Below, one piece after another: positions 1 through 64,000 of a stretch of DNA of 64,000 nt. This DNA comes from Alphaproteobacteria bacterium (GTDB lineage Bacteria; Pseudomonadota; Alphaproteobacteria; JANQMY01), in contig CBDDFL010000002.1 of the NCBI GenBank assembly GCA_965227095.1, positions 83,025-147,024 of the forward strand, written 5' to 3'. The position numbers and the translations under genes were made by a program. Below the pieces are notes generated by a model. The model was not told where the DNA came from and searched no databases. It was given only the letters and a program-made list of their open reading frames with translations. Position 1 is the stretch's first letter. Every line of letters starts with the position of its first letter.

Positions 1-354
1 CGTATTCTCCAGCAAGACACACCGGATGACTATGTGTTGGCGACGGGGGAAACCCATAGTGTGCGCGAGTTTGTAGAACTGGCCTTTGGCTGCATTGATC
101 AAGAGATTGAATGGAAAGGTCAAGGGGCCGACGAAAACGGCGTGTGTCCGAAGACGGGTAAGGTTTTGGTGCGGGTGGATCCGCGCTATTTCCGGCCAAC
201 GGAAGTGGATCTTCTGTTGGGAGATGCGTCAAAAGCGAAAGAGCGTCTTGGTTGGGAATCGTCCACCGCCTTTTGCGATCTTGTGCGCGAGATGGTGACA
301 GAGGATATCCGCTTGGCCGGCACTCATAATCAAGTTTGTCAGCCTAATGACTGA
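1..354 (+). CDS. gmd: GDP-mannose 4,6-dehydratase, C-terminal fragment (5' end lies outside the window)
   Basis: The frame is open from base 1. Its translation (…DYVLATGETHSVREFVELAFG…VDPRYFRPTEVDLLLGDASKAKERLGW…) matches the conserved Gmd C-terminus. It overlaps the downstream fcl by 8 bp. Confidence 0.85.
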   Translation, partial: RILQQDTPDDYVLATGETHSVREFVELAFGCIDQEIEWKGQGADENGVCPKTGKVLVRVDPRYFRPTEVDLLLGDASKAKERLGWESSTAFCDLVREMVTEDIRLAGTHNQVCQPND

Positions 355-1294
355 TATAGAAACCTATTCGTTGGATGCCAAGCGTGTCTGGGTGGCCGGG
401 CATAGAGGCATGGTCGGTTCTGCCCTGTGCCGACGGCTGCAAGACGAAAATTGCGAAATATTGACAGCGTCGAAATCCGAATTGGATCTGCGCGATCAAG
501 CGGCTGTGCGGCGTTGGATCTCTTCAAACAAGCCGGACCTTGTTTTCGTGGCGGCGGCGACCGTCGGCGGAATCGTTGCAAATGATTCCATGCCCGCCCA
601 GTTCCTCTATGACAATCTCATGATTGAGGCGAATGTCATTCATGCCGCCTATGAGGCAGGGGTGGAGAAACTGGTGTTTCTGGGCTCGTCCTGCATCTAT
701 CCGCGGCTCGCGGACCAGCCGATGACGGAATCGGCGCTGCTGACAGGGCCCCTTGAAGAAACCAATCAGTGGTATGCGGTGGCGAAGATTGCCGGCATTA
801 AGCTGTGCCAGGCCTATCGCAAGCAATATGGCTGCAACTATATCTCCGCGATGCCGACCAACCTCTACGGCACCGAAGATAATTTTGACTTGGAAACATC
901 CCATGTGGTGCCGGCCCTTCTGGCCAAGATGCACACCGGTAAAATTGACGGCGCCCCGGCAGTCACGGTTTGGGGGACCGGCAAGCCAAAGCGAGAGCTT
1001 TTATTTGTGGATGATTGTGCCGATGCCTTGGTCCACTTGGCAAAGACCTATGCCGGTGCGGAACATGTGAATGTGGGCACGGGGGAAGACCTGTCCATTG
1101 CTGAGATCGCTGAAACCGTGGCCAAGGTGGTGGGTTTTGAGGGGGCGTTGCAGTTCGACACCTCTCGACCGGACGGGACCCCACGAAAGCTGTTGGACAC
1201 AGCCAAACTGGCTGGGCTTGGCTGGAGGTATCGAACGTCTCTTCAGGACGGCCTTGCGGCCACTTATGAGTGGTATTTGTCGCAGCCGCGGTAG
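347..1294 (+). CDS. fcl: GDP-L-fucose synthase (GDP-4-keto-6-deoxymannose 3,5-epimerase/4-reductase)
   Basis: 315-aa ORF with an N-terminal Rossmann motif (VWVAGHRGMVGSA) and the YxxxK motif. It matches the Fcl/WcaG family and is translationally coupled to gmd. Confidence 0.9.
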   Translation: MTDIETYSLDAKRVWVAGHRGMVGSALCRRLQDENCEILTASKSELDLRDQAAVRRWISSNKPDLVFVAAATVGGIVANDSMPAQFLYDNLMIEANVIHAAYEAGVEKLVFLGSSCIYPRLADQPMTESALLTGPLEETNQWYAVAKIAGIKLCQAYRKQYGCNYISAMPTNLYGTEDNFDLETSHVVPALLAKMHTGKIDGAPAVTVWGTGKPKRELLFVDDCADALVHLAKTYAGAEHVNVGTGEDLSIAEIAETVAKVVGFEGALQFDTSRPDGTPRKLLDTAKLAGLGWRYRTSLQDGLAATYEWYLSQPR

Positions 1295-1654
1295 AGCGCG
1301 AAATTGACAATAAAATCAGTGCATTAGTTCATATTCACAGTTTGAAATTCAAATAACGAATTTCAATGCTTGACGACCGATGGGGGTTTGTTTAACGCCA
1401 TACGGTGAGGTCTGAGGAATAGGGTCGCAATCATGTGTCTCTCCTGGAGACGCAGGGGCCAACGGGCAAGCGGTCGCGTTCCTCGCTCACCCCGATTGGC
1501 GGTATGTGCGAGGGCTCTGTGCATTGCCAATCGGCTGATGTGCCTGCTTTCGTCCTCTTGCCCTGGGTCGGATGCGTCCGCATATTGGGCCCGATGCGGG
1601 TCAGGTACCATGAAGAGACACGCGCCTGAGCAATAATAGTCGAGGTAAGAACAC

Positions 1655-2824
1655 ATGAAGGTCTTGATACTGGGGGGCGACGGATTTTGTGGCTGGCCAA
1701 CGGCATTGCATCTGTCGAATCTGGATCACGATGTCAAAATCGTCGACAATTTGTCCCGGCGAAATATTGACAACGAACTTGAGGCCTACTCCCTCACACC
1801 CATTCGGCCAATGGGCGAGCGCTTACAAGCGTGGAAAGACGTTTCTGGGAAAGAGATCGATTTTATCCGCTTTGATGTGGCGGAGCATTATCATCGCTTG
1901 CTCACCCTGCTGAATGAATTTAAGCCCGACGCCATTGTCCATTTCGCAGAGCAGCGCGCGGCGCCGTATTCCATGAAATCGTCTTGGCACAAACGATATA
2001 CGGTTTCAAACAACCTGAATGCGACGAACAATCTGTTGGCCGCGGTGGTCGAATCCGGTGTGAACGCGCATATTGTTCACCTGGGGACCATGGGGGTTTA
2101 CGGCTATGGCACAGCCGGGATGAAAATTCCGGAAGGCTATCTGGAAGTGTCGGTGCGCACCTCCGAAGGGGATGAAATCAAGCAGGAAATTCTGTATCCG
2201 GCCAATCCCGGCAGCATTTATCACATGACCAAGACGCAGGATCAGTTGTTGTTTGCGTATTACAACAAAAACGATCATCTGAAAGTGACGGATCTGCATC
2301 AAGGTATTGTGTGGGGAACACAAACGCCGGAAACGGAAAAAGACGAACGCTTGATCAATCGGTTCGATTATGACGGCGATTACGGGACCGTTTTGAATCG
2401 CTTTCTAATGCAGGCCGCCATCGGTTACCCCCTCACCGTGCATGGTAAAGGCGGCCAGACACGGGCCTTCATCCATATCCGGGACACGGTGCGCTGCATT
2501 GAGTTGGCGATCGAAAATCCGCCGCAAAAAGGCGAGCGTGTGCAGGTCATGAACCAAATGACCGAAACCCACCGGGTGAATGATTTGGCCGATATGATCG
2601 CGCGCATGACCGGTGCGCAGGTGGAACATTTGCCCAATCCGCGCAACGAAGCGGATGAAAATGAGCTTCATGTGGAAAATGCGAAGTTGATCGGTTTGGG
2701 ACTTGATCCGATCACATTGGAAGATGGATTGATGACCGAGGTCAGCGACATCGCCAAGAAATATGCGGACCGCTGCGACCGTTCCAAGATTCCGTGTGTA
2801 TCGGTATGGAGTGATCGCAAGTAG
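1655..2824 (+). CDS. sqdB: UDP-sulfoquinovose synthase-like SDR (SQD1/SqdB family)
   Basis: 389 aa. It starts [21 protein letters not shown] and contains [24 protein letters not shown] and the YHMTKTQD (Y-H-x-x-K) block. These align along the full length with plant SQD1 and bacterial SqdB, including the catalytic Tyr-His…Lys. Confidence 0.75.
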
Positions 2825-2963
2825 CCCCAACGCCAGCCGATCAATTCGGGTTGCCCTCTGATGCCGATATCAAATGTGGATTGCAACGAGAATTGATCGT
2901 TCGTCTAAGGATCTTTCATCTGTGTGGTGATCGAACGGACGGTCCCGTCTTTTGGAGTCGTAT

Positions 2964-3893
2964 ATGAACAGGTTGGGTGTGACGGGCGGGCTCGGTTTTA
3001 TCGGCTCAAGCCTTGTGCCGAAATTGCGCCAGCAGCTCGGCGCGGAGATACGCATCCTGGACAATATGTCCAATATCAGCGGAAGCCTGGGGCCTGAAGA
3101 CGACATCGAAATTGTCGAAGGCGATGTCCGTGACCCGTCGGCCGTGACCAAGTTCGTTGCCGGATGCGATGCCATCGTCCACCTTGCAGCCCATACCCGC
3201 GTGATTGATTCAATCGAGGATCCCGCGCTTAATTTCGAAACGAACGTTATTGGGACGTTCAACGTGCTCGACAGCATGCGCCGCCAAGACGTGACGAGTT
3301 TTGTGAACGCCTCCACGGGCGGCGCCATTCTCGGGGAGGTGCCGCCGCCGATACATGAAGAAATCGCACCAAAACCGGCCGCCCCCTATGGCGCGTCGAA
3401 GCTGAGCGCGGAAGGCTATTGTTGGGCCTATGCGCAGTCCTACGGGCTGAACGCGGTGAGTTTACGGTTTTCCAACATCTATGGGCCGAACTCGCGGCGC
3501 AAAAGTTCGGTGGTTGCGGCGTTCATAAAGGCCATCCGGAAGACCGGTGCCGTGACAATTTACGGGGATGGCAGCCAAACCCGTGACTATCTGTTTGTAG
3601 ACGATTTAACGGACGGGATCGTGCAGGCGATCGAAGCGCGCGTATCGGGCGTCTATCAATTGGGGGCCGGGACCCCCACATCGGTGAACACCCTGACCGA
3701 TATGATCCGATCCGTAACGGGCACATCGTTTTCGGTGCAGTATGAGCCCGCGCGCGCCGGCGAAATTCTTCACACCCATTGCGACATCTCAAAAGCCCGA
3801 ACAGATATTGGGTATGATCCGAAGGTAAGTCTAGAAGAAGGCATCGCCCGAACCTGGGAATGGTTTGAAACGATGACAAGTAATGACGACTGA
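2964..3893 (+). CDS. NAD-dependent nucleotide-sugar epimerase/dehydratase (extended SDR)
   Basis: Contains GGLGFIGS, a Ser/Thr catalytic block and YGASK. An ATG at 2964 has a GGAG Shine-Dalgarno 6 nt upstream. The track ORF at 2952 starts with TTG. Confidence 0.7.
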   Translation: MNRLGVTGGLGFIGSSLVPKLRQQLGAEIRILDNMSNISGSLGPEDDIEIVEGDVRDPSAVTKFVAGCDAIVHLAAHTRVIDSIEDPALNFETNVIGTFNVLDSMRRQDVTSFVNASTGGAILGEVPPPIHEEIAPKPAAPYGASKLSAEGYCWAYAQSYGLNAVSLRFSNIYGPNSRRKSSVVAAFIKAIRKTGAVTIYGDGSQTRDYLFVDDLTDGIVQAIEARVSGVYQLGAGTPTSVNTLTDMIRSVTGTSFSVQYEPARAGEILHTHCDISKARTDIGYDPKVSLEEGIARTWEWFETMTSNDD

Positions 3894-5253
3894 CGATCAC
3901 CGCACCGCCCGCTTGCGCGTGCTTCATGTCTGTTATTCAGACGGCAATGGCGGCGCGGCCATCGGCGCGCGTCGGTCGCATAATGCCATGCTGTCTCAAG
4001 GCATCGACTCGGTACTTGCTGTGGTTAAAAAGACCACGAACGACTCGCGGGTGATCGAGCTCCCTGAAAATCCGGCCCGGCGTTTTGTTTCCCGTCAACT
4101 GACGCGATGTGTTGAATGGTTCCAGACATCGGACAACAAGGTATTTCGCACACTGAATATCATTCCGATGGGGGCAGCTGACGTTTTAAATACGATAGAG
4201 GCCGACATCATCCAACTGCATTGGGTTGCGGCGGACACCGTTTCCATCAGCGAATTGGCTAAGCTGAATAAGCCGATTGTTTGGAAACTGCCCGATATGT
4301 GGGCTTTCTCGGGTGCCGAACATTACAGCCAAATCGAAAGTGCCGACCGGTTTGCGGATGGCTACACCGCATCCAACAGACCCAAGGGGCAAGCAGGGCT
4401 GGATATCGACCGTTGGATTTGGACCTACAAAAAAAACGTGTGGCGCGATGTGAACTTTAACATTGTCGGGCCCAGTAAATGGATTGCGGATTGCGCGCGC
4501 CGCAGCATCCTCTTTAAAAACGCCCGCATTCGCCATATTCCGAATCCGCTGGACTTGTCCCTTTACGCGCCACAGCCGAAATCTGACGCCCGTGCGGCTT
4601 TTGGCCTGCCGCAGGACCGAACGTTGGTCATGTTTGGGGCGCTTCATGCGACCACCGATCCGCGCAAGGGGTTTCAGCACCTTCAAGCTGCTCTGGATCA
4701 CTTGCCGCAACATTTAGACCCCAACACCACGTCCATTGTGGTGATGGGGGCAGACGGTCCTAGAGGGCAAAAGACGGGCCCCTATGACACGCACTATCTG
4801 GGTGTCCTGCGAGAGGAAAAAGAAATTGTCGCGGCCTACTGCACTGCGGATGTTTTTGTTTTGCCGTGTGAAATGGACAACTTGCCGAATGTGATCAAAG
4901 AAGCCACGTGCTGTGGGGTGCCGTGTACCGGGTTTGATGTTGGCGGCATGCCGGACATGATTGACCATCAAGAAACGGGGTATTTAGCGAAACCGTATGA
5001 TCCGCAAGACCTGGCGCGCGGCATCGGGTGGGTCGCGCAACACGCAACCGCCGATTTTCGCAAAGAAGTGCGGCGTCGCGCGGAACTCAAGCATGCAGAG
5101 CATGTTGCCGTTAATCGGTACGTAGAATTTTATGACGAAATTCTCGGCCGGCCGTCAGCCCCGGATCAGAAATCCGAACGCTCAACCGAGGACGCAAAAA
5201 CGTCGGCGCAGGAACCGCAGAATGAGAATAACATCATACGGGAGGTCTTGTGA
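3883..5253 (+). CDS. glycosyltransferase, GT-B fold (GT4-like)
   Basis: 456 aa with a C-terminal E-x7-E-like GT4 signature region (…VLPCEMDNLPNVIKEATCCGVPCTGFDVGGMPDMI…). It overlaps the upstream epimerase by 11 bp. Confidence 0.7.
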   Translation: MTTDDHRTARLRVLHVCYSDGNGGAAIGARRSHNAMLSQGIDSVLAVVKKTTNDSRVIELPENPARRFVSRQLTRCVEWFQTSDNKVFRTLNIIPMGAADVLNTIEADIIQLHWVAADTVSISELAKLNKPIVWKLPDMWAFSGAEHYSQIESADRFADGYTASNRPKGQAGLDIDRWIWTYKKNVWRDVNFNIVGPSKWIADCARRSILFKNARIRHIPNPLDLSLYAPQPKSDARAAFGLPQDRTLVMFGALHATTDPRKGFQHLQAALDHLPQHLDPNTTSIVVMGADGPRGQKTGPYDTHYLGVLREEKEIVAAYCTADVFVLPCEMDNLPNVIKEATCCGVPCTGFDVGGMPDMIDHQETGYLAKPYDPQDLARGIGWVAQHATADFRKEVRRRAELKHAEHVAVNRYVEFYDEILGRPSAPDQKSERSTEDAKTSAQEPQNENNIIREVL

Positions 5254-5306
5254 CGTCGTTTAAAAGTCGAACAGTTCGACAAAACAACAGAACGTGGTGC
5301 TGAAAA

Positions 5307-7091
5307 ATGACGTCCTGCGCGCCCATTGCATTGTTTGTCTATAATCGTCCGGACCATGCGTCTCGCACGCTGGATGCACTTCGGTCGAATTCGCTTGCTC
5401 CTGATACAGATCTTTTTATTTTTAGCGACGGTGCAAAAAATGCGGCGGACGAACCTCACGTTGACGCGGTTCGCGATATCCTGAAAGACGTCCGTGGATT
5501 TAAGAGTGTGTCCGTCGACCGGAGCGGGCAAAACAAGGGCTTGGCTCAGTCGATTATCGGCGGCGTCTCAAACATCGTGGACCGGTTTGGCCGCGTGATC
5601 GTCATCGAGGATGATCTGGTAACCCATCCCTCAACGCTCAGCTATTTCAATCAGGCACTGGATCATTTCGAGAATCATCCAAATGTGTTTTCGATCAGCG
5701 CCTATAACCACCCAGCCGATATCATGCCGATTCCTCAGTCGTATGAGTATGACGTTTATGCCAATCCACGAATGCAATGCTGGGGTTGGGCGACGTGGAA
5801 GGATCGCTGGCAGAAGGCCGATTTTTCAATGCCGGATTTTGAAGAATTCGACCGATCTGAAACCTTGACACGAGCCTATGCCCATTGGATCGGACAAGAC
5901 AGTCTCAACACATTGCGCGCGCATATGCGGGGAGAACTAGACGTCTGGGCGTGCCGCTGGGTCTATACCCATTTCAAACATCAGGGTGTGTGCATATGTC
6001 CGACAAAATCATTGGTCGATAATATCGGGTTGGATGGCTCCGGCGAAAATTGCAGCTCTGTGACCCACCTGAAGAACGAGCTGACTGCTGACAAGACGGC
6101 GTCCTGGCGTTTTCCGCCGGTTGCGTTTATCGAGCCGGCCATTTTTACGGCGTTTATGGACGTCACAGATCCGGGAACACGAAGAGTGCCGGCGAACGGC
6201 CTGACTGTTCATAATCAGGCGGCTTCCGCAGGGCCAGGTTTGGCGGAGCGGTTCGCTTATTGGAGCGCACATCCAGGGAAGTTCTTAAGAAGGTTGCCGG
6301 AAAAAGGTGCGGAATATTTGGCGGGCTTATCCGGTCGATCGACGCATTTTTCAAAAGCGTCACTGCAGCGTGCGCATCAGGAGCTATCGGCGCCACCGAC
6401 GGTCCCGCTTGTTCGTCTTGGGACGGAGTATGGCGGCTGGCATGTCCCGCAAACCGGGTTGGGCCCTTCTGATGTGGTTGTGTCGGCTGGCGCGGGTGAG
6501 GACATCTCTTTTGATATGGAGTTGGCGGAAAGGTTCGGGTGTCGGATCGTGCTCCTAGATCCAACGCCACGCGCGTTCGATCATTTTTCAGAGACATCCG
6601 CATCAATACGCAGCGGCCGTGCAGCGGCCATAAATGGGTCTTCAACAGAGTTTTACCGGGCAAATCCGAAAAATCTTGACCATCTTACGTTTCAACCCTG
6701 GGGTCTTTGGCGCGAAACAACGCGTCTTCAGTTTTTTGAGCCGGAGAATCCAACTCATGTAAGCCATTCGATCGGTAACCTTCATCAGACAGAGAAAGGA
6801 TTTGAAGCCGAATGCGTGTCGCTGAGCGACCTTATGGCGCGCGAGGATGTGTCGAAAGTGTCTGTGCTGAAAATGGATATTGAGGGCGCGGAATTCGACG
6901 TGCTGGATCAGATGCTTACGACCAAAATTCGCCCCACTTTCTTACTGGTTGAATTCCATCCGGGTAAGGATGCTCAGGAAAGGACCTACCGTGGGCGGAC
7001 CCTTCAAACCCTTAGGCGCCTTTATGACGAAGGGTACCGATTGGTCCAGTACAGCGGGTGGGATTATGTGCTTGAGCGTCAAGTGATCTAG
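5307..7091 (+). CDS. bifunctional glycosyltransferase (GT-A-like N-domain) / FkbM-family methyltransferase (C-domain)
   Basis: 594 aa. The N-terminal ~250 aa contain ALFVYNRP…IVIEDDL, a GT-A DXD-type signature. The C-terminal ~220 aa contain VSAGAGEDISFD…LLDPTP…VLKMDIEGAEFDVL, which are FkbM (Methyltransf_21) signatures. Confidence 0.65.
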   Translation: MTSCAPIALFVYNRPDHASRTLDALRSNSLAPDTDLFIFSDGAKNAADEPHVDAVRDILKDVRGFKSVSVDRSGQNKGLAQSIIGGVSNIVDRFGRVIVIEDDLVTHPSTLSYFNQALDHFENHPNVFSISAYNHPADIMPIPQSYEYDVYANPRMQCWGWATWKDRWQKADFSMPDFEEFDRSETLTRAYAHWIGQDSLNTLRAHMRGELDVWACRWVYTHFKHQGVCICPTKSLVDNIGLDGSGENCSSVTHLKNELTADKTASWRFPPVAFIEPAIFTAFMDVTDPGTRRVPANGLTVHNQAASAGPGLAERFAYWSAHPGKFLRRLPEKGAEYLAGLSGRSTHFSKASLQRAHQELSAPPTVPLVRLGTEYGGWHVPQTGLGPSDVVVSAGAGEDISFDMELAERFGCRIVLLDPTPRAFDHFSETSASIRSGRAAAINGSSTEFYRANPKNLDHLTFQPWGLWRETTRLQFFEPENPTHVSHSIGNLHQTEKGFEAECVSLSDLMAREDVSKVSVLKMDIEGAEFDVLDQMLTTKIRPTFLLVEFHPGKDAQERTYRGRTLQTLRRLYDEGYRLVQYSGWDYVLERQVI

Positions 7092-7378
7092 ATCAGAGTG
7101 GATACAGGAACATTTGACCCATCGACTTCTGATGAATAGGGGAAATAGGTGACGACACACTTGATCTGCCTCCACGGCTCAGTTGACGCCACGGAAACGC
7201 TTTGAAACGGCATGAACGGAGATATCAGGACTAGTATTGGCGGCGAAATATTGGTACGCAAATCTCTTGCGTTCGGCATGGGCATTCGCGGGAATGCCGT
7301 TTGTCGCGATGTCACCGATACTTTCGCCTAAGAGGCTGTCTGGCAGATTGAACTCGACGAAAAGAAAACCACTATTCC

Positions 7379-8425
7379 ATGTCTGCTTCTAATCGATCAG
7401 CATTGATATTTGGCGTCACGGGCCAAGACGGATCCATTCTTGCGCACCAATTGGTGGAGCAAGGATGGAAGGTCTATGGTGGGTATCGCCGTGGTGGCCA
7501 CAATAAACTCTGGCGCCTTGAGGAATTGGGCATCCTGGACAAGATTGAGCTGATCAACATTAATCTGTTGGAGCCCTTTCTGGTCTTGAATATCGTTTCT
7601 GATATTACGCCAGAGCATGTCTATCAGCTGGCGGGCGACAGCTATGTTGTTGACTCGTTCGAGCAACCACGGTCCGTGCTGGAAAACAATTGCATTAGTA
7701 CGCTGAACGTCCTGGAAGCCATTCGGATCGCCGCCCCTGAGGCGCGGCTTTTCTTTCCCTCCAGTTCAGAAGTGTTCGGAAGTGCAACGGCTGGAAAAAT
7801 GATGGACGAAGGCGGTCCCTTTTCGCCGCTTAACCCCTATGGTCTGTCGCGGCTTGCCGCTCAAAAACTCATTGATATCTACCGCCGCCATCACGGCCTG
7901 CACGCATGTTGCGGTATTATGTTCAATCATGAAGGCCCTCTTCGCGCTCGCAGTTTTGTCACCCGAAAGATAACCTACAATCTCGCTCGGTTGAGGTCCG
8001 AAGGGGGCAGGCCGGTCACATTGGGAAATTTAAACACGCGCCGCGATTGGGGCTCTGCCGAAGACTATGTGAGCATCATGCCCACCCTTTTGGACCTAGA
8101 AGTGCCTGATGATTTTGTATTTGCCACAGGCACCACAACCACACTGAGAAGAATGATTGAGGTCGCCGCCGATTATGCAGGCTTTCAACCGGAATTCGAT
8201 GGGGAAGGGCTCAACGAAGTGTGCGTTGATCGCAAGTCCGGGCAAATTCTCGTGGATGTGGGGCTCGAATTTTTCCGGAAGTCCGACACGCCGCCGCTGG
8301 TTGGCAACCCGGCCAATTTGAAGAATTCAACGGGGTTCAAAGGATCCCGAAAGATCGAGCAAACAATCGTGGAAATGGTTCAAGCGGATATCGATCGGCG
8401 TGAAAAGGGAAATATCAACGTCTAG
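7379..8425 (+). CDS. GDP-mannose 4,6-dehydratase paralog, divergent (catalytic YxxxK replaced by YxxxR)
   Basis: Contains IFGVTGQDGSIL, PSSSEVFG and MFNHEGPLRARSFVTRKIT, aligning with Gmd. The Tyr-x3-Lys block reads NPYGLSRL (Arg instead of Lys). This is a second gmd-like gene in the locus. Confidence 0.7.
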   Translation: MSASNRSALIFGVTGQDGSILAHQLVEQGWKVYGGYRRGGHNKLWRLEELGILDKIELININLLEPFLVLNIVSDITPEHVYQLAGDSYVVDSFEQPRSVLENNCISTLNVLEAIRIAAPEARLFFPSSSEVFGSATAGKMMDEGGPFSPLNPYGLSRLAAQKLIDIYRRHHGLHACCGIMFNHEGPLRARSFVTRKITYNLARLRSEGGRPVTLGNLNTRRDWGSAEDYVSIMPTLLDLEVPDDFVFATGTTTTLRRMIEVAADYAGFQPEFDGEGLNEVCVDRKSGQILVDVGLEFFRKSDTPPLVGNPANLKNSTGFKGSRKIEQTIVEMVQADIDRREKGNINV

Positions 8426-8568
8426 GCTGTTGTGGCGCCGTTTTCAGCGGCCCAACTAGATTTATTTGCTTTAACGTCTGTGTCCAGATCGTCCAAGAGG
8501 CGCGACAAAATCTCACAGCGCTGATACTATACCACGAATTTCCCAATCTTAGTGGTCGAGGTATCGCG

Positions 8569-9549
8569 TTGCCATCAAACCTATTGATAACAGGCGGGGC
8601 CGGTTATATCGGCAGTCACGTTGTGTTTGGGGCATTGGACGCCGGGAATAAAGTCACCGTGGTCGATGACCTGTCCACCGGTCACCGGGCGTGCCTTCCA
8701 TCAGACATCCATTTTGTGGAAGGGGATGTGGGTGACAAAGCGTTTATCGACGAGGTGCTGCGCAAGGTGGAGCCGACAACAGTTCTTCATTTCGCGGGCT
8801 CAATTATTGTACCGGAATCGATTGCGAACCCGATCAAATATTATTCCAACAATACGTCCGCGTCCCTGACACTGATTGAAGCCTGCGTTCAATCCGGCAG
8901 TGTCAGCGAGTTCATTTTCTCATCCACCGCTGCGATTTACGGAATGCCGGCGGGCGGCGTAGCAACCGAAGAAACCGAAGCCAATCCGATCAACCCCTAT
9001 GGCCGGTCCAAATGGATGACCGAACAAATATTGTCCGATACATATAAGGCATACGGACTAAATTATGCAGTGCTTCGATATTTCAACGTTGCCGGTGCCG
9101 ATCCTCAGAAACGGACGGGTCAATTCTCGCCGGATGCAACTCATCTGATTAAGAAAGCGTGCCAAGCGGCATTGGGCACCAATCCGAATATGCAAATTTT
9201 CGGTACGGATTACGATACTCCCGATGGCACCTGTGTGCGCGACTTCATCCACGTTTCTGATTTGGCAGACGCGCATTTGAAGGTGATCGACTTACTGCGG
9301 CGGTCGGGTCACCCCCACACTCTCAATTGTGGGAACGGTGCCGGTTATTCGGTGCGTCAGGTAATCGCCGCAGTTGAGGCGGAAGTCGGCCATACAATCC
9401 CCGTTATTGAAGCCGAGCGCCGTGCGGGTGATCCGCCGAAATTGATCGCCGATGCCAGCAAGCTGCAGTCACTCACGCGCTGGCGCCCGAAATTTACGGA
9501 CCTCGCATCGATCGTGCGATCAGCGTTAGAGTGGGAAGAACGACTTTAG
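8569..9549 (+). CDS. galE: UDP-glucose 4-epimerase
   Basis: Contains LLITGGAGYIGSHVV, SSTAAIYG and NPYGRSKWMTE (YxxxK), typical of GalE. The start codon is TTG. Confidence 0.8.
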   Translation: MPSNLLITGGAGYIGSHVVFGALDAGNKVTVVDDLSTGHRACLPSDIHFVEGDVGDKAFIDEVLRKVEPTTVLHFAGSIIVPESIANPIKYYSNNTSASLTLIEACVQSGSVSEFIFSSTAAIYGMPAGGVATEETEANPINPYGRSKWMTEQILSDTYKAYGLNYAVLRYFNVAGADPQKRTGQFSPDATHLIKKACQAALGTNPNMQIFGTDYDTPDGTCVRDFIHVSDLADAHLKVIDLLRRSGHPHTLNCGNGAGYSVRQVIAAVEAEVGHTIPVIEAERRAGDPPKLIADASKLQSLTRWRPKFTDLASIVRSALEWEERL

Positions 9550-9611
9550 CTCTAAGCAAGCGTGTCTGCGAGAGAAGACCGTTCATTCAGTCGGTCGAAA
9601 CGAATAACCGG

Positions 9612-10292
9612 TCAGTGCCAATCCAACCGAACTCTGCTGGACAGCCCCGCGTCTTGGATTAGCTTGCGCATCGCTTCTGTTGCGTCGCGCAGCAGCGGGT
9701 TCTTGCGTTCGTGCGTTTCGATGACCGCGTTTTCAATATGGTCAAACGATCCCTGCGCAACCAGATGGGGGATGACGTCAACTTCCGCACCCTCAATGTC
9801 CATTTTCATTAAATGAATAGATTGTGGGAGACTATTTATGAAGCGCGCTAAATCAACTGTCTGTACGGAGACAGTTTCGTTTTGCAGTACGTTTGTCTTT
9901 TCCGCTTTGAGAGACGAACCTGTGGAAAAGGCTACCTCATTCTCTTTGTGTAATTCATGCAGATACAATGACGCTTCGCCGTCGCAATTGGAAACGGCAG
10001 CGTTATGAAGCGTGATGTTTGGCCAATTTCCCAGATTGCGCGACAACATTTCGAAAGCCACCGGATTTGGCTCGAACGCGTGAACGATTGCGCCACGCAA
10101 CCCCAATATGAAGCTCATTCGGCCAACATTGGCGCCCGCATCAATGACAAGGTTCCCCTTTACGGCCGAGTTGAGCATTGCTGCCAGTTCTGGCTCGACG
10201 GACGCCGGCAGAAAGCGCCCCGCGCGATATTCCTTGAACCACTTCCAACTCGTTTTCGATAAATGCCGCGGAAAGGCAAGGCGTCCAATCAT
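9612..10292 (-). CDS. FkbM-family SAM-dependent methyltransferase
   Basis: Contains VIDAGANVGRMSFILG…LMKMDIEGAEVDVIPHL, which are FkbM domain motifs. Confidence 0.75.
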   Translation of the reverse strand: MIGRLAFPRHLSKTSWKWFKEYRAGRFLPASVEPELAAMLNSAVKGNLVIDAGANVGRMSFILGLRGAIVHAFEPNPVAFEMLSRNLGNWPNITLHNAAVSNCDGEASLYLHELHKENEVAFSTGSSLKAEKTNVLQNETVSVQTVDLARFINSLPQSIHLMKMDIEGAEVDVIPHLVAQGSFDHIENAVIETHERKNPLLRDATEAMRKLIQDAGLSSRVRLDWH

Positions 10293-10304
10293 ACCAAGTT
10301 CATC

Positions 10305-11264
10305 CTACGATTCACGGTGGCCGCCAGCGCCGACCGCAGTTTCCCAAGCACTGCCAAAACGGGCGATCTGTATACCGATCACTTCAAAAAAGTAGTTCCT
10401 AAAGGTCGGGTATGTCTGCCGATCTCTCCAAACAAGCCCTTTCAGGGCGGACAATCCGATTAATCCCGAAAAACTCGCGCATCGCCCAATCGCGGCACCG
10501 CGGCTGCGCAATGTGACGACCTTATCTCTCGCAAAAATTTGCGCTGAAACGCGCCCATTGGCAAATCTTAGCCGGGCGATGTGCAAGAGGTCCAATTTTT
10601 CCGGTCGGACAAGGTGACGTAAGAAAACACCGGGATCGAAATAGACGAGGGCTGCGGGGTCTTTTTTCCGCAGCCTTATCTGAAAGTCAGTCTCCTCGCC
10701 ATAGCTGATTTTGTTGCCTGACATTCCAAGTTCCGGATTGAAACCGCCCATCTCTTTGATGCGTTTGCGCTCGACAAAGAAATTTCCGCCGCTGATAAAC
10801 TCAGTCGGTCCCAAGGCTCCCGCGGCAGATCTGCGTTTGTTGGAGCTTCCATATTTATCTTTGAACCAGGCGGGTTTTTGGCCCTGGTACCAGGGACCAT
10901 AAGGACCTCCAAAGACGGCTGGTTGTTGGTTTTCTATCACTGCAAGGGCTGCGTCGAGCCATTTGTCGTCAACGATGCATTCATCGTCAATGTAACCCAC
11001 ATATGTCCCGACCGCAGTTGCCGCGCCGCGATTGCGTGCATGGGACAAACCTTGCGCCGGTTCAAACACGTAGCGTGCGTTTGGTTTGTCGGCAATGAGG
11101 TTCTGTATGGTGTGGGCGGTGGTGTCGGTGGAGTTATTGTCAACCACGACAGCCTCGACTTGGTCGTGTTTCTCTATCGCGTCGAGCACGGAAAGGAGGG
11201 CGGTGGCGGCAAGGTCCGCCCGATTATAGGTGCAGATGACAATAGAAAGAATAATGTCGTTCAT
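10305..11264 (-). CDS. glycosyltransferase family 2
   Basis: Contains LSIVICTYNRADLAATALLSV…VVVDNNSTD…YIDDE, a GT2 N-terminal signature. Confidence 0.8.
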   Translation of the reverse strand: MNDIILSIVICTYNRADLAATALLSVLDAIEKHDQVEAVVVDNNSTDTTAHTIQNLIADKPNARYVFEPAQGLSHARNRGAATAVGTYVGYIDDECIVDDKWLDAALAVIENQQPAVFGGPYGPWYQGQKPAWFKDKYGSSNKRRSAAGALGPTEFISGGNFFVERKRIKEMGGFNPELGMSGNKISYGEETDFQIRLRKKDPAALVYFDPGVFLRHLVRPEKLDLLHIARLRFANGRVSAQIFARDKVVTLRSRGAAIGRCASFSGLIGLSALKGLVWRDRQTYPTFRNYFFEVIGIQIARFGSAWETAVGAGGHRES

Positions 11265-11294
11265 TCTGATGGGAAAACTGTGGGGGCGGTTTGG

Positions 11295-12275
11295 TTATGA
11301 CGTGGCTTTAAGTTGATGCGAAAGGGCGCGCATTGCCATGTTCTGCGACACCCGCCCGATGGGGCGATTGCCCAGACGTCGCCAAAAATTCCGCCAAACG
11401 GTTTTGTTTTTCTGGGGTGTCGATGTGGTGTGGAGAAATTTTTCCCAGATGCGCAGTAGATTTCGCGCGGCAACAAAGTCATCCCGCCCGAAAAGCGACC
11501 GGATGCCATGTTGAAACACGCCGCGCAAGTGAAGGAGGTCGTCCTCGGACATGTTTAAGGTTGGATCCAGTCGTGCGATGTTTCTGGCCGAGACTTTATT
11601 GGCAAATTTCTGCTGTTGGGGGCGCAAACGCCCACTGATGCTGTGGGTATTTATGCGGTAACGGACAAGCGTCTCGGGAAGATTGGATACGGTCCCCTTT
11701 TCTATGAGACGCGACCACAACTCATAATCCTGGGAGTATTGGAAATCTTCGTCGTAGAGTACCGGAGTGTCCCCGAGGCCCTCTCTCCTGAACATCATCG
11801 AACTATGGCAGAACGCATTGTGAAACAGGAGTTGCCAGGCGATTTCATGTGAGGCGGTTGGAACCTTGATGCTTCGGACCACCTGCCCGTCTTCATTGAT
11901 GGTTTTGTAAAACGTGCCCAAGGCAAGCAAGCCGGCGTCTTCTTCAAATGCTTTGATTTGCTGCGCGAACCTGTTGGGTTCCGAGATGTCGTCGGCGTCT
12001 TGACGGGCGACCAACGCTCCGCGGGATTGATGGATTGCAACATTCAACGACTTTGTGAGGCCGATATTGGTGTCGTTCGGGATGATCCGTACCCGTTGAT
12101 CCTGCGCGGCATACTGCGCTAAGCGTTCAGAACTGCCGTCAGTCGAACCGTCATCGACAATAAGAAACTCAAAATCATCAAAGGTTTGCTGCAGAATGCT
12201 CTCAACCGCTTCGTCTAAATGACGCCGGGTGTTGTGAACCGACATAATGACAGAGATGGACGGGGCGCTGTTCAT
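11295..12275 (-). CDS. glycosyltransferase family 2
   Basis: Contains ISVIMSVHNTRRHLDEAVESILQQTFDDFEFLIVDDGSTDGS…ARQDADDIS, the GT2 DxD/DDGS signatures. Confidence 0.8.
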   Translation of the reverse strand: MNSAPSISVIMSVHNTRRHLDEAVESILQQTFDDFEFLIVDDGSTDGSSERLAQYAAQDQRVRIIPNDTNIGLTKSLNVAIHQSRGALVARQDADDISEPNRFAQQIKAFEEDAGLLALGTFYKTINEDGQVVRSIKVPTASHEIAWQLLFHNAFCHSSMMFRREGLGDTPVLYDEDFQYSQDYELWSRLIEKGTVSNLPETLVRYRINTHSISGRLRPQQQKFANKVSARNIARLDPTLNMSEDDLLHLRGVFQHGIRSLFGRDDFVAARNLLRIWEKFLHTTSTPQKNKTVWRNFWRRLGNRPIGRVSQNMAMRALSHQLKATS

Positions 12276-12305
12276 AAGGTCAAACGAATTGCCTCTCCTA
12301 AGCCA

Positions 12306-13139
12306 TTATAAACGCGTTGCAATCGCGTACGCCCGGTGTTGGGACGCCGTAATGTGGTCGACGCGATAGTGCCCTTTCGCTTCCACAGCGTTGATCGCGG
12401 AAACGACACCTGGAAATTCCTGCGGTGTCACATCGTCGAAAACAATCATGTCACCTGTTTGTTGGCGAGAGGCGACATAATTGTATTCCTCCAACACGTC
12501 CTTCTCTTCATGGGTTGCGTCCAGAAAAGCAAAGTTGACGCGGCTCAGCCCAATCGTTTGTAAAAGATCACGGACATTGCCTTCCACAAAACAAATACGC
12601 CGCAGCAGAGGCTCCCAAGGGGCTAAAATTTCAGATCGTGTTTTCTCGCGCTCCAAATCATCAATACAATTCCAGATCATTGGGATGTGGTGGGGCAGAC
12701 GGTCAAGCGTAACGATGGACCCCTCTATGCCCGCGTCCTCAAGCGCCCTGGACATGACAACCGAGGAAAACCCGCGCGCTGTGCCGGTTTCAAAAATGGT
12801 GACAGGGTAGTCGGGATCGTTGTCCAAATATTTCCGTAAGGTGGCGTAAAGGACCCGCCCATGTCCGTAGTTAAGTGGATTCTTCTTGACGACACATTGG
12901 GTATGGAGGGCGAGCTCATTCATCCAGCCAAGGTCGATGGCGAAACCGGTATTTTGTTCGACCGACTCAACCTCCGGATAGGATTGATCGCAGGCTTGTT
13001 GATGCAACGCCAAATAGGTTTCTCGATCGGCATGGGGGGCGGTGCCCAACGGGGCGGCGGCGCGCATTTGGGCTGACGGAGCCGACGGCACAGGGGCAAT
13101 CAACTGGCGGAGTTTTGATGTAAGTCCGGTTCCGAACAT
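12306..13139 (-). CDS. SAM-dependent sugar O-methyltransferase, TylF/MycF (macrocin-O-MT)-like
   Basis: Contains IFETGTARGFSS (an E-x-G-x-x-R-G-x-S motif) and LDATHEE, resembling the TylF/CmcI family. The family assignment is tentative. Confidence 0.55.
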   Translation of the reverse strand: MFGTGLTSKLRQLIAPVPSAPSAQMRAAAPLGTAPHADRETYLALHQQACDQSYPEVESVEQNTGFAIDLGWMNELALHTQCVVKKNPLNYGHGRVLYATLRKYLDNDPDYPVTIFETGTARGFSSVVMSRALEDAGIEGSIVTLDRLPHHIPMIWNCIDDLEREKTRSEILAPWEPLLRRICFVEGNVRDLLQTIGLSRVNFAFLDATHEEKDVLEEYNYVASRQQTGDMIVFDDVTPQEFPGVVSAINAVEAKGHYRVDHITASQHRAYAIATRL

Positions 13140-13165
13140 AGGATTAAAGTGCGTGTTCCTGAGAT

Positions 13166-14314
13166 CTAGGTGCTGACGGTCTGAGGTGTAAGGGCGGCCT
13201 TTTCATAAACCGCAAGCTCCATTTCCACAACACGGTCGAGCGATACAGTGGATTCGATTTCTCTGCGCGCGGCATTGCCCAGCCGCCGTGCGCAATCAGG
13301 GTCATCGAGAAGCTGCTTGATTGCCGCCCGTAAAGAATGACTGTTTGTATCTGCAAGCAAGCCCGTTCGGTTGTGGTCAATCACATTGTTGATGCCGGGA
13401 GAATTGCCGCCGACCACGCTGATGCCGCAAGACATGGCTTCCAACAGGGTTTTTGGATGGCCCTCATAATTGGATGGCAAGACGAAAACATCCGCGTTGT
13501 TGATGTAGTTCGGGATCTCATGGTTAGGGACGGCCCCATGGAAGCGTACGGCAATGTTTTTCTCGCGCGCCAAAGCGTCCATCTGCGCTTGTAAGGGACC
13601 TTTGCCGATAACATCTAGTTCTGCATCAAGTCCCGCCAACGCTTCAATCAAGAGCAAAGGGTTTTTTTGCGGACTGAGGCGACCGATGAAGATCACTCGC
13701 CGCTGGCTTGGCCTGCGGGCAGGGGGGGCAAATAAGTCCGTGTCCACATAATTTGGAACGACATTGATTTTGTCCGAGGCAACCCCATAGGACAGAACAG
13801 TATCGCGCATGGCGCCGGTCGAAACGATTGATTGTGCGGCGGCGCCAAAGGCATTTCGTTCCAGAGCTTCCGCGGCGCGAAACTGGGGTGATGATCCACC
13901 GTGAGCCCGTGCTTCAAAGTCAGAAAGGAGATAACCGCAGCGAGCGATAAAAACACTATTGTCAATCTGTGCCAAGCGCTGGGCCTCGTCGGCGCCTTTA
14001 ATTTGATTGGACTTAAATATCGCAAGGCTTCCCCGGCAACGCTGCCGCGTCAGGCCTGGTAACAAACGCCGGTAAACCCAATTTGGGATGCCAAATCTGT
14101 TGACGATCAAACCGATGCCGGGGAATTGGTTTATTACGTCCAGATCTTTGTGGGTGCCGTGAGACACAATGGTCACACCCGCAAGGTTGGGCTTTAGCCG
14201 GCTGTAGAGGGCCATTTCCCGTGAGAGCATGCCGATGTCTTGCCATGCTTTCAGGGACATGCCGGTTGTTAGAACAACAAACAAATGAATTGGGTGTGTT
14301 CGGTCGGTCGTCAT
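13166..14314 (-). CDS. glycosyltransferase family 4 (GT-B)
   Basis: Contains …VFVLPSNYEGHPKTLLEAMSCGISVVG…, the GT4 E-x7-E region. Confidence 0.75.
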   Translation of the reverse strand: MTTDRTHPIHLFVVLTTGMSLKAWQDIGMLSREMALYSRLKPNLAGVTIVSHGTHKDLDVINQFPGIGLIVNRFGIPNWVYRRLLPGLTRQRCRGSLAIFKSNQIKGADEAQRLAQIDNSVFIARCGYLLSDFEARAHGGSSPQFRAAEALERNAFGAAAQSIVSTGAMRDTVLSYGVASDKINVVPNYVDTDLFAPPARRPSQRRVIFIGRLSPQKNPLLLIEALAGLDAELDVIGKGPLQAQMDALAREKNIAVRFHGAVPNHEIPNYINNADVFVLPSNYEGHPKTLLEAMSCGISVVGGNSPGINNVIDHNRTGLLADTNSHSLRAAIKQLLDDPDCARRLGNAARREIESTVSLDRVVEMELAVYEKAALTPQTVST

Positions 14315-14339
14315 CTCTGGTCAAAGATCGGTATGCAGA

Positions 14340-15053
14340 TCAAATGCGTTGCACAATCGCGGCATATCCGTGAGCGGGGATCGGAATAAAAGGGTCTAGA
14401 CGAAGCGAGATTCTTAACAGTTGGCCGTAGATTGATTTGAACACTTTGTTGCGTCGCGCCCCACGATACCGGATCCGATGAACGCTTTTCTTAAGAAATC
14501 TCGTCACGGAATTGTCCGGCAGGAGGTCAAGCAATAAACGCCACACCATCGCGGTTTCTAAGACACCGATCCACAGAAAGTGAAGAAGGTAACTGGGCAG
14601 TCCGCCAAACTTCACAATGTCGACCACGCGGTAGCCGGAGCTTTCAAATACTTTTTGAAGTGTCGAGGGCGAGTAGTACCGCCAGCCATGATATCCGTAA
14701 AGCAAGAAGGCAGCAGAGGATGGCACAATGTGCAGGCCAAAGGCACCCGGCTCTGTGTGAGCTGCGACACGGGCAATGGCCGCTTTCTCGTCTTCGACGT
14801 GCTCAAGCGCGCTTGAACTCATGGAGAAATTGGACCGCATGTCCGGCATGTCCAAATCCTCGCACTGAGCCAGCACAAGTTCTTTCGAAAGCGGGGCGTC
14901 CGCTGGCGATCCACACCATCGGCTATGTTTTTTCACGTCTATGCCGATATAGCGGCCGCTTCGATTGGCCTTTTTGAACCAGTCGTAGTGGTCTCCAGGG
15001 CCGCACCCGATATCGATAATCACAGCGTTTTCAGGACAATAATGTGGGATCAA
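14340..15053 (-). CDS. class I SAM-dependent methyltransferase
   Basis: Contains IIDIGCGPGDHYDWF (the glycine-rich SAM motif I) and LEHVEDEKAA (motif II region). Confidence 0.65.
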   Translation of the reverse strand: MIPHYCPENAVIIDIGCGPGDHYDWFKKANRSGRYIGIDVKKHSRWCGSPADAPLSKELVLAQCEDLDMPDMRSNFSMSSSALEHVEDEKAAIARVAAHTEPGAFGLHIVPSSAAFLLYGYHGWRYYSPSTLQKVFESSGYRVVDIVKFGGLPSYLLHFLWIGVLETAMVWRLLLDLLPDNSVTRFLKKSVHRIRYRGARRNKVFKSIYGQLLRISLRLDPFIPIPAHGYAAIVQRI

Positions 15054-15375
15054 TTCGCTGAGACACGCTTCCGTGTAAATTCGGGTTGGTGATGGCGCAT
15101 CTTTAACCCGTTGCGGAAGATCACAGGATGTCCCGATGACCTGTTTTCGTGATGCTTTTGCGGACTGCCTGACGCCGAATATCCGAGAGAAGCCGGCGCC
15201 ACATAAGTGCGCCGCTCATCAGGTGTCAGCGAGGGGTTGTCCCCACACACTTCTCCGAACCGGTTCACGGTCATGGAGTCTGCCTGATCAATGGCAGGTG
15301 GTGTTTTGAGTTGATCTGAGGCGTCACGTTCTTCTGAGTGACCAAACGGCGACACGGCATCATGGCAACTTTCCC

Positions 15376-15387
15376 CACGCTACCGCC
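15376..15387 (-). promoter_or_regulatory. ops (operon polarity suppressor) element, exact 12-mer GGCGGTAGCGTG on the minus (coding) strand
   Basis: The plus strand reads CACGCTACCGCC at 15376-15387, whose reverse complement is GGCGGTAGCGTG. It sits in the 390-bp leader between the RfaH-like gene (stop 15444) and the downstream minus-strand MT/GT operon (first start 15053). Confidence 0.6.
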
Positions 15388-15443
15388 GTTCGGGTGAAAA
15401 TCACCCGTTGGTCAGTCCCTCCCGGCTTCTTGCATCAATGCGG

Positions 15444-15944
15444 TCATCGCGCCGATACAAGCGATCCTTTCGATACAGTCGCAACGACAGTACCACCCAA
15501 TGTTTCCAGCAATAGGCGCGTCCGGTCACCCGGAAGCATGTCGCGGATTGTGGCAACACAGTCCACGAATGGGCCGGTAATGATTTTAACAAGATCACCC
15601 TTCTTCATTCCTGCGGGTGACAGTGAACAATTGCCCTCTTCGTCCAAAGAATATTTGAGCGCATCTATGAAATCGTGTGGCAATGCCTTCGGAGTCCGAG
15701 AGTCAGCGATGACATATTTGACGCCATACGTCCCGTTGATCGACGTCCACGGTTCGTTTTCAATATCAAGATCGACGAACACATATCCCGGAAAAACCGG
15801 TTCCGGTTTGGTTTGGATCCGTCCCGCATGACGGCGCGACCGCAGCATAACGGGCAGCCATGTGCGAAATCCTTGACGCTTCAGATTAATCTCCGCGCGT
15901 ACCTCCTGATGTGGCCGCGTGTGCACCACTGCCCAGCGTCTCAT
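15444..15944 (-). CDS. NusG-family transcription antiterminator, RfaH-like paralog
   Basis: 166 aa, similar in length to RfaH. It has an NGN-like N-terminus (WAVVHTRPHQEVRAEINLKRQG…EPVFPGYVFVDLD) and a KOW-like C-terminus (GDLVKIITGPFVDCVATI). It overlaps the upstream regulator by 4 bp (ATGA). Confidence 0.8.
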   Translation of the reverse strand: MRRWAVVHTRPHQEVRAEINLKRQGFRTWLPVMLRSRRHAGRIQTKPEPVFPGYVFVDLDIENEPWTSINGTYGVKYVIADSRTPKALPHDFIDALKYSLDEEGNCSLSPAGMKKGDLVKIITGPFVDCVATIRDMLPGDRTRLLLETLGGTVVATVSKGSLVSAR

Positions 15945-16591
15945 CGGGGGTCCTCCTCTAACGGGCGCTCGCCGGTTGCAAAATCCGGCGTATCCCGCGT
16001 CACCCGCATAAAGTCCGGTGTTAGAATGGAACGTGGATCGACCGTCTTGGTGAGTTCATCGTAGGTGTGTTGAGGTGTCCGCGACTCAACCACGATGATT
16101 CCCGGTACTGTGGTTAGAGTCTCAAGCTTTCCGATCACGGGGTGTCCATTCTTTTGCGCCAGATTGCTACCAGGGCAATAGAGGCCCAAAATTTGAACAT
16201 CCCCCTCACTGGCTGCCAGGAGCGCAATCTCGATCAGCTCACCGTCACCGGCTAAAACGAACGTGTCCACACCACACGCTTTTGCGCGAGCGAACAGATC
16301 CGCATATTGACCTTTTGCGAGACGAAAAAAACCGAGCGACGATTCTAGATACTCGGCCACCAGACGTGACTTTTCCTGAAACCCTTTTGGTGTCAGATAA
16401 TACGCGTATCGCTTATAGGGAGCGGCCTGGACTTTCACGAAGCCCTTTTTGACGGCCCGCTTGAGCAGGGCATTGACAAATCCCACAGAAACCGACACCC
16501 GCTTGGCAAGCGACATTTGCGTAATCACATCGCCGCGTTCCAGCTCGGTAAGAAAATCGATTTCGCTTTGCGCTTTCGCCTTGTCGGCCAA
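15941..16591 (-). CDS. putative transcriptional regulator: N-terminal winged-helix, C-terminal Rossmann/CoA-binding-like domain (Rex-like architecture)
   Basis: The N-terminus contains ITQMSLAKRVSVSVGFVNALLKRAVKKGFV…YYLTPKG, a MarR/Rex-type wHTH. The C-terminus contains VDTFVLAGDGELIEIALLAASEGDVQILGLY, a βαβ nucleotide-binding-like segment. The domain assignment is inferred. Confidence 0.5.
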   Translation of the reverse strand: MADKAKAQSEIDFLTELERGDVITQMSLAKRVSVSVGFVNALLKRAVKKGFVKVQAAPYKRYAYYLTPKGFQEKSRLVAEYLESSLGFFRLAKGQYADLFARAKACGVDTFVLAGDGELIEIALLAASEGDVQILGLYCPGSNLAQKNGHPVIGKLETLTTVPGIIVVESRTPQHTYDELTKTVDPRSILTPDFMRVTRDTPDFATGERPLEEDPR

Positions 16592-16899
16592 TGATTTCTG
16601 CCTCTTGGATAGGGATTTTTGGTTTATATACTCACACTGTGAACGTCAAGCTATGAATAGGTATCAGGGGCGGGAGGCAACGGATACATGGGCATAGGGT
16701 GTGGTGCGCGCGGCTATGTGGGTCCGGGTGACATTGGAGCGTCGTCTGCAGCAGAATTTTCGGCGAATTCAGGCGACAAATGCGAATGTGCGGGGGCTCA
16801 AGCCCATTGAAAGAACTTCTGAATTTTTGTTAACTATTCGGTGACGAACGCACGCCACTCTGAATAATATTGGTATGATTCTGTTTTTGCGTCGAAAGC

Positions 16900-17925
16900 T
16901 TGAGGCCAATGAAATGGAGCTTTCGCAGAGGTCAGCAGGTGGGTAGGTCCCCTAACGTAAATTCACAACTTGCATTGTCCATTGTGACGCCGGTCAAGAA
17001 CCGCGTGGATATGGTGGATGCGTGCATAGTCAGCGCCGCCAAGCAGTCAAAGTCGCCTTTTCGGTCGGTTGAGCATTTGTTTGTGGATGGCAATTCGACA
17101 GATGGCACCGTAGAGCGGATCGAAAGTTATCAGCATTGCAGCCTGCTGCCACAGAAGGTGACGGGAATTTATGACGGTATGAATGCCGGCATTCGGGCTG
17201 CCAAGGGCGATATCATTTGTATTCTCAATTCCGACGATCAGTTGGCACCTGATGCGTTAGACGCCGTCTACCAAGGCTTTAGAGATCATCCAGACGCGGA
17301 AGTCATTGCAGGGCGCGCGTCCGTGCGAGACGTGGAGCAACCGCATGTGTCCTTGCGGCACTTGCCGACACCGCATGATGAAGGGGTGAATGAGTGGCCG
17401 GTGCTTTTATGGGGCGGCGTGGCGATCAATGCGCGTTTTTTCAGGCGCCAGGTCTTTGAGAAGATAGGGTTGTTCAATACAGAATTGTCCTTGGCGTCGG
17501 ATCGGGAGCACCTCATTCGCCAGCGTCTTGCAGGCATTCGAAGCCATTCCGTTGACCATGTGCTCTATCATTACACCGCCCATAAAGGGTCGGCGACCAT
17601 GGGGCAAAAAAATCGCAATGCGATGACCGTGCTCAATGAACATGTTTCGATCATGGATTGGCTTCGGCCACAAATCGCTGCCGACAGTAAAGGGCTCAGT
17701 TCGCTTCGCAAATGGGCCGCGATCGAACTCAGCCGGCGGGCCATCCTAAAGTACAGATCGCAAGATTGGAGCGGGGCAATGACTGATCTTGCCAGAGCGA
17801 CGTCATATTGCTGGCGAACAAGCCGCTATGTTGTTTATCACGAAGGTATTGCGGCGCCGTCAAGGGCGAAAGTGTCGCCGTCACAGCCCGAAGCTGCCGA
17901 AGGGGTCTTTCGGACGGCACGTTGA
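16900..17925 (+). CDS. glycosyltransferase family 2
   Basis: Contains LSIVTPVKNRVDMVDACIVSAAKQ…FVDGNSTDGT…ILNSDD. The track start is TTG; an ATG alternative lies at 16909. Confidence 0.75.
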   Translation: MRPMKWSFRRGQQVGRSPNVNSQLALSIVTPVKNRVDMVDACIVSAAKQSKSPFRSVEHLFVDGNSTDGTVERIESYQHCSLLPQKVTGIYDGMNAGIRAAKGDIICILNSDDQLAPDALDAVYQGFRDHPDAEVIAGRASVRDVEQPHVSLRHLPTPHDEGVNEWPVLLWGGVAINARFFRRQVFEKIGLFNTELSLASDREHLIRQRLAGIRSHSVDHVLYHYTAHKGSATMGQKNRNAMTVLNEHVSIMDWLRPQIAADSKGLSSLRKWAAIELSRRAILKYRSQDWSGAMTDLARATSYCWRTSRYVVYHEGIAAPSRAKVSPSQPEAAEGVFRTAR

Positions 17926-18133
17926 TCAGCATGCAAACTGATTTAACGCGCAACATCAATTCGGTTGTCGTGAAACGCGGTTGTCGGGCGCTCAAACGCC
18001 AGGTGACCTCACCGCTTGTAAAGGGACAGATGCGCCCCTATCTTAATTAACGTCATTTACCGGACATATTTCGACATGGAAAAGATCTTCGCCGCCTTCA
18101 CTCCTTCGGTTTTGCATCGAGAAGATCTGTCCA

Positions 18134-19717
18134 ATGTCTGCATCCCTTTCAATTTCCGGCGTGTCTTGGTCAACACCTGACGGCACCCGGCTTTTCTCTG
18201 ACCTAAACCTGACTTTTGGCGCTGAGCGTGTTGGCATCGTTGGATTTAACGGTGTCGGCAAGAGCACACTATTGCGCCTGATTGCGGGAGACCTGACGCC
18301 AGATTCGGGTCAGGTGACGACATCGGGCCCCATCGCGATGATGCGGCAAGAGAGCATGGAGCAACCAGGAGACACGATTGCCGACCTGTTTGGCGTCCGC
18401 GCGGACCTTAATCTACTCGACCGGGCTGAAATCGGATGGGCGAGTGGCGATGAATTGGCCGACGCTGATTGGACATTGCCCGCGCGGCTTCAGTCGGCTC
18501 TGTCGAGATGCGGGCTTGCTGTTGATGCACAAACGCCCCTTGCCACTCTGTCCGGTGGACAATGCAGTCGTGCAGCCCTTGCCGCGCTGATTTTTATGGA
18601 GCCGGACTTTCTGCTTCTTGATGAGCCAACGAATAATCTTGACCGCGATGGGCGAAAAGCCGTGAGCGATGTTCTTCGCGGCTGGGCTGGAGGGGCGATT
18701 ATTGTCAGTCACGATCGCGGGTTGCTGGAGGAAATGGATGCGATTGTGGAGCTGACGTCTCTCGGCGCCACGCGTTACGGCGGAAACTACAGCACCTTCA
18801 GGCACCTGAAACAGGTTGAGGTGGATGCCGCGGCGCGCGATCTTTCCCATGCCGAAAAAGAGAAGGCCGAAGCCTCCCGGCGTGCGCAACAGGCCGCTGA
18901 GCGCAAGGCGCGTAAGGACAGTGCAGGGCGCAAGGCACGCACGAAAGGCGATCAGCCAAAAGTTGTCATGGATGCGGCCAAAGAAAGGGCGCAGGCGTCG
19001 GATGGAGCAGGGGCTCGCTTGCGCGACACAAAGCGGGAGGCAGCGGAGAACGCCCTGTCAAAGGCTCAGAACAAAATCGAAGTTCTTCAACCATTGCGAA
19101 TGGACGTTCCCTCAACCGGTCTCGCACCCAACAAAACAGTGCTTCAGCTTAACGATGTGAGCTTCGGCTATGATCCGGGTCGTCCTGTCATCCGTGATCT
19201 GTCGATGACGGTCACAGGTCCGGAACGCGTGGTCGTCGCCGGACCAAACGGTTGTGGCAAAACCACCCTTCTCAAATTGATCGCGAACACAATAAAGCCT
19301 CAGCAAGGGCGTATCGGCCTGAAGGTACCGTTTGCATTGCTGGATCAAAACATCGGATTGATCGATCCGACGAGGACACTGCAAGAGAGTTTCCTGCGCC
19401 TGAACCCCACCGCGACCGCGCATAGGGCGTACGAGGTGTTGGCGCGTTTCGGTTTTCGTTCCGATGACGCCAACCGGTCAGTAGGCGCCCTAAGTGGTGG
19501 AGAAAAGGTCCGTGCCGGTCTTGCCTGCACCCTTGGCGCCACGCCGCCCCCTTCGTTGTTGATTCTGGATGAACCGACGAACCATCTGGATTTGACCGGT
19601 ATTGCGGCCTTGGAGGATGCGCTGGCTGAATACGATGGGGCGTTGCTGGTTGTGAGCCACGACGAAGCGTTTCTAAAATCGATCGCGGTTGTCAAAACCA
19701 TCCGTTTGAGCGGGTGA
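18134..19717 (+). CDS. ABC-F family ATPase (two ABC domains, no transmembrane domain)
   Basis: Two Walker A motifs (GFNGVGKST and GPNGCGKTT), two ABC signature motifs (LSGGQCSR and LSGGEKVR), and a charged inter-domain linker rich in K/R/A/E. Confidence 0.85.
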
Positions 19718-19800
19718 CGGATCGTTTTGCGTCATGGCACCTGGACGGTCCATTCATTTCAGAAGATTGCCTACGTGTCCGGTATAGCCCCGAAAAACGC

Positions 19801-19890
<90 letters not shown>

Positions 19891-20173
19891 TTATCCAGCT
19901 GTTTCCACATCCGTTGAACACGGCAGGAAAGCGCGCACTATATACAGGACGCGCGGCGGTTCAATACCCCTATCATCGGGGGATTAACCATTAATCAAGC
20001 CATTCTCTGTTGCCGGGATAACACAGTTTTAGGGGCCCCAGGCCTCAACCGACCCGTTCATCACAACTTCGCTTGTTCGCCCCCGCCGGAAATATTAACG
20101 TTTGACCTAACGGCAGGCTCTTGTTCAGGGCCTGTCGGAGTATGGGCGGCAGATTTCTGCCGATTTTTGTAAT

Positions 20174-20485
20174 TTGAAGGGTCTTGGGGGCCTTCTTACG
20201 ATGATTATTTTTCGAATTATCAGCCTATTGCTGATTGCAGTGGCGCTCATGTTCTTAGGACATGACGCAATTTCTTGGCTCGAAGCCGGTGGGGATTTCG
20301 CGCCAACCTCTCTGTCCAGCGCGGCAGACATTTTCTTAGGTGAAGGAACGGGCGCCGGATGGGTCGCCGCGGCACCGGAAGCCATCCAGAATCCCGGCGT
20401 TCAAACCATTATGAATGCGCCGTCCTGGGCGTCTTTAGGTGTGGTGGGGCTTATTCTGGCCATTCTTTTCCGCCGCCGGGATTAA
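20174..20485 (+). CDS. hypothetical small membrane protein (TM-loop-TM)
   Basis: Has an N-terminal hydrophobic helix (IIFRIISLLLIAVALMFLG) and a C-terminal one (ASLGVVGLILAILF). An ATG at 20201 is preceded by GGGGG and is the likelier start. There are no family motifs. Confidence 0.35.
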   Translation: MKGLGGLLTMIIFRIISLLLIAVALMFLGHDAISWLEAGGDFAPTSLSSAADIFLGEGTGAGWVAAAPEAIQNPGVQTIMNAPSWASLGVVGLILAILFRRRD

Positions 20486-20587
20486 TCCTCACGTAACCAC
20501 ATTTTGACCAAATCTGACCATGATGTTGGTGGACAGCTACGGCTGGCCACCAATAATCATGCCTATGGTTTTGAATGACGTCGGAAT

Positions 20588-20905
20588 GTGGGGACCCAAA
20601 TGACGGCAGTTCGGGCGCTATCCGTGCTCTTCTTTGTGATCGCGGTGCTAATGGGCATCAGCGAGGTCATTACCGCCTATATGGGCGGTACGGCCTTTCA
20701 TATGCGCAGTTTCGGTGAATGGTGGTATGGTCTCAGCCCCAGCAGCCTCAATGGCACCCAAGCGTTCATTCAGCGCTATTTGTGGCCGCCGTTATGGGAT
20801 CCGCTGATCGTGTCGTTCTTGCGTTTGCCGGGCGTTCCGGCAGCGGCCGGGATCGGTGCGCTGTTGATGGCCATTTCAGTGGCGGGGAAACGTCCAACCT
20901 ATTAG
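20588..20905 (+). CDS. hypothetical small membrane protein (TM-loop-TM), same architecture as the neighbouring ORF
   Basis: Has the N-terminal helix ALSVLFFVIAVLMGI and the C-terminal helix AAAGIGALLMAISVAG. Confidence 0.35.
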   Translation: MGTQMTAVRALSVLFFVIAVLMGISEVITAYMGGTAFHMRSFGEWWYGLSPSSLNGTQAFIQRYLWPPLWDPLIVSFLRLPGVPAAAGIGALLMAISVAGKRPTY

Positions 20906-20917
20906 CGGCGGTGTGTC

Positions 20918-22723
20918 CTAGTCGTCGTCCATCTTCAGGGCGGCAATGAAGGCTTGTTGTGGAATTTCCACCTTGCCGAATTGGCGCATCTTCTTCTTAC
21001 CCTCTTTCTGCTTGTCCAACAGTTTGCGCTTCCGCGTGATATCACCGCCATAACACTTGGCGGTCACGTCCTTGCGCAGGGCCTTCACATTTTCCCGGGC
21101 AATGATCCGGCCGCCGATCGCGGCCTGGATGGGAATTTGGAATAAATGGCGCGGGATCAAATCCTTCAGCTTTTCGCACATGGCGCGTCCGCGGGATTCG
21201 GCGCGTTCCTCATGAACGATGATCGACAAGGCATCCACCGGTTCGGCGTTTACCAGGATCGACATTTTCACCAACTTGCCGGTTTCATAGCCGTCAAGCT
21301 GATAGTCGAAGCTGGCATAGCCACGGGTCACCGATTTGATGCGGTCGTAAAAGTCAAACACCACTTCGTTCAACGGCAGCCGATAGGTCACCATGGCGCG
21401 CGTGCCGGCATAGGTCAGGTCTTGCTGAATGCCGCGCCGGTCTTCGCACAACTTAAGAACGGCCCCTAAGAATTCATCGGGCACCAAGATGGTGGCGTTG
21501 ATCCACGGTTCTTCGATGTAATCGATCTTCACCGGGTCCGGCATATCGACCGGGTTATGCAGTTCGATTATTTCGCCGTCAGTCAGATGTATTTGATAAA
21601 TCACCGACGGCGCTGTGGTGATGATGTCGATGTTGAATTCACGTTCGATCCGTTCCCGGATGATTTCAAGGTGGAGTAAACCCAGAAATCCGCAACGGAA
21701 GCCAAAACCAAGGGCCGCGCTTGTTTCCATTTCATATTGGAAGCTGGCATCGTTCAGCCGCAGCTTGCCCATGGCGTCGCGCATGGCCTCGAAGTCGCCG
21801 GCATCCACCGGGAAGAAACCGCAAAACACGACCGGCTGCACAGGCTTAAAGCCGGGCAGGGGATCTTCGATTTCAGATTTTTCATCGACAACCGTATCGC
21901 CCACGCGTGTGTCGGCCACTTCCTTGATGCTGGCCGTCAAAAACCCGATTTCACCGGGGCCAAGCGCTTTTACTTCTTCCCGCTTCGGCGTGAACACACC
22001 CACACGGTCGACGCCATAGGTGGCGTCGGTCGCCAGCATCTTGATCCGCTGTCCCTTCTTCAGGGTACCACTGATGATCCGTACCAAGACCACCACGCCC
22101 AGATAGACATCGTACCAACTATCAATCAGCAGGGCTTTCAAGGGGTCGTCGGCGCTGCCTCCGGACGGCGGGGGCAACCGTGTGACAATTGCTTCCAATG
22201 CCTCTTCGATTCCAATACCCGTCTTGGCGGAAATTTCCAGAGCATCGCTGGCGTCCAAACCAATCACATCTTCGATTTGGGTGCGCACCCGGTCGGGTTC
22301 TGCGGCCGGCAGATCGATTTTGTTGAGAACCGGCACGATCTCGTGGTTGTTGTCGATGGCTTGATACACATTGGCCAGGGTTTGTGCTTCCACGCCTTGG
22401 CTCGCATCCACCACCAGCAGGGACCCTTCACAGGCGGCGAGGCAGCGGCTCACCTCATAGGTGAAGTCCACATGGCCTGGTGTGTCCATGAGGTTCAGCA
22501 CATAGGTTTCGCCGTCCTGGGCTTTGTATTCCAGCCGCACGGTTTGCGCTTTGATGGTGATGCCGCGCTCGCGTTCCAATTCCATGGAATCGAGCACTTG
22601 TTCTTTCATCTCCCGATCACTCAACCCCCCGCAGGTCTGGATCAGCCGGTCGGCCAGCGTGGATTTGCCGTGATCGATATGCGCAACGATCGAAAAATTA
22701 CGAATATTCTTGAGTGGAGTCAT
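20918..22723 (-). CDS. lepA: elongation factor 4
   Basis: Contains [19 protein letters not shown]…DTPGHVDF…NKIDL (the GTPase motifs) and has a full-length LepA-like ORF of 601 aa. Confidence 0.95.
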
Positions 22724-22882
22724 TGTGGGCGGCTTTTATCACCCCGATTTGGAAACGCCAAGCAGAAGCGGGGTTTTTGGCATGCAATAGGAGACAAAGC
22801 CAATAATCTTGGCTAGACTTTTCCCGTCGGGGTGGTGCGGGCCGTGTATTGGGCCCCAAAACCCGAGCAAGGTCGTGAGTAA

Positions 22883-23944
22883 GTGGGTAGTGTCATGCGT
22901 ATCAATGACGAACGGGGCGCCGGAGGCGTGTCCCCGCCTTTGCGTTTGGGAATGGCATTATGGCGCCGTAAGGCCGCCAATCCGACACAAACAGACGACG
23001 AGAGACCCCTACAGGATACCCCTCCAGTTGCCCGATTTACCGTCTATCGCGCCTTGCGGGGTGGCTTAGCGTTTTCCCTTGGCCAGCCCATCCATTTGTT
23101 CCGCCTGACAGCCCTTCCAATCTTGGCTTTCTTGGCCAGCCTGTTTTTGTTTGTGACCTATCACATGGCCTATATGGCGTTCGTTCCGGATCAGTTTGGT
23201 CCTTTTGACTGGCTGCGGGCCGCTTTCGCGGGATTTTTGTTTCTCTGGGCATGGACGACGCTATGGGGCGGCCTGTTTGGCCATTTCTTTGGGAAACAGA
23301 ATGGGCCAAACAGCGCTCCGGCAGGCGGCCGCGGGGCGAATGGGCGCCTTCTGCTTGCCTTTGCTGTTTTGTGGTCGGTACCGCTGAGCATCGGGGCGCT
23401 GGTGATGTGGGGCAACACAGTTTTTCGGTTCGCCCAATTGGCCAGTGCGGATATCGTGCTGCCCGCTGCAAGCTACCAGCCGCGCCCGCTTGGGCAAGAG
23501 ATGGATTTTCTGTGGCCTCTGGTGCCGGTGGGCGGAATTGGGGCGTCGATGATCACCATGGCGCTCGTCTTGTTTGCGGTGTTCCTGCTGGTGCGTTTGG
23601 GATTCTTGATACCGGATGCTGTGTCCTCCGGACGCCTTAGTCCATTTCGCGTGTGGCGCCAGACACAAGGCTTGTTCTGGCCCACCATCGGATTGTTCCT
23701 ATTTTCTTTGCCCGCTCTTTTGATGCTGCTGGGGGGACCGACGACACTTGGTATTTTCGCGACCTATTATCTGTATCCGGACCTTCTGGCGGAAGATGTG
23801 AAGATCACATTGGTGGCGCGAGAGGTTTGGGATCTGCTGCCGCTGTGGCCCACCTTTGTTGGCGGCGCCGTAGGATTAAGCTTTTGTGCCGCCTTTTGGA
23901 CGGCGGCCTTTGGAACGCTTTATCGTTCACGCGTGAGCACATAA
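22883..23944 (+). CDS. hypothetical polytopic membrane protein
   Basis: 353 aa with at least 8 hydrophobic segments rich in W, F and L. No family was recognised. Confidence 0.5.
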   Translation: MGSVMRINDERGAGGVSPPLRLGMALWRRKAANPTQTDDERPLQDTPPVARFTVYRALRGGLAFSLGQPIHLFRLTALPILAFLASLFLFVTYHMAYMAFVPDQFGPFDWLRAAFAGFLFLWAWTTLWGGLFGHFFGKQNGPNSAPAGGRGANGRLLLAFAVLWSVPLSIGALVMWGNTVFRFAQLASADIVLPAASYQPRPLGQEMDFLWPLVPVGGIGASMITMALVLFAVFLLVRLGFLIPDAVSSGRLSPFRVWRQTQGLFWPTIGLFLFSLPALLMLLGGPTTLGIFATYYLYPDLLAEDVKITLVAREVWDLLPLWPTFVGGAVGLSFCAAFWTAAFGTLYRSRVST

Positions 23945-23996
23945 AAAACGCGGACCGTGATGTGGCCCGCGTTTTGAACATTTATGTGAGTGTGCG

Positions 23997-24527
23997 CTAG
24001 TTGCTCATTTCCAAGATCGACAACGGCTTGCCGGTGGCCTTCCAGTTGGGTGGCATCACGCCCGACCATTCCAATGAAGCGGCTTGCACCAGCGGGACCT
24101 CATAGTACCGGGCCACTTGGGCGCCGGACATGTTTTGACAATCGCGTTCCGACATTTTGAGCGACAGGCCGGCGACTGCGCAATCCACTTGAAAATTGGC
24201 TTGGTTGGACACCGGTTTCAGATTGACGCGCACCTCTGAAATGCCGGACGTCGATCCCTTGTTTTGGAATGCGGCGGCGACCACTTCCGTGGTCAGTGTT
24301 TCGAAGCCGGGGGCGGCACAACTGATCGCCAGCGGCGCGTCGTTAGACCCGACTTTGATCATCGCGTTTGCGGACACACCGCTCGCTAAAATCGCTCCGT
24401 TTTGCTGCACATCGCACACTGCCGATGCGGGCGTTGCTTTGAGGGCAACCGATGTATTTGCGCCCGACGACGCACAAGCTGCCAACGCGCCTGCGCATAG
24501 CAGCGCCATGCCGTGAAGAATACGCAT
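23997..24527 (-). CDS. hypothetical lipoprotein/secreted protein
   Basis: Has a signal peptide followed by a Cys (MALLCAGALAACASS). No family was recognised. Confidence 0.45.
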   Translation of the reverse strand: MRILHGMALLCAGALAACASSGANTSVALKATPASAVCDVQQNGAILASGVSANAMIKVGSNDAPLAISCAAPGFETLTTEVVAAAFQNKGSTSGISEVRVNLKPVSNQANFQVDCAVAGLSLKMSERDCQNMSGAQVARYYEVPLVQAASLEWSGVMPPNWKATGKPLSILEMSN

Positions 24528-24649
24528 GGTACCCCTCCTATGTCTCCATTACCTGTTACGAAGCATAAAGAGGGGCGGTGAACGGAACCCTAACCTTTCA
24601 AATTGCTTAAAATGCGATGGAACACCGGCGCGACGGGGCCAAAAACCGC

Positions 24650-27067
24650 CTATCCGCGCAGTTTTCCGCCCGTTGATTTCACGACGGCAGCGATCACCTT
24701 GTCGCTCACCAAATCGATTTCTTGGTCGGTGAGCGTTTTATCAAGGGGCTGCAGATGCACTTTCAGGCTGACAGACTTGGAACCGTCCTCCAGGTCGCCG
24801 CCCTTGAAAACGTCAAACACATCGACCGCGGTGATCAGCTTTTTGTCGGCGCCTTTTGCGGCGCGCAGTAACACATCGGCGGTTACGTCGTCCGCGACTT
24901 CGAAGGAAAAGTCGCGTTCAACCGCTTGCAAGTCCGATGCGGTAAAGGCAGGCCGCGCTTTGCTGCCTTTGGCCTTTGGGGCGGGCACGTCATCCACCAA
25001 GATTTCGAATGCCACCACGGGGCCTTTAATATCCAGATCGCGCAGCACACGCGGGTGAACCTCGCCGAAATAGGCCAAATGTTTCTTAGGGCCCAGGCAA
25101 ATCGTACCGGCCCGGCCCGGGTGGTACCAGTCAGGCGCCGTTGCCATCACCTGCGCACTGTCCGCCGGGCCGCCAATGGCCTCAAGAACCGCGAGGGCAT
25201 CATTCTTCGCATCATAGGCGTTCACATCGCGGCGTGTGCCCTGCCAATGACGCGGGGCGGTGGTGCCTTTGCGAATACCGGAAATCGCAATGCTTTGATC
25301 TTCTGGTTGATCGCCCGCAAATTGCGGACCGCTTTCAAACAAGGCGATATCTGCAAATCCGCGATCGTCATTGTGCTGAGCGGCGTCCAGCAGGCCCGGC
25401 AGAATGCTTGGGCGCATCACATTCATTTCCGATGAAATCGGGTTTGCCAACTCCACATGCGCATTATCACCGGCAAACAGCTTGGCTATCTTGTCCGAGA
25501 TGAAAGACCAGGTGACCGCTTCCACCATGCCCCGGCTGGCAAGGGCCCGGCGCGCGGTGGCAAGCCGCCGTTGTTTGGTGGTGAGGATGGGCTTTGCCAC
25601 CCCATGCAAGCGCGGCAGGGGCGTCGATGGTACATGGTCAAGGCCGTGGACACGCACCACCTCTTCCACCAGATCGGCGCTGCCTTCAATGTCTGGGCGC
25701 CATCCGGGCGCGCGCACATCCATTGCCGTGCCGGACTTGCTGGCGTGATCAATGGTGAAGCCGAGTTTTTCCAGCGTCGCTTCCGCATCGTCCGACGGAA
25801 TGTCGAGCCCGGTGAGGCGCTTGATTTGGTTCGTGTCAAAGCGGATTGGATCCGCCGCGGGCAAAGGGGCGCCCGCCACTTCGGTGCTGCTGGCGTCACC
25901 GCCGCATAGGTCCAGCACCAAGCGCGTGGCAAGGGCAAGACCCTCCATCACGAAGTCGGAATCGACACCCCGCTCAAAGCGATACCGGGCATCGGATTCA
26001 ATACCAAGCTTGCGGCCCGACGTTGCGATGCTGATCGGATCGAAATAGGCGCACTCGATGAACACATTGGTGGTGTCTTCGGTGACGCCGCTGGGTTCAC
26101 CGCCAATGATACCGCCAATGCCCAATGCCGTGCTGTCGTCGGCGATGACACAAACGGTCTCGTCCACGTCATATTCATTGCCGTCAAGCGCCGTGATCTT
26201 TTCGCCGGACCGTCCCAAACGGGCACCGATATTGCCGTTCAGCTTGTCCGCGTCATAAACGTGCAGCGGCCGGCCCCGGTCATACGTGATCAAATTGGTG
26301 ATATCCACCAAGGTAGAGATCGGGCGCAAACCGATCGCACGGAGCCGTTTCTGCAACCAGTCCGGACTCGGACCATTCTTGACGCCACGCACATAGGTGC
26401 CCGCGAACATGGAACAGGGCATCGGGCTGCGATCGGGAAAATCCAAACTGATCTTGATCGGATTTTCAAATTCACCGCCCACGTGCTCCGTTTTGTCGTC
26501 GGCTTTTAGAATGCCAAGACCCCGGGCCGCAAGGTCGCGTGCGATGCCCCGCACGCCAAGGCAATCCGGACGGTTAGGGGTGATGGCAATCTCGATGACC
26601 GGATCGTTAAGGTCCATGGCATCGGCCATCGGCGTGCCCACAACCGCGTCCTCTGCAAGATCAATAATGCCCTCATGTTCATCTGACAGGCCCATTTCCC
26701 GTTCCGACACCAGCATGCCGTTGGAACTGACGCCGCGAATTTCCGTAGGCTTCAGGACTAAGCCAGACCCCGGGATCGCGGTGCCGCTGGGCGCAAACAC
26801 CGCTTTCATACCCGTGCGCGCATTGGGGGCGCCGCAGACCACTTGGACGGTTTCTTCGCCTGTGTCTACCTGGCAGACGCGCAGTTTATCCGCATTCGGA
26901 TGTTTCTCGGCGGATATCACATGGGCGACTTTGAACGGCGCCAGTGTTTCCGCCAGATCTTCAACGCCTTCCACTTCTAGCCCAAGGGAATTGAGGCCGT
27001 TAGTGATGTCGTCCAAACTGGCCTCGGTGTGCAAATGCTCTTTGAGCCATTCCAATGTGAATTTCAT
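24650..27067 (-). CDS. pheT: phenylalanine--tRNA ligase beta subunit
   Basis: Begins [12 protein letters not shown]… and has the B3/B4, tRNA-binding and FDX-ACB domain order. The start at 27067 overlaps the pheS stop by 4 bp (ATGA). The track ORF is extended upstream to 27130. Confidence 0.95.
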
Positions 27068-28149
27068 CGGCTCAGCCCCCCAGCCAAGTTGGGGATGTCC
27101 AGCGACTGGAACCCGTAATGGCGCAGCCACCGCAAATCAGCGGCAAAGAAGGCGCGCAAATCCGGGATGCCGTATTTCAACATGGCCATGCGGTCGATGC
27201 CCACGCCGAAGGCAAAGCCTTGGTATTCGTTGGGATCGAGCCCCACATAGTGCAGCACTTTGGGATGGACCATGCCGCAGCCCAATATCTCAAGCCAATC
27301 GTCCCCTTCGCCTAACAGGATTTGTCCACCCTCGCGGCGGCAGCGAATGTCTACCTCCATGGATGGTTCCGTGAACGGGAAATAAGACGGGCGGAACCGC
27401 ATGCTGATCGCATCCAGCTCGAAATAGGCTTTGCAGAATTCCTCCAACACCCATTTGAGGTGACCCATATGAGTTTGCTTGTCGATCACCAGGCCTTCCA
27501 CCTGGTGGAACATGGGCGTGTGGGTTTGGTCGGAATCCATGCGATACACGCGACCCGGGGCAATAATCCGGTGCGGTGGTTTTTCCGCCAGCATGGTTCG
27601 GATCTGCACGGGGCTGGTATGGGTGCGCAATACCGGACGCGACCCGTCGGCCTTTTCTTCCAGATAGAACGTATCGTGCATTTGGCGCGCGGGGTGTTCC
27701 GGTGGAATGTTCAGCGCCGTGAAGTTCATTTCATCCGATTCAATATCGGGCCCTTCGGCAATGGCGAAGCCCATATCGGCGAAAATGGCGCCCAGCTCAT
27801 CAATGGTTTGGCTGATCGGGTGAATGCGGCCCGTCGATGACGACAGAACCGGCAAGGTCACATCGATTTTCTCGCTTGCCAAGCGCGCGTTCAGTTCCGC
27901 GTCTTCGAGCGCGGTCTTGCGGTCCAAAACGGCTTGATTGACCCGTTCCTTCAGGCCGTTTAGCAACGGCCCTTTTTCTTTGCGTTCCTCGGCGCTCATG
28001 CTGCCGAGGGTTTTCATGAGTGCGCTGATGCGGCCCTTTTTGCCAAGGGCGTCCACGCGCACAGTTTCTAACGATGCCTGGCTATCGGCATCGCTGATCT
28101 GGGCTAGAATTTCAGTCTCTAGCGCTTCGATATCTGACATTGGTCCCAC
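27064..28149 (-). CDS. pheS: phenylalanine--tRNA ligase alpha subunit
   Basis: Contains …[16 protein letters not shown]…, the class II aaRS motifs. 361 aa. Confidence 0.95.
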
Positions 28150-28221
28150 TTAAATCTATAGGTCCGGCTTCCGCCGGGGGAGGAAGCAGGATGGCAAGAG
28201 ACGCCTAGACTTATAGGGGAT

Positions 28222-28578
28222 CTATGCCAACGCTTCGCTTGCTTTGTCCACCAAAGCCTTAAAGGCTTCAGGTTCGCGGACGGCAAGGTCCGCCAGGACT
28301 TTACGGTCAACTTCGATACCGGCCCGACCAAGGCCGTTGATAAATCGACCGTAAGTCAGTCCATGCTCGCGGACAGCGGCATTGATGCGTTGGATCCAAA
28401 GAGCGCGGAAATTGCGCTTCTTCGTCCGCCGGTCGCGATAGGCGTATTGCAGGGCCTTTTCAACGGCCGGACGGGCGTTGGTGTAGGTGTTTTTCCGGCG
28501 TCCGTAATAGCCTTTAGCGGCTTTCAGGAACTTATTGCGCCGGGCGCGTGATTGAACACTGCGAGATGCGCGGCTCAT
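28222..28578 (-). CDS. rplT: 50S ribosomal protein L20
   Basis: Begins [30 protein letters not shown]…. Confidence 0.95.
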
Positions 28579-28628
28579 ATGTCGTTCTCCTAACTGTCAG
28601 CTTGTCGAATGTGGCTTGGCAGCCGTCG

Positions 28629-28826
28629 TTAGCCGTAAGGCATCCACTTTTTGACCTTCTTAGCGTCGGCGTCGCTGAGGACAGCGGTGCCGCGAAGGTT
28701 GCGAATTTGGTCTTTAGACCGCTTGATCATGCCATGGCGCTTGCCGGCTTGACCGTGCTTGACCTTGCCTTTTGCGGTTAGGCGGAAACGTTTTTTCACG
28801 CCGCTTTTGGTCTTCATTTTGGGCAT
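28629..28826 (-). CDS. rpmI: 50S ribosomal protein L35
   Basis: Begins [24 protein letters not shown]…. 65 aa. Confidence 0.9.
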
Positions 28827-29057
28827 TTTGCGTCTTCCTTTGACGGGTACGGTGTGAAGGCCACCGGAACCCGATGTTATGGTGCATTTGGAGCTGCCAC
28901 GGCATGCCCTATCCAGGCCGGACCGCTCGTTAAAGGTGGCGTGTTATACGGCAAAATCCCGAAAATGCAAGTAACGGGGAGGGAATTGTGCCAATCGGTC
29001 ACAAATTGGCATGCTGCCACGTCAAATCCAATAATCGACAAAGAGCTGGAGCGAGAA

Positions 29058-29495
29058 ATGACCGGAAATGTTGGGATGTCGACGGACACTTGGTACGACC
29101 AAGGCCTCCTCTATGTGGTTGGATTTCTGGGGCTGGTAAATGCCGCCAATGGCTTGTTTATGTTTTTTGCGCCTCAAACCTGGTTTTTCACAACCCCGGG
29201 GGTGATCGATACAGGGCCCTTCAACCATCACCTGGTTCAGGATGTGGGGACAGCCTATTTCATGACCGCCATTGCCGCTTTTTGGGCGCTGCGGGTGCCG
29301 GCCTACCGGTTTCCGTTGATGGCCGTTGCCAGTGTTTTTATCGGTCTTCACGGTGTTATTCATGTGGTGGATATCATTGAAGGCCGGTGTGGGGACCCGA
29401 CGGATGATGTTTTGGCCGTTATTCTGCCGGCGCTGCTGTGGATTGCGGTGACGGCCCGACTGGGACAAATAGGACCCACATCCTCGAAAATGTGA
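29058..29495 (+). CDS. hypothetical membrane protein
   Basis: An ATG at 29058 follows a GGAG-like site. It has four hydrophobic helices (e.g. LLYVVGFLGLVNAANGLFMFFA). The track ORF is extended to 28854. Confidence 0.45.
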   Translation: MTGNVGMSTDTWYDQGLLYVVGFLGLVNAANGLFMFFAPQTWFFTTPGVIDTGPFNHHLVQDVGTAYFMTAIAAFWALRVPAYRFPLMAVASVFIGLHGVIHVVDIIEGRCGDPTDDVLAVILPALLWIAVTARLGQIGPTSSKM

Positions 29496-29659
29496 CCAAA
29501 AACCAACCTTTTTGGTCAGTTATATCAAGCAAGCATTTCCAGACGGCGTATACTGGCGTGACGGGACCGGCCTGATTTCGGTCCCTTGAGCGTCTTTGAG
29601 GTTGCGATGTCGTGTGCCGCCGCTGAGATCTCAGAATGGTAGAAAGGTCGGCAAACGCG

Positions 29660-30208
29660 ATGCAGAAAACAAACTCGAAAGCGCTTTTTGTTTTAAGTGC
29701 CCTTTTAACAGGGGTTCTTTCCGGCACTGCATGGGCGGCCGGTTCCATGCCAGAAGACCTTCCCAAGGCACCTGCTCTTCCGGTGCCACCGCCGGACCTC
29801 ATGGAAGAAATTGCGCAAGGCTTCATCCTGTTTGACCGCAATGGCGATGAAGTGATCACCGTCGAAGAATTGGGACAGGTCATGTTCTCGTTCGGCGACA
29901 AGCCCACCGAAGAAGAAGTTCAGATCATGATCACCGCGAACGATACATCTGGCGACGGTGTGATCGATTTTCCCGAATTTGTTCGGATGATGCACAATGT
30001 CCCGCGTCAGCAGGATGTGCGTGCGGCTTTCGTCACGTTCGACCGCGACAATGACGAATTCATCGACAGCAGCGAATTGTCTTTTGCGATGGCGGAAATC
30101 GGTGAAGACCTCAACGAAGACGAAGTCCTCGCGATGATTGACGAAGTGGATGACAATGGCGACCGCCTGGTCGACTACCCCGAATTCGTCGAAATCATGA
30201 CACGCTAA
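29660..30208 (+). CDS. secreted calmodulin-like protein with four EF-hands
   Basis: Has a Sec signal peptide (MQKTNSKALFVLSALLTGVLSGTAWAAGS). It carries four canonical 12-residue Ca-binding loops: DRNGDEVITVEE, DTSGDGVIDFPE, DRDNDEFIDSSE and DDNGDRLVDYPE. Confidence 0.7.
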   Translation: MQKTNSKALFVLSALLTGVLSGTAWAAGSMPEDLPKAPALPVPPPDLMEEIAQGFILFDRNGDEVITVEELGQVMFSFGDKPTEEEVQIMITANDTSGDGVIDFPEFVRMMHNVPRQQDVRAAFVTFDRDNDEFIDSSELSFAMAEIGEDLNEDEVLAMIDEVDDNGDRLVDYPEFVEIMTR

Positions 30209-30381
30209 CGTCAGAGACCGGACGCATAAACAAGACTGCTTCGCGCGTTCGTCTTTAAACTGACAAATTTCCGTTTTATGACAGTCTTGCTAAAAGACGG
30301 TGGTGGTTTACCGCGTGCCGAACTGCGATTGGCGGTTGTGCTGGTATTGCATTTGCCACTACAGTCATAACGACCGTTTTC

Positions 30382-30390
30382 GTGGTATAC
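30382..30390 (+). promoter_or_regulatory. extended -10 promoter element (TGgTATACT) for cspA
   Basis: TG-n-TATACT lies 38 nt upstream of the cspA ATG. An AGGA Shine-Dalgarno lies 11 nt before the ATG. Confidence 0.4.
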
Positions 30391-30427
30391 TACGAGCGCA
30401 TTTTTCTCTGATTTAGGACTTTTTGAC

Positions 30428-30631
30428 ATGCCCACAGGAACCGTAAAATTTTTCAACACCACCAAAGGATTCGGATTTATCGTTCCTGATGATGGCACCA
30501 AGGATATTTTCGTTCATATCTCAGCGGTACATAATTCCGGCATGGACGGTTTGGCGGAAGGTCAGAAGGTCAGCTACGACGTGGAACCGGATAAGCGCGG
30601 GTCCAAAGCGGTCAATCTGAAGTCCGAATAA
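30428..30631 (+). CDS. cspA: cold-shock protein (CspA family)
   Basis: Contains GTVKFFNTTKGFGFI…DIFVHISA, the RNP1/RNP2 cold-shock domain motifs. Confidence 0.9.
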   Translation: MPTGTVKFFNTTKGFGFIVPDDGTKDIFVHISAVHNSGMDGLAEGQKVSYDVEPDKRGSKAVNLKSE

Positions 30632-30636
30632 GCAAC

Positions 30637-30670
30637 AAAAAACGCGGATGACAATCATCCGCGTTTTCGA
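30637..30670. terminator. bidirectional rho-independent terminator between convergent cspA and infC
   Basis: AAAAA-ACGCGGATGA-caa-TCATCCGCGT-TTTTCG: a 10-bp perfect stem with a 3-nt loop, an A-tract 5' and a T-tract 3'. Confidence 0.65.
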
Positions 30671-30696
30671 TTTCGGATTGAATGGTCGGTGGTGGC

Positions 30697-31218
30697 CTAG
30701 AGAGGCGCCATCACCATAATCATCTGCCGGCCCTCAAGCTTTGGGGCCTGTTCCACCTTGGCGATCTCGCCAACTTCTTCCCGTACGCGCGACAAGAGCT
30801 GCATGCCGAGTTCTTGGTGGGCCATTTCGCGTCCGCGGAAGCGCAAGGTCACTTTCACCTTATCGCCTTCTTCGAAGAACCGTTTGATCGAGCGCATTTT
30901 GACGTCGTAGTCATGCGTATCGATGTTCGGACGCATCTTGATTTCTTTGACTTCGATGGTCTTTTGCTTTTTACGCGCCTCATTCGCCTTCTTTTGAGCC
31001 TGATATTTGAACTTGCCGTAGTCCAAAATCTTGCACACAGGCGGTGACGCGTTGGGTGATATCTCAACAAGATCGAGCCCAACCTGTTGGGCCATGGTAA
31101 TTGCTTGTTGGGTCGAGACGACTCCGTGGTTTTCCCCGTCTTGATCGATCAAACGAACTTCGGGTTGGTCTATCTCGTCGTTGGCACGCGGCCCCTCGCG
31201 GGATGGCGGTGCCTGCAT
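30697..31218 (-). CDS. infC: translation initiation factor IF-3
   Basis: Contains …[38 protein letters not shown]…, the IF3 N- and C-domains. 173 aa. Confidence 0.9.
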
Positions 31219-31311
31219 TGGTCTTCTGGCTATGTAGGTCTCTCCATTATTATGGCCTGATCGGTCCTTCTTATATGGTTGCCGACGAGGCCGGTTTCAA
31301 AATCAATGCTC

Positions 31312-33315
31312 TCAGCTGTGAGCTGTCTTCAAATCCGGAGGCAAAGCCTCTTGTTTTAGGATAGTAAGCACATCCTTAAGTGCAAGCGTTTCTTGTTCCT
31401 TAACGCCCAGTCTGCGAACGGAAACCTGCTCGTTCTCCATCTCACGCTGGCCGACCACCAAGATCACCGGCACCTTGGCATGGGAATGTTCCCGTACCTT
31501 GTAGTTGATTTTTTCATTGCGAATATCGAGTTTTACCCGCAATCCAGCGGCTTTAAGCGTGTCGGCCACCTTCTCCGCATAGGGGTCCGCGTCGGACGTG
31601 ATGTTGGCAATGACCACTTGGACCGGTGCCAGCCAGAGTGGGAATCTTCCGGCGTGATGCTCAATAAGCACACCGATAAACCGTTCCAGCGTGCCCAAAA
31701 TAGCTCTGTGCAACATTACAGGCCGGTGTTTTTCGCCGTCCGCCCCCACATAGGTGGCATCCAAACGTTCCGGCAACACGAAATCGAGCTGAAGCGTGCC
31801 GCATTGCCAATCCCGGCCAATGGCGTCCCGCAACACGAATTCGAGCTTCGGCCCGTAAAAAGCCCCTTCCCCCGGATTGATCTTAAAGGGAAGACCGGCC
31901 GCTTTTGCGGCGGCTTCAAGGGCGCCCTCCGCGCGGTCCCAGGTGGCGTCATCCCCCGCTTTCACGTCCGGGCGAGTTGACAGCTTTACCACCACATCGC
32001 TAAAGCCCAGCTCCTCGTAGATGGAAAACAGCAAATTGCAAAAGGCGATGCTTTCCGCTTCCACCTGGTCTTCGCGGCAAAAAATGTGAGCGTCATCTTG
32101 CGTCATCTGACGCACGCGCATCAGGCCATGCAAAGCGCCATGCGCCTCGTTTCGGTGACAACATCCGAATTCGGCCATGCGAATTGGCAAATCCCGGTAC
32201 GACCGGATGTGGTTTTTGAAGATCTGCACATGGGCGGGGCAATTCATGGGCTTCAAGGCCATAAGCGAGTGGCCTTCGCCGGACAGAACGGGCCCGTCTT
32301 CTTCGGTGCTTGGAATTTCATCGGGCACCACGAACATATTCTCGCGAAATTTCGACCAGTGGCCCGACTGTTCCCAGAATTTGGAATCCAATAGTTGAGG
32401 CGTTTTCACCTCCACATAATCCGCCTTCTGCAGTTTCCGGCGAATGTAAGATTCCATTTGATTGTACAGGATGAAACCGTTGGGGTGCCAAAACACGGAG
32501 CCCTGGGCTTCTTCCTGCAAGTGGAACAAGTCCATCTCGCGGCCAAGCTTGCGGTGGTCGCGTTTCTCGGCTTCTTCGATGCGGCGAAGATAGGCTTTCA
32601 ATTCCTTGTCGTCGCGCCAAGCCGTCCCGTAAATGCGTTGCAATTGAGCGTTCTTCGCATCACCGCGCCAGTAAGATCCGGCAATTTTCGTCAGCTTGAA
32701 GGCTTGACCAATCTTGCCGGTAGACATGAGGTGCGGCCCCCGACACAGATCGTGCCAGTCCCCGTGGAAATAGATTTTGATCTCTTCGCCGTCGGGAAAA
32801 GAATCGATGAGTTCCGCTTTGTATTGTTCGCCCAGCTCTTTGAAATGGGCGATGGCTTCGTCCCGGTCCCACACCTCGCGCCGCGTGACTTCGTTGCGGG
32901 AGACGATTTCTTTCATGCGCTTTTCGATCTTTTCAAGATCTTCCGGACGGAATGGTTCGTTGCGCGCAAAGTCGTAATAGAAGCCGTCTTCGATCACCGG
33001 TCCAATGGTCACTTGCGTGCCCGGATAAAGTTCCTGCACGGCCATTGCCAAAATATGTGCCGCATCATGACGAATAAGCTCCAGCGCTTCGTCGTCTTTC
33101 TTGGTGACAATCGCCACCGAGGCATCCGCATTGATCGGCAGGTCCAGATCGGACAGCTCGCCATTGATTTTCACGGCAAGCGCCGCTTTCGCGAGGCCCG
33201 CGCCAATACTTTCAGCGATTTCCTGTCCGGTCACACCACGGCCGTAGTCGCGCGAGCTGCCATCGGGCAGCGCAATGGAAACGGTCTGGTCGGAGGATGC
33301 GGATATGCTGTTCAT
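31312..33315 (-). CDS. thrS: threonine--tRNA ligase
   Basis: Has TGS, editing and class II catalytic domains (…[26 protein letters not shown]…). 667 aa. Confidence 0.95.
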
Positions 33316-33393
33316 GTCGAAAAAATGCGCTGAGTTTTATTAAGGTCCCGTTTACGAGACAAGGCGGGCACATTACGTCGATCCCTTTGCAAG

Positions 33394-34341
33394 TCAAGCA
33401 AGAGTGCCCATCTCGGTCAAAGCGTGGGTGACATCGTCGAGGGCAAGGTCTTCCAAGGTCGCCCGGCGCAAGGTCGCGACTTCTTCTGCACGAGGGGCGC
33501 AGCGGCTGGGATCGGAGTCGTGAGAGAAAAGGATAAGACAGGGGCATCCGGATGCCGCCAGAAGATGCATGGGACCGGTGTCGTTTCCGACCGCTAATGT
33601 GGCGCCTGTGCCGATCGCCACAATCTGTTGAAAATCGGTCTGTCCGCACAAATTGATCGCATCCGGCACACGATCTGCAATTGTCGCGAGTTCGTTTTGT
33701 TCCGCGTTGGCGCCTAGAAGAACCGGCATGATGCCGTCTGCCACAAGGCGCTCGGCCAGCGCGGCGTAACGTTCGGCAGGCCATCTTTTGGCGGGCCGGT
33801 GCGGCGACCCGCCAGGAACAAGCACTGCGTAGCGCTCGGGCAGCGCAAAGGCTGACACGTCGGCCGTCATCCAGCTTAGATCCGTTGGATAGATCGCGGT
33901 CAGACCGGCAATCCTCAGCTGCTCCGCCTGCCGATCCACCGTGTGCATCGGAATGCGGTTTGGATTGTCATGAGGGTGTGAACAGCCGCCGGCAACGCCC
34001 GACCAGCCCGGCCGTTTGGGCCAAAGGAACTGAAAATACCAACTGGTGCGGTTCGACGTTTGAAGGTCATAGACAAAGTCAAAGTGAGCGCCGCGCAACG
34101 CAGATAGAAAATGGAGCATCCGGAAGGACGGCCACGGGGCACGCCCGTCGTCCCACACCTCATCGAAATAGCCGCTGGCGCGCCCTAGCTTTGCGAACGG
34201 AGCGGTGGTGACAAGCGTGATGTGCGCTTTTGGGTGCTGGGCCCGGATGGATTTGAACGGTCCCATGGCCTGCACGAAATCTCCAAGTGAGCCGAGCCGG
34301 ATCACCGCAATTTTTCTGTATGGGTCAGGACGGGTGTTCAT
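33394..34341 (-). CDS. lipopolysaccharide heptosyltransferase-family glycosyltransferase (GT9)
   Basis: Contains KIAVIRLGSLGDFVQAMGPFKSIR and a C-terminal GNDTGPMHLAAA region, a GT9 signature. An ATG at 34341 overlaps the upstream gene's stop by 4 bp. The track ORF is extended to 34500. Confidence 0.7.
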   Translation of the reverse strand: MNTRPDPYRKIAVIRLGSLGDFVQAMGPFKSIRAQHPKAHITLVTTAPFAKLGRASGYFDEVWDDGRAPWPSFRMLHFLSALRGAHFDFVYDLQTSNRTSWYFQFLWPKRPGWSGVAGGCSHPHDNPNRIPMHTVDRQAEQLRIAGLTAIYPTDLSWMTADVSAFALPERYAVLVPGGSPHRPAKRWPAERYAALAERLVADGIMPVLLGANAEQNELATIADRVPDAINLCGQTDFQQIVAIGTGATLAVGNDTGPMHLLAASGCPCLILFSHDSDPSRCAPRAEEVATLRRATLEDLALDDVTHALTEMGTLA

Positions 34342-35519
34342 GCGGATTGGCTGTCGGCACGTTTTTTCTTTTGCGCTGCAAGGGCGCTGTAGGCGGCCAA
34401 TGTCTTCTCGCACATGGCTTGTTTGGAAAAATGCTCCACCACGTTCGATCGAGCGGCAGCGGCCATGGCGTCCCGTTCCGCGCTGGACATGGCGAGACAA
34501 TCCGTAATCGCCGCCGCCAGCGCATTCGGATTGTTCGGCGGGATCAGATGCCCCGTTTCTCCGTCGATAATCGTTTCAAGCGATCCTCCCAAAGCCGTGG
34601 CGATGATGGGGCATCCCATGGCCTGGGCTTCCACGGCGATGCGGCCGAAGGCTTCCGGTTCGGTGGAGGCGGAAACCGTCACGGCAGCTGCCGCATAGGC
34701 CGCCGGCATGTCATCCATATGGCCTGAAAAACGAACGCAGTCGTCCAAGCCTAAGTCTTTTATTCTTGCGGTAAGGGATTTTCCGAAATCGGAGTTTGGT
34801 TCGGTTTCGCCCACACACACAAAACATACTTTTTCTTCCAAGGATTGGGCCTGAATGCGAGACGCCGCCTCGACAAACACATCTTGTCCCTTCCAGGGCG
34901 TTACGCGGCCCGGCAAGATGACGAGGCGTTTATCGTCATCCACCTTGATACGTTGACGGAAGGCTTGTATTCGCGTTGCGTCCACATTGCTGCGGTCGAA
35001 TTCCGCAAGATCAACACCGCGCGCAATGGTGAGGGTGTGGCCGGCCGCATTCGGATATTTTTGGCTGATCCGTTGGGCGATGAAGTTTGAGTTGGCAATC
35101 ACCACGTCACCGCGGGCCATCACACTGTTGTAGAGCGATTTAACATAGCCGCTGTCTCTGAATGTGCCGTGATGGGTTGTCATGAAATGGCAACCCGCCC
35201 GGCGGGCCGCAAACAGCGCGCTCCACGCCGGCGCGCGGCTTCGGGCATGAATGATGGAAATGCCATGGTCGACGGCAAGCTCTGCAAGACGGTTTACGTT
35301 CTGAAAGATTGTGAGAGGGTTTTTGCTGTTCACCGGCAATTGAAAGATCTGGGCGCCCATGGATTGCAGGCGCGCGGTTAAACGTCCGCCCGCGGTCGCA
35401 ACAAAAGAGCCATACTCCGCGTTGATGAGCGCGTCGGAAATGTCGATAACAGTACGTTCCGCGCCGCCTTCATCCAATGTGGGGATCACCTGCAACACGT
35501 TGATGCGCGCGGCCATCAA
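34338..35519 (-). CDS. glycosyltransferase family 4 (LPS core-type, RfaG/LpsB-like)
   Basis: Contains VLQVIPTLDEGGAERTV… and a C-terminal EAFGRIAVEAQAMGCPIIAT GT4 signature. Confidence 0.75.
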   Translation of the reverse strand: MMAARINVLQVIPTLDEGGAERTVIDISDALINAEYGSFVATAGGRLTARLQSMGAQIFQLPVNSKNPLTIFQNVNRLAELAVDHGISIIHARSRAPAWSALFAARRAGCHFMTTHHGTFRDSGYVKSLYNSVMARGDVVIANSNFIAQRISQKYPNAAGHTLTIARGVDLAEFDRSNVDATRIQAFRQRIKVDDDKRLVILPGRVTPWKGQDVFVEAASRIQAQSLEEKVCFVCVGETEPNSDFGKSLTARIKDLGLDDCVRFSGHMDDMPAAYAAAAVTVSASTEPEAFGRIAVEAQAMGCPIIATALGGSLETIIDGETGHLIPPNNPNALAAAITDCLAMSSAERDAMAAAARSNVVEHFSKQAMCEKTLAAYSALAAQKKKRADSQSA

Positions 35520-36382
35520 AGACGCTCCCGCTCTTTTCGTAATCCCTCGCGATAGGTGGGATAGGTGAACGTAACGCCTAGGTCTTTTTTGATCTTATGG
35601 TTCCGAACCCGCTTATTGTCATTGTAGAAACTTTTGCCCATCTCGCTCATATCGGCATCTTCCAGCTTTACAAGCGGGGGTGGGGGCATGTTTAGAAGGT
35701 CGGCTGCGTAAGCAACCACATCGGCCGGGGCGGCGGCTTCATCGTCGCAGACGTTGTAGATCGCACCGGGATCCGGCCGGTCGAAAGAGGCCCTCAGGAT
35801 GGCCGCCACATCTTCCACATGAATGCGCGAAAACATCTGTCCCGGTTTCTCGATGCGTCTTGCCTTGCCGTTTTTGAGGGACACCAGTTGATTGCGTCCC
35901 GGCCCATAAATGCCCGCCAGCCGGAAAACATGCACCGGCAATTGATGGTCATGAAACAAGGCGAGCCATTGGCGTTCGGCCTCGACCCGCCGCCGCGCGC
36001 GGTCGCTGGTGGGTTTAAGGGCGGATCCTTCATCGACCCATGCGCCATCCCGATTGCCGTACACTCCGGTGGTGGACAGGTAACCAATCCACGAAAGGTG
36101 GTCTTTGAGGGAGATGATCTTGTCTTTGTGATGCGTCAGAACAGGATCACCCAATGGGCTCGGTGGGGCTGAAATCAACAAATGCGTCACGTCTTGCCAG
36201 ACGGGATCTTCTAAGGGGGTTTCCTCATTCAGGATGACAGGTGTGGCGCCCAAAGATCGGATGTCATCCAGTTTTTCAGCGCTTCGGGCCGATCCTGTCA
36301 CCGTCCAGCCCTGTGTCAGAAGTTCGGCGGTCAGGGCCTTTGCGCAGAAGCCAAATCCAAGGCAGAGGAGATGTCCTGGCAT
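35516..36382 (-). CDS. SDR-family NAD(P)-binding nucleotide-sugar epimerase/reductase-like protein
   Basis: Has the GFGFCAKAL Rossmann motif and TTGVYG…Y-x3-K-like blocks. An ATG at 36382 is preceded by GAGG. The track ORF begins at a TTG at 36451. It overlaps the downstream GT4 by 4 bp. Confidence 0.55.
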   Translation of the reverse strand: MPGHLLCLGFGFCAKALTAELLTQGWTVTGSARSAEKLDDIRSLGATPVILNEETPLEDPVWQDVTHLLISAPPSPLGDPVLTHHKDKIISLKDHLSWIGYLSTTGVYGNRDGAWVDEGSALKPTSDRARRRVEAERQWLALFHDHQLPVHVFRLAGIYGPGRNQLVSLKNGKARRIEKPGQMFSRIHVEDVAAILRASFDRPDPGAIYNVCDDEAAAPADVVAYAADLLNMPPPPLVKLEDADMSEMGKSFYNDNKRVRNHKIKKDLGVTFTYPTYREGLRKERERL

Positions 36383-36453
36383 TCTATCGGGCCTCAATGG
36401 TAGAACACGTCTCTGCCGGGAGATGCGGCATCTGACGAAAGAGTAATCCAATC

Positions 36454-37245
36454 ATGCGTACTGTTCTTGCTGTCCTTTTGTGTTTGGTCCTGGTTGAGGG
36501 CCCGGTGGTCGCTCAGGACTATAGTCTAGGCGGCGGCCGGTACAAGAAATGTCTTGATAAGGTGGCCACGGACCCTCAAGGCGCGCACCAACAATACCGC
36601 TATTGGCGGGAAGTGGACGAATGGCAGGGCGGGCCGGCCTTGCATTGCGAAGCCTTGATTCTCACGGCTCTGCGCCAATACAGCGACGCGGCACAACGCT
36701 TGGAACAAATTGTCTCTGAAAACCTGATTGCGGATGTAACCCTTCAGGCTACCATTTTGGGGCAAGCCGGTAATGCGTGGATCCTCGCCAAGAAGGGGGA
36801 TTTGGCTCTGGCGGCGCTTGACCGAGCGATCGCCATGAATGACCAGGATTATGAATTGGTTGTGGACCGTGCCCGGGCCCATGCCTTGCTGAAGGACTGG
36901 CCCGCCGCGCTCAAAGATCTGGACACGGTCATCGAGGTGGCAAAACCCTCAGCGGACCATCGGGTGTTGCGCGCGGTGGCGAACCGCCACCTTGGCCGTT
37001 ATGACGCGGCCCGCGCGGATGTGGATGCCGCCTTGGTAATTTCAACCAACCATGGCGGTGCGTTGCTCGAGCGGGGCATCCTGAAGCAGCTGCAAGGCGA
37101 CGTGGGCGGCGCGCGCAAAGACTATGTCTTGGTGGTGACAAACAACCCGAATACGGATGAAGCGGCGGATGCTCAATCTCGGCTCCAGAAACTCGACCTC
37201 AAGCTTGAGTCCGGGGCGCCGGCAGCGCCGCCTGCCACTCCTTAA
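36454..37245 (+). CDS. periplasmic TPR-repeat protein
   Basis: Has a signal peptide (MRTVLAVLLCLVLVEGPVVAQD) and repeated A/L-rich 34-mer-like helices. Its 3' end overlaps queG in convergent orientation. Confidence 0.6.
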   Translation: MRTVLAVLLCLVLVEGPVVAQDYSLGGGRYKKCLDKVATDPQGAHQQYRYWREVDEWQGGPALHCEALILTALRQYSDAAQRLEQIVSENLIADVTLQATILGQAGNAWILAKKGDLALAALDRAIAMNDQDYELVVDRARAHALLKDWPAALKDLDTVIEVAKPSADHRVLRAVANRHLGRYDAARADVDAALVISTNHGGALLERGILKQLQGDVGGARKDYVLVVTNNPNTDEAADAQSRLQKLDLKLESGAPAAPPATP

Positions 37246-38377
37246 GGACATTTTCGTCCGGCTCGCGGTCCCGATGCCGTTCGGCAACCACCGCCACTTG
37301 CATCGGCGCCAACCGCCCAAGCGCCCAAACCGCCATCGCCCGAACTAGGGGCGATGTATCGGTCAACCGTTCCTCCACATACGGAACAAATTTCAGATCG
37401 CCGGAATTCCCGATGGCGATCAACACATTACGCACAAAGCGATCCCGACCGGTGCGCTTAACGGGTGACTTGGAAAAGAACCGGCGAAAGGCGGTGTCGT
37501 CCAGCTGTACCAATTTTTCCAGCGGGGGATCGACGCGGTCCTCAACGGCTTGAAGGGCAGCCTCCGCAGCCTCTTGTGCGAATTTGTTCCAGGGGCAAAC
37601 CGCCAGGCAATCGTCACAGCCATAAATGCGGTTGCCCATGGCCTCACGAAACTCAGGCGCGATATGACCTTTGTGCTCAATGGTCAGATAGGAAATGCAA
37701 CGTCGCGCGTCCAGTTGATACGGCGCCGGAAAAGCATTTGTGGGGCAGATGTCCAGACAACGCCGGCATGACCCGCATTGGTCTGGTTGGGGAGAGTCAA
37801 TATCAAGCGTCAGTGTTGTGAAGATTGACCCGAGAAAAAGCCAAGAACCCTCGTCCGGCGACACCAGATTTGTGTGTTTGCCTTGCCATCCAACACCAGC
37901 TGTTTGCGCCAGCGGTTTTTCCATCACGGGCGCTGTGTCCACGAAGACTTTCAAAGCGCAGCCCTGAGTTTCCGCGAGCCAACGGCCGATCTGTTTCAAC
38001 CGTTTTTTGATGACGTCGTGATAGTCCGCCCCAAGAGCATAAACAGAAATGTTACCTCGATCCGTCCTCTTAAGGCGCAACATAGGGTCCGTCTGGGGCG
38101 TGTACCGCATGCCCAACACGATGATGCTGCGCGCATCTTCCCATAGTGTCGAGGGGGCCGCGCGTGTCGCCATGTCACGGGCCAGCCAGTCCATGTCCCC
38201 ATGACGGTCTTGGTCCACAAAGTGTTGGAGAGCGGATTGGGCATTTGGGATCAGATCGGCGGAGGTAAATCGGACCACCGCAAATCCAAGATCCTTGGCA
38301 CGGGCAATGATCTCGCGCGTCAGCGCATCCTGGTCTTTGGTGGCAATTTCAATCGGCGTCTGTGTCTGCCGGATCAT
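37199..38377 (-). CDS. queG: tRNA epoxyqueuosine(34) reductase
   Basis: Contains …CGSCRRCLDICPTNAF… and a CDDCLAVCPWN ferredoxin-type motif. An ATG at 38377 (MIRQTQTP) is taken as the start. The track ORF runs to 38437. Confidence 0.9.
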   Translation of the reverse strand: MIRQTQTPIEIATKDQDALTREIIARAKDLGFAVVRFTSADLIPNAQSALQHFVDQDRHGDMDWLARDMATRAAPSTLWEDARSIIVLGMRYTPQTDPMLRLKRTDRGNISVYALGADYHDVIKKRLKQIGRWLAETQGCALKVFVDTAPVMEKPLAQTAGVGWQGKHTNLVSPDEGSWLFLGSIFTTLTLDIDSPQPDQCGSCRRCLDICPTNAFPAPYQLDARRCISYLTIEHKGHIAPEFREAMGNRIYGCDDCLAVCPWNKFAQEAAEAALQAVEDRVDPPLEKLVQLDDTAFRRFFSKSPVKRTGRDRFVRNVLIAIGNSGDLKFVPYVEERLTDTSPLVRAMAVWALGRLAPMQVAVVAERHRDREPDENVLKEWQAALPAPRTQA

Positions 38378-38907
38378 GAGAAATAGATGGTCACATAAGT
38401 TTGCCAGGTGCTGCCCAACAGCTTCAAGACCGGCCACAAGGTAGGCAGTAGGTAGCGAATGAAGACATAAAGGAACGGCAGGCTAACCCCCAGGACGATC
38501 ATCAGTTCGAACCAGAGGGCCGATTGGGCCACATCCGTCTTATTGCGCGTGTGATAGGCCAAATAACCGCCAAATCCGGCAAGGGTGAAGCCGTAGAAAA
38601 AAAGCAAGGCCGACGACATCCACCAAATCCCAGACAGGAAGGAAAGGCTGCTCCAGAAAGAGTCGGTGCCTGCGAAAAAGAACACCCCAATGGGTGTGCA
38701 GCCCAGCGCGACGATGAAGCCCAGCACAAGAGACCGGCCCAACTCTTGCCAGGCAAACCCGACAAATGTGTCCCTCGGCAATCGGGCCTCCCAGGTTTTG
38801 ACCTGCGCGGATGCGAAGATGGATGCAATGGCCGAGAACACAGCAACCAGGATCAACCCAAGACCACTCAAGCTAAAGGTAATCGACAGTAAATCAGAGA
38901 GCGACAC
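38374..38907 (-). CDS. hypothetical polytopic membrane protein
   Basis: 177 aa with five or six hydrophobic helices. No family was recognised. Its stop abuts the queG start. Confidence 0.5.
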   Translation of the reverse strand: MSLSDLLSITFSLSGLGLILVAVFSAIASIFASAQVKTWEARLPRDTFVGFAWQELGRSLVLGFIVALGCTPIGVFFFAGTDSFWSSLSFLSGIWWMSSALLFFYGFTLAGFGGYLAYHTRNKTDVAQSALWFELMIVLGVSLPFLYVFIRYLLPTLWPVLKLLGSTWQTYVTIYFS

Positions 38908-39051
38908 TCATGGCCCTTTCAGCTTACGCACCCGGTGATTTAAGCACCGCCCGCGCTGGCCCTATTCAAATCTTCTTTTGTACCAGGTTCAAGCGCCCGC
39001 AAAGACCTTTTCCATAGCGTGTATCCCGTTAATAAATTGCCGAGATGAGGC

Positions 39052-39720
39052 TCAGAAATCCAGGTTTGCATAGTGCCGGGGCGGTTGGATGCCCGGCACT
39101 TGATCGGCCAAGAGGGACCGGAAACACGGCCGAGATTTGATCCGAACATACCATTCTTGAGTTCTCGGAAATTTGTGCCAGGGAATATCGCCCACATAGT
39201 CTAAGCAGGAAATGTGGGAGGCGGCCGCAAGATCCGCACAGCTCAGTTCATCTCCGGCGAGCCAGCGCCGCCGTTCTGAAAGAAACCCCACAAATTCCAG
39301 ATGATCTGACAGCGCCTCAAGGGCCGCCCGGATGTGACCCATATCAGGTTCGCCCAATCTGAACACGCGCTTGTCGATGCGCTCGAAGATGATCGGGCCG
39401 GACACTTCCCGGTAAAACGTATTGTTGAACCAGGTGCTCAGACGCCTGACTTCGGCCTGCGCCACCGGATCGCCAGGGATCAGAGGTGGGGTCGGGCTGG
39501 TGGCCTCTAGGAATTCGATAATAGCCGTCGCTTCGCAGACTTTGGTGTCGTCGTCATTCACCAAAATCGGTACGGCCGCCCGCCGGTTTGGCGGTGTTGG
39601 TTCAAGGTCGGTTTGCACCGGCGGCTCTGTTGAGAGCGAAAAGTCGATCCGCTTTTCACTCAAAGCCAGACGAACATACCGGCACGCGGGCGATAAAGGT
39701 TGGTGGTAGAGCAGGCGCAT
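39052..39720 (-). CDS. glutathione S-transferase
   Basis: Has an MRLLYHQPLSPACRYVRLALSEK thioredoxin-like N-domain and a helical C-domain. Confidence 0.8.
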   Translation of the reverse strand: MRLLYHQPLSPACRYVRLALSEKRIDFSLSTEPPVQTDLEPTPPNRRAAVPILVNDDDTKVCEATAIIEFLEATSPTPPLIPGDPVAQAEVRRLSTWFNNTFYREVSGPIIFERIDKRVFRLGEPDMGHIRAALEALSDHLEFVGFLSERRRWLAGDELSCADLAAASHISCLDYVGDIPWHKFPRTQEWYVRIKSRPCFRSLLADQVPGIQPPRHYANLDF

Positions 39721-39816
39721 GAAGGGTGGGGCCTAGATGGGGGCGATGAATGGCGACGACGGGCAGCTTACGCTGACTTAAGGCGATAGTAAGGCCGAAT
39801 AACGGCTGGTACAAAC

Positions 39817-40788
39817 TTAAGTGGGGGCTTTGTCGGATTTGGTCAATGCGTGCCGAGGGGGTGGTGCCGTTTCATCTGGGCAAGACCCATATTCCGCCTG
39901 GATCGTCGAGTGATGAATATCGAATTTTTTCGCCAGCAACATTTTGACGGCCCGCAACACCTGGTCTTGATCCTGGTCTTCGGCAATGGTGACGTGCAGT
40001 GTCAGGATCGGTTTTTGATCTGTCAGGGCCCATAAATGCATATGATGAATGCCCAAAACAGCGGGCACGCCCTTCAGGATCGCATTCGCGACGGCGTCCG
40101 GCTTTAAATGGCGCGGCGTTCCTTCCAGAAGGATATGGGTGCTGTCCACCACAACGCGATACGCCGCGTTGAGGATCAGCGCGACCACCAACAATGACAG
40201 CAACGGATCCACGATGTTCCAACCGGTGGACATGATAATGGCGGCGGCGACAATCGCGGCGACCGACCCAAGCAGGTCGCTCAGCACATGGAGGGCGGCG
40301 CCACGCATATTGAGGTTCGCTTGATCGCCGCCATGAAGCAGATAAAACGCAATCACGTTGACGGCGAGTCCGGCAAAGGCAATCAATAACATTGGGCCCG
40401 CCAAGACTTCTACCGGTTCTTGGATCCGGCCGATTGCTTCATAAATAATCCACGCACCAATGGCGAACAGGGCCAAGCCGTTTACGAATGCGGCCAGGAT
40501 CTGAAACCGGTGATAGCCATAGGACCTAGATCCGTCCGTTGGCCGATTGGCGATACGGAAGGCAAACCAGGCCAGGAGCAGCGCCAGCGAGTCCGTCAAC
40601 ATGTGGCCCGCATCCGCCAATAGGGCGAGCGATCCAGAGAGCAAGCCGCCGATCACCTCCACCACCATAAAGGTGATGGTCAAAAGCATCGCTTGGAAAA
40701 CGCGTTTTTGATCGGCGTTCGCTAGGTCGTGCTGGTGGCTATGACTGTGCGGATGCTTGTCGCCAGGTTCATGGTGCGAATGAGTCAT
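39817..40788 (-). CDS. cation diffusion facilitator family metal efflux transporter (CzcD/ZitB-like)
   Basis: Has a His-rich N-terminus (HSHSHQH), six TM helices and the LADAGHMLTD motif. Confidence 0.85.
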   Translation of the reverse strand: MTHSHHEPGDKHPHSHSHQHDLANADQKRVFQAMLLTITFMVVEVIGGLLSGSLALLADAGHMLTDSLALLLAWFAFRIANRPTDGSRSYGYHRFQILAAFVNGLALFAIGAWIIYEAIGRIQEPVEVLAGPMLLIAFAGLAVNVIAFYLLHGGDQANLNMRGAALHVLSDLLGSVAAIVAAAIIMSTGWNIVDPLLSLLVVALILNAAYRVVVDSTHILLEGTPRHLKPDAVANAILKGVPAVLGIHHMHLWALTDQKPILTLHVTIAEDQDQDQVLRAVKMLLAKKFDIHHSTIQAEYGSCPDETAPPPRHALTKSDKAPT

Positions 40789-40857
40789 GCGATCCGTCTT
40801 AGTGAGTTTCGGCCCGTTTCGCCATTGAATTCTAGACCGGCGGTGACGCCAGTGCGT

Positions 40858-41583
40858 TTAATCCGACCCTGTGAGGCAGGTCGCGTGTCCATTTTCCACA
40901 ACCCGCATGCGTCGTTGCAGAAGGTTTGCGCGCTGCTGAACATAGCGGCCAGGCGGATTGGCTTGCCATTTCACGGGGCTGGGAAGAATGGCCGCCAGAC
41001 GCGCCGCCTCGTTTCGGGAAAGCTGGGCGGCTGATTTGCCAAAGTGATGCCGGGCCGCGGCCTCCGCGCCATAGACGCCGTCGCCCCACTCCACAACGTT
41101 AAGGTAGGCTTCCAAGATTTTTGGCTTGGACCACATCAGTTCAATAAGGACCGTGAAATAGGCTTCAAATCCCTTGCGGGTCCATGTGCGGCGTTGCCAA
41201 AGGAAGACGTTCTTCGCCGTCTGCATGCTGATGGTGCTGGCCCCGCGCTTCTTGCCGCCGCTTTGATTATGCGCCCAGGCGGCTTCGATTGCGTCCCAGT
41301 CAAATCCGTCATGGGCGCAAAACTTGCTGTCTTCTCCGGCCATGACCGCATGACGCAGGTGGGGTGAAATGCGATCTAGGCCGCGCCACTGCTGGGAGAC
41401 ATCCGGCCCCCTTAGAATCCATTGCAGGCCCATTATAGAAGATGGGCTCAGCGACGTGATCGCGACCAAGGCGGGGGGTGCTGCCACGAGCACAAGAACA
41501 CCCAAAAGCACAAGCCGCCGAACAACCGGCCGATAGGTCTTCCAGATTTTTTTGAGGTCAAGCGACCGTTTCTTTTTCGCCAT
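40858..41583 (-). CDS. mtgA: monofunctional biosynthetic peptidoglycan transglycosylase
   Basis: Has an N-terminal TM and the GT51 motifs (…EDSKFCAHDGFD…GASTISMQTAKN…). Confidence 0.85.
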   Translation of the reverse strand: MAKKKRSLDLKKIWKTYRPVVRRLVLLGVLVLVAAPPALVAITSLSPSSIMGLQWILRGPDVSQQWRGLDRISPHLRHAVMAGEDSKFCAHDGFDWDAIEAAWAHNQSGGKKRGASTISMQTAKNVFLWQRRTWTRKGFEAYFTVLIELMWSKPKILEAYLNVVEWGDGVYGAEAAARHHFGKSAAQLSRNEAARLAAILPSPVKWQANPPGRYVQQRANLLQRRMRVVENGHATCLTGSD

Positions 41584-41717
41584 GGATACTCAACGCATTT
41601 AAGCGGCGCGTTCTGACACAGTTTGGGGCCACTGCCAAAAGGTTTCGGCTATATCTCCGTTAACACCTGCATGATATAGGACGGTAGCGTGTCTATTTTT
41701 CGTGAAAGTTCTGCGTT

Positions 41718-42521
41718 TTGTCCCTCGAACAGCTCATCATTTTGTCGATTATTCAGGGAATTACCGAATTCCTGCCGATTAGCTCGTCGGGTCATTTGGT
41801 CTTTATCCCAGGTCTTTTGGGCTGGGAAGATCAGGGCATATTGATTGATGTGGCCGTCCATGTGGGCAGTCTTTTCGCGGTCCTTATCTATTTTTGGCGT
41901 GATCTTTTGGGATTGCTCGGTGGGGCGTGGGACTTGGTGCGCGGACAGATCTCGGAACAAGGCCGTTTGGTCCTTTTGCTCATCGGGGCCACGGTCCCAA
42001 TCGTCATCATGGGTCTGGTGGCGCATGAGTTGGGTCTCATTGATTATTTGCGCAGTGTCGAAGTGATCGGTTGGACGACGCTGATATTCGGTTTGGTGCT
42101 CTACGCAGCAGACCGGGCGGATGTCACCGTCCATTCCATGAAAGAGATGACTGTACGTGACGCCATGATCGTCGGGGGCGCGCAAGTTCTGAGCCTGGTA
42201 CCGGGCACGAGCCGGTCCGGTATCACCATGACCGCCGCGCGGTTTTTGGGGTTTCAACGGTCAGAAGCCGCCCGTTTTTCGATGCTGCTATCCATCCCCA
42301 CCATTTCGTCGGCGGGCCTGTTGGCGGTATTGGAGTTGATGGACAGTGGTGATGCTCAGCTTACGAATGATGCCGTGGCCGCCGCCTTTTTGTCATTCGT
42401 TTCGGCCTTGCTTGCGATCTGGGGCCTGATGAGCTTGGTCAACCGCGTAGGCTTTCTACCCTTCGTGATTTACCGGACAATCTTGGGCCTTGGCTTGCTG
42501 ATCTGGGTCTACGCCTTTTAA
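41718..42521 (+). CDS. uppP: undecaprenyl-diphosphate phosphatase
   Basis: Contains QGITEFLPISSSGHL… and PGTSRSGITM, the BacA/UppP signatures. Confidence 0.9.
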   Translation: MSLEQLIILSIIQGITEFLPISSSGHLVFIPGLLGWEDQGILIDVAVHVGSLFAVLIYFWRDLLGLLGGAWDLVRGQISEQGRLVLLLIGATVPIVIMGLVAHELGLIDYLRSVEVIGWTTLIFGLVLYAADRADVTVHSMKEMTVRDAMIVGGAQVLSLVPGTSRSGITMTAARFLGFQRSEAARFSMLLSIPTISSAGLLAVLELMDSGDAQLTNDAVAAAFLSFVSALLAIWGLMSLVNRVGFLPFVIYRTILGLGLLIWVYAF

Positions 42522-43492
42522 AGGCCATTTCCTTCGTAATCTGGTTCTTGGAATTCGCCATGCGGACGGAAGCGCCATAAATATTGTGGCACAATCGCTT
42601 CAACCGTAGACGGATGAATACCTAGATCCTCGAAGATGGCAATTTCCGGATCATCGCTCGCGCCGACCACATTGTCGCTTCGCAGCAGTTTTACTTGGTC
42701 ATAGGTGAGCGGTGCAAACGGCAACCACCCCGTCAGCAGCCCCATGAGCGAGGCAATGGGGAAGGGTATGGATACCAAGGCTTTCGAGCGATTGGTTTGC
42801 TCCGTCACCAGTTGCAGCAATTCCTTGAATGAATAAATCGTCGGCCCGCCGAGTTCCACGGTGCGCCCTTTAAACTCTGATCGCTCCAACAGGGCCACAA
42901 TCGCCTCTGCCACGTCTGTTACATAGACGGGTTGGAACTTGGTTTTGCCGCCGCCGATCAAGGGAAGAACCGGCGCGATGCGGGCCATGGCGCCGAACCG
43001 ATTAAAAAATTCGTCCTCGGGTCCGAAGACAATAGATGGCCGGACGATCATTGTTGACGGAAGCGCTTTACGCGCCGCCGTTTCGCCTTCGCCTTTGGTT
43101 CGGGCATATTTGGCACTTGCCGATGGGTCGGCGCCAATCGCCGACATTTGAACGAAGCGGTCGATACCGGCGGCGGCAGCGGCCCCCGCGATGAGCCCCG
43201 GTGCATCCGCATGGACAGTGGAGAACTTTTGTTTGCCGAATTCTTGAAGCAGGCCGACCAAATTGACCACCGCATCCGCGCCCGCCACGGCCCGTTTGAT
43301 TGACGCGTCATTTCGAACATTGGCCTGGACGATTTGGACCTGGCCCACATCACCCATCGGCTGAAGAAAATTCGCGAGATTGGGCCGCCGCACAGCCGCG
43401 CGCACGCGATATCCGCGCTTCGCCAGCTGGCGGACCAAATGCCGGCCAATAAAGCCGGACGCGCCGAAGATGGTGACCAATTCTGAAGCCAT
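42518..43492 (-). CDS. NAD(P)H-binding NDUFA9-like SDR (complex I 39-kDa subunit homolog)
   Basis: Contains IFGASGFIGRHLVRQLAKRGY… and has the NmrA/NDUFA9-like length and motifs. Confidence 0.7.
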   Translation of the reverse strand: MASELVTIFGASGFIGRHLVRQLAKRGYRVRAAVRRPNLANFLQPMGDVGQVQIVQANVRNDASIKRAVAGADAVVNLVGLLQEFGKQKFSTVHADAPGLIAGAAAAAGIDRFVQMSAIGADPSASAKYARTKGEGETAARKALPSTMIVRPSIVFGPEDEFFNRFGAMARIAPVLPLIGGGKTKFQPVYVTDVAEAIVALLERSEFKGRTVELGGPTIYSFKELLQLVTEQTNRSKALVSIPFPIASLMGLLTGWLPFAPLTYDQVKLLRSDNVVGASDDPEIAIFEDLGIHPSTVEAIVPQYLWRFRPHGEFQEPDYEGNGL

Positions 43493-43664
43493 GTTGTCCT
43501 ATCCACGCAGTGTTTGTAGCGGTCTTGCATCCTCTTAAACCGAATCGGCCGTCTCGGTACAGATGTGAATCAGCGCACCCTTATACTTCCCGGGCGCTCG
43601 GTCTCAGTTTCGTTGACAATTTCAGCCCTGACCGTTAGTGATGCGCCCCTTAAAAGCCTGAAAT

Positions 43665-43751
43665 GCCCAGGTGGCGGAATTGGTAGACGCGCCAGCTTCA
43701 GGTGCTGGTGGCCGCAAGGTCGTGGAAGTTCGAGTCTTCTCCTGGGCACCA
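43665..43751 (+). tRNA. tRNA-Leu (anticodon CAG)
   Basis: Sequence is GCCCAGGTGGCGGAATTGGTAGACGCGCCAGCTTCAGGTGCTGG…GGTTCGAGTCTTCTCCTGGGCACCA. It has a long variable arm and the anticodon loop TTCAGGT. Confidence 0.85.
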
Positions 43752-43875
43752 TTCAAAAACGGTTTGCGTAAACGAGATCTTGATCCGCGCCGTCGATGCT
43801 CGGGGGCAAATACAGGTCGAGAAGACCCCAACAGGGGCCGTCTAAAGATCGTTACCGAAAGGACGAACGGTTTTC

Positions 43876-44499
43876 GTGTCAACCTCTCCAACCATTCATC
43901 ACCACAAAGGCGATCTGCCCGCTGGCTTGTCGCTGGGCCCATCGATTGCTGTGGATACGGAAACCATGGGCCTCAACCCCGTGCGCGATTCCTTATGTGT
44001 GGTCCAATTGTCCGCGGGTGATGGCGAGGTTCATGTGGTTCAACTGGATCGCTCCTCCTATGCGGCACCCAATCTGGTTGCCTTGATGGGGGATCAATCG
44101 GTTCTCAAGATCTTTCACTATGCGCGTTTCGACATCGCGTTCATGAAGAAATATCTGTCCGTCGATACACAGCCGGTCTATTGCACCAAAATCGCCTCCA
44201 AGTTGGTGCGCACCTATACCGACAAACACGGGCTCAAAGATCTCTGCCGAGAACTGATCGGTGTCGATATGTCGAAGCAACAGCAAAGTTCTGATTGGGG
44301 AGCTGAGACCTTGTCCGATGCCCAACTGCACTATGCGGCGTCTGACGTGTTGTACCTGCATCGATTGAAAGATCAGCTTGATCAAATGCTTAGCCGGGAA
44401 GGGCGGACTCATCTGGCGCAAAAAAGCTTTGACTTTCTGCCGGTCCGGGCAGAGCTTGATTTAGGCGGCTGGTCCGAAATGGACATTTTTTCGCACTAA
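43876..44499 (+). CDS. 3'-5' exonuclease, RNase D-like (DEDDy)
   Basis: Contains VDTETMGL (DxE), HYARFD and YAASDVLYL (Y-x3-D). Confidence 0.75.
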   Translation: MSTSPTIHHHKGDLPAGLSLGPSIAVDTETMGLNPVRDSLCVVQLSAGDGEVHVVQLDRSSYAAPNLVALMGDQSVLKIFHYARFDIAFMKKYLSVDTQPVYCTKIASKLVRTYTDKHGLKDLCRELIGVDMSKQQQSSDWGAETLSDAQLHYAASDVLYLHRLKDQLDQMLSREGRTHLAQKSFDFLPVRAELDLGGWSEMDIFSH

Positions 44500-44674
44500 T
44501 CTTGGCGCTTGACCGACAGCTGATAATTGACCCGGCGGGTCTAACACCCCATACTAAAGACTGTAATTGGCACATTTTTCGCATGGCGCCGACATTCCGA
44601 GCGTTTTGACTCCTGAGGGAGTACGCCGTTTTGTTGCAGACCGTGCGGCGTCGTTGAGAGTAAAGCGGTTCGGA

Positions 44675-45703
44675 ATGACAACAAAACCAGCAAATTCCGG
44701 CGCGGCAGCCCCAGAGATCACCAAGGAGATTGAGGCAGGAGCCCGAGTGCTTCGCTTGGAAAGCGACGCGCTGAAGGTTCTTGCGGATAGCCTTGATCAA
44801 GCCTTTGTGGATGCAGTGACAAAGATGGGCGCCTGTTCGGGGCGCGTGGTTGTCAGCGGCATGGGAAAAAGCGGCCACATTGCCGGGAAAGTCGCGGCAA
44901 CCTTGGCCTCTACCGGTACGCCCGCGCAATTTGTCCACCCAGCCGAGGCCAGCCACGGCGATATGGGGGCGATTACGGCGGACGATGTGGTTTTGTTGAT
45001 GTCCAATTCCGGCGAAACCAAAGAAATTGGCGATTTGATCGCTCATACTCGGCGGTATCAAATCCCGCTGATTGGGGTGGCCAGCCGGCCCGACAGCCTG
45101 TTGATCAGGTCATCCGACATTCCCTTGGTCTTACCGCCCGTGGAAGAAGCGTGCCCCATGGGGCTGGCGCCCACCACCTCCACGACCTTGATGATTGGTT
45201 TGGGCGATGCGCTGGCGGTGGCGTTGATGGACCGCCGCGGATTTTCCTCTGACGACTATCGGATCTTGCATCCCGGCGGGGAACTGGGGAAATCGCTGAT
45301 CCGCGTGCAGGACATCATGCATGTGGGGGACGACGTGCCGTTGGTTGGCCACACGGCGCCCATGGACCATGCCATTCGTGAGATCACGGAAAAGCAACTT
45401 GGGTGTTGCGGTGTGATCGACGACAATGGCCGTCTCGTTGGCATTGTGACGGATGGCGATCTGCGCCGCCAGATCGGTGAGGACATATTGAGTAAACAGG
45501 CGCATGAGGTGATGACGCCTGATCCGCGTACCATTTGGGAGGGGGCATTGGCTGCGGAAGCGGTCGGTCTGATGAACAGTCCGCCGCGTCCCATCACGTG
45601 TTTGTTCGTGATTGGAGATCCCAACGATGTGGCACCTAAAACCGGCAGCAAGCCGACGGGGGTGCTGCATTTGCACGACTGTCTTCGTGCCGGAATAAGC
45701 TGA
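44675..45703 (+). CDS. kdsD: arabinose-5-phosphate isomerase (KpsF/KdsD, SIS+CBS)
   Basis: Contains GRVVVSGMGKSGHIAGKVAATLASTGTPA (SIS) and tandem C-terminal CBS motifs. An ATG at 44675 is taken as the start. The track ORF extends to 44567. Confidence 0.85.
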   Translation: MTTKPANSGAAAPEITKEIEAGARVLRLESDALKVLADSLDQAFVDAVTKMGACSGRVVVSGMGKSGHIAGKVAATLASTGTPAQFVHPAEASHGDMGAITADDVVLLMSNSGETKEIGDLIAHTRRYQIPLIGVASRPDSLLIRSSDIPLVLPPVEEACPMGLAPTTSTTLMIGLGDALAVALMDRRGFSSDDYRILHPGGELGKSLIRVQDIMHVGDDVPLVGHTAPMDHAIREITEKQLGCCGVIDDNGRLVGIVTDGDLRRQIGEDILSKQAHEVMTPDPRTIWEGALAAEAVGLMNSPPRPITCLFVIGDPNDVAPKTGSKPTGVLHLHDCLRAGIS

Positions 45704-45728
45704 CGCAACAATCAGATGGCTCCCCTCA

Positions 45729-46439
45729 ATGACAACTGAAACGCCAAGCACTCACAAATCGGATTTGCCGGACACCGCGCCGCGCCGCGAACGCGCCTGG
45801 TCCACCATGCCGCGGGGCCAGCCCCAGCAGAGCGAGAATTACAGCCGCTTTGTGGGCTGGATGAAGATCATCCTGCCGGTAGCGGCGCTGTTCATCGTGT
45901 CCACCGTCATTGTCTATTCCACATTGCCCAACGCCAACTCCAACATTTCCCTCAACATCGAGGAAATCAAAGAGGTTGGTGACGATCTGGAAATGACACA
46001 GCCGAAACTGACCTTCACCGATAAAAAAGATCGCGACTATTTGGTTGTTGCGGATACGGCGGTTCAAAATCAAGACAATCAGGATGTGTGGGATCTGAAA
46101 GATATTGACGCTGACCTGACGCCGGAAAACGGTGGCTGGATCAAGCTCACCTCCACCAGCGGGATTTTGCATTCCCAGAAAGAAGAACTCGATCTGATGG
46201 GCGTGGTGGATGTAACGTCCCATGACGGATACGAATTTCATGCGGTAACCGCCAAAGTCGATTTCGGCGAGGGCACCGTTAAAAGCGAAGACCCCGTAAA
46301 GGGGAGCGGCCCGGGCGGGGCCATTAGTGCTGATTCATTCAGCATGGTTGAAGGGGGGAATCTCATCACCTTCACAGGCGATGTGCAGTTGAGAGTAATG
46401 CCGGGATCGGATGACAATGCTGGGCTTGGCTGGCGATAG
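45729..46439 (+). CDS. lptC: LPS export system protein LptC
   Basis: Has a single N-terminal TM (WMKIILPVAALFIVSTVIVY) and a β-jellyroll-like remainder. It sits between kdsD and lptA. The start may be internal. Confidence 0.65.
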   Translation: MTTETPSTHKSDLPDTAPRRERAWSTMPRGQPQQSENYSRFVGWMKIILPVAALFIVSTVIVYSTLPNANSNISLNIEEIKEVGDDLEMTQPKLTFTDKKDRDYLVVADTAVQNQDNQDVWDLKDIDADLTPENGGWIKLTSTSGILHSQKEELDLMGVVDVTSHDGYEFHAVTAKVDFGEGTVKSEDPVKGSGPGGAISADSFSMVEGGNLITFTGDVQLRVMPGSDDNAGLGWR

Positions 46440-46451
46440 GGGGGCAATCAT

Positions 46452-47150
46452 ATGACCGGTAGCTGGTCATTGATTCGAATGCTGACGATTTTAGCTTTGG
46501 CAATGCTGCCGCTGGGGGTGCACGCGCAGGAAGGGTCTGACCCGCCGAAAGAGGCCGTTGATGAAGGGGTGACGCCGGAGGACGAAGCCGAGCGCAAGAA
46601 CGCCGGAGGTCTGTTCGGCGGGGAAACGTCTTTTGTCTCCGACGACGAGCCCATAGATATTGCTGCCGATGAGCTGGTGCTGGATCAGGAAAAGAAGCTG
46701 GCCACTTTCACCGGCAATGTGGATGCGGTGCAAGGAACCCTCAACCTCAAGTCGGAAGAGCTGATTATCTATTATACTCAGGCATCGGATGAAAATCAGG
46801 AAACAGCCGGCGACGGCGGAGGGCGAACCAATATTCGCCAGATCGACGCGCGCGGTGATGTACGCTTGGCGACGCTGACAGAAACAGCCAGTGGCGATTG
46901 GGCCATTTACGATATCGAGAAAGGCGTGATTACCCTGGGTGGGAAGGTTACCCTTACCCGGGGCGAAAATATCCTGCAGGGCGCGAAACTCATTGTGGAT
47001 GTGGAAACTGGCAATAGCCGGCTTCTGTCGTCCAAATCCGGAAAGGAGCGCGTCCGTGGGCTTTTTGTTCCAGGCTCTGAAAATAGTGAAGAAGAGCCTA
47101 AAGAAGATGGCAGCGGCGGGGCTGCGTTGGGCCGTCAAACCGATGGTTAA
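46452..47150 (+). CDS. lptA: LPS transport periplasmic protein LptA
   Basis: Has a signal peptide plus an OstA-like N-domain (IDIAADELVLDQEKKLATFTGNV…). Confidence 0.75.
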   Translation: MTGSWSLIRMLTILALAMLPLGVHAQEGSDPPKEAVDEGVTPEDEAERKNAGGLFGGETSFVSDDEPIDIAADELVLDQEKKLATFTGNVDAVQGTLNLKSEELIIYYTQASDENQETAGDGGGRTNIRQIDARGDVRLATLTETASGDWAIYDIEKGVITLGGKVTLTRGENILQGAKLIVDVETGNSRLLSSKSGKERVRGLFVPGSENSEEEPKEDGSGGAALGRQTDG

Positions 47151-47213
47151 ATGGTACTGAAACAGGGGTATTTCACCGAAAATTAAGAGCGGTGGATGGA
47201 TTATGGAGGGCAC

Positions 47214-48008
47214 ATGACCGACGAGATCATGAAAGATGGCGTTAAACAAGATGACACTTCTGGCGGCCCAAGGCTTGTTGCCGAAAGCACCGGCTTGCGG
47301 GTCAACAATATCGGCAAAAGCTTCAAGCAGCGCCCTGTTGTGCGCAATGTCAGCCTCTATGTTCAACGCGGTGAAGTGGTCGGCCTGTTGGGGCCCAACG
47401 GGGCGGGGAAGACCACATGCTTCTATATGATCACGGGGCTGATCCCGGGCGATTACGGGGCGATCGAACTGGACGGGCAAGATATTACCAAGCTGCCCAT
47501 GTACCGGCGCGCCCGCATGGGGATTGGTTATTTGCCACAGGAAGCGTCTATCTTCCGGGGGCTGACGGTCGAGGAAAATATTCGTTCGGTGATCGAGTTG
47601 GTTGAGCCGATGCCCGAACGCCGTGAAGCCATATTGGATGAATTGCTGGCCGAGTTCACCATCAGCCATTTGCGCCGCACGCCGGCGATTGCGTTATCTG
47701 GCGGTGAACGCCGCCGGGTGGAAATCGCCCGTGCGTTGGCCACGTCTCCGTCCTTCATGCTGTTGGACGAACCGTTCGCCGGGATTGACCCCATTGCAAT
47801 TGGGGACATTCGCGATTTGGTGGCGCATCTAAAAGATCGCGGCATTGGGGTTTTGATTACCGATCATAATGTAAGAGAGACACTCGACATTATTGATCGG
47901 GCGTACATTGTGCATGACGGCCAAATCTTAATGGAAGGTTTGCCGTCGGAAGTTGTTGGTAATGAGGACGTTCGTCGGGTTTATCTGGGCGATCGTTTCT
48001 CGTTGTAA
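47214..48008 (+). CDS. lptB: LPS export ABC transporter ATP-binding protein LptB
   Basis: Contains GPNGAGKTT (Walker A), [15 protein letters not shown] and LLLDEPF. An ATG at 47214 is preceded by GGAGGG. Confidence 0.9.
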
Positions 48009-48034
48009 GAGTTGCGTAGGAAGTGGATTAGAAG

Positions 48035-49570
48035 ATGGTGTTAGCGCCAAGACTGGAGCTCCGACAAGGCCAGGCATTGGTTATGACGCCACAATTGCAG
48101 CAGGCGATCAAACTGCTGCAATTGTCGAACATCGAACTCAGCGCGTTTGTTGAGCAAGAGCTTGAAAAAAATCCGCTTCTAGAGCGCGATGAAAGCCGCG
48201 AGAATGCGCCCGACGCTCCTGCCGAAAACGGCGGTGAGTCAGATATTACCCTGCCCGAAGGAACGCTGGTCGCCGCAGACCAAAAAATATCGGAAGACAG
48301 TCCGCCGGCCGATGCGGAGAAAGTGCTCGATACCGACTACGATAATCTCTATTCGGAAGATTCCCCCACAGAAGCAGCCGTAGATCCAGCGGCCCAAGGC
48401 CCCACCACGGATTGGTCTCAAGCGGGGTCGGGCGGCTCCACGAGCTTCGATGGATCTGCGCCGGGGTTTGAAGAAACACTGGCCGGTGAGGTGACGTTGA
48501 AAGATCACCTAACGGATCAACTTAATATCGCGCTGAAAGCACCGGCGGACCGCTTGATCGGCGCGCATTTGATCGACCTGGTGGACGAAAGTGGGTATGT
48601 CACCGAAGATGTGGCGTCCATTGCGGAGCGCCTCGGCACGGATTTCGAAGACGTCGAAGCCGTTCTGGGGGTGATGCAAAAGTTCGATCCGCCTGGAATC
48701 ATGGCGCACGATTTGAGATCGTGTTTGTCCGCCCAGCTGGCGGACATGGATCGCCTTGACCCGGTGATGCAGTTGTTCCTTGATAATTTGGAGCTGTTGG
48801 CCAAGCGGGACATGGAAGGCCTCATGCGCACCTGTGGTGTGGATGCGGAAGACATTGCCAGCATGGTGGCGGATATCCGTCTGTGTAATCCGAAACCAGG
48901 CTTGGCGTTCGGTTCGGATGTGGTGCAGCCGGTGGTGCCGGATGTGTATGTGCGGCCGACGCAACAAGGCGGTTGGGCCGTCGAACTCAACAGCGATACG
49001 CTGCCGCGGGTTTTGGTCAATACGCAATATTATTCGGAAGTGGCCAAGAACGCCTCGGGCGACGACAAAGCCTATATGTCGGATTGCCTCAATTCCGCAA
49101 GTTGGCTGGTGAAAAGCTTGGACCAACGTGCACGGACGATTTTGAAAGTCTCAACAGAAATCGTTCGTCAACAAGACGCGTTTCTTGCCAACGGCGTGCA
49201 ATATCTGCGCCCGCTGAATTTGCGGACCATCGCGGACGCGATCTCAATGCATGAATCGACCGTCAGTCGGGTGACCGCCAACAAATACATGGCCACGCCG
49301 CGCGGCGTTTATGAACTCAAATATTTCTTCACCTCGGCCATCGCGTCTTCGGCCGGGGGCGAAGCGCATTCGGCAGAAGCTGTCCGTCACCGCATTAAAG
49401 TCCTCATTGATGGGGAAAATGCGAAGTCAGTTCTGTCCGACGATAAAATTGTAGAACTGCTCAAAGAGGCAGGAATTGATATCGCCCGGCGGACCGTCGC
49501 GAAGTATCGGGAAGCAATGAAGATCCCGTCATCCGTGCAGCGCCGACGCGAGAAAAAAGCCATGGCCTAG
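48035..49570 (+). CDS. rpoN: RNA polymerase sigma-54 factor
   Basis: Has region I (LELRQGQALVMTPQLQQAIKLLQLS) and a C-terminal RpoN box (ARRTVAKYRE). Confidence 0.9.
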   Translation: MVLAPRLELRQGQALVMTPQLQQAIKLLQLSNIELSAFVEQELEKNPLLERDESRENAPDAPAENGGESDITLPEGTLVAADQKISEDSPPADAEKVLDTDYDNLYSEDSPTEAAVDPAAQGPTTDWSQAGSGGSTSFDGSAPGFEETLAGEVTLKDHLTDQLNIALKAPADRLIGAHLIDLVDESGYVTEDVASIAERLGTDFEDVEAVLGVMQKFDPPGIMAHDLRSCLSAQLADMDRLDPVMQLFLDNLELLAKRDMEGLMRTCGVDAEDIASMVADIRLCNPKPGLAFGSDVVQPVVPDVYVRPTQQGGWAVELNSDTLPRVLVNTQYYSEVAKNASGDDKAYMSDCLNSASWLVKSLDQRARTILKVSTEIVRQQDAFLANGVQYLRPLNLRTIADAISMHESTVSRVTANKYMATPRGVYELKYFFTSAIASSAGGEAHSAEAVRHRIKVLIDGENAKSVLSDDKIVELLKEAGIDIARRTVAKYREAMKIPSSVQRRREKKAMA

Positions 49571-49712
49571 CTTCTTGCACCTCGTCAGGGGGCGGTCATA
49601 TTATTGATATCGATTGAGTTGACACCGGCACTTCGGAGGCCTATTTTCCGGCCTCTTTGAAAGCAACGGCGCAACTTATCAACCACAGGTTGGGCGCTTG
49701 GGCACTCACGAC

Positions 49713-50300
49713 ATGCATATCCAAATTCACGGACATCAAATTGATGTAGGCGACTCTCTGCGCACCTATGTGAGCGAGAAATTGGCCGAACGTATCGAAA
49801 AATATTTTGACCGCGCGGTCAGCGGTCAGGTCACCTTTTCAAGGGACGGGCGTGAGTTTCGGGTGGAATGTGTGGCGCATCTCAGCAGCGGATTGAAGCT
49901 TGCGGCCACCGGTAAGAAGGATGAGATCTACAGCGCGTTCGATCAGGCCGTAGAGCGCATTGAGAAACAGCTTCGCCGGTATAAGCGCCGCTTGAAAGAC
50001 CATCACGAACGGGCGCCAAGTGCGGAACCCGGACTATCCGTACCTTCTTTCGTCATCGCCGCGGAACCGGAAGAACAGCCGGAGCCCGAAGATTTGTCCC
50101 CTGTCATTGTGGCGGAATCAACGGCGGAAATCAGAACCCTGACGGTCGGGGAAGCAGTTATGCAGATGGATCTAGCAAATGCGCCTGTGCTCATTTTTCG
50201 CAATAAGGCGCATACTGGCTTGAATGTGGTTTACCGGCGTGACGACGGAAATATCGGTTGGGTAGACCCGCAAGAACCGATCAAAAGCCAGAATCAATAA
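49713..50300 (+). CDS. hpf: ribosome hibernation promoting factor (long HPF)
   Basis: Begins MHIQIHGHQIDVGDSLRTYV…. An ATG at 49713 is taken as the start; the track ORF starts at a TTG at 49698. Confidence 0.85.
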   Translation: MHIQIHGHQIDVGDSLRTYVSEKLAERIEKYFDRAVSGQVTFSRDGREFRVECVAHLSSGLKLAATGKKDEIYSAFDQAVERIEKQLRRYKRRLKDHHERAPSAEPGLSVPSFVIAAEPEEQPEPEDLSPVIVAESTAEIRTLTVGEAVMQMDLANAPVLIFRNKAHTGLNVVYRRDDGNIGWVDPQEPIKSQNQ

Positions 50301-50336
50301 CTTTCACCTCCGAACGGTTGCCGCGTTAAAAAGGAC

Positions 50337-50807
50337 ATGCTCATGGAGCTCAATGATCTTCTGGACCCAGGCAGTGTGGTGCCAAACCTGAAGGTATCGG
50401 GCAAAAAACAGGCACTGCAGGAACTGTCGGCGCGCTCGGCGGACATTGTCGGCTTGCCCGAACGGCGGATCTTTGAGGCCCTGCTGGAACGCGAGCGGCT
50501 GGGGACGACGGGTGTTGGCCAAGGGGTCGCCATACCGCACGGCAAGTTTTCAGAGTTAGATCAGATTTACGGCGTGTTCGCGCGCCTTGAGACGCCGATC
50601 GATTTCGACGCGATCGACGATCAGCCGGTTGATTTGATCTTTTTGCTTCTGGCGCCAGAGAGCGCAGGCGCCGACCATCTGAAGGCCTTGGCGCGAGTAT
50701 CCCGCTTGCTGCGCAATCAAGAAATTTGCTCAAAACTGCGTGGGTCCGATGCGGCCGATGCGATCTTTGCGATCATCACCGAACCCGCCGAATCCCACGC
50801 GGCTTAA
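50337..50807 (+). CDS. ptsN: PTS IIA-like nitrogen regulatory protein
   Basis: Contains …GVAIPHG… (the EIIA-Ntr active-site His region). It lies downstream of rpoN-hpf. Confidence 0.85.
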   Translation: MLMELNDLLDPGSVVPNLKVSGKKQALQELSARSADIVGLPERRIFEALLERERLGTTGVGQGVAIPHGKFSELDQIYGVFARLETPIDFDAIDDQPVDLIFLLLAPESAGADHLKALARVSRLLRNQEICSKLRGSDAADAIFAIITEPAESHAA

Positions 50808-50816
50808 TGTCGGAAA

Positions 50817-51080
50817 TTAGTGGACGCTGACAGGCTCCATCTCAAACTGCCGGGCAGCCGCAAACGCGGCCTCACGATCATCCAAAATGGCCATTCTGGT
50901 GCCGTCATAAGCGTGGACAGCGTAGAGCTTGTTGCCCTCGCGCTTGAAATCGTCCGGCACTTCATCAAGCTGGTCAAGCTCGTCCGGGGCGACTTCGCGC
51001 ACATATACCAGACGATTGCCGCCCATTTCGGCCAAATCGTGTTCAAAGGTCGGGTTGCTAGGTTCGTTGCTTGATTGCAC
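50817..51080 (-). CDS. DUF1150-family small protein (hsp20-associated)
   Basis: 87 aa, acidic, located immediately downstream of hsp20 on the same strand. The family name is from memory. Confidence 0.5.
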   Translation of the reverse strand: MQSSNEPSNPTFEHDLAEMGGNRLVYVREVAPDELDQLDEVPDDFKREGNKLYAVHAYDGTRMAILDDREAAFAAARQFEMEPVSVH

Positions 51081-51141
51081 TGCCGTAACTCCTACGTTTT
51101 GGCACCGGTTCCAGCGTTAAAGCCGGGAATCGGCCCAGTTT

Positions 51142-51609
51142 TCACCCGTGATCCGCCAACGCGTCTTTGCCTTTGGCATCTTCTTTCGTTCCGTCGCTCT
51201 CGCCATCTTTGATGTCGATGGTTTTGATAACGACTTGGGGCTGAGGCCGTGCGAGCGTGATCCTCAACAGGCCTTGCGCCATTTCTGCTCCTGCAACCTC
51301 CATGCCGTCCGCCAGAACGAAGGCCCGTTGGAACTGGCGCGTCGCGATTCCCCGGTGAAGGTAGACTTTTTCGCGGTCATCCGTGTTTTTTCCGCGGATG
51401 ACCAGCTGGTTGTCTTCCAGGGTGATCTGCAAATCGTTGATCGAAAAACCGGCAACTGCCAGTGTAATTTGCAGATGTTCCTCGCTCAGCTGTTCAATAT
51501 TGTAGGGGGGATAGCCATCATTTGCGCTTTTCGCGACGCGATCCACAACCCGCTCAATCTGGTCAAACCCTAATAAAAAAGGGCTGCTAAAGGTCGGTGG
51601 TCGGCTCAT
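51142..51609 (-). CDS. Hsp20/alpha-crystallin family small heat-shock protein
   Basis: Contains …PPYNIEQLSEEHLQITLAVAGF…GLLRITLAR…, an ACD domain. Confidence 0.85.
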   Translation of the reverse strand: MSRPPTFSSPFLLGFDQIERVVDRVAKSANDGYPPYNIEQLSEEHLQITLAVAGFSINDLQITLEDNQLVIRGKNTDDREKVYLHRGIATRQFQRAFVLADGMEVAGAEMAQGLLRITLARPQPQVVIKTIDIKDGESDGTKEDAKGKDALADHG

Positions 51610-51719
51610 ATGGGCAAAGTCCTCCTACAAAGCGACTGCCAAAGGCCGTCTTTCCGACAAACGCGAAAACGGCCACATACATGAGGGCGCAGTCCGCTTC
51701 GGCCCTGCGCCCATGAAGA

Positions 51720-51748
51720 AAATGGGCATCAAACTGCCTATTTTCAAG
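51720..51748 (-). promoter_or_regulatory. sigma-32 (RpoH)-type heat-shock promoter for hsp20
   Basis: The minus strand reads CTTGAAA-(14 nt)-GCCCATTT, matching the RpoH consensus CTTGAAA-N13-15-CCCCATnT. It lies about 110 nt upstream of the hsp20 start. Confidence 0.55.
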
Positions 51749-51779
51749 GCTATGCGCGAAAGCTGTTGAAGCCGTAAAG

Positions 51780-53654
51780 ATGACGTGGCAAATGGGCCCG
51801 GTGGTTAACAATGCCTTAAAAACCGGATTTGACGCGTTTCTGCGGTCGCCGAACCCCGCGGCTACGATTTTATTGGAAAATCAGGCGCCAGGCGGGCAAA
51901 TCCGCCATTTTGAGAACGCTGTGGACTGGATTTGGGCCTTGACCCCGGAAGACGTGCCAAACGCCTTCCGCAGGCTCGAAACGGCCAGAAAAGACGGATT
52001 TTGGGCCGCTGGGTTTCTGTCATACGAATTGGGGTATGTGCTAGAGCCTAAGCTTCTGAAATTGCTGCCCGAAAACCGGGACACGCCCTTGCTGCTGTTT
52101 GGTCTGTTCGAGGCGCCGGCGGGCAGCGCCCCGACCCGCGCGTCTCAAAGGCCTGAATTTGCGAAACCGCGCTGCAATCCCTCGGTCGATCCTTCGGGTT
52201 TTGGGGCGGATCTGGACAAAATCAAGGATTACATCGCGGCAGGCGATACCTACCAGATCAACCATACCTTTCCGGTGCTGGTTTCAAGCGATCTGCCGGC
52301 GGCGGCGCTCTATGACCGCATCCGATTTGCGAGCCGCGGCGGCTATGGTGCTCATCTGAATTTGGGGGCCATTCAGATCTTGTCCGGCTCGCCAGAGCTG
52401 TTCTTGCGCAACACGGGCGGAAAGCTCACCTCCCGGCCAATGAAGGGCACGGCGCCGCGCGGGCGCACCAATCAAGAAGATGAATGGTGGCAGAAATGGC
52501 TCGCGAACGATCCGAAGAGTCGTGCCGAGAACCTCATGATCCTCGATCTGATCCGAAATGATATGGGGCGGGTGGCCGACATCGGATCGGTAGCTGTGTC
52601 CGATCAGTTTGCCATCGAGAAATACCCCACCCTGCACCAGATGACATCCACCGTATCCGCGACACTGCGGTCCGAGGTAACGTTCGACGACATACTCTCC
52701 GCTTTGTTCCCCTGCGGATCAATAACGGGGGCGCCGAAAATACGGTCCATGGAAATTATTCGCGAATTGGAACCCAACCCTCGGGGGGTTTATACCGGCG
52801 CGATCGGCTACATCGCCCCCAACGGGGATTTTGAGTTTAGCGTTGCCATACGCACAGCCGTTATGACCGATCAAGGCACCGGTACGTTGGGGGTTGGGTG
52901 CGGTATCGTTTGGGATTCCGACAGTAAGGCCGAATATCGTGAAGCGCTGCTAAAAGCGTCATTCTTGACCAAAGCAGACGGGCCGTTCGATCTGTTCGAA
53001 ACGATCCGCTGGACCGTGGACGGGGGCTTCCATTTGTTGGATTTTCATTTGGACCGCATGGAAGCGTCTGCGAATTATTTCCAATTTGTTTTCGACCGGG
53101 GAGCGGCCACGTCTCAACTTGAAGCAGCGGCAAAACAATTCGCGGACACAACCTGCCGTGTCAAACTAACGCTTTGTGTGGATGGCGATATGGCGGTGAC
53201 CCATGCACCGTTTCAACCTGTGCCCGACAATGCGCGCTATCGCTTGGCCGTTTCGCCCCAATTGGTGGACAGCGGTAATACCTTCCTGTTTCACAAGACC
53301 ACCAAGCGGGCCCTTTATGACGCGGAGTTTGAGCGCCTGTCCCGCGAAGAGGGGGTTGATGAAGTGCTGTTTCTCAACGAGCGGTATGAGGTGGTGGAAG
53401 GCAGCCGCACCAATCTCTTTGTTGAAAAAGAAGGCGTGTTGATCACACCGCCCGTGTCCTGTGGCCTGCTGCCCGGCTGTCTGCGGCGCGCGCTGTTGGA
53501 GGACGGTGCGATGCCCACTCTGGAAGCGCCGCTGACACTTGAAGATCTGCGCGCTGCCGACAAGATTTTTGTGGGCAATGCGTTGCGCGGGCTCGTCCGT
53601 GCGGAACTGGTAGAGACGGAACAGACATCAGACGTTGTGGCCGAAACGGCCTAG
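51780..53654 (+). CDS. pabB: aminodeoxychorismate synthase component I fused to aminodeoxychorismate lyase (PabB-PabC)
   Basis: The N-terminal two-thirds is the chorismate-binding enzyme, with SRPMKGTAPRG (PIKGT-type) and GAIGYI. The C-terminal ~250 aa is class IV aminotransferase/ADC-lyase-like. Confidence 0.8.
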   Translation: MTWQMGPVVNNALKTGFDAFLRSPNPAATILLENQAPGGQIRHFENAVDWIWALTPEDVPNAFRRLETARKDGFWAAGFLSYELGYVLEPKLLKLLPENRDTPLLLFGLFEAPAGSAPTRASQRPEFAKPRCNPSVDPSGFGADLDKIKDYIAAGDTYQINHTFPVLVSSDLPAAALYDRIRFASRGGYGAHLNLGAIQILSGSPELFLRNTGGKLTSRPMKGTAPRGRTNQEDEWWQKWLANDPKSRAENLMILDLIRNDMGRVADIGSVAVSDQFAIEKYPTLHQMTSTVSATLRSEVTFDDILSALFPCGSITGAPKIRSMEIIRELEPNPRGVYTGAIGYIAPNGDFEFSVAIRTAVMTDQGTGTLGVGCGIVWDSDSKAEYREALLKASFLTKADGPFDLFETIRWTVDGGFHLLDFHLDRMEASANYFQFVFDRGAATSQLEAAAKQFADTTCRVKLTLCVDGDMAVTHAPFQPVPDNARYRLAVSPQLVDSGNTFLFHKTTKRALYDAEFERLSREEGVDEVLFLNERYEVVEGSRTNLFVEKEGVLITPPVSCGLLPGCLRRALLEDGAMPTLEAPLTLEDLRAADKIFVGNALRGLVRAELVETEQTSDVVAETA

Positions 53655-55555
53655 CTGCCGATGATGCCGCCCCCTTTTTTAGTAATGGCAACGACCGCCG
53701 ACCGGGGCGGCATGTCCTCCTCGAAGTCCGGCCAGCGCGTGACGGGATTATCAAATACGGAGTTTGGTCCCGCCAATCCGGGATGTTGAACCGCCACAAA
53801 CAGCGTCTCACCATCCGGTGTAAATTCCGGCCCGCACAGCTCCGCCCCGTGGGGCACTTGGTAGAAATGCTTGGTCAACGCCCGTTGAGATCCATCCACT
53901 TCGCACGCCCAAACCCCGTCATTGATGCCGTCGGGGGCGCCGTCCGTGGCGATCCACAGACGTCCTTGGGGGTCGAAGGCGCAATTGTCCGGCGCGCCAA
54001 ACCATCCGCTGTCGGACAGGTTTTCGTTGTAAAGCGCTTGGTGGGTTTCGTCCTTCGGATCACCGGCTTTGATGAAAACATCCCATGTGTACTGATCGGC
54101 CGTATGGTCGCGTTTTCCGCCTGTGTCCGGTGGAATGAATTCCAGGATATGCCCATAAGGATTAGGGCCCCGCGGATTGGCGGCACCGGTTTCATCGGCG
54201 GCGCGTTTGGTGTTGTTCGTCAGCATTAGGAACACAGTGCCGGTCACCGGGTTGACGTCGATATCTTCCGGACGGTCCATGGGCGTGCCGCCCATAAAGC
54301 GCGCTGCCCGTCTGGTCTCGATCAGCACGTCAGCTTGAGAGGAAAAACCATTTTCCTTTGTGAGGGGGCCTTCCCCATGGCGCAACGGCACCCAGCTAAG
54401 CGTGCCATCTTCGCTGAAACGCCCCACCGACAGCGTGCCGTTGTCCAGCAGATCCGCATTGGCTGCCGGGTTGTCAGGATCGAAGACCCCATCGGACACA
54501 AACCGGTAGACGCATTCAAACCGGGCATCGTCGCCCTGATACACAACAACTCGGCCGTCATGGTTCAACACACAGCCTGCCCCTTCATGACGGAAGCGCC
54601 CCAAGGCTGTCCGTTTTTTGGGGACAGAAGTCGGATCATATGGATCATATTCCACAATCCATCCGAATCGGTTGGGCTCGCGGGGTTCCTGACCCATGTC
54701 GAACCGTTTGTCGGCCTTGGCATGCCACGGGCTGCGGGGCGTGCCCAACAGGCCCATGGCGCGGTGATTGAGCATTTCCGTTTCGTCAGACGGTGTGCCG
54801 CTGAAACTGAACTGAATGTTTTCTTCCGCGATCAGCACGGTATGCCAGGGGGTCTTGCCGCCGGCACAGTTAAACAACGTGCCCACCACATTCCGGCCGG
54901 TGGCATCGGTAGACGTTTTCATGCGTTCATGCCCCGCCGCCGGCCCGGTCAACACCATTTTCGTGTCCAACGCCGATATACGTCGATTAAAGGTGCTGTC
55001 CGGCACAGGCGACCACGTGCCGTCCACTTTCTTCACCTCGACGACGCTGTGGCCGATGGAGGCCAATTCCGCTCTCGCGCGATCCGCGGTCATCTTTTCC
55101 ACGGCATTGCCGAAATTCACATCGGCGAACATTTGTGTCGACACACAGAATTCGTGGTTCACGCAAAGCAGTCCGTGGTCGGAGGTTTTGGATCCCTTCG
55201 GCAAGGGCATGAATGAAATGAAGTCATTGTTTTGGCCGAACTGTTGAAGCTGTGTTTCGGCGGTGACATTGTTGGGGTCAAAGGCAGGCGCCCCTTTTTC
55301 AACCGGGTCGCCCCACCGCATCAACACCTTGGCGTCATACCCATCCGCGACCACATGATCGTCCGTCGCACCATGGGGCAGCTCCTTGAAACTCAGCCCC
55401 TCGGAGGGGCCAAAGCACCCGGCCGTGCCTAAGGACAGAGCGGTGACCGATAAGGCGGCCCCTCCGCGCAAGACGCTGCGGCGGCTAAGGCGTGTTTCGA
55501 TCATCCTTGTCAAAGGGGATTGGTCTGCAACAGGGGGTGGTGCCGGATGTTTCAT
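53651..55555 (-). CDS. phoX: PhoX-family alkaline phosphatase (Tat-secreted)
   Basis: Has a twin-arginine signal (SRRSVLRGGAALSV) and a DUF839/PhoX β-propeller-like body. Confidence 0.8.
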   Translation of the reverse strand: MKHPAPPPVADQSPLTRMIETRLSRRSVLRGGAALSVTALSLGTAGCFGPSEGLSFKELPHGATDDHVVADGYDAKVLMRWGDPVEKGAPAFDPNNVTAETQLQQFGQNNDFISFMPLPKGSKTSDHGLLCVNHEFCVSTQMFADVNFGNAVEKMTADRARAELASIGHSVVEVKKVDGTWSPVPDSTFNRRISALDTKMVLTGPAAGHERMKTSTDATGRNVVGTLFNCAGGKTPWHTVLIAEENIQFSFSGTPSDETEMLNHRAMGLLGTPRSPWHAKADKRFDMGQEPREPNRFGWIVEYDPYDPTSVPKKRTALGRFRHEGAGCVLNHDGRVVVYQGDDARFECVYRFVSDGVFDPDNPAANADLLDNGTLSVGRFSEDGTLSWVPLRHGEGPLTKENGFSSQADVLIETRRAARFMGGTPMDRPEDIDVNPVTGTVFLMLTNNTKRAADETGAANPRGPNPYGHILEFIPPDTGGKRDHTADQYTWDVFIKAGDPKDETHQALYNENLSDSGWFGAPDNCAFDPQGRLWIATDGAPDGINDGVWACEVDGSQRALTKHFYQVPHGAELCGPEFTPDGETLFVAVQHPGLAGPNSVFDNPVTRWPDFEEDMPPRSAVVAITKKGGGIIGS

Positions 55556-55658
55556 CGGAAACTCATATGATTGGTGGTCAATTGCTCAATGATGTTACCG
55601 CAACCGGGCGGAGGCGTCATGGCAATTGCATGACGCCCCAAGCTTTTCCCTCATCGTT

Positions 55659-56918
55659 TTAGCCTAAGCCCGGCACGGGATATTTGGCGGTGAGTGCCGT
55701 CACGCGCTCTGCAAGTCGGGGCAGCTCCTGGTCACTTACTGTTACATCCAAGGCATCCGCGATGATGGAGCCAATGATCTTCATGTCTTCTTCGCCCATG
55801 CCGCGGGTGGTGACTGCCGGTGTGCCGATGCGGATGCCGCTGGGCCGTAACGGGGGCAGTGGATCATCCGGAATGATCTGCTTGTTGGTGGTGAGGCCCA
55901 CCCGGTCCAGCACTTTTTCGGCCTTTGCACCGTCTAGGTCGCGCCAGGCTTTCGTGTTCACCACCAGCATGTGATTGCTGGTGCCGCCGGTTACCAGATC
56001 CGCCCCACGGTCGGTTAACGTTTCGGCCAATACGCGCGCATTGGTGAGCACTTGTTTGGCGTATCGTTTGAAGGCGTCGCTGGCTGCGTGTTTCAGGGTG
56101 ACTGCGATGGCGGCAACGGCGTTCATATGCGGGCCGCCTTGAAGCCCCGGAAAGACCGATGCATCCAGCTTCTTGGCGAAGTCTTTCTTGCACAGGATCA
56201 TCCCGCCGCGCGGACCCCGCAGAGATTTGTGGGTGGTCGTGGTCATCACGTCGAAACCGGCATCCATTGGGTTGTCCAACGCGCCGCCGGCGATCAAGCC
56301 GCCCACATGGCTCACATCGGCCATGGTCAGCGCGCCCACCTCGTCGGCAATTTCCTTGAACGGCGCATAGTCAAAATCACGCGGGTATGAGGTGTAGCCG
56401 CACAGTACCAGTTTTGGCCGGTGCTCTTTGGCCAAGTCACGCACCTGGCCCATATCGATCGCGCCTTCATTATGGGTGGTCTTGTAGCGCACGAAGTTGA
56501 ACAGCTTGCCCATATGGGACACTGGCGCGCCATGGGTCAGGTGCCCCCCATGGGACAGGTCCATGGCCAGTATTGTGTCGCCCGGCTCCAACAGACCCAA
56601 ATACACCGCCTGGTTCATGGGGGAGCCCGACAAGGGCTGCACATTGGCGTGTTCCGCCCTGAACAGGCGGCAGGCACGCTCCCGTGCCAAGTTTTCAATA
56701 TCGTCGGTATGCTCGTTCCCGCCGTAATAACGCCGGCCGGGATAGCCTTCCGAGTATTTGTTGGTGAAGACCGATCCCAGAAGCGCCAGCACCTCCGGAT
56801 AGGTGTAGTTTTCCGACGGGATCAGTTCCAAACCGGTCCGCTGCCGGTTTTCTTCGGCCAACAGGCTCTGGAACAGATCGGGATCGGTGGATTTCAGTTG
56901 GTTTCTGTAATTTTCCAT
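55659..56918 (-). CDS. glyA: serine hydroxymethyltransferase
   Basis: Contains …LELIPSENYT…TTTHKSLRGPRGG… (the PLP-Lys region). An ATG at 56918 is preceded by AGGAG. The track ORF is extended to 56984. Confidence 0.95.
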   Translation of the reverse strand: MENYRNQLKSTDPDLFQSLLAEENRQRTGLELIPSENYTYPEVLALLGSVFTNKYSEGYPGRRYYGGNEHTDDIENLARERACRLFRAEHANVQPLSGSPMNQAVYLGLLEPGDTILAMDLSHGGHLTHGAPVSHMGKLFNFVRYKTTHNEGAIDMGQVRDLAKEHRPKLVLCGYTSYPRDFDYAPFKEIADEVGALTMADVSHVGGLIAGGALDNPMDAGFDVMTTTTHKSLRGPRGGMILCKKDFAKKLDASVFPGLQGGPHMNAVAAIAVTLKHAASDAFKRYAKQVLTNARVLAETLTDRGADLVTGGTSNHMLVVNTKAWRDLDGAKAEKVLDRVGLTTNKQIIPDDPLPPLRPSGIRIGTPAVTTRGMGEEDMKIIGSIIADALDVTVSDQELPRLAERVTALTAKYPVPGLG

Positions 56919-57111
56919 GGGGCCACTCCTTTGCCAAAACAAACCGCCTGAGCATGTCCTTGAAGGTGCCCAGGCGAGCGGCAAAAGCGTCTACTGCAAG
57001 CTTCCTTGTGGTAGGCCCCACGGTTCTCGCCAGTTGCTTGCAGGTATGGTGGATCAGCCAGGCGGCCAATCGATGCCTGTTTTAGAAGCAGCTTGGTGGA
57101 AAATCAATGAC

Positions 57112-58164
57112 TCAGGGGCCGGCCATGTAGGACGTGATTTCATTGCCTTTTTGCTGGCGGAAGGTCACGCAGCGGTCGATCTGGTTTAAGACGCGGGTCA
57201 CGCCGTTGGGGAATTCGGTGACGCCAAAGCTTTTGGATTTATAGAAATTTTGCACGTCGCGATGGGCTTTCCGTGTGCAGAACCCACCCAAAATATTCGC
57301 GATTTCATTGTCGGACATCTTAAGCTTTTCTGCGACCGACGCGTAGTTTTCCTTGAGCCATCGCCAGCCGGTCCATCGATTATCGGCATTGGCGAACAAC
57401 GCCTTTAAGACCTGGCGCGATTCATCTGGGGTCAGATCATCGGAGATGACCTTGTTCAGCATCGCTTTATAGGTCTTTGAATCGCTCACCCAAGTCATGG
57501 CCGACAGGATCTGCGCGCGTTTCTTTGGGCTCTCCGTACGGTCCAGTTTTTCGAACAATAGCGGCACATAGGTGGCGCCGTCCGTTTTGACGGCAACGCT
57601 TAAGGCGAGGGCAAACCGCGCTTCTTCAAGGGCTGTCAGGCGGGATACCGCACCTGGGCGTTCCACCAGGATCTGATCGGCCAATGACAATTGATCTTCT
57701 TTGATGGCGGGGTGTTCCGCTTTTAAAGCCAGAAAGGCCAGCAATTGCACGGCGGCGGTTGATTCGGGATCTTCGGCCTTGCCCGCTTTTCGGCGCAGGT
57801 CGCCGATGCGGCCACCATATAATTCAATAAAGCGGTCCCTGACATTCGGCTTGGCATAACCCTCGACGATCGCGTCATGAATTTCAGCGAATTGCTCGAT
57901 CGGAGCCGCCGCCGCCCGCAAATCGGACGCGCGCGAAAACTGGGACAGGCCGCGCATATAGGTGCGCACAGTGATCGACCCATTATGGATGGCGCGATAG
58001 AGGTCGCGCTCCAGGACCAGGGCTTCCGATAGGGTGATTTGGTCGATGTGGTCCGGCAATTTGACACGGCCATCTTTGGCATTGGCCGCACCAATGCCCA
58101 CAAGAAAACCGACCGACACAAGCAACAACGTGAGTCGTCTTGAAATAAGTCTAGTCACGATCAC
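57112..58164 (-). CDS. hypothetical secreted all-helical protein (possible ERAP1-C-like domain)
   Basis: Has a signal peptide (LLLVSVGFLVGIGAANA). The helical-repeat assignment is only a low-confidence resemblance. Confidence 0.45.
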   Translation of the reverse strand: MIVTRLISRRLTLLLVSVGFLVGIGAANAKDGRVKLPDHIDQITLSEALVLERDLYRAIHNGSITVRTYMRGLSQFSRASDLRAAAAPIEQFAEIHDAIVEGYAKPNVRDRFIELYGGRIGDLRRKAGKAEDPESTAAVQLLAFLALKAEHPAIKEDQLSLADQILVERPGAVSRLTALEEARFALALSVAVKTDGATYVPLLFEKLDRTESPKKRAQILSAMTWVSDSKTYKAMLNKVISDDLTPDESRQVLKALFANADNRWTGWRWLKENYASVAEKLKMSDNEIANILGGFCTRKAHRDVQNFYKSKSFGVTEFPNGVTRVLNQIDRCVTFRQQKGNEITSYMAGP

Positions 58165-58457
58165 GACTTCCGGAACAAACAGAGATCAATGAGTTCTTAT
58201 CTGACGCTCATATGGTTAATAAAATTATGACAAGCCTATGGCGATCCTGTGTTCCATTCAAGTTTGCGACACTTTGGCAGAGGAAAGGGTAAAGATTTCT
58301 GCGCGATTGGCCCAAGAATCCCTTGCGGCAGGGTGGTTTACCCCGCAAATCGCGTGGCAGATCGTTTGGATTTGTCCGGTTCCTTCATTACAACAGGCAG
58401 CAATGAGCCATTTTAAGGAGGCGCGCTTGCCGACCGCAAACCGCCGGAAAGAGAATT

Positions 58458-59390
58458 ATGTTTGAGTCCATCGATCAGATAACGGAGAGCTTGGGGAGCG
58501 TCGGCTATATCAGCACGCGTGAAATCTCCACGGCCCTATACATTGCCCGTCATCTGGAAAAGCCCATTCTCATCGAAGGGCCGGCCGGTGTCGGTAAGAC
58601 CGACCTCGCGCAATCCACCGCCAAATCAACGGGCCTGCCGCTCGTGCGCCTTCAATGTTACGAAGGCTTGGACGAAAGCAAGGCGCTCTATGAATGGAAA
58701 TACGGCAAACAGCTTCTCTATACGCAGATCTTGAAGGAAAAACTGCACGACATTTTGGGGGATGCCGGCACGGTCGACCAATCCTTCTCGAAATTGCATG
58801 CTTTTGACGATCTGTTCTTCTCGGAAGATTTTCTGGAACCTCGTGCCCTGCTGCGGGCGCTGCGCCACGACAACGGTGCTGTTTTGCTGATCGATGAAAT
58901 CGACAAATCGGATGAAGAGTTCGAGGCGTTCTTGTTGGAAATCTTGTCCGAGTTCCAAGTAACGATCCCAGAGATCGGCACGGTGAAGGCTAAGACAGCG
59001 CCATTGGTGATGCTCACCTCGAACAATACCCGCGAAATCAGCGATGCATTGAAGCGCCGCTGCTTGCACTTGCATATCTCCTTCCCGGAAGAAGCGCGCG
59101 AACGGGAGATTGTGGCGGCCAGGGTGCCGGGCATCAATGACGCCTTGCTGAAACAATTGGTGGGCTTCGTGCACGAGCTGCGGGATGAAGAGCTTAAGAA
59201 ATTGCCGTCAATCAGTGAGACGGTGGACTGGGCCCGCGTTCTCATGTTGATGCATGCGGATCATCTGGAAAGCGACCTTATTCGTGACACGTTGAATGTG
59301 CTGTTGAAGTTCGAGACCGATATTCAAACCGTGGAAAATAAAATCGACGGCATGCGGCGCAAAGCGGAAGGGCGGCCTCCGGTCGGTTAA
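58458..59390 (+). CDS. MoxR/CoxD-family AAA+ ATPase
   Basis: Contains GPAGVGKT (Walker A) and LLIDEIDK (Walker B). 310 aa. Confidence 0.8.
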   Translation: MFESIDQITESLGSVGYISTREISTALYIARHLEKPILIEGPAGVGKTDLAQSTAKSTGLPLVRLQCYEGLDESKALYEWKYGKQLLYTQILKEKLHDILGDAGTVDQSFSKLHAFDDLFFSEDFLEPRALLRALRHDNGAVLLIDEIDKSDEEFEAFLLEILSEFQVTIPEIGTVKAKTAPLVMLTSNNTREISDALKRRCLHLHISFPEEAREREIVAARVPGINDALLKQLVGFVHELRDEELKKLPSISETVDWARVLMLMHADHLESDLIRDTLNVLLKFETDIQTVENKIDGMRRKAEGRPPVG

Positions 59391-59403
59391 GGCGCAAACC
59401 CTC

Positions 59404-60759
59404 GTGGATAAGACGATCACCAATTTCATTCGCGCCCTACGCGCAGCAGACGTACCGGTGTCCATCGGCGAAAGCGTCGATGCGTTGAAGACCGCTGCCA
59501 TGATTGGCTATAGCGACCGCCAGTTCCTGAAAGATTCGCTGGGCACGGTGGTGGCGAAATCGGTGGAAGAAAAAGAGGTCTTCGACCAAATCTTCGAAAT
59601 CTATTTTGCGCGCGATGAGACACCGCCACCCTCGCCAAGCGGCGACAGCGAGGATCAGCAATCGTCACCGGAGGGCGGCGAGGGGCAGCCCACCGACGCT
59701 GACAGTCTGCTCGACATGATCGAAAACAATGATGCATTGGGCATGCAGATGGCCATGGAAAATGCGGCCCAGCAGATCAATGTGCAGCAGATCCGTTTTT
59801 CCACTCAACGGGGCATCATGACCCGCCGCATGCTGGAAGAAATGGGCCTGCGCGAATTGGAACAGCGCATCTTCGACCTCCGCCGCGAAGGCACGGCCGA
59901 CGCCGAAGAAGAAGCGGACGCGCTGGACGCTGCCCGCGCGCAATTGTTGGCCCAAGGCCGGTCCTTTGTGGATCGGCAATATCGGGCCCATGGCGAAGCC
60001 GCCACCGAACGGTTCATGGAAGATTATCTGTCACGCGCGCGCCTGAGCGACCTTGACCGTCACGATATGATCCGTATGCGCCGGTTGATCCGCAAAATGG
60101 CCAAACGCTTGGCGGCAAAACACAGCCGCCGCAAAAAAGCGAACAATCAGGGCAAGCTCGACATTCGGCGCACCATGCGCGCCAATGCAGCTTATGACGG
60201 TGTGCCCTTTGAAACGGTGTGGCGCCGGCAACGGCGGGAACGCGCGAAAGTGATTGCTATTTGCGATGTGTCCGGTTCGGTCGCCGCCTTCGCCCAGTTC
60301 TTGTTGATGCTGCTCTACAGTCTAACCGAAGTCATTCCGGATATCCGGTCTTTTGCGTTCTCCAATCGCTTGGTGGAAATCAGCGATGATCTCGAAGCGC
60401 TGAGCGTGGAAGAAGTGATCCCAAAAGTTCTCAAAGACATTGGCTTTGGCTCCACGGATTATGGGCGAGCCTTTGCGGACCTTCAGGAACAGGCTTGGGA
60501 CCAAATGGACCGCCGTACCACGGTGATTATGTTGGGCGACGGACGCTCAAATTATGGCGATCCGCGCATCGATTTGGTGAAAGAACTCAGTGGCCGGATC
60601 AAGCGTGTGGTCTGGCTCAACCCGGAAGCGGAAACACTGTGGGGCACGGGCGATTCGGAAATGCTGCGCTACCGGCCCTTCCTCCATGTGTTGCGGCGCT
60701 GCCATACGGTGAAGGATCTCGAATTGGCGGTGGACGACATATTGCGGTCCTACGCCTGA
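59404..60759 (+). CDS. VWA-domain protein (CoxE-like partner of MoxR ATPase)
   Basis: The C-terminal VWA domain contains a MIDAS-like motif (ICDVSGSV…LGDGRSN). The start codon is GTG. Confidence 0.75.
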   Translation: MDKTITNFIRALRAADVPVSIGESVDALKTAAMIGYSDRQFLKDSLGTVVAKSVEEKEVFDQIFEIYFARDETPPPSPSGDSEDQQSSPEGGEGQPTDADSLLDMIENNDALGMQMAMENAAQQINVQQIRFSTQRGIMTRRMLEEMGLRELEQRIFDLRREGTADAEEEADALDAARAQLLAQGRSFVDRQYRAHGEAATERFMEDYLSRARLSDLDRHDMIRMRRLIRKMAKRLAAKHSRRKKANNQGKLDIRRTMRANAAYDGVPFETVWRRQRRERAKVIAICDVSGSVAAFAQFLLMLLYSLTEVIPDIRSFAFSNRLVEISDDLEALSVEEVIPKVLKDIGFGSTDYGRAFADLQEQAWDQMDRRTTVIMLGDGRSNYGDPRIDLVKELSGRIKRVVWLNPEAETLWGTGDSEMLRYRPFLHVLRRCHTVKDLELAVDDILRSYA

Positions 60760-60819
60760 GGACAGCCATAAGGGCCTCATGCTCCGTGCTCGCTGGCCGT
60801 TTTGGCTACGTTTCTAACG

Positions 60820-63138
60820 CTATTTCTTCGTCGCTTCGAAGACGCCGTCCCAATCCGCCGGCGGGGGTGAAATCGCATAGGCCTCTATGCGTTGCAGGAA
60901 GATCTTGATCAGGTCGTCCATGTGCAACGGCGTGGGCGCTGTCTTGGCTGCCGCCGTGAAATTGTTACGCGCATGGTCCCAATCTTGACGGCGATAGGCT
61001 TCGAGGCCCGCATCGAAGTTCGCCCGGAAAACGCTGAATTGCTCGCTGGTGGCAAGGTGTTCGTCCCCCAGTAACGCATAAATGCGGGCGGGTTCGGTGC
61101 GGCCCACCACGCGGATCATATCAAGTTCGAGGATGCCAAAGTCGGCCAGGTGTTTTGCTGTTTCTTCGCCGACAATGATGTCCACTGCATATTGCTTGGT
61201 CATGCCTTCAAGACGCGACGCCAAGTTCACCGCATCGCCCAAGCAAGAATAGGCAAACCGCTGGTCCGAGCCCATATTGCCCACGCAACAATCGCCGGTG
61301 TTGAGACCAACGCCCATGCGCAGAGGGGGGCGGTTGCCGCGGTTACCGTCGAAACGCAACTCGTTATTCACTTCGTCTAGACGGGTCAGCATGGCCAACG
61401 TTGCACGCGCCGCTTCTTTCGGATGGTTCGGCACATCAATGGGGGCATTCCAAAAGGCCATGATGGCGTCGCCGATATATTTGTCGATGGTGGCCTGATG
61501 GTCGAGCAACTCATCGGTCATTGGCGTTAGGAAGGTATTGAGCAGGTTGGTGAGTTCCTCCGGGTCCATCTTTTCGGACATGGAGGTGAAGCCGCGAATG
61601 TCCGAAAACAAGATGGTGATGTCGCGTACTTCGCCCCCGAGCGCTAGGTTCTCTGGATTGTCGGCGATGCGTTCCACCATGTCCGGAGATAAATAGCGTT
61701 GGAATGCATCCCGGACGCGCGCTTTTTCTTGAGCGGTCGAAAAGAACTGCCACCCGGTCGTCACCATGTAGCTGAGGATCAGGGCGATGGACATGTATAC
61801 CGGCGTGATCAGCCACCCATAATTTGTGAACGCGACCCATGTGGCCAAGTTCGCGGCCAATACAAAAACCAGAGCGACCGCCGCCCCCCACAGGGCGTCC
61901 AGCCACGAAATGGCCACCACAACGATGATGGCGCCCAGCAATAAGGCGATGAATTCGGCACCCGGCGCCCAATCGGGCCGGCTTAAAAAGGTGCCGAGGA
62001 TAATCTGTTCAATGGCCTGCGCGTGAACGGTGATGCCGTATTCGATGGGTTCCAACGGCGTGGCGATCACATCGCGCAAGCCCGGTGCGGTGGTTCCAAC
62101 CAAAATGATGTGCCCATCGATTTTGGCGCGCAAATCTTCCTCCAAAATGTCCGCATTTAAGATGTCGCCGGCGGAGACGAAACGGTCCGGCACCCGGTCG
62201 GTGTAGTGAATCCAAATTTCGCCATTGCCATTTGTGGGCACGACCATATTGCCGACTTTCAACGCCGCTATGCCGACACCGCCGCCGCCTTCACCGCTGC
62301 CGTCCGTACTCCGTACAAGGATGGTGGAGCTGCGCTGGGCAAGGCGCAAGGCTTCGATCGACAGGGACGGCAAGATGTTTTCGCCATAGCGGTTGAGCAG
62401 GGGCACACGGCGTACCGTTCGGTCGTTATCGCCGCGTAGGCTCACATTGCCGATGCCGGACGCGGTTTTGGAAATTTCCGGAATATTCGGAACGATGCCT
62501 TGGTAAAACGGTAAGGCTTCTTTTGGGTCAGACCCGCCAAAGGCGATGCCGGCCTTTTTGTCGAAGGGTGGTGCATTTTCATTGGGTTCATTCGTGAGAA
62601 TGACACCGGCAACAATAGGCGACTTCGAGACGGCGTCGGCAAAGATCGCGTCGTGGTCGCGTAAGGTGGCGACCTCATCGAAGGTGCCGTCCGCATCCGG
62701 GTTTTCCGCCAGAATTTTTGCGATGCGTTTTGGCGACGTGCGGTCAGGTTCCGCAAAGACAATATCAAAGGCAATGGCCTGTGCACCGGCATCGGTCAGC
62801 TTTGTGATCAATTCGGCCATGTGGTGTCGGGGCCACGGCCACTGCCCGCGCGTCAGCAGAGCTTTCTCGTCAATGTCGACAATTGTGACCGGCGCCGGAA
62901 TGTATTCACGCGGCGCGCTGCGCTGATACGCATCGAACACGGAAAGGGTTGCTGTTTCTAAAATAGCGGGGCGATTGTACCCGATCACGGCAGCGATAGA
63001 GACGGCGATCAATCCCGCCACCCAGGCCGGTGTATAGCTTAGCAACCGCTTTCTTGCCTTCGAGCCGTTGCCCGATTGCGCAGAACCGTTTTCGGAACTC
63101 GCCACGTGAAGTGTCCCCCAACCGCCACTAAACGGCAC
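60820..63138 (-). CDS. CHASE2-domain membrane adenylate/guanylate cyclase
   Basis: Has an N-terminal periplasmic CHASE2-like region, TM helices (…AISWLDALWGAAVALVFVLAANL…), a class III cyclase domain (ITILFSDIRGFTSMSE…) and a C-terminal helical tail. Confidence 0.8.
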   Translation of the reverse strand: MPFSGGWGTLHVASSENGSAQSGNGSKARKRLLSYTPAWVAGLIAVSIAAVIGYNRPAILETATLSVFDAYQRSAPREYIPAPVTIVDIDEKALLTRGQWPWPRHHMAELITKLTDAGAQAIAFDIVFAEPDRTSPKRIAKILAENPDADGTFDEVATLRDHDAIFADAVSKSPIVAGVILTNEPNENAPPFDKKAGIAFGGSDPKEALPFYQGIVPNIPEISKTASGIGNVSLRGDNDRTVRRVPLLNRYGENILPSLSIEALRLAQRSSTILVRSTDGSGEGGGGVGIAALKVGNMVVPTNGNGEIWIHYTDRVPDRFVSAGDILNADILEEDLRAKIDGHIILVGTTAPGLRDVIATPLEPIEYGITVHAQAIEQIILGTFLSRPDWAPGAEFIALLLGAIIVVVAISWLDALWGAAVALVFVLAANLATWVAFTNYGWLITPVYMSIALILSYMVTTGWQFFSTAQEKARVRDAFQRYLSPDMVERIADNPENLALGGEVRDITILFSDIRGFTSMSEKMDPEELTNLLNTFLTPMTDELLDHQATIDKYIGDAIMAFWNAPIDVPNHPKEAARATLAMLTRLDEVNNELRFDGNRGNRPPLRMGVGLNTGDCCVGNMGSDQRFAYSCLGDAVNLASRLEGMTKQYAVDIIVGEETAKHLADFGILELDMIRVVGRTEPARIYALLGDEHLATSEQFSVFRANFDAGLEAYRRQDWDHARNNFTAAAKTAPTPLHMDDLIKIFLQRIEAYAISPPPADWDGVFEATKK

Positions 63139-63344
63139 ATAACGGCCACCGCCGCCAAACGCATCATATCACAACCAGACCGGCGGTTAACCGTGTTCAT
63201 TAGGCTTAATTTGAGATAGCTGCCGCGGAAATTTGCTCTATCGGCAAGAACATTGGTAAACTGCGCAAAGTGAGGGGATGAGCTGTGATGGGGAATAACA
63301 AAACTGCCCCCTAGCAGCTTGTCGCGCAAACTGGGGGCCACCCG

Positions 63345-64000
63345 TTGGATAGGTTTGCATCAGGGGAAATACGCCGCTCGCGGCGTGTGGGGATCATCGC
63401 TGCCGTCTTGGTTGCGGTTTCGTTCGTCATTGCTCGGACGGCGCCAGCCAATGCCCAACAGCCCGGCACCATCGGCGATCCGTCTCACCTCATCACCTAT
63501 CAAGATATTCTACAGGCGCCAGATAATCTGGAGCTTAATTTCAATTATGCACGCCAAGAAGCGGCGAAAGGCAATTTGTCCGGCGCCAGTACGGCCCTGG
63601 AACGGTTGCTCCTCCTCGAGCCGGAATGGAATACGGCACGCTTGTTTTACGCAATCGTGTTGTTTCGATTGGACGATTTGTTGGCAGCCGAACGGGAACT
63701 TCTGATCCTGTCGGACCGGCGCCTGCCGGAACCTCAGGCGCTCGAAGTTCAAAAATACCTGAAATACATCAAGCGCAAGCGGCAGCGCTTGCATGTAAAG
63801 GGGTTTCTGGGGATCGGCAGCCGCTACGACACCAATCGAAATTTCGCAACGAATTTGGACGGCGAATCGGACCCCATCTTAGTTCTCGGCCTGCCGGCCA
63901 TCACCTTTATTCAGCCTGAGGACGATTTCGCCTATCGCGGCTTTGCCGGGCTGAATGGGCGTTACAAGCTTAATCCCCTGTCACGTCATGCGCTCTATTT
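63345..64000 (+). CDS. hypothetical secreted protein, 3'-truncated by the window end
   Basis: The frame is open from a stop at 63312 to the window end and is absent from the six-frame track because it has no stop codon. The TTG at 63345 with GGGGG 8 nt upstream gives MDRFASGEIRRSRRVGIIAAVLVAVSFVIARTAPANA, an RR-containing signal peptide. The downstream codon usage looks coding (…LERLLLLEPEWNTARLFYAIVLF…). Confidence 0.45.
   Translation, partial: MDRFASGEIRRSRRVGIIAAVLVAVSFVIARTAPANAQQPGTIGDPSHLITYQDILQAPDNLELNFNYARQEAAKGNLSGASTALERLLLLEPEWNTARLFYAIVLFRLDDLLAAERELLILSDRRLPEPQALEVQKYLKYIKRKRQRLHVKGFLGIGSRYDTNRNFATNLDGESDPILVLGLPAITFIQPEDDFAYRGFAGLNGRYKLNPLSRHALY

Follow-up and report, generated by a model that had tools for sequence, protein, structure and literature searches.

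Described sulfoquinovose synthases and related enzymes

In the sulfur-cycle literature, sulfoquinovose is treated as the product of phototroph sulfolipids and of a few archaeal N-glycans, and a recent review of sulfoquinovose cycling mentions no bacterial glycan source. No description of the sugar in a bacterial O-antigen, capsule or exopolysaccharide, or in anammox bacteria, was found in the open-access literature, which agrees with the original prediction that bacterial sulfosugar glycans are little described. In the sqdB-sqdD-sqdC sulfolipid operon of Sinorhizobium meliloti and Rhodobacter sphaeroides, sqdB is followed by sqdD (annotated as a glycosyl transferase) and sqdC and serves a membrane lipid, whereas the sqdB-like gene studied here lies among surface-glycan genes. 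The plastid enzyme SQD1 of Arabidopsis thaliana (PDB 1qrr, 1i24) also belongs to a lipid pathway. Agl3 of Sulfolobus acidocaldarius, a proven synthase about 40% identical to SQD1, feeds a surface glycan and not a lipid, and the same idea is proposed here; Agl3 is archaeal and its sugar is beta-linked in a dolichol-linked N-glycan, whereas the present gene is bacterial. To our knowledge, no partner epimerase-like SDR accompanies Agl3.

Two other systems bear on the second gene of the locus. The C4 epimer of sulfoquinovose, 6-C-sulfofucose, occurs in the N-glycan of Thermoplasma acidophilum and in Fucaceae glycolipids, and its biosynthetic route was stated to be unknown in 2025 (PMC12421959). 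[quoted passage not shown]

A UDP-sulfoquinovose synthase homologue of the SqdB-type clade

The window analysed, a continuous stretch of 64 kb, possessed on its plus strand an ORF (1655..2824) of 389 aa with an ATG start codon. In a solved-structure search, residues 2-383 aligned with residues 3-381 of the SQD1 chain 1qrr (E=9e-99), and identity to plant SQD1 was 44% over 388 positions. The best structures beyond SQD1 were unrelated SDRs with E~1e-12 and partial coverage only, so that the SQD1 match is not due to chance. The product was also 64.5% identical to that of an S. meliloti gene that immediately precedes an annotated glycosyl transferase, near tolQR/ruvAB; we take this gene to be the sulfolipid sqdB, and the transferase presumably is sqdD. 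The end-to-end homology with SQD1/SqdB put forward by the original prediction was thus recovered, together with the two motifs it had named, GGDGFCGWP (residues 7-15) and YHMTK (residues 189-193).

Further motif positions comprised H96, R101, the stretch G-T145-M146-G-V148-Y149-G, S187 and Y189-H190-M-T192-K193. They include the [ST]MG...Yx3K fingerprint that sets UDP-sulfoquinovose synthase (EC 3.13.1.1) apart from [ST]DE dehydratases and GalE (PMC8987622 Table 1), in the form of G-T145-M146-G and Y189-H-M-T-K193. All the residues found essential in Agl3 by mutagenesis (H95, R101, M145, Y182 and K186, whose alanine mutants are dead; PMC4388408) had counterparts in H96, R101, M146, Y189 and K193, with S187, T192 and Y149 likewise retained, and the SQD1 residues T145/Y182/K186, H183 and R101 were conserved as well. 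The exception concerned the Glu147/Tyr148 pair of Agl3 (GTMGEYG), proposed to aid loss of the C6 hydroxyl, in which E147A keeps 12% activity (PMC4388408): the tyrosine was kept as Tyr149, but the glutamate was replaced by Val148. SQD1, from the other deep branch of the family, also reads GTMGEYG, whereas S. meliloti SqdB, which is of about the same length as the present protein, shares both GTMGVYG and YHMTK with it. As valine at this position was common to S. meliloti SqdB and to the whole SqdB-type clade, it is read as a clade trait and not as a loss of function.

On the NCBIfam model NF041015 the protein scored 359.7 bits, under the equivalog cut-off of 575; SQD1 itself, a proven member, reached only 480 bits, and cyanobacterial, Oceanicaulis and Rhodothalassium homologues 340-364 bits, so that the cut-off is uninformative as a membership test and was dropped. 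In the family tree (neighbour-joining only, with SDR outgroups and with the Agl3 sequence left out), the ORF was positioned inside the SQD1 family, as expected from the original prediction, as the sister of S. meliloti SqdB, while SQD1 fell in another branch. Judged from its sequence, the protein is a member of the bacterial SqdB-type clade and does not belong to the SQD1/Agl3 side of the family. This clade contains the putative sulfolipid sqdB of S. meliloti, the SqdB of the sulfolipid operon being of the same clade as the ORF, and membership alone therefore cannot separate a lipid from a glycan role.

By analogy with SQD1 and Agl3, the enzyme would oxidise C4 of UDP-glucose with its bound NAD+ and eliminate water across C5-C6, after which addition of sulfite at C6 and re-reduction of C4 would yield UDP-sulfoquinovose.

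A conserved GalE-like partner SDR

The next gene (2952..3893, plus strand; an alternative start is possible at the ATG at 2964) encodes a GalE-like extended SDR that was recognised from solved structures, co-occurrence and a sequence signature as a conserved partner of SQD1-family genes. It possessed the GxxGxxG motif (GVTGGLGFIG) and the S/T-Y-K triad (AST with S121/T122, and Y146xxxK150), had no dehydratase D-E pair, and found its nearest structures among 4-epimerases. The best solved matches were short UDP-glucose 4-epimerases (4zrm, E=1.3e-52; 2p5u, E=2.2e-45), with Pal (6bwl) in fifth place (E=5.6e-44), and the score on the GalE model was 171 bits, under the cut-off of 262. An identity as SqdC orthologue was rejected, as the protein shared only 27-31% identity with the SqdC reconstructed for S. 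meliloti, and this SqdC had no match in the window.

The subfamily to which this SDR belongs is found paired with SQD1-family genes from either deep clade, frequently within polysaccharide clusters, and carries the signature S-x-[HRN]-K, with an invariant lysine and a second conserved lysine in the sugar-binding loop (S181...K184...K193 in the window protein). The two lysines suit an anionic substrate. The SDR matched UGAepi (6zl6) with E=7.9e-35, and its invariant lysine apparently lies in the same loop as Arg185, although the signatures differ, UGAepi having GRPDM, within which we place Arg185.

The conservation of the partner SDR suggests that the glycan may ultimately receive a derivative of sulfoquinovose, and the SDR may convert UDP-sulfoquinovose to UDP-sulfofucose. 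In its full form, this reading makes the SDR a UDP-sulfoquinovose 4-epimerase and the gene pair the missing route to UDP-sulfofucose (6-deoxy-6-sulfo-D-galactose), which the GT4 encoded next to it would install in the O-antigens or exopolysaccharides of several bacterial groups (Alpha-, Gamma- and Zetaproteobacteria, Actinomycetota and the anammox planctomycete Brocadia). The pairing of the SDR with SQD1-family genes and the invariant K184/S181 signature point to it, and we put it forward tentatively, as a proposal with the odds somewhat against it. The expected product would be the sulfofucose of Thermoplasma and Fucaceae, organisms for which no link to the SDR subfamily is known.

Gene content of the surrounding cluster

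The gene following the SDR overlaps its stop codon by 11 nt and encodes a retaining GT4 glycosyltransferase (3883..5253, plus strand; PF13692/PF00534, N-terminal Glyco_transf_4), the strongest candidate for transfer of the sulfosugar. It is followed by a bifunctional protein of 594 aa (5307..7091, plus strand) with an N-terminal GT13-like GT-A domain of the GNT-I family (PF03071, 26.1 bits against a cut-off of 25.4) and a C-terminal FkbM methyltransferase domain (PF05050/TIGR01444).

Upstream of the sqdB-like gene, on the same strand, lie the C-terminal part of a GDP-mannose 4,6-dehydratase gene (gmd; 34..354, PF16363 positions 247-332 of 332) and a GDP-L-fucose synthase gene (fcl; 347..1294, NF047922 518.6 bits, above the cut-off of 500). 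The gmd gene starts upstream of the window and is complete, with 357 aa, on another contig of the same strain (L081, 7627-8700), where the 100%-identical protein P0002 gives the upstream context of the cluster. Farther downstream on the plus strand were a gmd-like paralogue (7379..8425; TIGR01472 242 bits, below the cut-off of 415), possibly a second GDP-6-deoxyhexose branch, of which an 84% identical copy occurs in the related locus L001, and a canonical UDP-glucose 4-epimerase GalE (8569..9549; TIGR01179 410.8 bits, above the cut-off of 262.3).

A glycan operon of seven ORFs occupies the minus strand (9612..15355), with genes encoding an FkbM methyltransferase (9612..10292), two GT2 (10305..11264 and 11295..12275), a Methyltransf_24 protein (12306..13139), a GT4 (13166..14314), a methyltransferase (14340..15053) and a protein of 101 aa to which no function was assigned (15050..15355). 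The right edge of the cluster is formed by a further GT2 on the plus strand (16900..17925; PF00535). Overall, the cluster combines nucleotide-sugar genes (gmd, fcl, GalE, the gmd paralogue and several SDRs), transferases (three GT2 and one more upstream, two GT4 and the GT13-like domain), modifying enzymes (four methyltransferase genes and the FkbM domain of the 594-aa protein) and regulation, as in a surface-polysaccharide cluster. Domain and family profile matches thus corroborated the glycan neighbourhood (gmd/fcl, epimerases, GT2/GT4, methyltransferases) that had been predicted around the sqdB-like gene.

The predicted separation from sulfolipid genes was upheld too: tblastn with S. meliloti SqdD, the reconstructed SqdC and an SqdX-like GT4 from a cyanobacterium gave no convincing match in the 64 kb. 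Among the SQDG-forming transferases, SqdD belongs to GT8 and SqdX/SQD2 to GT4. An SqdX-like identity was rejected for the GT4s of the window, which reached only 27-36% identity over partial lengths with the cyanobacterial GT4 adjacent to sqdB. Neither an initiating phosphoglycosyl transferase nor Wzx/Wzy or Wzm/Wzt was found in the window cluster or on the same-strain contig L081, and the window held no cysH. LPS core and Lpt genes, as well as PhoX, are present in the same window.

RfaH-like regulator and ops element

Next to the minus-strand operon, an RfaH-like NusG paralogue was found on the same strand (15444..15944; PF02357), with scores below the curated RfaH cut-offs (TIGR01955, 96.8 bits for 144.5; NF006534, 81.4 bits for 124). 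The leader between this gene and the operon contained an exact ops element, GGCGGTAGCGTG (15376..15387, minus strand), the sole match of the 12-mer in the 64 kb, where 0.05 would be expected by chance. RfaH/ops control is typical of long LPS/capsule operons. The adjoining gene (15941..16591, minus strand) encodes a MarR-type regulator related to the EPS-associated MarR family (TIGR04176 52.4 bits, cut-off 88; weak MarR matches). An ops element upstream of the plus-strand operon is not claimed, the matches there being imperfect only (GGCGGTAT at 1498; GGCGGTAGAGCG in L081), and promoter and terminator scans around the sqdB-like gene performed no better than shuffles.

Gene neighbourhoods of related sqdB genes

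The neighbourhoods of relatives were surveyed by tblastn of reference proteins against the locus DNA, which replaced an ORF caller that missed 20 of 81 sqdB genes in high-GC loci. Across bacterial classes, sqdB was found to travel with the GalE-like SDR, the GT4 and the GT13-like/FkbM protein. Homologues of the GT4 (49-61% identity) follow the SDR in L003/L004/L005/L007 and in L089-L094, and the GT13-like/FkbM protein is co-conserved in L003, L004, L007 and the L090-L094 group. Several of these relatives resemble the ABC-transporter O-antigen systems of the E. coli O9a/O8 type, for which no sulfosugar is reported: L085, L086 and L018 share with them Wzm, Wzt with a Wzt_C domain, methyltransferases and a WecA-like initiator, whereas the window cluster has no exporter. 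The gene order was Wzm-Wzt(Wzt_C)-MT-x-SDR-GT4-AsnB-FkbM protein-sqdB ... GT2-GT2-AsnB-GT4-SDR-WecA-like-PglF-like in L085 and sqdB-Wzm-Wzt-MT/GT2-SDR-GT4-AsnB-FkbM protein in L086; Wzm and Wzt (Wzt_C) lie beside sqdB in L018, and in Allomesorhizobium sqdB is followed by Wzm/Wzt.

The left flank was conserved and the right flank variable among the loci of the window, L087 and L088, with sqdB kept in all three. The closest relative (L001/L087, 93% identical) had no SDR-GT4 module, and L087 carried the membrane proteins LPG_synthase_TM and DUF6044. One metagenomic lineage (L090-L092) possessed the SDR-GT4-FkbM module without sqdB over about 20 kb (combined from two contigs and covering roughly 10 kb to the left and right of the SDR). 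In most loci of the SqdB-type clade, no transferase adjoined sqdB. The sqdB genes of the window, L001-L004 and L018 formed a clade with a bootstrap of 81/100; only this smaller clade is claimed, as the subclade of all SDR/Wzt-context sqdB genes (group D) reached 13/100.

Concerning sulfite supply, an APS/PAPS reductase gene lay within 1.5 kb of the sqdB homologue in 26 of 84 loci, including a position directly downstream of sqdB on a Pelagovum plasmid, and 13 actinobacterial loci with cysH adjoining sqdB also held the partner SDR. This proximity ties the clade to sulfite chemistry.

Product and destination of the sulfosugar pathway

The best explanation, to which we assign a probability of roughly 0.6, is that ORF 1655..2824 encodes a working SqdB-type UDP-sulfoquinovose synthase that serves an RfaH/ops-controlled surface-glycan locus and not a sulfolipid pathway; from homology, catalytic-residue conservation, gene context and cross-genome co-conservation we infer the enzyme activity, the final sugar, the acceptor and the export. 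The locus is rich in (methylated) deoxyhexose functions, and the sqdB-like gene and the next three genes would form a horizontally mobile "sulfosugar module": the GalE-like SDR would most likely re-tailor UDP-sulfoquinovose, the translationally coupled GT4 would install the sulfosugar, and the GT13-like/FkbM protein would add and methylate a further residue. In related genomes, the module belongs to ABC-transporter (Wzm/Wzt) dependent O-polysaccharide clusters. The original prediction of a sulfosugar in a surface polysaccharide is considerably strengthened by the Wzm/Wzt and WecA-type neighbours, the locus architecture, the ops element and the APS/PAPS reductase genes, although it is unprovable from sequence.

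An ordinary sulfolipid sqdB, lying among glycan genes only incidentally and supplying an SQDG synthase whose gene is located in another part of the genome, would account for the 64.5% identity to the presumed sulfolipid gene of S. meliloti and for the company of Hyphomonadaceae, purple bacteria and cyanobacteria in the clade, which we take to be known SQDG makers. The many clade loci with no transferase beside sqdB, the window cluster without an exporter and PhoX, a hint at adaptation to phosphate scarcity, also fit such a gene. It would not be expected, however, to keep its position while the glycan genes of the locus vary, to be conserved together with SDR-GT4-GT13/FkbM in different classes, and in L085/L086 also with Wzm/Wzt and a WecA-like gene, or to fall with other glycan-context sqdB genes in a supported subclade (81/100); with no sqdD or sqdX found in the 64 kb, we regard this origin as unlikely. 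The same Wzm/Wzt and WecA-like genes beside the module in relatives, together with the RfaH/ops control, weigh against a product other than a polysaccharide, namely a non-SQDG sulfosugar glycolipid or a protein-linked glycan built by the cluster transferases and methyltransferases on a non-polyprenol acceptor. Such a product, which we hold to be quite improbable, would suit the lack of a flippase, polymerase, ABC exporter and initiating phosphoglycosyl transferase in the window cluster and L081, and the LPG_synthase_TM and DUF6044 proteins that L087 has instead, but exporter genes are often unlinked.

Sulfur might also play no part in the pathway. Agl3 releases UDP-glucose-5,6-ene without sulfite (PMC8987622), and the SQD1-like enzyme could thus be a UDP-glucose 5,6-dehydratase whose 5,6-ene the SDR turns into a 4-keto-6-deoxyhexose, like Pen/Pal, to supply a deoxyhexose for the glycan. 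The rank of Pal among the SDR matches, the valine in place of Agl3 Glu147, the abundance of deoxyhexose functions in the cluster and the window without cysH are compatible with this. However, S. meliloti SqdB, taken as a sulfolipid enzyme, has the same valine as Val148, cysH adjoins sqdB in 26 of 84 relatives (among them the 13 actinobacterial loci in which the SDR is also present), and the lysines of the SDR sugar loop suit an anionic substrate, which makes a sulfur-free pair very improbable.

The preferred reading, a synthase serving a surface glycan, suggests that a sulfosugar is added to the surface glycans of some bacteria, a situation for which no description was found in the open-access literature. 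If heterotrophs do put a C6-sulfonated hexose in O-antigens or exopolysaccharides, this would represent a second, unaccounted sulfosugar pool, a new permanently anionic surface decoration beyond removal by sulfatases, and a new substrate class for sulfoquinovosidases and sulfoglycolytic pathways. The partner SDR offers a concrete candidate for sulfofucose biosynthesis, the step stated to be unknown in 2025 (PMC12421959); if the sulfofucose proposal holds, bacterial surface glycans would be an unrecognised environmental source of sulfofucose/sulfoquinovose, which would explain the dedicated sulfofucose catabolic pathway kept by soil Paracoccus. The module or the gene pair is carried by cultured bacteria, including Allomesorhizobium camelthorni, Thiohalocapsa halophila, Rhodanobacter ginsengisoli, Nocardioides spp. 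and Pelagovum pacificum, which make the sulfosugar question directly testable.

Identity and phylogenetic position of the UDP-sulfoquinovose synthase homologue

The plus-strand gene at 1655-2824 (sqdB; ATG start) encoded a 389-aa protein whose residues 2-383 aligned end to end with residues 3-381 of Arabidopsis SQD1, the archetypal proven UDP-sulfoquinovose synthase (1qrr; E = 9e-99, 44% identity over 388 positions). The motifs GGDGFCGWP (residues 7-15) and YHMTK (residues 189-193) were both present, in agreement with the original prediction of an SQD1/SqdB homologue. The next solved structures were generic SDRs, matching over partial length (E of about 1e-12), and Pfam matches were limited to the broad Epimerase and GDP_Man_Dehyd families. 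Against the NCBIfam equivalog NF041015 the protein scored 359.7 bits (cut-off 575), a failure that is uninformative because the crystal-structure sequence of SQD1 itself reached only 480 bits, the threshold thus being narrower than the function; cyanobacterial, Oceanicaulis, Rhodothalassium and Allomesorhizobium homologues scored 340-364 bits.

The fingerprint [ST]MG...Yx3K, diagnostic for SQD1 and the archaeal synthase Agl3 of Sulfolobus acidocaldarius and replaced by [ST]DE in 4,6-dehydratases (2022 review, PMC8987622), was also found. All residues whose alanine mutants are inactive in Agl3 (His95, Arg101, Met145, Tyr182 and Lys186; PMC4388408) were retained (H96, R101, M146, Y189 and K193), as were the counterparts of Ser180, Thr185 and Tyr148, at which Agl3 mutants are impaired (PMC4388408). 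The sole departure among the mutagenized positions was Val148 (GTMGVYG) for Glu147 of Agl3 and SQD1 (GTMGEYG), a residue proposed to assist departure of the C6 hydroxyl and whose alanine mutant in Agl3 has 12% activity left (PMC4388408). Valine was also present in the other SqdB-type sequences read directly (L083 and L171), which include the Sinorhizobium meliloti protein, so that it may be read as a trait of the SqdB-type clade. As SQD1-type partners of the SDR described below keep the glutamate and the SqdB-type sequences read directly have valine, the two clades may differ in the dehydration step. The window enzyme is predicted to make UDP-sulfoquinovose, with a probability of about 85%.

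A database search with the window protein gave 8000 matches, including a tight clade (74-80% identity) spanning Alpha- and Gammaproteobacteria, Actinomycetota, some cyanobacteria, Fibrobacteria and Polyangiaceae. A neighbour-joining tree was built from 91 sequences, among them members of the whole family reduced at 50% identity (534 representatives at E<=1e-30) and, as outgroups, three window SDRs. In this tree the protein fell within the SQD1 family, as proposed; S. meliloti SqdB was the sister of its tight clade, and SQD1 lay on another branch. The S. meliloti homologue, located on a 3.7-Mb replicon by a plasmid-collection search, was 64.5% identical to the window protein and lay directly upstream of a "glycosyl transferase" gene and a frameshifted SDR, adjoined by tolQR and ruvAB; we take this to be the sqdB-sqdD-sqdC sulfolipid locus. 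A published listing for S. meliloti names the UDP-sulfoquinovose synthase SqdB, the epimerase SqdC and the glycosyltransferase SqdD. Agl3 has been reported to be about 40% identical to SQD1, so proven enzymes diverge among themselves as much as the window protein does from SQD1.

More distant family members were also encountered. Large Agrobacterium/Rhizobium plasmids (H13-H19, e.g. NZ_CP032928.1 57441-58595; protein cluster P0139) carried a divergent SQD1-family paralogue with 44% identity to the window protein. In a Robiginitomaculum sp. MAG, the SQD1-family protein (P0217; PHR91535.1) shared only 36% identity with it, and other Robiginitomaculum MAGs (L011, L024, L038, L039) had SqdB-type genes at 75-77% identity. 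Two paralogues may therefore exist in this genus, perhaps with separate lipid and glycan roles.

Organization of the glycan cluster

On a contig of the same strain (L081; protein 100% identical), the cluster started with a divergent GT2, followed by gmd and fcl, with chemoreceptor and P450 genes beyond. The window itself opened with the 3' end of gmd and fcl (above its equivalog cut-off), separated from sqdB by 361 nt. Downstream, all on the plus strand, were a GalE-like SDR (2952-3893), a GT4 with an 11-nt overlap with the SDR stop codon (3883-5253), a 594-aa protein combining a GT13-like N-terminus (PF03071; 26.1 bits, cut-off 25.4) with a C-terminal FkbM methyltransferase (5307-7091), a gmd paralogue and a canonical GalE. 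The minus strand encoded, in order, a MarR-like regulator, an RfaH-like protein (15444-15944), an 88-nt leader, a 101-aa ORF (15050-15355), a methyltransferase, a GT4, a Methyltransf_24 protein, two GT2 and an FkbM methyltransferase, and a further GT2 lay beyond on the plus strand. The leader between the RfaH-like gene and this operon contained an ops element, GGCGGTAGCGTG (15376-15387, minus strand; the sole match in the 64-kb window, where 0.05 would be expected), which we take to be the exact 12-nt E. coli/enterobacterial consensus, although the organism is an alphaproteobacterium, and which points to RfaH/ops control. The 101-aa ORF had no family match; it is the first gene after ops and shares 4 nt with the methyltransferase gene that follows. 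The neighbourhood was therefore as originally described, with gmd/fcl, epimerases, GT2/GT4 transferases and methyltransferases, and tblastn found no SqdD-, SqdC- or SqdX-like genes in the 64-kb window.

An LPS core region at 33394-36451 (minus strand) comprised genes for a GT9 heptosyltransferase and a GT4 (both within 33.4-35.5 kb) and an SDR-like gene, and kdsD-lptC-lptA-lptB-rpoN occupied 44567-49570 (plus strand), indicating that the organism makes LPS. All of these genes lie within 15-30 kb of the glycan cluster, so this chromosomal region concentrates several LPS functions. The G+C content of the cluster (1-18000; 0.52-0.55) was slightly below that of most of the window (0.55-0.59), and a tRNA-Ser(GGA) (19801-19890) lay about 1.9 kb past its last glycosyltransferase, both compatible with horizontal acquisition of the locus.

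Related loci and linkage to exporters

Three related alphaproteobacterial genomes (window/L081, L088, L087; sqdB 91-100% identical) shared a left flank of a thiolase-like gene, P450, GT2, gmd, fcl and sqdB. The right flank was SDR-GT4-GT13/FkbM-gmd paralogue-GalE in the window, GT2-SDR-GT4-AsnB-like-FkbM protein-acyltransferase in L088, and a different GT4, a 398-aa protein, a gmd paralogue, a GT2/FkbM fusion, GT4, LPG_synthase_TM and DUF6044 in L087. Glycan loci that determine serotype usually behave in this way, keeping a flank constant while the interior varies.

Elsewhere sqdB was linked to ABC exporter genes. One locus (L086; sqdB 85%) read sqdB-Wzm-Wzt(Wzt_C)-MT/GT2-SDR-GT4-AsnB-FkbM protein-MT on a single strand, and a gammaproteobacterial MAG (L085; sqdB 80%) read Wzm-Wzt(Wzt_C)-MT-x-SDR-GT4-AsnB-FkbM protein-sqdB, then GT2-GT2-AsnB-GT4-SDR-WecA-like (PF00953)-PglF-like. 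The module was the constant part beside Wzm/Wzt(Wzt_C) in both, the other transferases varying; speculatively, it may thus build a conserved terminal or adaptor structure. In Allomesorhizobium camelthorni, sqdB was followed by Wzm and Wzt(Wzt_C). On the Pelagovum pacificum plasmid p_SM1903_1 (L084; NZ_CP065916.1, 41 kb; sqdB 74.8% identical), sqdB-cysH was surrounded by genes for GT2 and DUF4422 proteins, ABC permeases, sugar transporters and a 1170-aa HAD-family protein, which looks like a plasmid-borne sulfosugar glycan cassette. In Nocardioidaceae, cysH-sqdB lay a few kb from an SDR-GT4 operon; of two loci inspected, L067 also had a polysaccharide pyruvyl transferase. In Thiohalocapsa the order was sqdB-SDR-GT4-GT2. 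In a bootstrapped neighbour-joining tree, sqdB of the window, L001-L004 and Allomesorhizobium formed a clade (81/100); a wider clade of all glycan-context sqdB genes was unsupported (13/100).

The partner SDR

The best solved relatives of the SDR downstream of sqdB were short UDP-glucose 4-epimerases (4zrm, E = 1.3e-52; 2p5u); Pal, from the Pen/Pal pair, came fifth, and the UDP-glucuronate 4-epimerase 6zl6 matched at E = 7.9e-35. It possessed the S/T-Y-K triad, lacked the dehydratase D-E pair and scored below the GalE cut-off, a bona fide GalE being encoded 4.7 kb away. Homologues (38-79% identity) occurred in the analysed flanks of 23 of the 84 sqdB loci, and the SDR-GT4 pair was often translationally coupled.

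As the 84-locus sample was chosen by sqdB, a second search was run from the SDR side, in metagenomes. The six closest matches (62-65%) had the same GT4 next and, in most, the FkbM protein, with Wzt upstream in two. At 39-44% identity, the SDR immediately followed an SQD1-family gene in every contig that allowed the position to be judged (13 contigs, several lineages); below about 38%, such a gene was almost never directly upstream. The main counter-observation to the pairing came from one lineage (L090-L092; Ga0310823_100198 and relatives), in which the module SDR-GT4-AsnB?-GT13/FkbM, with Wzt upstream in L090 and L092, had no SQD1-family gene over about 20 kb (about 10 kb on each side of the SDR, pieced together from L091 and L092). 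There, either sqdB is unlinked or the module can work without it.

The SQD1-family genes upstream of the 39-44% SDRs belonged to the other deep clade (49-62% to SQD1, only 37-44% to SqdB), and in 'bacterium BMS3Abin06' the SDR was paired with an SqdB-type gene (71% to the window), so the pairing is conserved across both clades. The contexts were again polysaccharide clusters: Wzy-Wzx-...-GT4-SQD1-like-SDR-GT4-GT4-Wzy in BMS3Abin06, and Wza-Wzc-SDR-SQD1-like-SDR-Wzx-polysaccharide deacetylase-two sulfotransferases in the anammox bacterium Candidatus Brocadia (L169/L170; CP091279.1, about 1.876-1.889 Mb). The latter is an EPS-type cluster holding an SQD1-type gene and the partner SDR, and its polymer may combine sulfonation with sulfation.

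When 38 SDRs that were linked or in the module were aligned with 55 unlinked homologues, a subfamily signature emerged in the loop after the conserved N-x-Y-G-P, S-x-[HRN]-K-x-S-V-V-A-x-F-x-K, in which Lys184 (100% vs 4%), Ser181 in place of the usual Gln (87% vs 0%) and Lys193 (89% vs 4%) separated linked or module from unlinked SDRs. Presumably the same loop, in the GRPDM motif, carries Arg185 of UDP-glucuronate 4-epimerase. This arginine holds the carboxylate of the galacto-configured product (PMC12338863), and by analogy a basic residue here would suit a substrate whose C6 group is anionic. The simplest interpretation, a UDP-sulfoquinovose 4-epimerase yielding UDP-sulfofucose, is tentative and less likely than not. 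The only known sources of sulfofucose are glycolipids of Fucaceae and the N-glycan of Thermoplasma acidophilum, and according to a 2025 study of how soil Paracoccus degrades it, no biosynthetic pathway is known (PMC12421959).

Proposed pathway and alternatives

Sulfite from assimilatory APS/PAPS reduction would be combined with UDP-glucose to give UDP-sulfoquinovose, whose stereochemistry the SDR would adjust. The retaining GT4 would then transfer the sulfosugar onto a growing lipid-linked glycan, the GT13-like/FkbM protein would add and methylate a neighbouring residue, and the remaining GT2/GT4 and methyltransferases would build a chain with fucose and 6-deoxyhexose.

Independent support for sulfite chemistry came from APS/PAPS reductase homologues within 1.5 kb of sqdB in 26 of the 84 loci, and from an annotated phosphoadenylyl-sulfate reductase directly downstream of it on the Pelagovum plasmid. 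A Pen/Pal-like 5,6-ene route that involves no sulfur is very improbable, cysH being linked in loci that also carry the SDR. That the gene is an ordinary sulfolipid sqdB in an incidental location is unlikely; sqdB was kept in all three related genomes despite the variable right flank. A glycolipid or protein-glycan product, instead of a polysaccharide, is favoured by the lack of flippase, polymerase, ABC exporter and initiating phosphoglycosyl transferase genes in the window cluster, and is nevertheless considered quite improbable.

The enzyme is a new member of a known family, and what appears undescribed is the arrangement, repeated in O-antigen/EPS clusters of several bacterial groups, in which a sulfoquinovose synthase is accompanied by its own epimerase-like SDR and a GT4. 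Among open-access papers, none was found to report sulfoquinovose in a bacterial polysaccharide, or a gene for a UDP-sulfoquinovose synthase in that setting, although an older carbohydrate-chemistry report could exist outside them. A 2026 review of sulfoquinovose cycling covers the SqdB-SqdX lipid route only.

Other features of the window

A ZMP/ZTP riboswitch (RF01750, 62.2 bits; 56961-57047, minus strand) slightly overlapped the called start of a serine hydroxymethyltransferase ORF (55659-56984) at its 5' end, an ordinary arrangement. Unrelated to the glycan cluster, the window also encoded a 190-aa protein consisting almost entirely of EF-hand calcium-binding motifs (29636-30208, plus strand) and a PhoX alkaline phosphatase (53651-55555, minus strand).

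Follow-up and report, generated by a model that had tools for sequence, protein, structure and literature searches.

An ops-type element with a covarying hairpin lies between an RfaH-like gene and a putative surface-glycan operon in Alphaproteobacteria

Results

A 64-kb stretch of alphaproteobacterial DNA (the window) carries an ops-type element that is preceded by a hairpin and located between a gene for an RfaH-like protein and a run of glycan genes, and the same arrangement recurs in related loci. The locus is likely the regulatory head of a surface-glycan operon, in which a winged-helix regulator, an RfaH-like factor and a hairpin-ops element are cotranscribed and control the operon by antitermination. 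Judged from the sequences compared here, the system is a variant of RfaH/ops (JUMPstart-like) control in a previously undescribed form. RfaH and ops are the textbook example of an elongation factor that is loaded at a specific sequence, and the ops signal is conserved here far outside the enteric bacteria, beside the gene of the factor itself.

Arrangement of the locus

The features of the locus are listed in Table 1. The exact minus-strand copy of GGCGGTAGCGTG named in the original prediction was recovered; it lies on the coding strand of the operon, 56 nt past the stop codon of the 166-aa NusG-family gene rather than the 60-70 nt first given. The site has both the sequence and the strand of the 12-nt ops (GGCGGTAGnnTG), and covariation in the hairpin suggests that it is transcribed.

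Table 1 Features of the regulatory head and the glycan operon, in window coordinates
Feature	Position	Strand	Details
Candidate promoter, TTGACG...TATAAA; TTCACA-17-AAAAAT	16592-16700	-	Upstream of the regulator gene
216-aa regulator gene	15941-16591	-	4-nt ATGA overlap with the RfaH-like gene; AAGAGG Shine-Dalgarno
RfaH-like specialized NusG paralog, 166 aa, NGN + KOW	15444-15944	-	Strong GAGGAGGA Shine-Dalgarno
Hairpin CGGGTGA-TTT-TCACCCG	15391-15407	-	3' arm TCACCC at 15392-15397
Unpaired 3 nt, AAC, from hairpin stem base to ops	15388-15390	-	From the position table
ops-type element GGCGGTAGCGTG	15376-15387	-	Exact E. coli ops; sole exact copy within the 64-kb window
First operon gene, class I SAM methyltransferase	14340-15274	-	Start ATG at 15274, 101 nt past the 12-mer
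GT4	13166-14314	-	Pfam
Methyltransf_24	12306-13139	-	Pfam
GT2	11295-12275	-	Pfam
GT2	10305-11264	-	Pfam
FkbM methyltransferase	9612-10292	-	Pfam
Epimerase gene, convergent, operon end	8569-9549	+

Pfam agreed with the six co-directional genes that had been read from the sequence (methyltransferase, GT4, TylF-like methyltransferase, GT2, GT2 and FkbM), the TylF-like gene being matched by Methyltransf_24. The start of the operon had been placed at 15053, about 320 nt from the 12-mer, and required correction. A 1-nt deletion at 15199-15201 (GG instead of GGG) frameshifts the first gene, as determined by tblastn, which split the gene into two frames, by the gene table of a 97.9%-identical relative (L205), in which the homolog is intact (311 aa), and by nucleotide alignment. 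The earlier start was an artefact of this deletion. Most genes of the operon have no recognizable Shine-Dalgarno sequence, and the regulator and RfaH-like genes have strong ones; the targets of RfaH have been described as Shine-Dalgarno-poor (PMC7819879). The GC content of the region is slightly low (52-54% compared to 55-59%), and the region adjoins a tRNA gene.

The AF2 model of the 216-aa regulator (pLDDT 85.7) begins with a MarR/EPS-type winged helix at the N terminus, followed by a long helix and, at the C terminus, a Rossmann-like domain. Pfam MarR_2 matched it with 21 bits, below the cut-off, and MarR_EPS (TIGR04176) with 52.4 bits against a cut-off of 88, over residues 10-84 only. With its additional Rossmann-like domain the regulator falls outside MarR_EPS, whose members are single-domain proteins of approximately 105 aa. 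A Foldseek comparison of the model with solved structures gave no match at E < 1e-3, and a Rex-like identity was rejected (best E-value 1e-3; Rex at E about 0.02, TM 0.24-0.29). The candidate promoter sequences upstream of this gene serve as a lead only, since a consensus scan of 16592-16700 gave matches at no more than shuffle expectation.

The RfaH-like protein

The identity of the 166-aa protein as a NusG/RfaH-like neighbor was supported by Pfam NusG (PF02357; 61.9 bits, residues 3-96) and by NCBIfam, in which the best model was RfaH (TIGR01955), at 96.8 bits under a curated cut-off of 144.5. The RfaH model NF006534 scored 81.4 bits (cut-off 124), and UpxY (NF033644; 65.2 bits, cut-off 100) and LoaP (NF033641; 43.8 bits, cut-off 125) scored lower than RfaH; housekeeping NusG (TIGR00922) stood at 48.7 bits and likewise did not reach its cut-off (135.7). 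The gene is surrounded by glycan genes, not by the translation genes that are the usual context of NusG. The best sequence match in the PDB was E. coli RfaH (E = 2.6e-10), to which the protein is 26-30% identical, and the layout is that of E. coli-type RfaH, in which an NGN domain is followed by one C-terminal domain of the KOW type, about 160 aa in all. The family to which the protein belongs has more than 4,000 members and occurs widely in Alphaproteobacteria.

The best AF2 model (pLDDT 85) comprises an NGN domain and a five-strand beta-barrel C-terminal domain (beta strands 118-164); this fold is read from the single best model, the models spanning pLDDT 71 to 85. In Foldseek, which matched both RfaH and NusG chains, the model aligned over its full length with the active RfaH chains 8phk_P and 6c6s_D and over only about 95 NGN columns with the autoinhibited RfaH chains 5ond, 2oug and 8pfg. 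The NusG-RNA complex 8f5g was among the top TM-score matches (0.60). The original prediction had proposed structure prediction as a check for an autoinhibited alpha-hairpin, and the outcome was the opposite: the free protein is predicted to carry a beta C-terminal domain. The C-terminal domain may nonetheless be capable of switching fold, as the equivalents of E48, I93 and R138 are kept in the window protein; most of the family lacks E48.

The ops-binding cluster of E. coli RfaH consists of K10, R16, H20, T72 and R73 (PMC2871177). The window protein departs from this cluster, with R10, R16, N20, T72 and Y73 at the corresponding positions. The changes extend across the family, in which H20 is replaced by N in 121 of 122 members and R73 by F or Y in 116, and position 10 is occupied by L in 56 members and by R in 48. 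R16 (121/122) and T72 (118/122) are kept, and the DNA-facing residues of the E. coli protein, R16, R23, Q24, N70, T72 and V75, are conserved in at least 105 of the 122. The HTT motif (H65-T66-T67), which is needed for anti-pausing (PMC2871177), is replaced by P65-W66-T67 in the window protein, and W66 is present in all 122 members (xWT).

Conservation of the element across alphaproteobacterial loci

Of 80 related loci, 36 carry the core GCGGTAGC on the same strand downstream of the RfaH-like stop codon, compared to 0.63 expected (Poisson p about 1e-49), at a distance of 50-92 nt with one case of 153 nt. This placement is not due to chance, which upholds the original argument that the 12-mer was unlikely to be a coincidence. 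Across 935 kb of related loci the composite CACCC-N3-6-GCGGTAG was counted 43 times, with 38 sites in the slot 0-200 nt past the RfaH-like stop codon. Distance, strand and flanking hairpin were kept across protein identities of 37% to 98%. The comparative data therefore agree with a real ops-type element that is putatively linked in function to the adjacent RfaH-like gene and the glycan operon. The weight first placed on the exact 12-mer was not borne out. The family consensus is (G/T)GCGGTAGC-n-T-G, and L205 carries GGCGGTAGCATG in place of GGCGGTAGCGTG; over 2.1% divergence the element differs between the two loci at two places, the free ops position 10 and the inner stem/loop. The exact E. 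coli 12-mer is thus incidental, because position 10 is free and has already changed in so close a relative.

The nearest named relatives of the locus are alphaproteobacterial MAGs. The element recurs in Rhodospirillales, Kiloniellaceae, Hyphomicrobiaceae, Micavibrio, Thalassospira, Rhodospira and other lineages, with Thalassospira mesophila, Micavibrio aeruginosavorus, Rhodospira trueperi and Terripilifer ovatus as cultured carriers, and the suggestion that ops is conserved more widely than assumed was thereby supported. The regulatory head is kept while the downstream cargo varies between loci, and includes methyl- and glycosyltransferases, heptose or nonulosonate pathways, and ABC transporters. 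Strict copies of the element with no adjoining RfaH gene precede GFO/IDH/MocA, FkbM, NTP-transferase, CpsB/CapC and Wzy_C genes, and in two loci (L054 and L064) an ops-like site precedes the RfaH-like gene. No element was found near the RfaH-like gene in 44 of the 80 related loci or near plasmid-borne family members in Rhodobacterales, so the link between gene and element is clade-specific. A full-text literature search for GGCGGTAG returned primers only, and a search for RfaH together with alphaproteobacterial genera found no relevant paper.

A covarying hairpin precedes the ops core

In related loci the element is a composite unit, in which a covarying hairpin of 6-10 bp with the 3' arm TCACCC is followed by a 4-nt linker and (G/T)GCGGTAGCnTG. 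In the window, G15391 is the 3' member of the closing pair of the stem, and with the unpaired AAC it makes up the 4-nt G-R-A-N between TCACCC and ops. The spacing from TCACCC to ops position 1 was fixed at 4 nt in all aligned sites, and TCACCC was unchanged in all 37 sites, which had been chosen solely on GCGGTAGC. The loop is mostly 3-7 nt in length, and up to 20. Stem pairs were counted with our own anchored script, as MAFFT alignments placed gaps at the ends and not in the loop. Native stems had a mean energy of -10.9 kcal/mol compared to -8.7 +/- 0.19 for swapped arms, and the native value was reached in none of 2000 permutations. Compensatory changes were seen at stem pairs 1, 8, 9 and 10, and wobble pairs numbered 41 G.U versus 4 A.C. 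The covariation and the excess of G.U point to transcription of the sense strand through the element. Uncompensated mismatches were tolerated in the 5' arm while the TCACCC 3' arm was invariant, which indicated that the 3' arm is under sequence constraint beyond pairing.

A covariance model of hairpin and ops, built from element members of equal length, gave one strong match in the window (46.5 bits, E = 2e-13); alignments made with it were contaminated by reverse-strand palindrome matches and were left out of the statistics. The check for one-mismatch variants that had been suggested for the genome was carried out at the scope of the window and returned two copies, both without the hairpin. 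The copy at 5041-5052 (minus strand, 9.7 bits) is antisense within a GT1 ORF, and the copy at 41680-41691 (plus strand, 12.6 bits), 27 nt before a BacA/UppP ORF, lacks TCACCC and shows no significant folding (z = 0.33). Both were rejected as ops sites and look like chance matches. Rfam gave no match in 14900-16800 at E up to 10, and none at the locus when the whole window was searched at gathering score; the element is therefore not the curated JUMPstart motif. An intrinsic terminator was also rejected, as the hairpin continues into GAAC-GGCGG with no U-tract and the terminator-like matches of the scan were elsewhere or on the opposite strand.

Discussion

Three other explanations of the element were weighed. 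We give very little credence to the 12-mer as a chance match, a functionless passenger or the relic of a recent transfer from Enterobacteriaceae, an account that would fit its single copy in the window, the change at position 10 in the closest relative, and a slightly low GC content next to a tRNA gene. It is contradicted by the comparative data, namely the excess of the core over expectation and the conservation of distance, strand and hairpin across widely diverged proteins, and also by the low identity to E. coli RfaH and the lack of any Rfam JUMPstart match even at E = 10. The suggestion that the island had brought in an enterobacterial module by horizontal transfer was not supported for similar reasons: the identity to E. 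coli RfaH is low, the family is large, and the dip in GC is mild. A duplex-DNA operator is an unlikely but more substantial alternative, in which the palindrome GGGTGA...TCACCC, with or without GCGGTAGC, is bound by the 216-aa winged-helix regulator, as initiation control or a roadblock, and the likeness to ops is secondary. The co-occurrence of element and regulator is strong, as 30 of the 35 loci with a downstream ops also have the regulator gene ahead of the RfaH-like gene (30/11/5/32; Fisher p = 9e-8), and an invariant TCACCC opposite a 5' arm that tolerates uncompensated mismatches would also suit an operator. Against it, the arms are separated by anything from 3 to 7 nt or more, unlike those of a fixed dimer operator, the compensatory changes with their G.U excess are a single-strand signature, the regulator gene is missing from five loci and several metagenomic copies that carry the element, and the core agrees with a known RNAP pause/RfaH site at 8 of 8 positions as well as at T11 and G12.

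The other alternative, to which we also assign a low probability, is a LoaP-like mode in which the protein reads the RNA hairpin (a UCACCC stem), whereas the ops core does no more than pause RNAP and its DNA bases are not read out specifically. The conserved, covarying hairpin with its invariant TCACCC, the replacement of the ops-contacting H20 and R73 of E. coli, and the high TM-score of 8f5g all favor this mode, and at the ops U11 pause the stem would be expected from the geometry to lie just outside the RNA exit channel. The LoaP model, however, falls far below its cut-off, and R16, R23, Q24 and T72 are retained. E. coli RfaH reads the flipped-out ops bases G5 and T6, and here G5, T6 and the C3:G8 pair are invariant, beyond the pause consensus (G-10, Y-1, G+1), an argument that is weaker than it looks since positions 2-9 were the selection criterion.

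In the RfaH/ops-type antitermination that we favor, transcription would start upstream of the regulator gene, and polymerase would pass both regulator genes before the hairpin is transcribed, as the RNA-type covariation suggests. RNA polymerase would then pause at the ops core, given its identity to E. coli ops and its match to the consensus pause. By analogy with RfaH, the RfaH-like protein would load onto the paused polymerase, displacing or excluding NusG, and the loaded factor would suppress pausing and Rho-dependent polarity. It would probably also help ribosomes onto the largely Shine-Dalgarno-less glycan genes, such that the whole operon of about 5.7 kb could be expressed. Loading in cis would likely be favored, because only 50-92 nt separate the end of the gene from ops and the gene product has a predicted beta-barrel C-terminal domain; the target would be the polymerase that has just made the mRNA of the factor. 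Copies of the element elsewhere would also allow action in trans. Counting against this reading are RfaH scores under the cut-offs, the changed ops-contact residues and HTT motif, the loci that lack the element, and the formal possibility of a start site between the hairpin and the operon.

The recruitment mode is known for the E. coli RfaH protein only (PMC7593976), and in the current model the ops contacts and autoinhibition arose late and jointly, with cis-encoded homologs being ops-independent (PMC7593976, PMC7819879, PMC13015549). The clade described here, which combines a cis RfaH-like gene, a predicted beta C-terminal domain and changed contacts with a near-canonical ops and a new hairpin, provides a direct test of this model. 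We tentatively raise the possibility that it is a missing intermediate in the evolution of RfaH, a non-autoinhibited factor with a beta C-terminal domain that already used ops and whose specificity came from geometry, newly made protein loading co-transcriptionally in cis. If so, the RNA hairpin would be a second recognition element or a barrier to backtracking, ops recognition would be older than both autoinhibition and the H20/R73 contacts, the published order, with its 'late' ops contacts, would be reversed, and ops would date far back in Proteobacteria instead of being peculiar to enterobacteria. With the composite motif as a compact marker, RfaH-type regulons and the starts of surface-glycan operons can also be located in genomes and MAGs of Alphaproteobacteria.

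Comparison with known systems

A close parallel is RfaH of E. coli and Salmonella, with ops in JUMPstart (RF01707). Both systems have a two-domain NusG paralog in which R16, R23, Q24, N70 and T72 are conserved, a non-template ops (GCGGTAGC plus T11 and G12) with a hairpin just 5' of it, and long, variable, Shine-Dalgarno-poor polysaccharide operons downstream; the position of JUMPstart/ops before variable O-antigen and capsule loci is mirrored by the conserved head and varying cargo seen here. In contrast to the stand-alone, trans-acting E. coli gene, the gene here is directly upstream of the site and co-oriented with its target. The protein differs in having N20, F/Y73 and xWT in place of HTT, in the absence of E48 from most members, in its predicted beta-barrel C-terminal domain, and in scoring below the RfaH equivalog cut-offs. 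The hairpin shares the stem-loop-then-ops architecture of JUMPstart, yet its sequence is different (TCACCC arm) and the Rfam model does not match it.

PrfaH of IncX3 plasmids (PMC11880322; PDB 9ik0) is likewise a cis-encoded RfaH-like factor that depends on an ops-like site and has key DNA-contact residues unlike those of RfaH, and is co-transcribed with its target operon (PMC11880322). Its ops-like site comes before the prfaH ATG, and the site here is past the stop codon (L054 and L064 are arranged as in PrfaH), and it acts on a type IV secretion operon with H-NS as partner in place of a winged-helix regulator. The 'monomorphic' cis-encoded RfaH homologs (Tabilo-Agurto et al. 2026 preprint, PMC13015549) resemble the present family in their predicted beta C-terminal domain, envelope-operon context and altered ops residues, but were described as ops-independent (PMC13015549), whereas the clade here keeps a near-canonical ops at a fixed distance. 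LoaP of Bacillus velezensis and UpxY of Bacteroides are also specialized NusG paralogs that head the secondary-metabolite or capsule operons they antiterminate. LoaP, like the system proposed here, relies on an RNA hairpin in the leader. Neither LoaP nor UpxY is known to have an ops core, and in this they differ from the alphaproteobacterial clade.

The RfaH-like protein

Among solved structures, the best match by sequence to the 166-aa product of the RfaH-like gene was E. coli RfaH (E = 2.6e-10, gapless over residues 1-100), with which it shares 26-30% identity. The best NCBIfam models were the RfaH models TIGR01955 (96.8 bits) and NF006534 (81.4 bits), followed by UpxY (65), NusG (49) and LoaP (44); the RfaH, UpxY, NusG and LoaP scores were all under the curated cut-offs. 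A profile search identified 4,378 relatives at E <= 1e-5, several of which carry an RfaH label from their source. The AF2 model, generated with 122 family sequences (pLDDT 85), predicted an NGN domain and a beta-strand C-terminal domain (residues 118-164). Foldseek aligned the whole model with fully recruited, active RfaH (8phk_P, 6c6s_D) and NusG, and aligned autoinhibited RfaH (5ond, 2oug, 8pfg) over the NGN domain only.

Function of E. coli RfaH at ops, its loading signal, is compromised by substitution of K10, R16, H20, T72 or R73 (PMC2871177). In the family, R16 (121/122) and T72 (118/122) are kept, H20 is replaced by N (121/122), R73 by F or Y (116/122), and position 10 is L or R. R23 and Q24 are conserved, W66 is invariant and the HTT anti-pausing motif is replaced. 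At E48, one of the two partners in the autoinhibitory salt bridge, most members have A or V, and the window protein has E.

Features of the locus and of other parts of the window
Feature	Position	Strand	Detail
Glycan region	347-19717		all glycan-related
GT1 ORF	3883-5253	+
Near-ops GGCGGTTGCGTG	5041-5052	-	mismatch at A7
Glycan operon end	9612		convergent epimerase gene begins
Methyltransferase gene	14340-15274	-	first gene of operon
G-run with 1-nt deletion	15199-15201	-	GG; GGG in L205
Covariance model R1 match	15374-15409	-	46.5 bits, E = 2e-13
ops 12-mer GGCGGTAGCGTG	15376-15387	-	exact
Hairpin	15391-15407		CGGGTGA-TTT-TCACCCG
RfaH-like gene	15444-15944	-	166 aa; Pfam NusG PF02357, E = 8e-17
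Regulator gene	15941-16591	-	216 aa; 4-nt overlap with RfaH-like gene
tRNA gene	19804-19890	-
EF-hand ORF	29636-30208	+	190 aa; EF-hand_7, E = 2e-25
Near-ops GACGGTAGCGTG	41680-41691	+	mismatch at G2
BacA/UppP ORF	41718-42521
tRNA gene	43665-43748	+
ORF 3' of riboswitch	55659-56984	-
ZMP/ZTP riboswitch RF01750	56961-57047	-	62.2 bits

A hairpin joined to the ops core

As the original prediction held, the exact ops 12-mer is present beside the RfaH-like gene. It occurs once in the window; chance expectation at up to one mismatch was 0.36 matches (dinucleotide-preserving shuffles). It begins 56 nt past the stop codon. The closest relative, L205 (97.9% identity across 7.4 kb), differs at ops position 10 and reads GGCGGTAGCATG; on this comparison, the position-10 match to the E. 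coli 12-mer is incidental, and the conserved unit is (G/T)GCGGTAGC-n-T-G.

TCACCC stood five bases 5' of GCGGTAGC in 37/37 sites chosen on GCGGTAGC alone, nearly all of which fold as a hairpin with a 3' arm ending in TCACCC(G) and a loop mostly of 3 to 7 nt. Native stems had a mean energy of -10.9 kcal/mol, compared to -8.7 +/- 0.19 when arms were swapped between loci, and 0/2000 permutations were as stable. Across 67 sites the closing pair was C-G (44), U-G (12), U-A (7) or G-C (2); pair 8 was A-U (27), C-G (11), G-U (8), G-C (3) or U-A (1), and pairs 9 and 10 varied similarly. Excluding one tolerant position, there were 41 G.U and 4 A.C pairs. An operator for a dimeric protein does not fit the variable spacing, the compensatory changes and the strand-specific wobble pairs; these point to a structure formed by the single sense strand, most simply RNA. 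This in turn implies that RNA polymerase reaches the element from further upstream. Uncompensated changes are tolerated in the 5' arm (GGGGGG, GGGCGA) and the 3' arm never varies, so TCACCC is under an extra, unexplained sequence constraint beyond pairing. Conceivable roles of the hairpin are a second recognition element like that of LoaP, a block to backtracking or modulation of the pause.

A covariance model of the element (R1, built from 12 members) gave one strong match in the window, along with weak, hairpin-less matches at the two 12-mers with one mismatch. No Rfam family, including JUMPstart RF01707, matched at the locus even at E = 10. Of the two weak sites, GACGGTAGCGTG departs from ops at an otherwise invariant base and lies on the right strand, 27 nt 5' of an undecaprenyl-diphosphatase ORF and adjoining a divergent transglycosylase gene. 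TCACCC is absent there, the hairpin is not significant and the covariance score is 12.6 bits; the site is probably a chance match, though its envelope-related target is suggestive. The other, GGCGGTTGCGTG, antisense in the GT1 ORF, without a hairpin and scoring 9.7 bits, was taken as chance.

Recurrence of the element and of the regulator gene

Related loci were collected through exact-protein look-ups (4) and one genome per species (80). Their titles were almost all alphaproteobacterial: Rhodospirillales, Kiloniellaceae, Hyphomicrobiaceae, Methylocystis, Bradyrhizobium, Micavibrio, Thalassospira, Rhodospira and many unclassified MAGs. The 8-mer GCGGTAGC occurred on the same strand within 300 nt past the RfaH-like stop codon in 36/80 non-redundant loci, compared to 0.63 expected from its background density in the same 899 kb (Poisson p about 1e-49), with ops standing 50-92 nt past the stop codon in 35 of the 36. 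Both strands of 935 kb contained 43 instances of the composite CACCC-N3-6-GCGGTAG, 38 of them within 200 nt after the stop codon. Plasmids of Rhodobacterales and Rhizobiales carry family members that likewise lie beside polysaccharide genes, but lack the element.

Other arrangements were observed. In L054 and L064 the element lies 5' of the RfaH-like gene, as two identical copies 283 nt apart in L054 (5549-5589 and 5832-5872) and at 5864-5903 in L064; in L040 and L071 it is a few kb away. L032 (4038-4073) has a second copy 2.6 kb 3' of the first. The upstream and second copies suggest that the circuit can be wired in other ways, for instance for autoregulation or re-loading. A metagenome pattern scan returned 121 sites, about 40 of which met the strict motif; an RfaH-like ORF ended just 5' of 25 of the 121, and at least 8 strict sites had none adjoining. 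Among 8 such sites examined, the next downstream ORF was polysaccharide-type in five (GFO/IDH/MocA, FkbM, NTP-transferase, CpsB/CapC or Wzy_C), and a sixth lay just 3' of a tyrosine-kinase gene. Judging from these neighbors, the element also serves away from the factor's gene.

The 216-aa regulator gene was 5' of the RfaH-like gene in 30/35 loci with the downstream element versus 11/43 without it (Fisher p = 9e-8). The N-terminus of its product resembles a MarR/EPS-type winged helix, scoring under the cut-off, beyond which AF2 (pLDDT 85.7) predicted a long helix followed by a Rossmann-like domain. The protein had no solved-structure match at E < 1e-3, and the Rossmann-like domain no Pfam match. 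Homologs of the 216-aa protein number more than 800, and no solved structure is close to it. The protein weakly resembles Rex repressors and the nucleotide-binding domain of WbaP, so sensing of a nucleotide or nucleotide-sugar is conceivable.

The glycan operon and its surroundings

Six co-directional genes follow the 12-mer, as predicted: SAM methyltransferase, GT4, Methyltransf_24, GT2, GT2 and FkbM. The predicted start of the first, 15053, was revised, since homology places the ATG 101 nt past the 12-mer. A 1-nt deletion in a G-run, which accounts for the apparent start at 15053, splits this gene into a 74-codon ORF and a 237-aa ORF overlapping at TTGA; the homologs in L205 and L001 are intact (311 and 313 aa). 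Either the frameshift (or pseudogene) is real, or the deletion is a homopolymer assembly error.

Cargo varies from locus to locus: methyl- and glycosyltransferases with an ABC transporter and NeuB (L001), a heptose-type pathway (L002) or NeuB/CMP-sugar genes (L004). From this gene content, the regulatory head is conserved and the glycan genes behind it vary. The regulator and RfaH-like genes have strong Shine-Dalgarno sequences, AAGAGG and GAGGAGGA; of the six operon genes, four or five lack one at the usual distance.

The glycan region, only slightly lower in GC (52-54% vs 55-59%), is bordered by a tRNA gene and by housekeeping genes (LepA, PheST, ThrS). The tRNA gene at 19804-19890 marks the border between positions 347-19717 (GC 52-55%) and the housekeeping genes, a place typical of variable islands. 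Elsewhere in the window, a ZMP/ZTP riboswitch lies directly 5' of an ORF, and another ORF encodes several EF-hand calcium-binding motifs, a domain uncommon in bacteria.

Proposed mechanism and comparison with known systems

Sequence anatomy and predicted fold are directly supported, as are conservation, covariation and synteny; the steps that follow are inferred. Transcription would begin 5' of the regulator gene and proceed through both regulator genes and the hairpin. RNA polymerase would pause at the ops core, with G at -10 and T11/G12 at -1/+1. The RfaH-like protein would then load and carry the polymerase along the operon (5.7 kb). By analogy with the E. coli protein, it would do so by excluding NusG/Rho and by coupling to ribosomes on the genes without Shine-Dalgarno sequences. 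The fixed, short stop-to-ops distance and the predicted non-autoinhibited C-terminal domain suggest that loading occurs preferentially in cis. Element copies without an adjacent RfaH gene make action in trans possible as well.

RfaH homologs are known to be frequent among Alphaproteobacteria, with 18% of rfaH genes; they often adjoin envelope genes and, in one cluster, an HTH regulator; the recruitment mode is stated as known for E. coli RfaH only (PMC7593976). JUMPstart is catalogued as a motif of Gammaproteobacteria (PMC2864571). Cis-encoded, predicted monomorphic RfaH homologs are reported to be ops-independent (PMC13015549), and the cis-encoded IncX3 PrfaH has an ops-like site 5' of its own gene (PMC11880322). 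A literature search of incomplete coverage found alphaproteobacterial ops or this hairpin in no paper, which is absence of evidence only. The functional linkage and wide ops conservation proposed by the original prediction held up, and recent acquisition from enterobacteria did not. The locus provides a clean and testable counter-example to the order in which RfaH is currently held to have evolved, and its composite motif can be used to find alphaproteobacterial glycan operons.

In their sparse Shine-Dalgarno sequences, the glycan genes (9612-15274, minus strand) resemble the Shine-Dalgarno-less targets of E. coli RfaH. Several traits that define the latter protein are missing from the 166-aa protein: a score at equivalog level, contacts through H20 and R73, the HTT motif and an alpha C-terminal domain in the predicted fold. 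It is therefore filed as RfaH-like, working like RfaH, rather than as an ortholog of RfaH. The locus is classified as a variant of the RfaH/ops system, not as a new principle.
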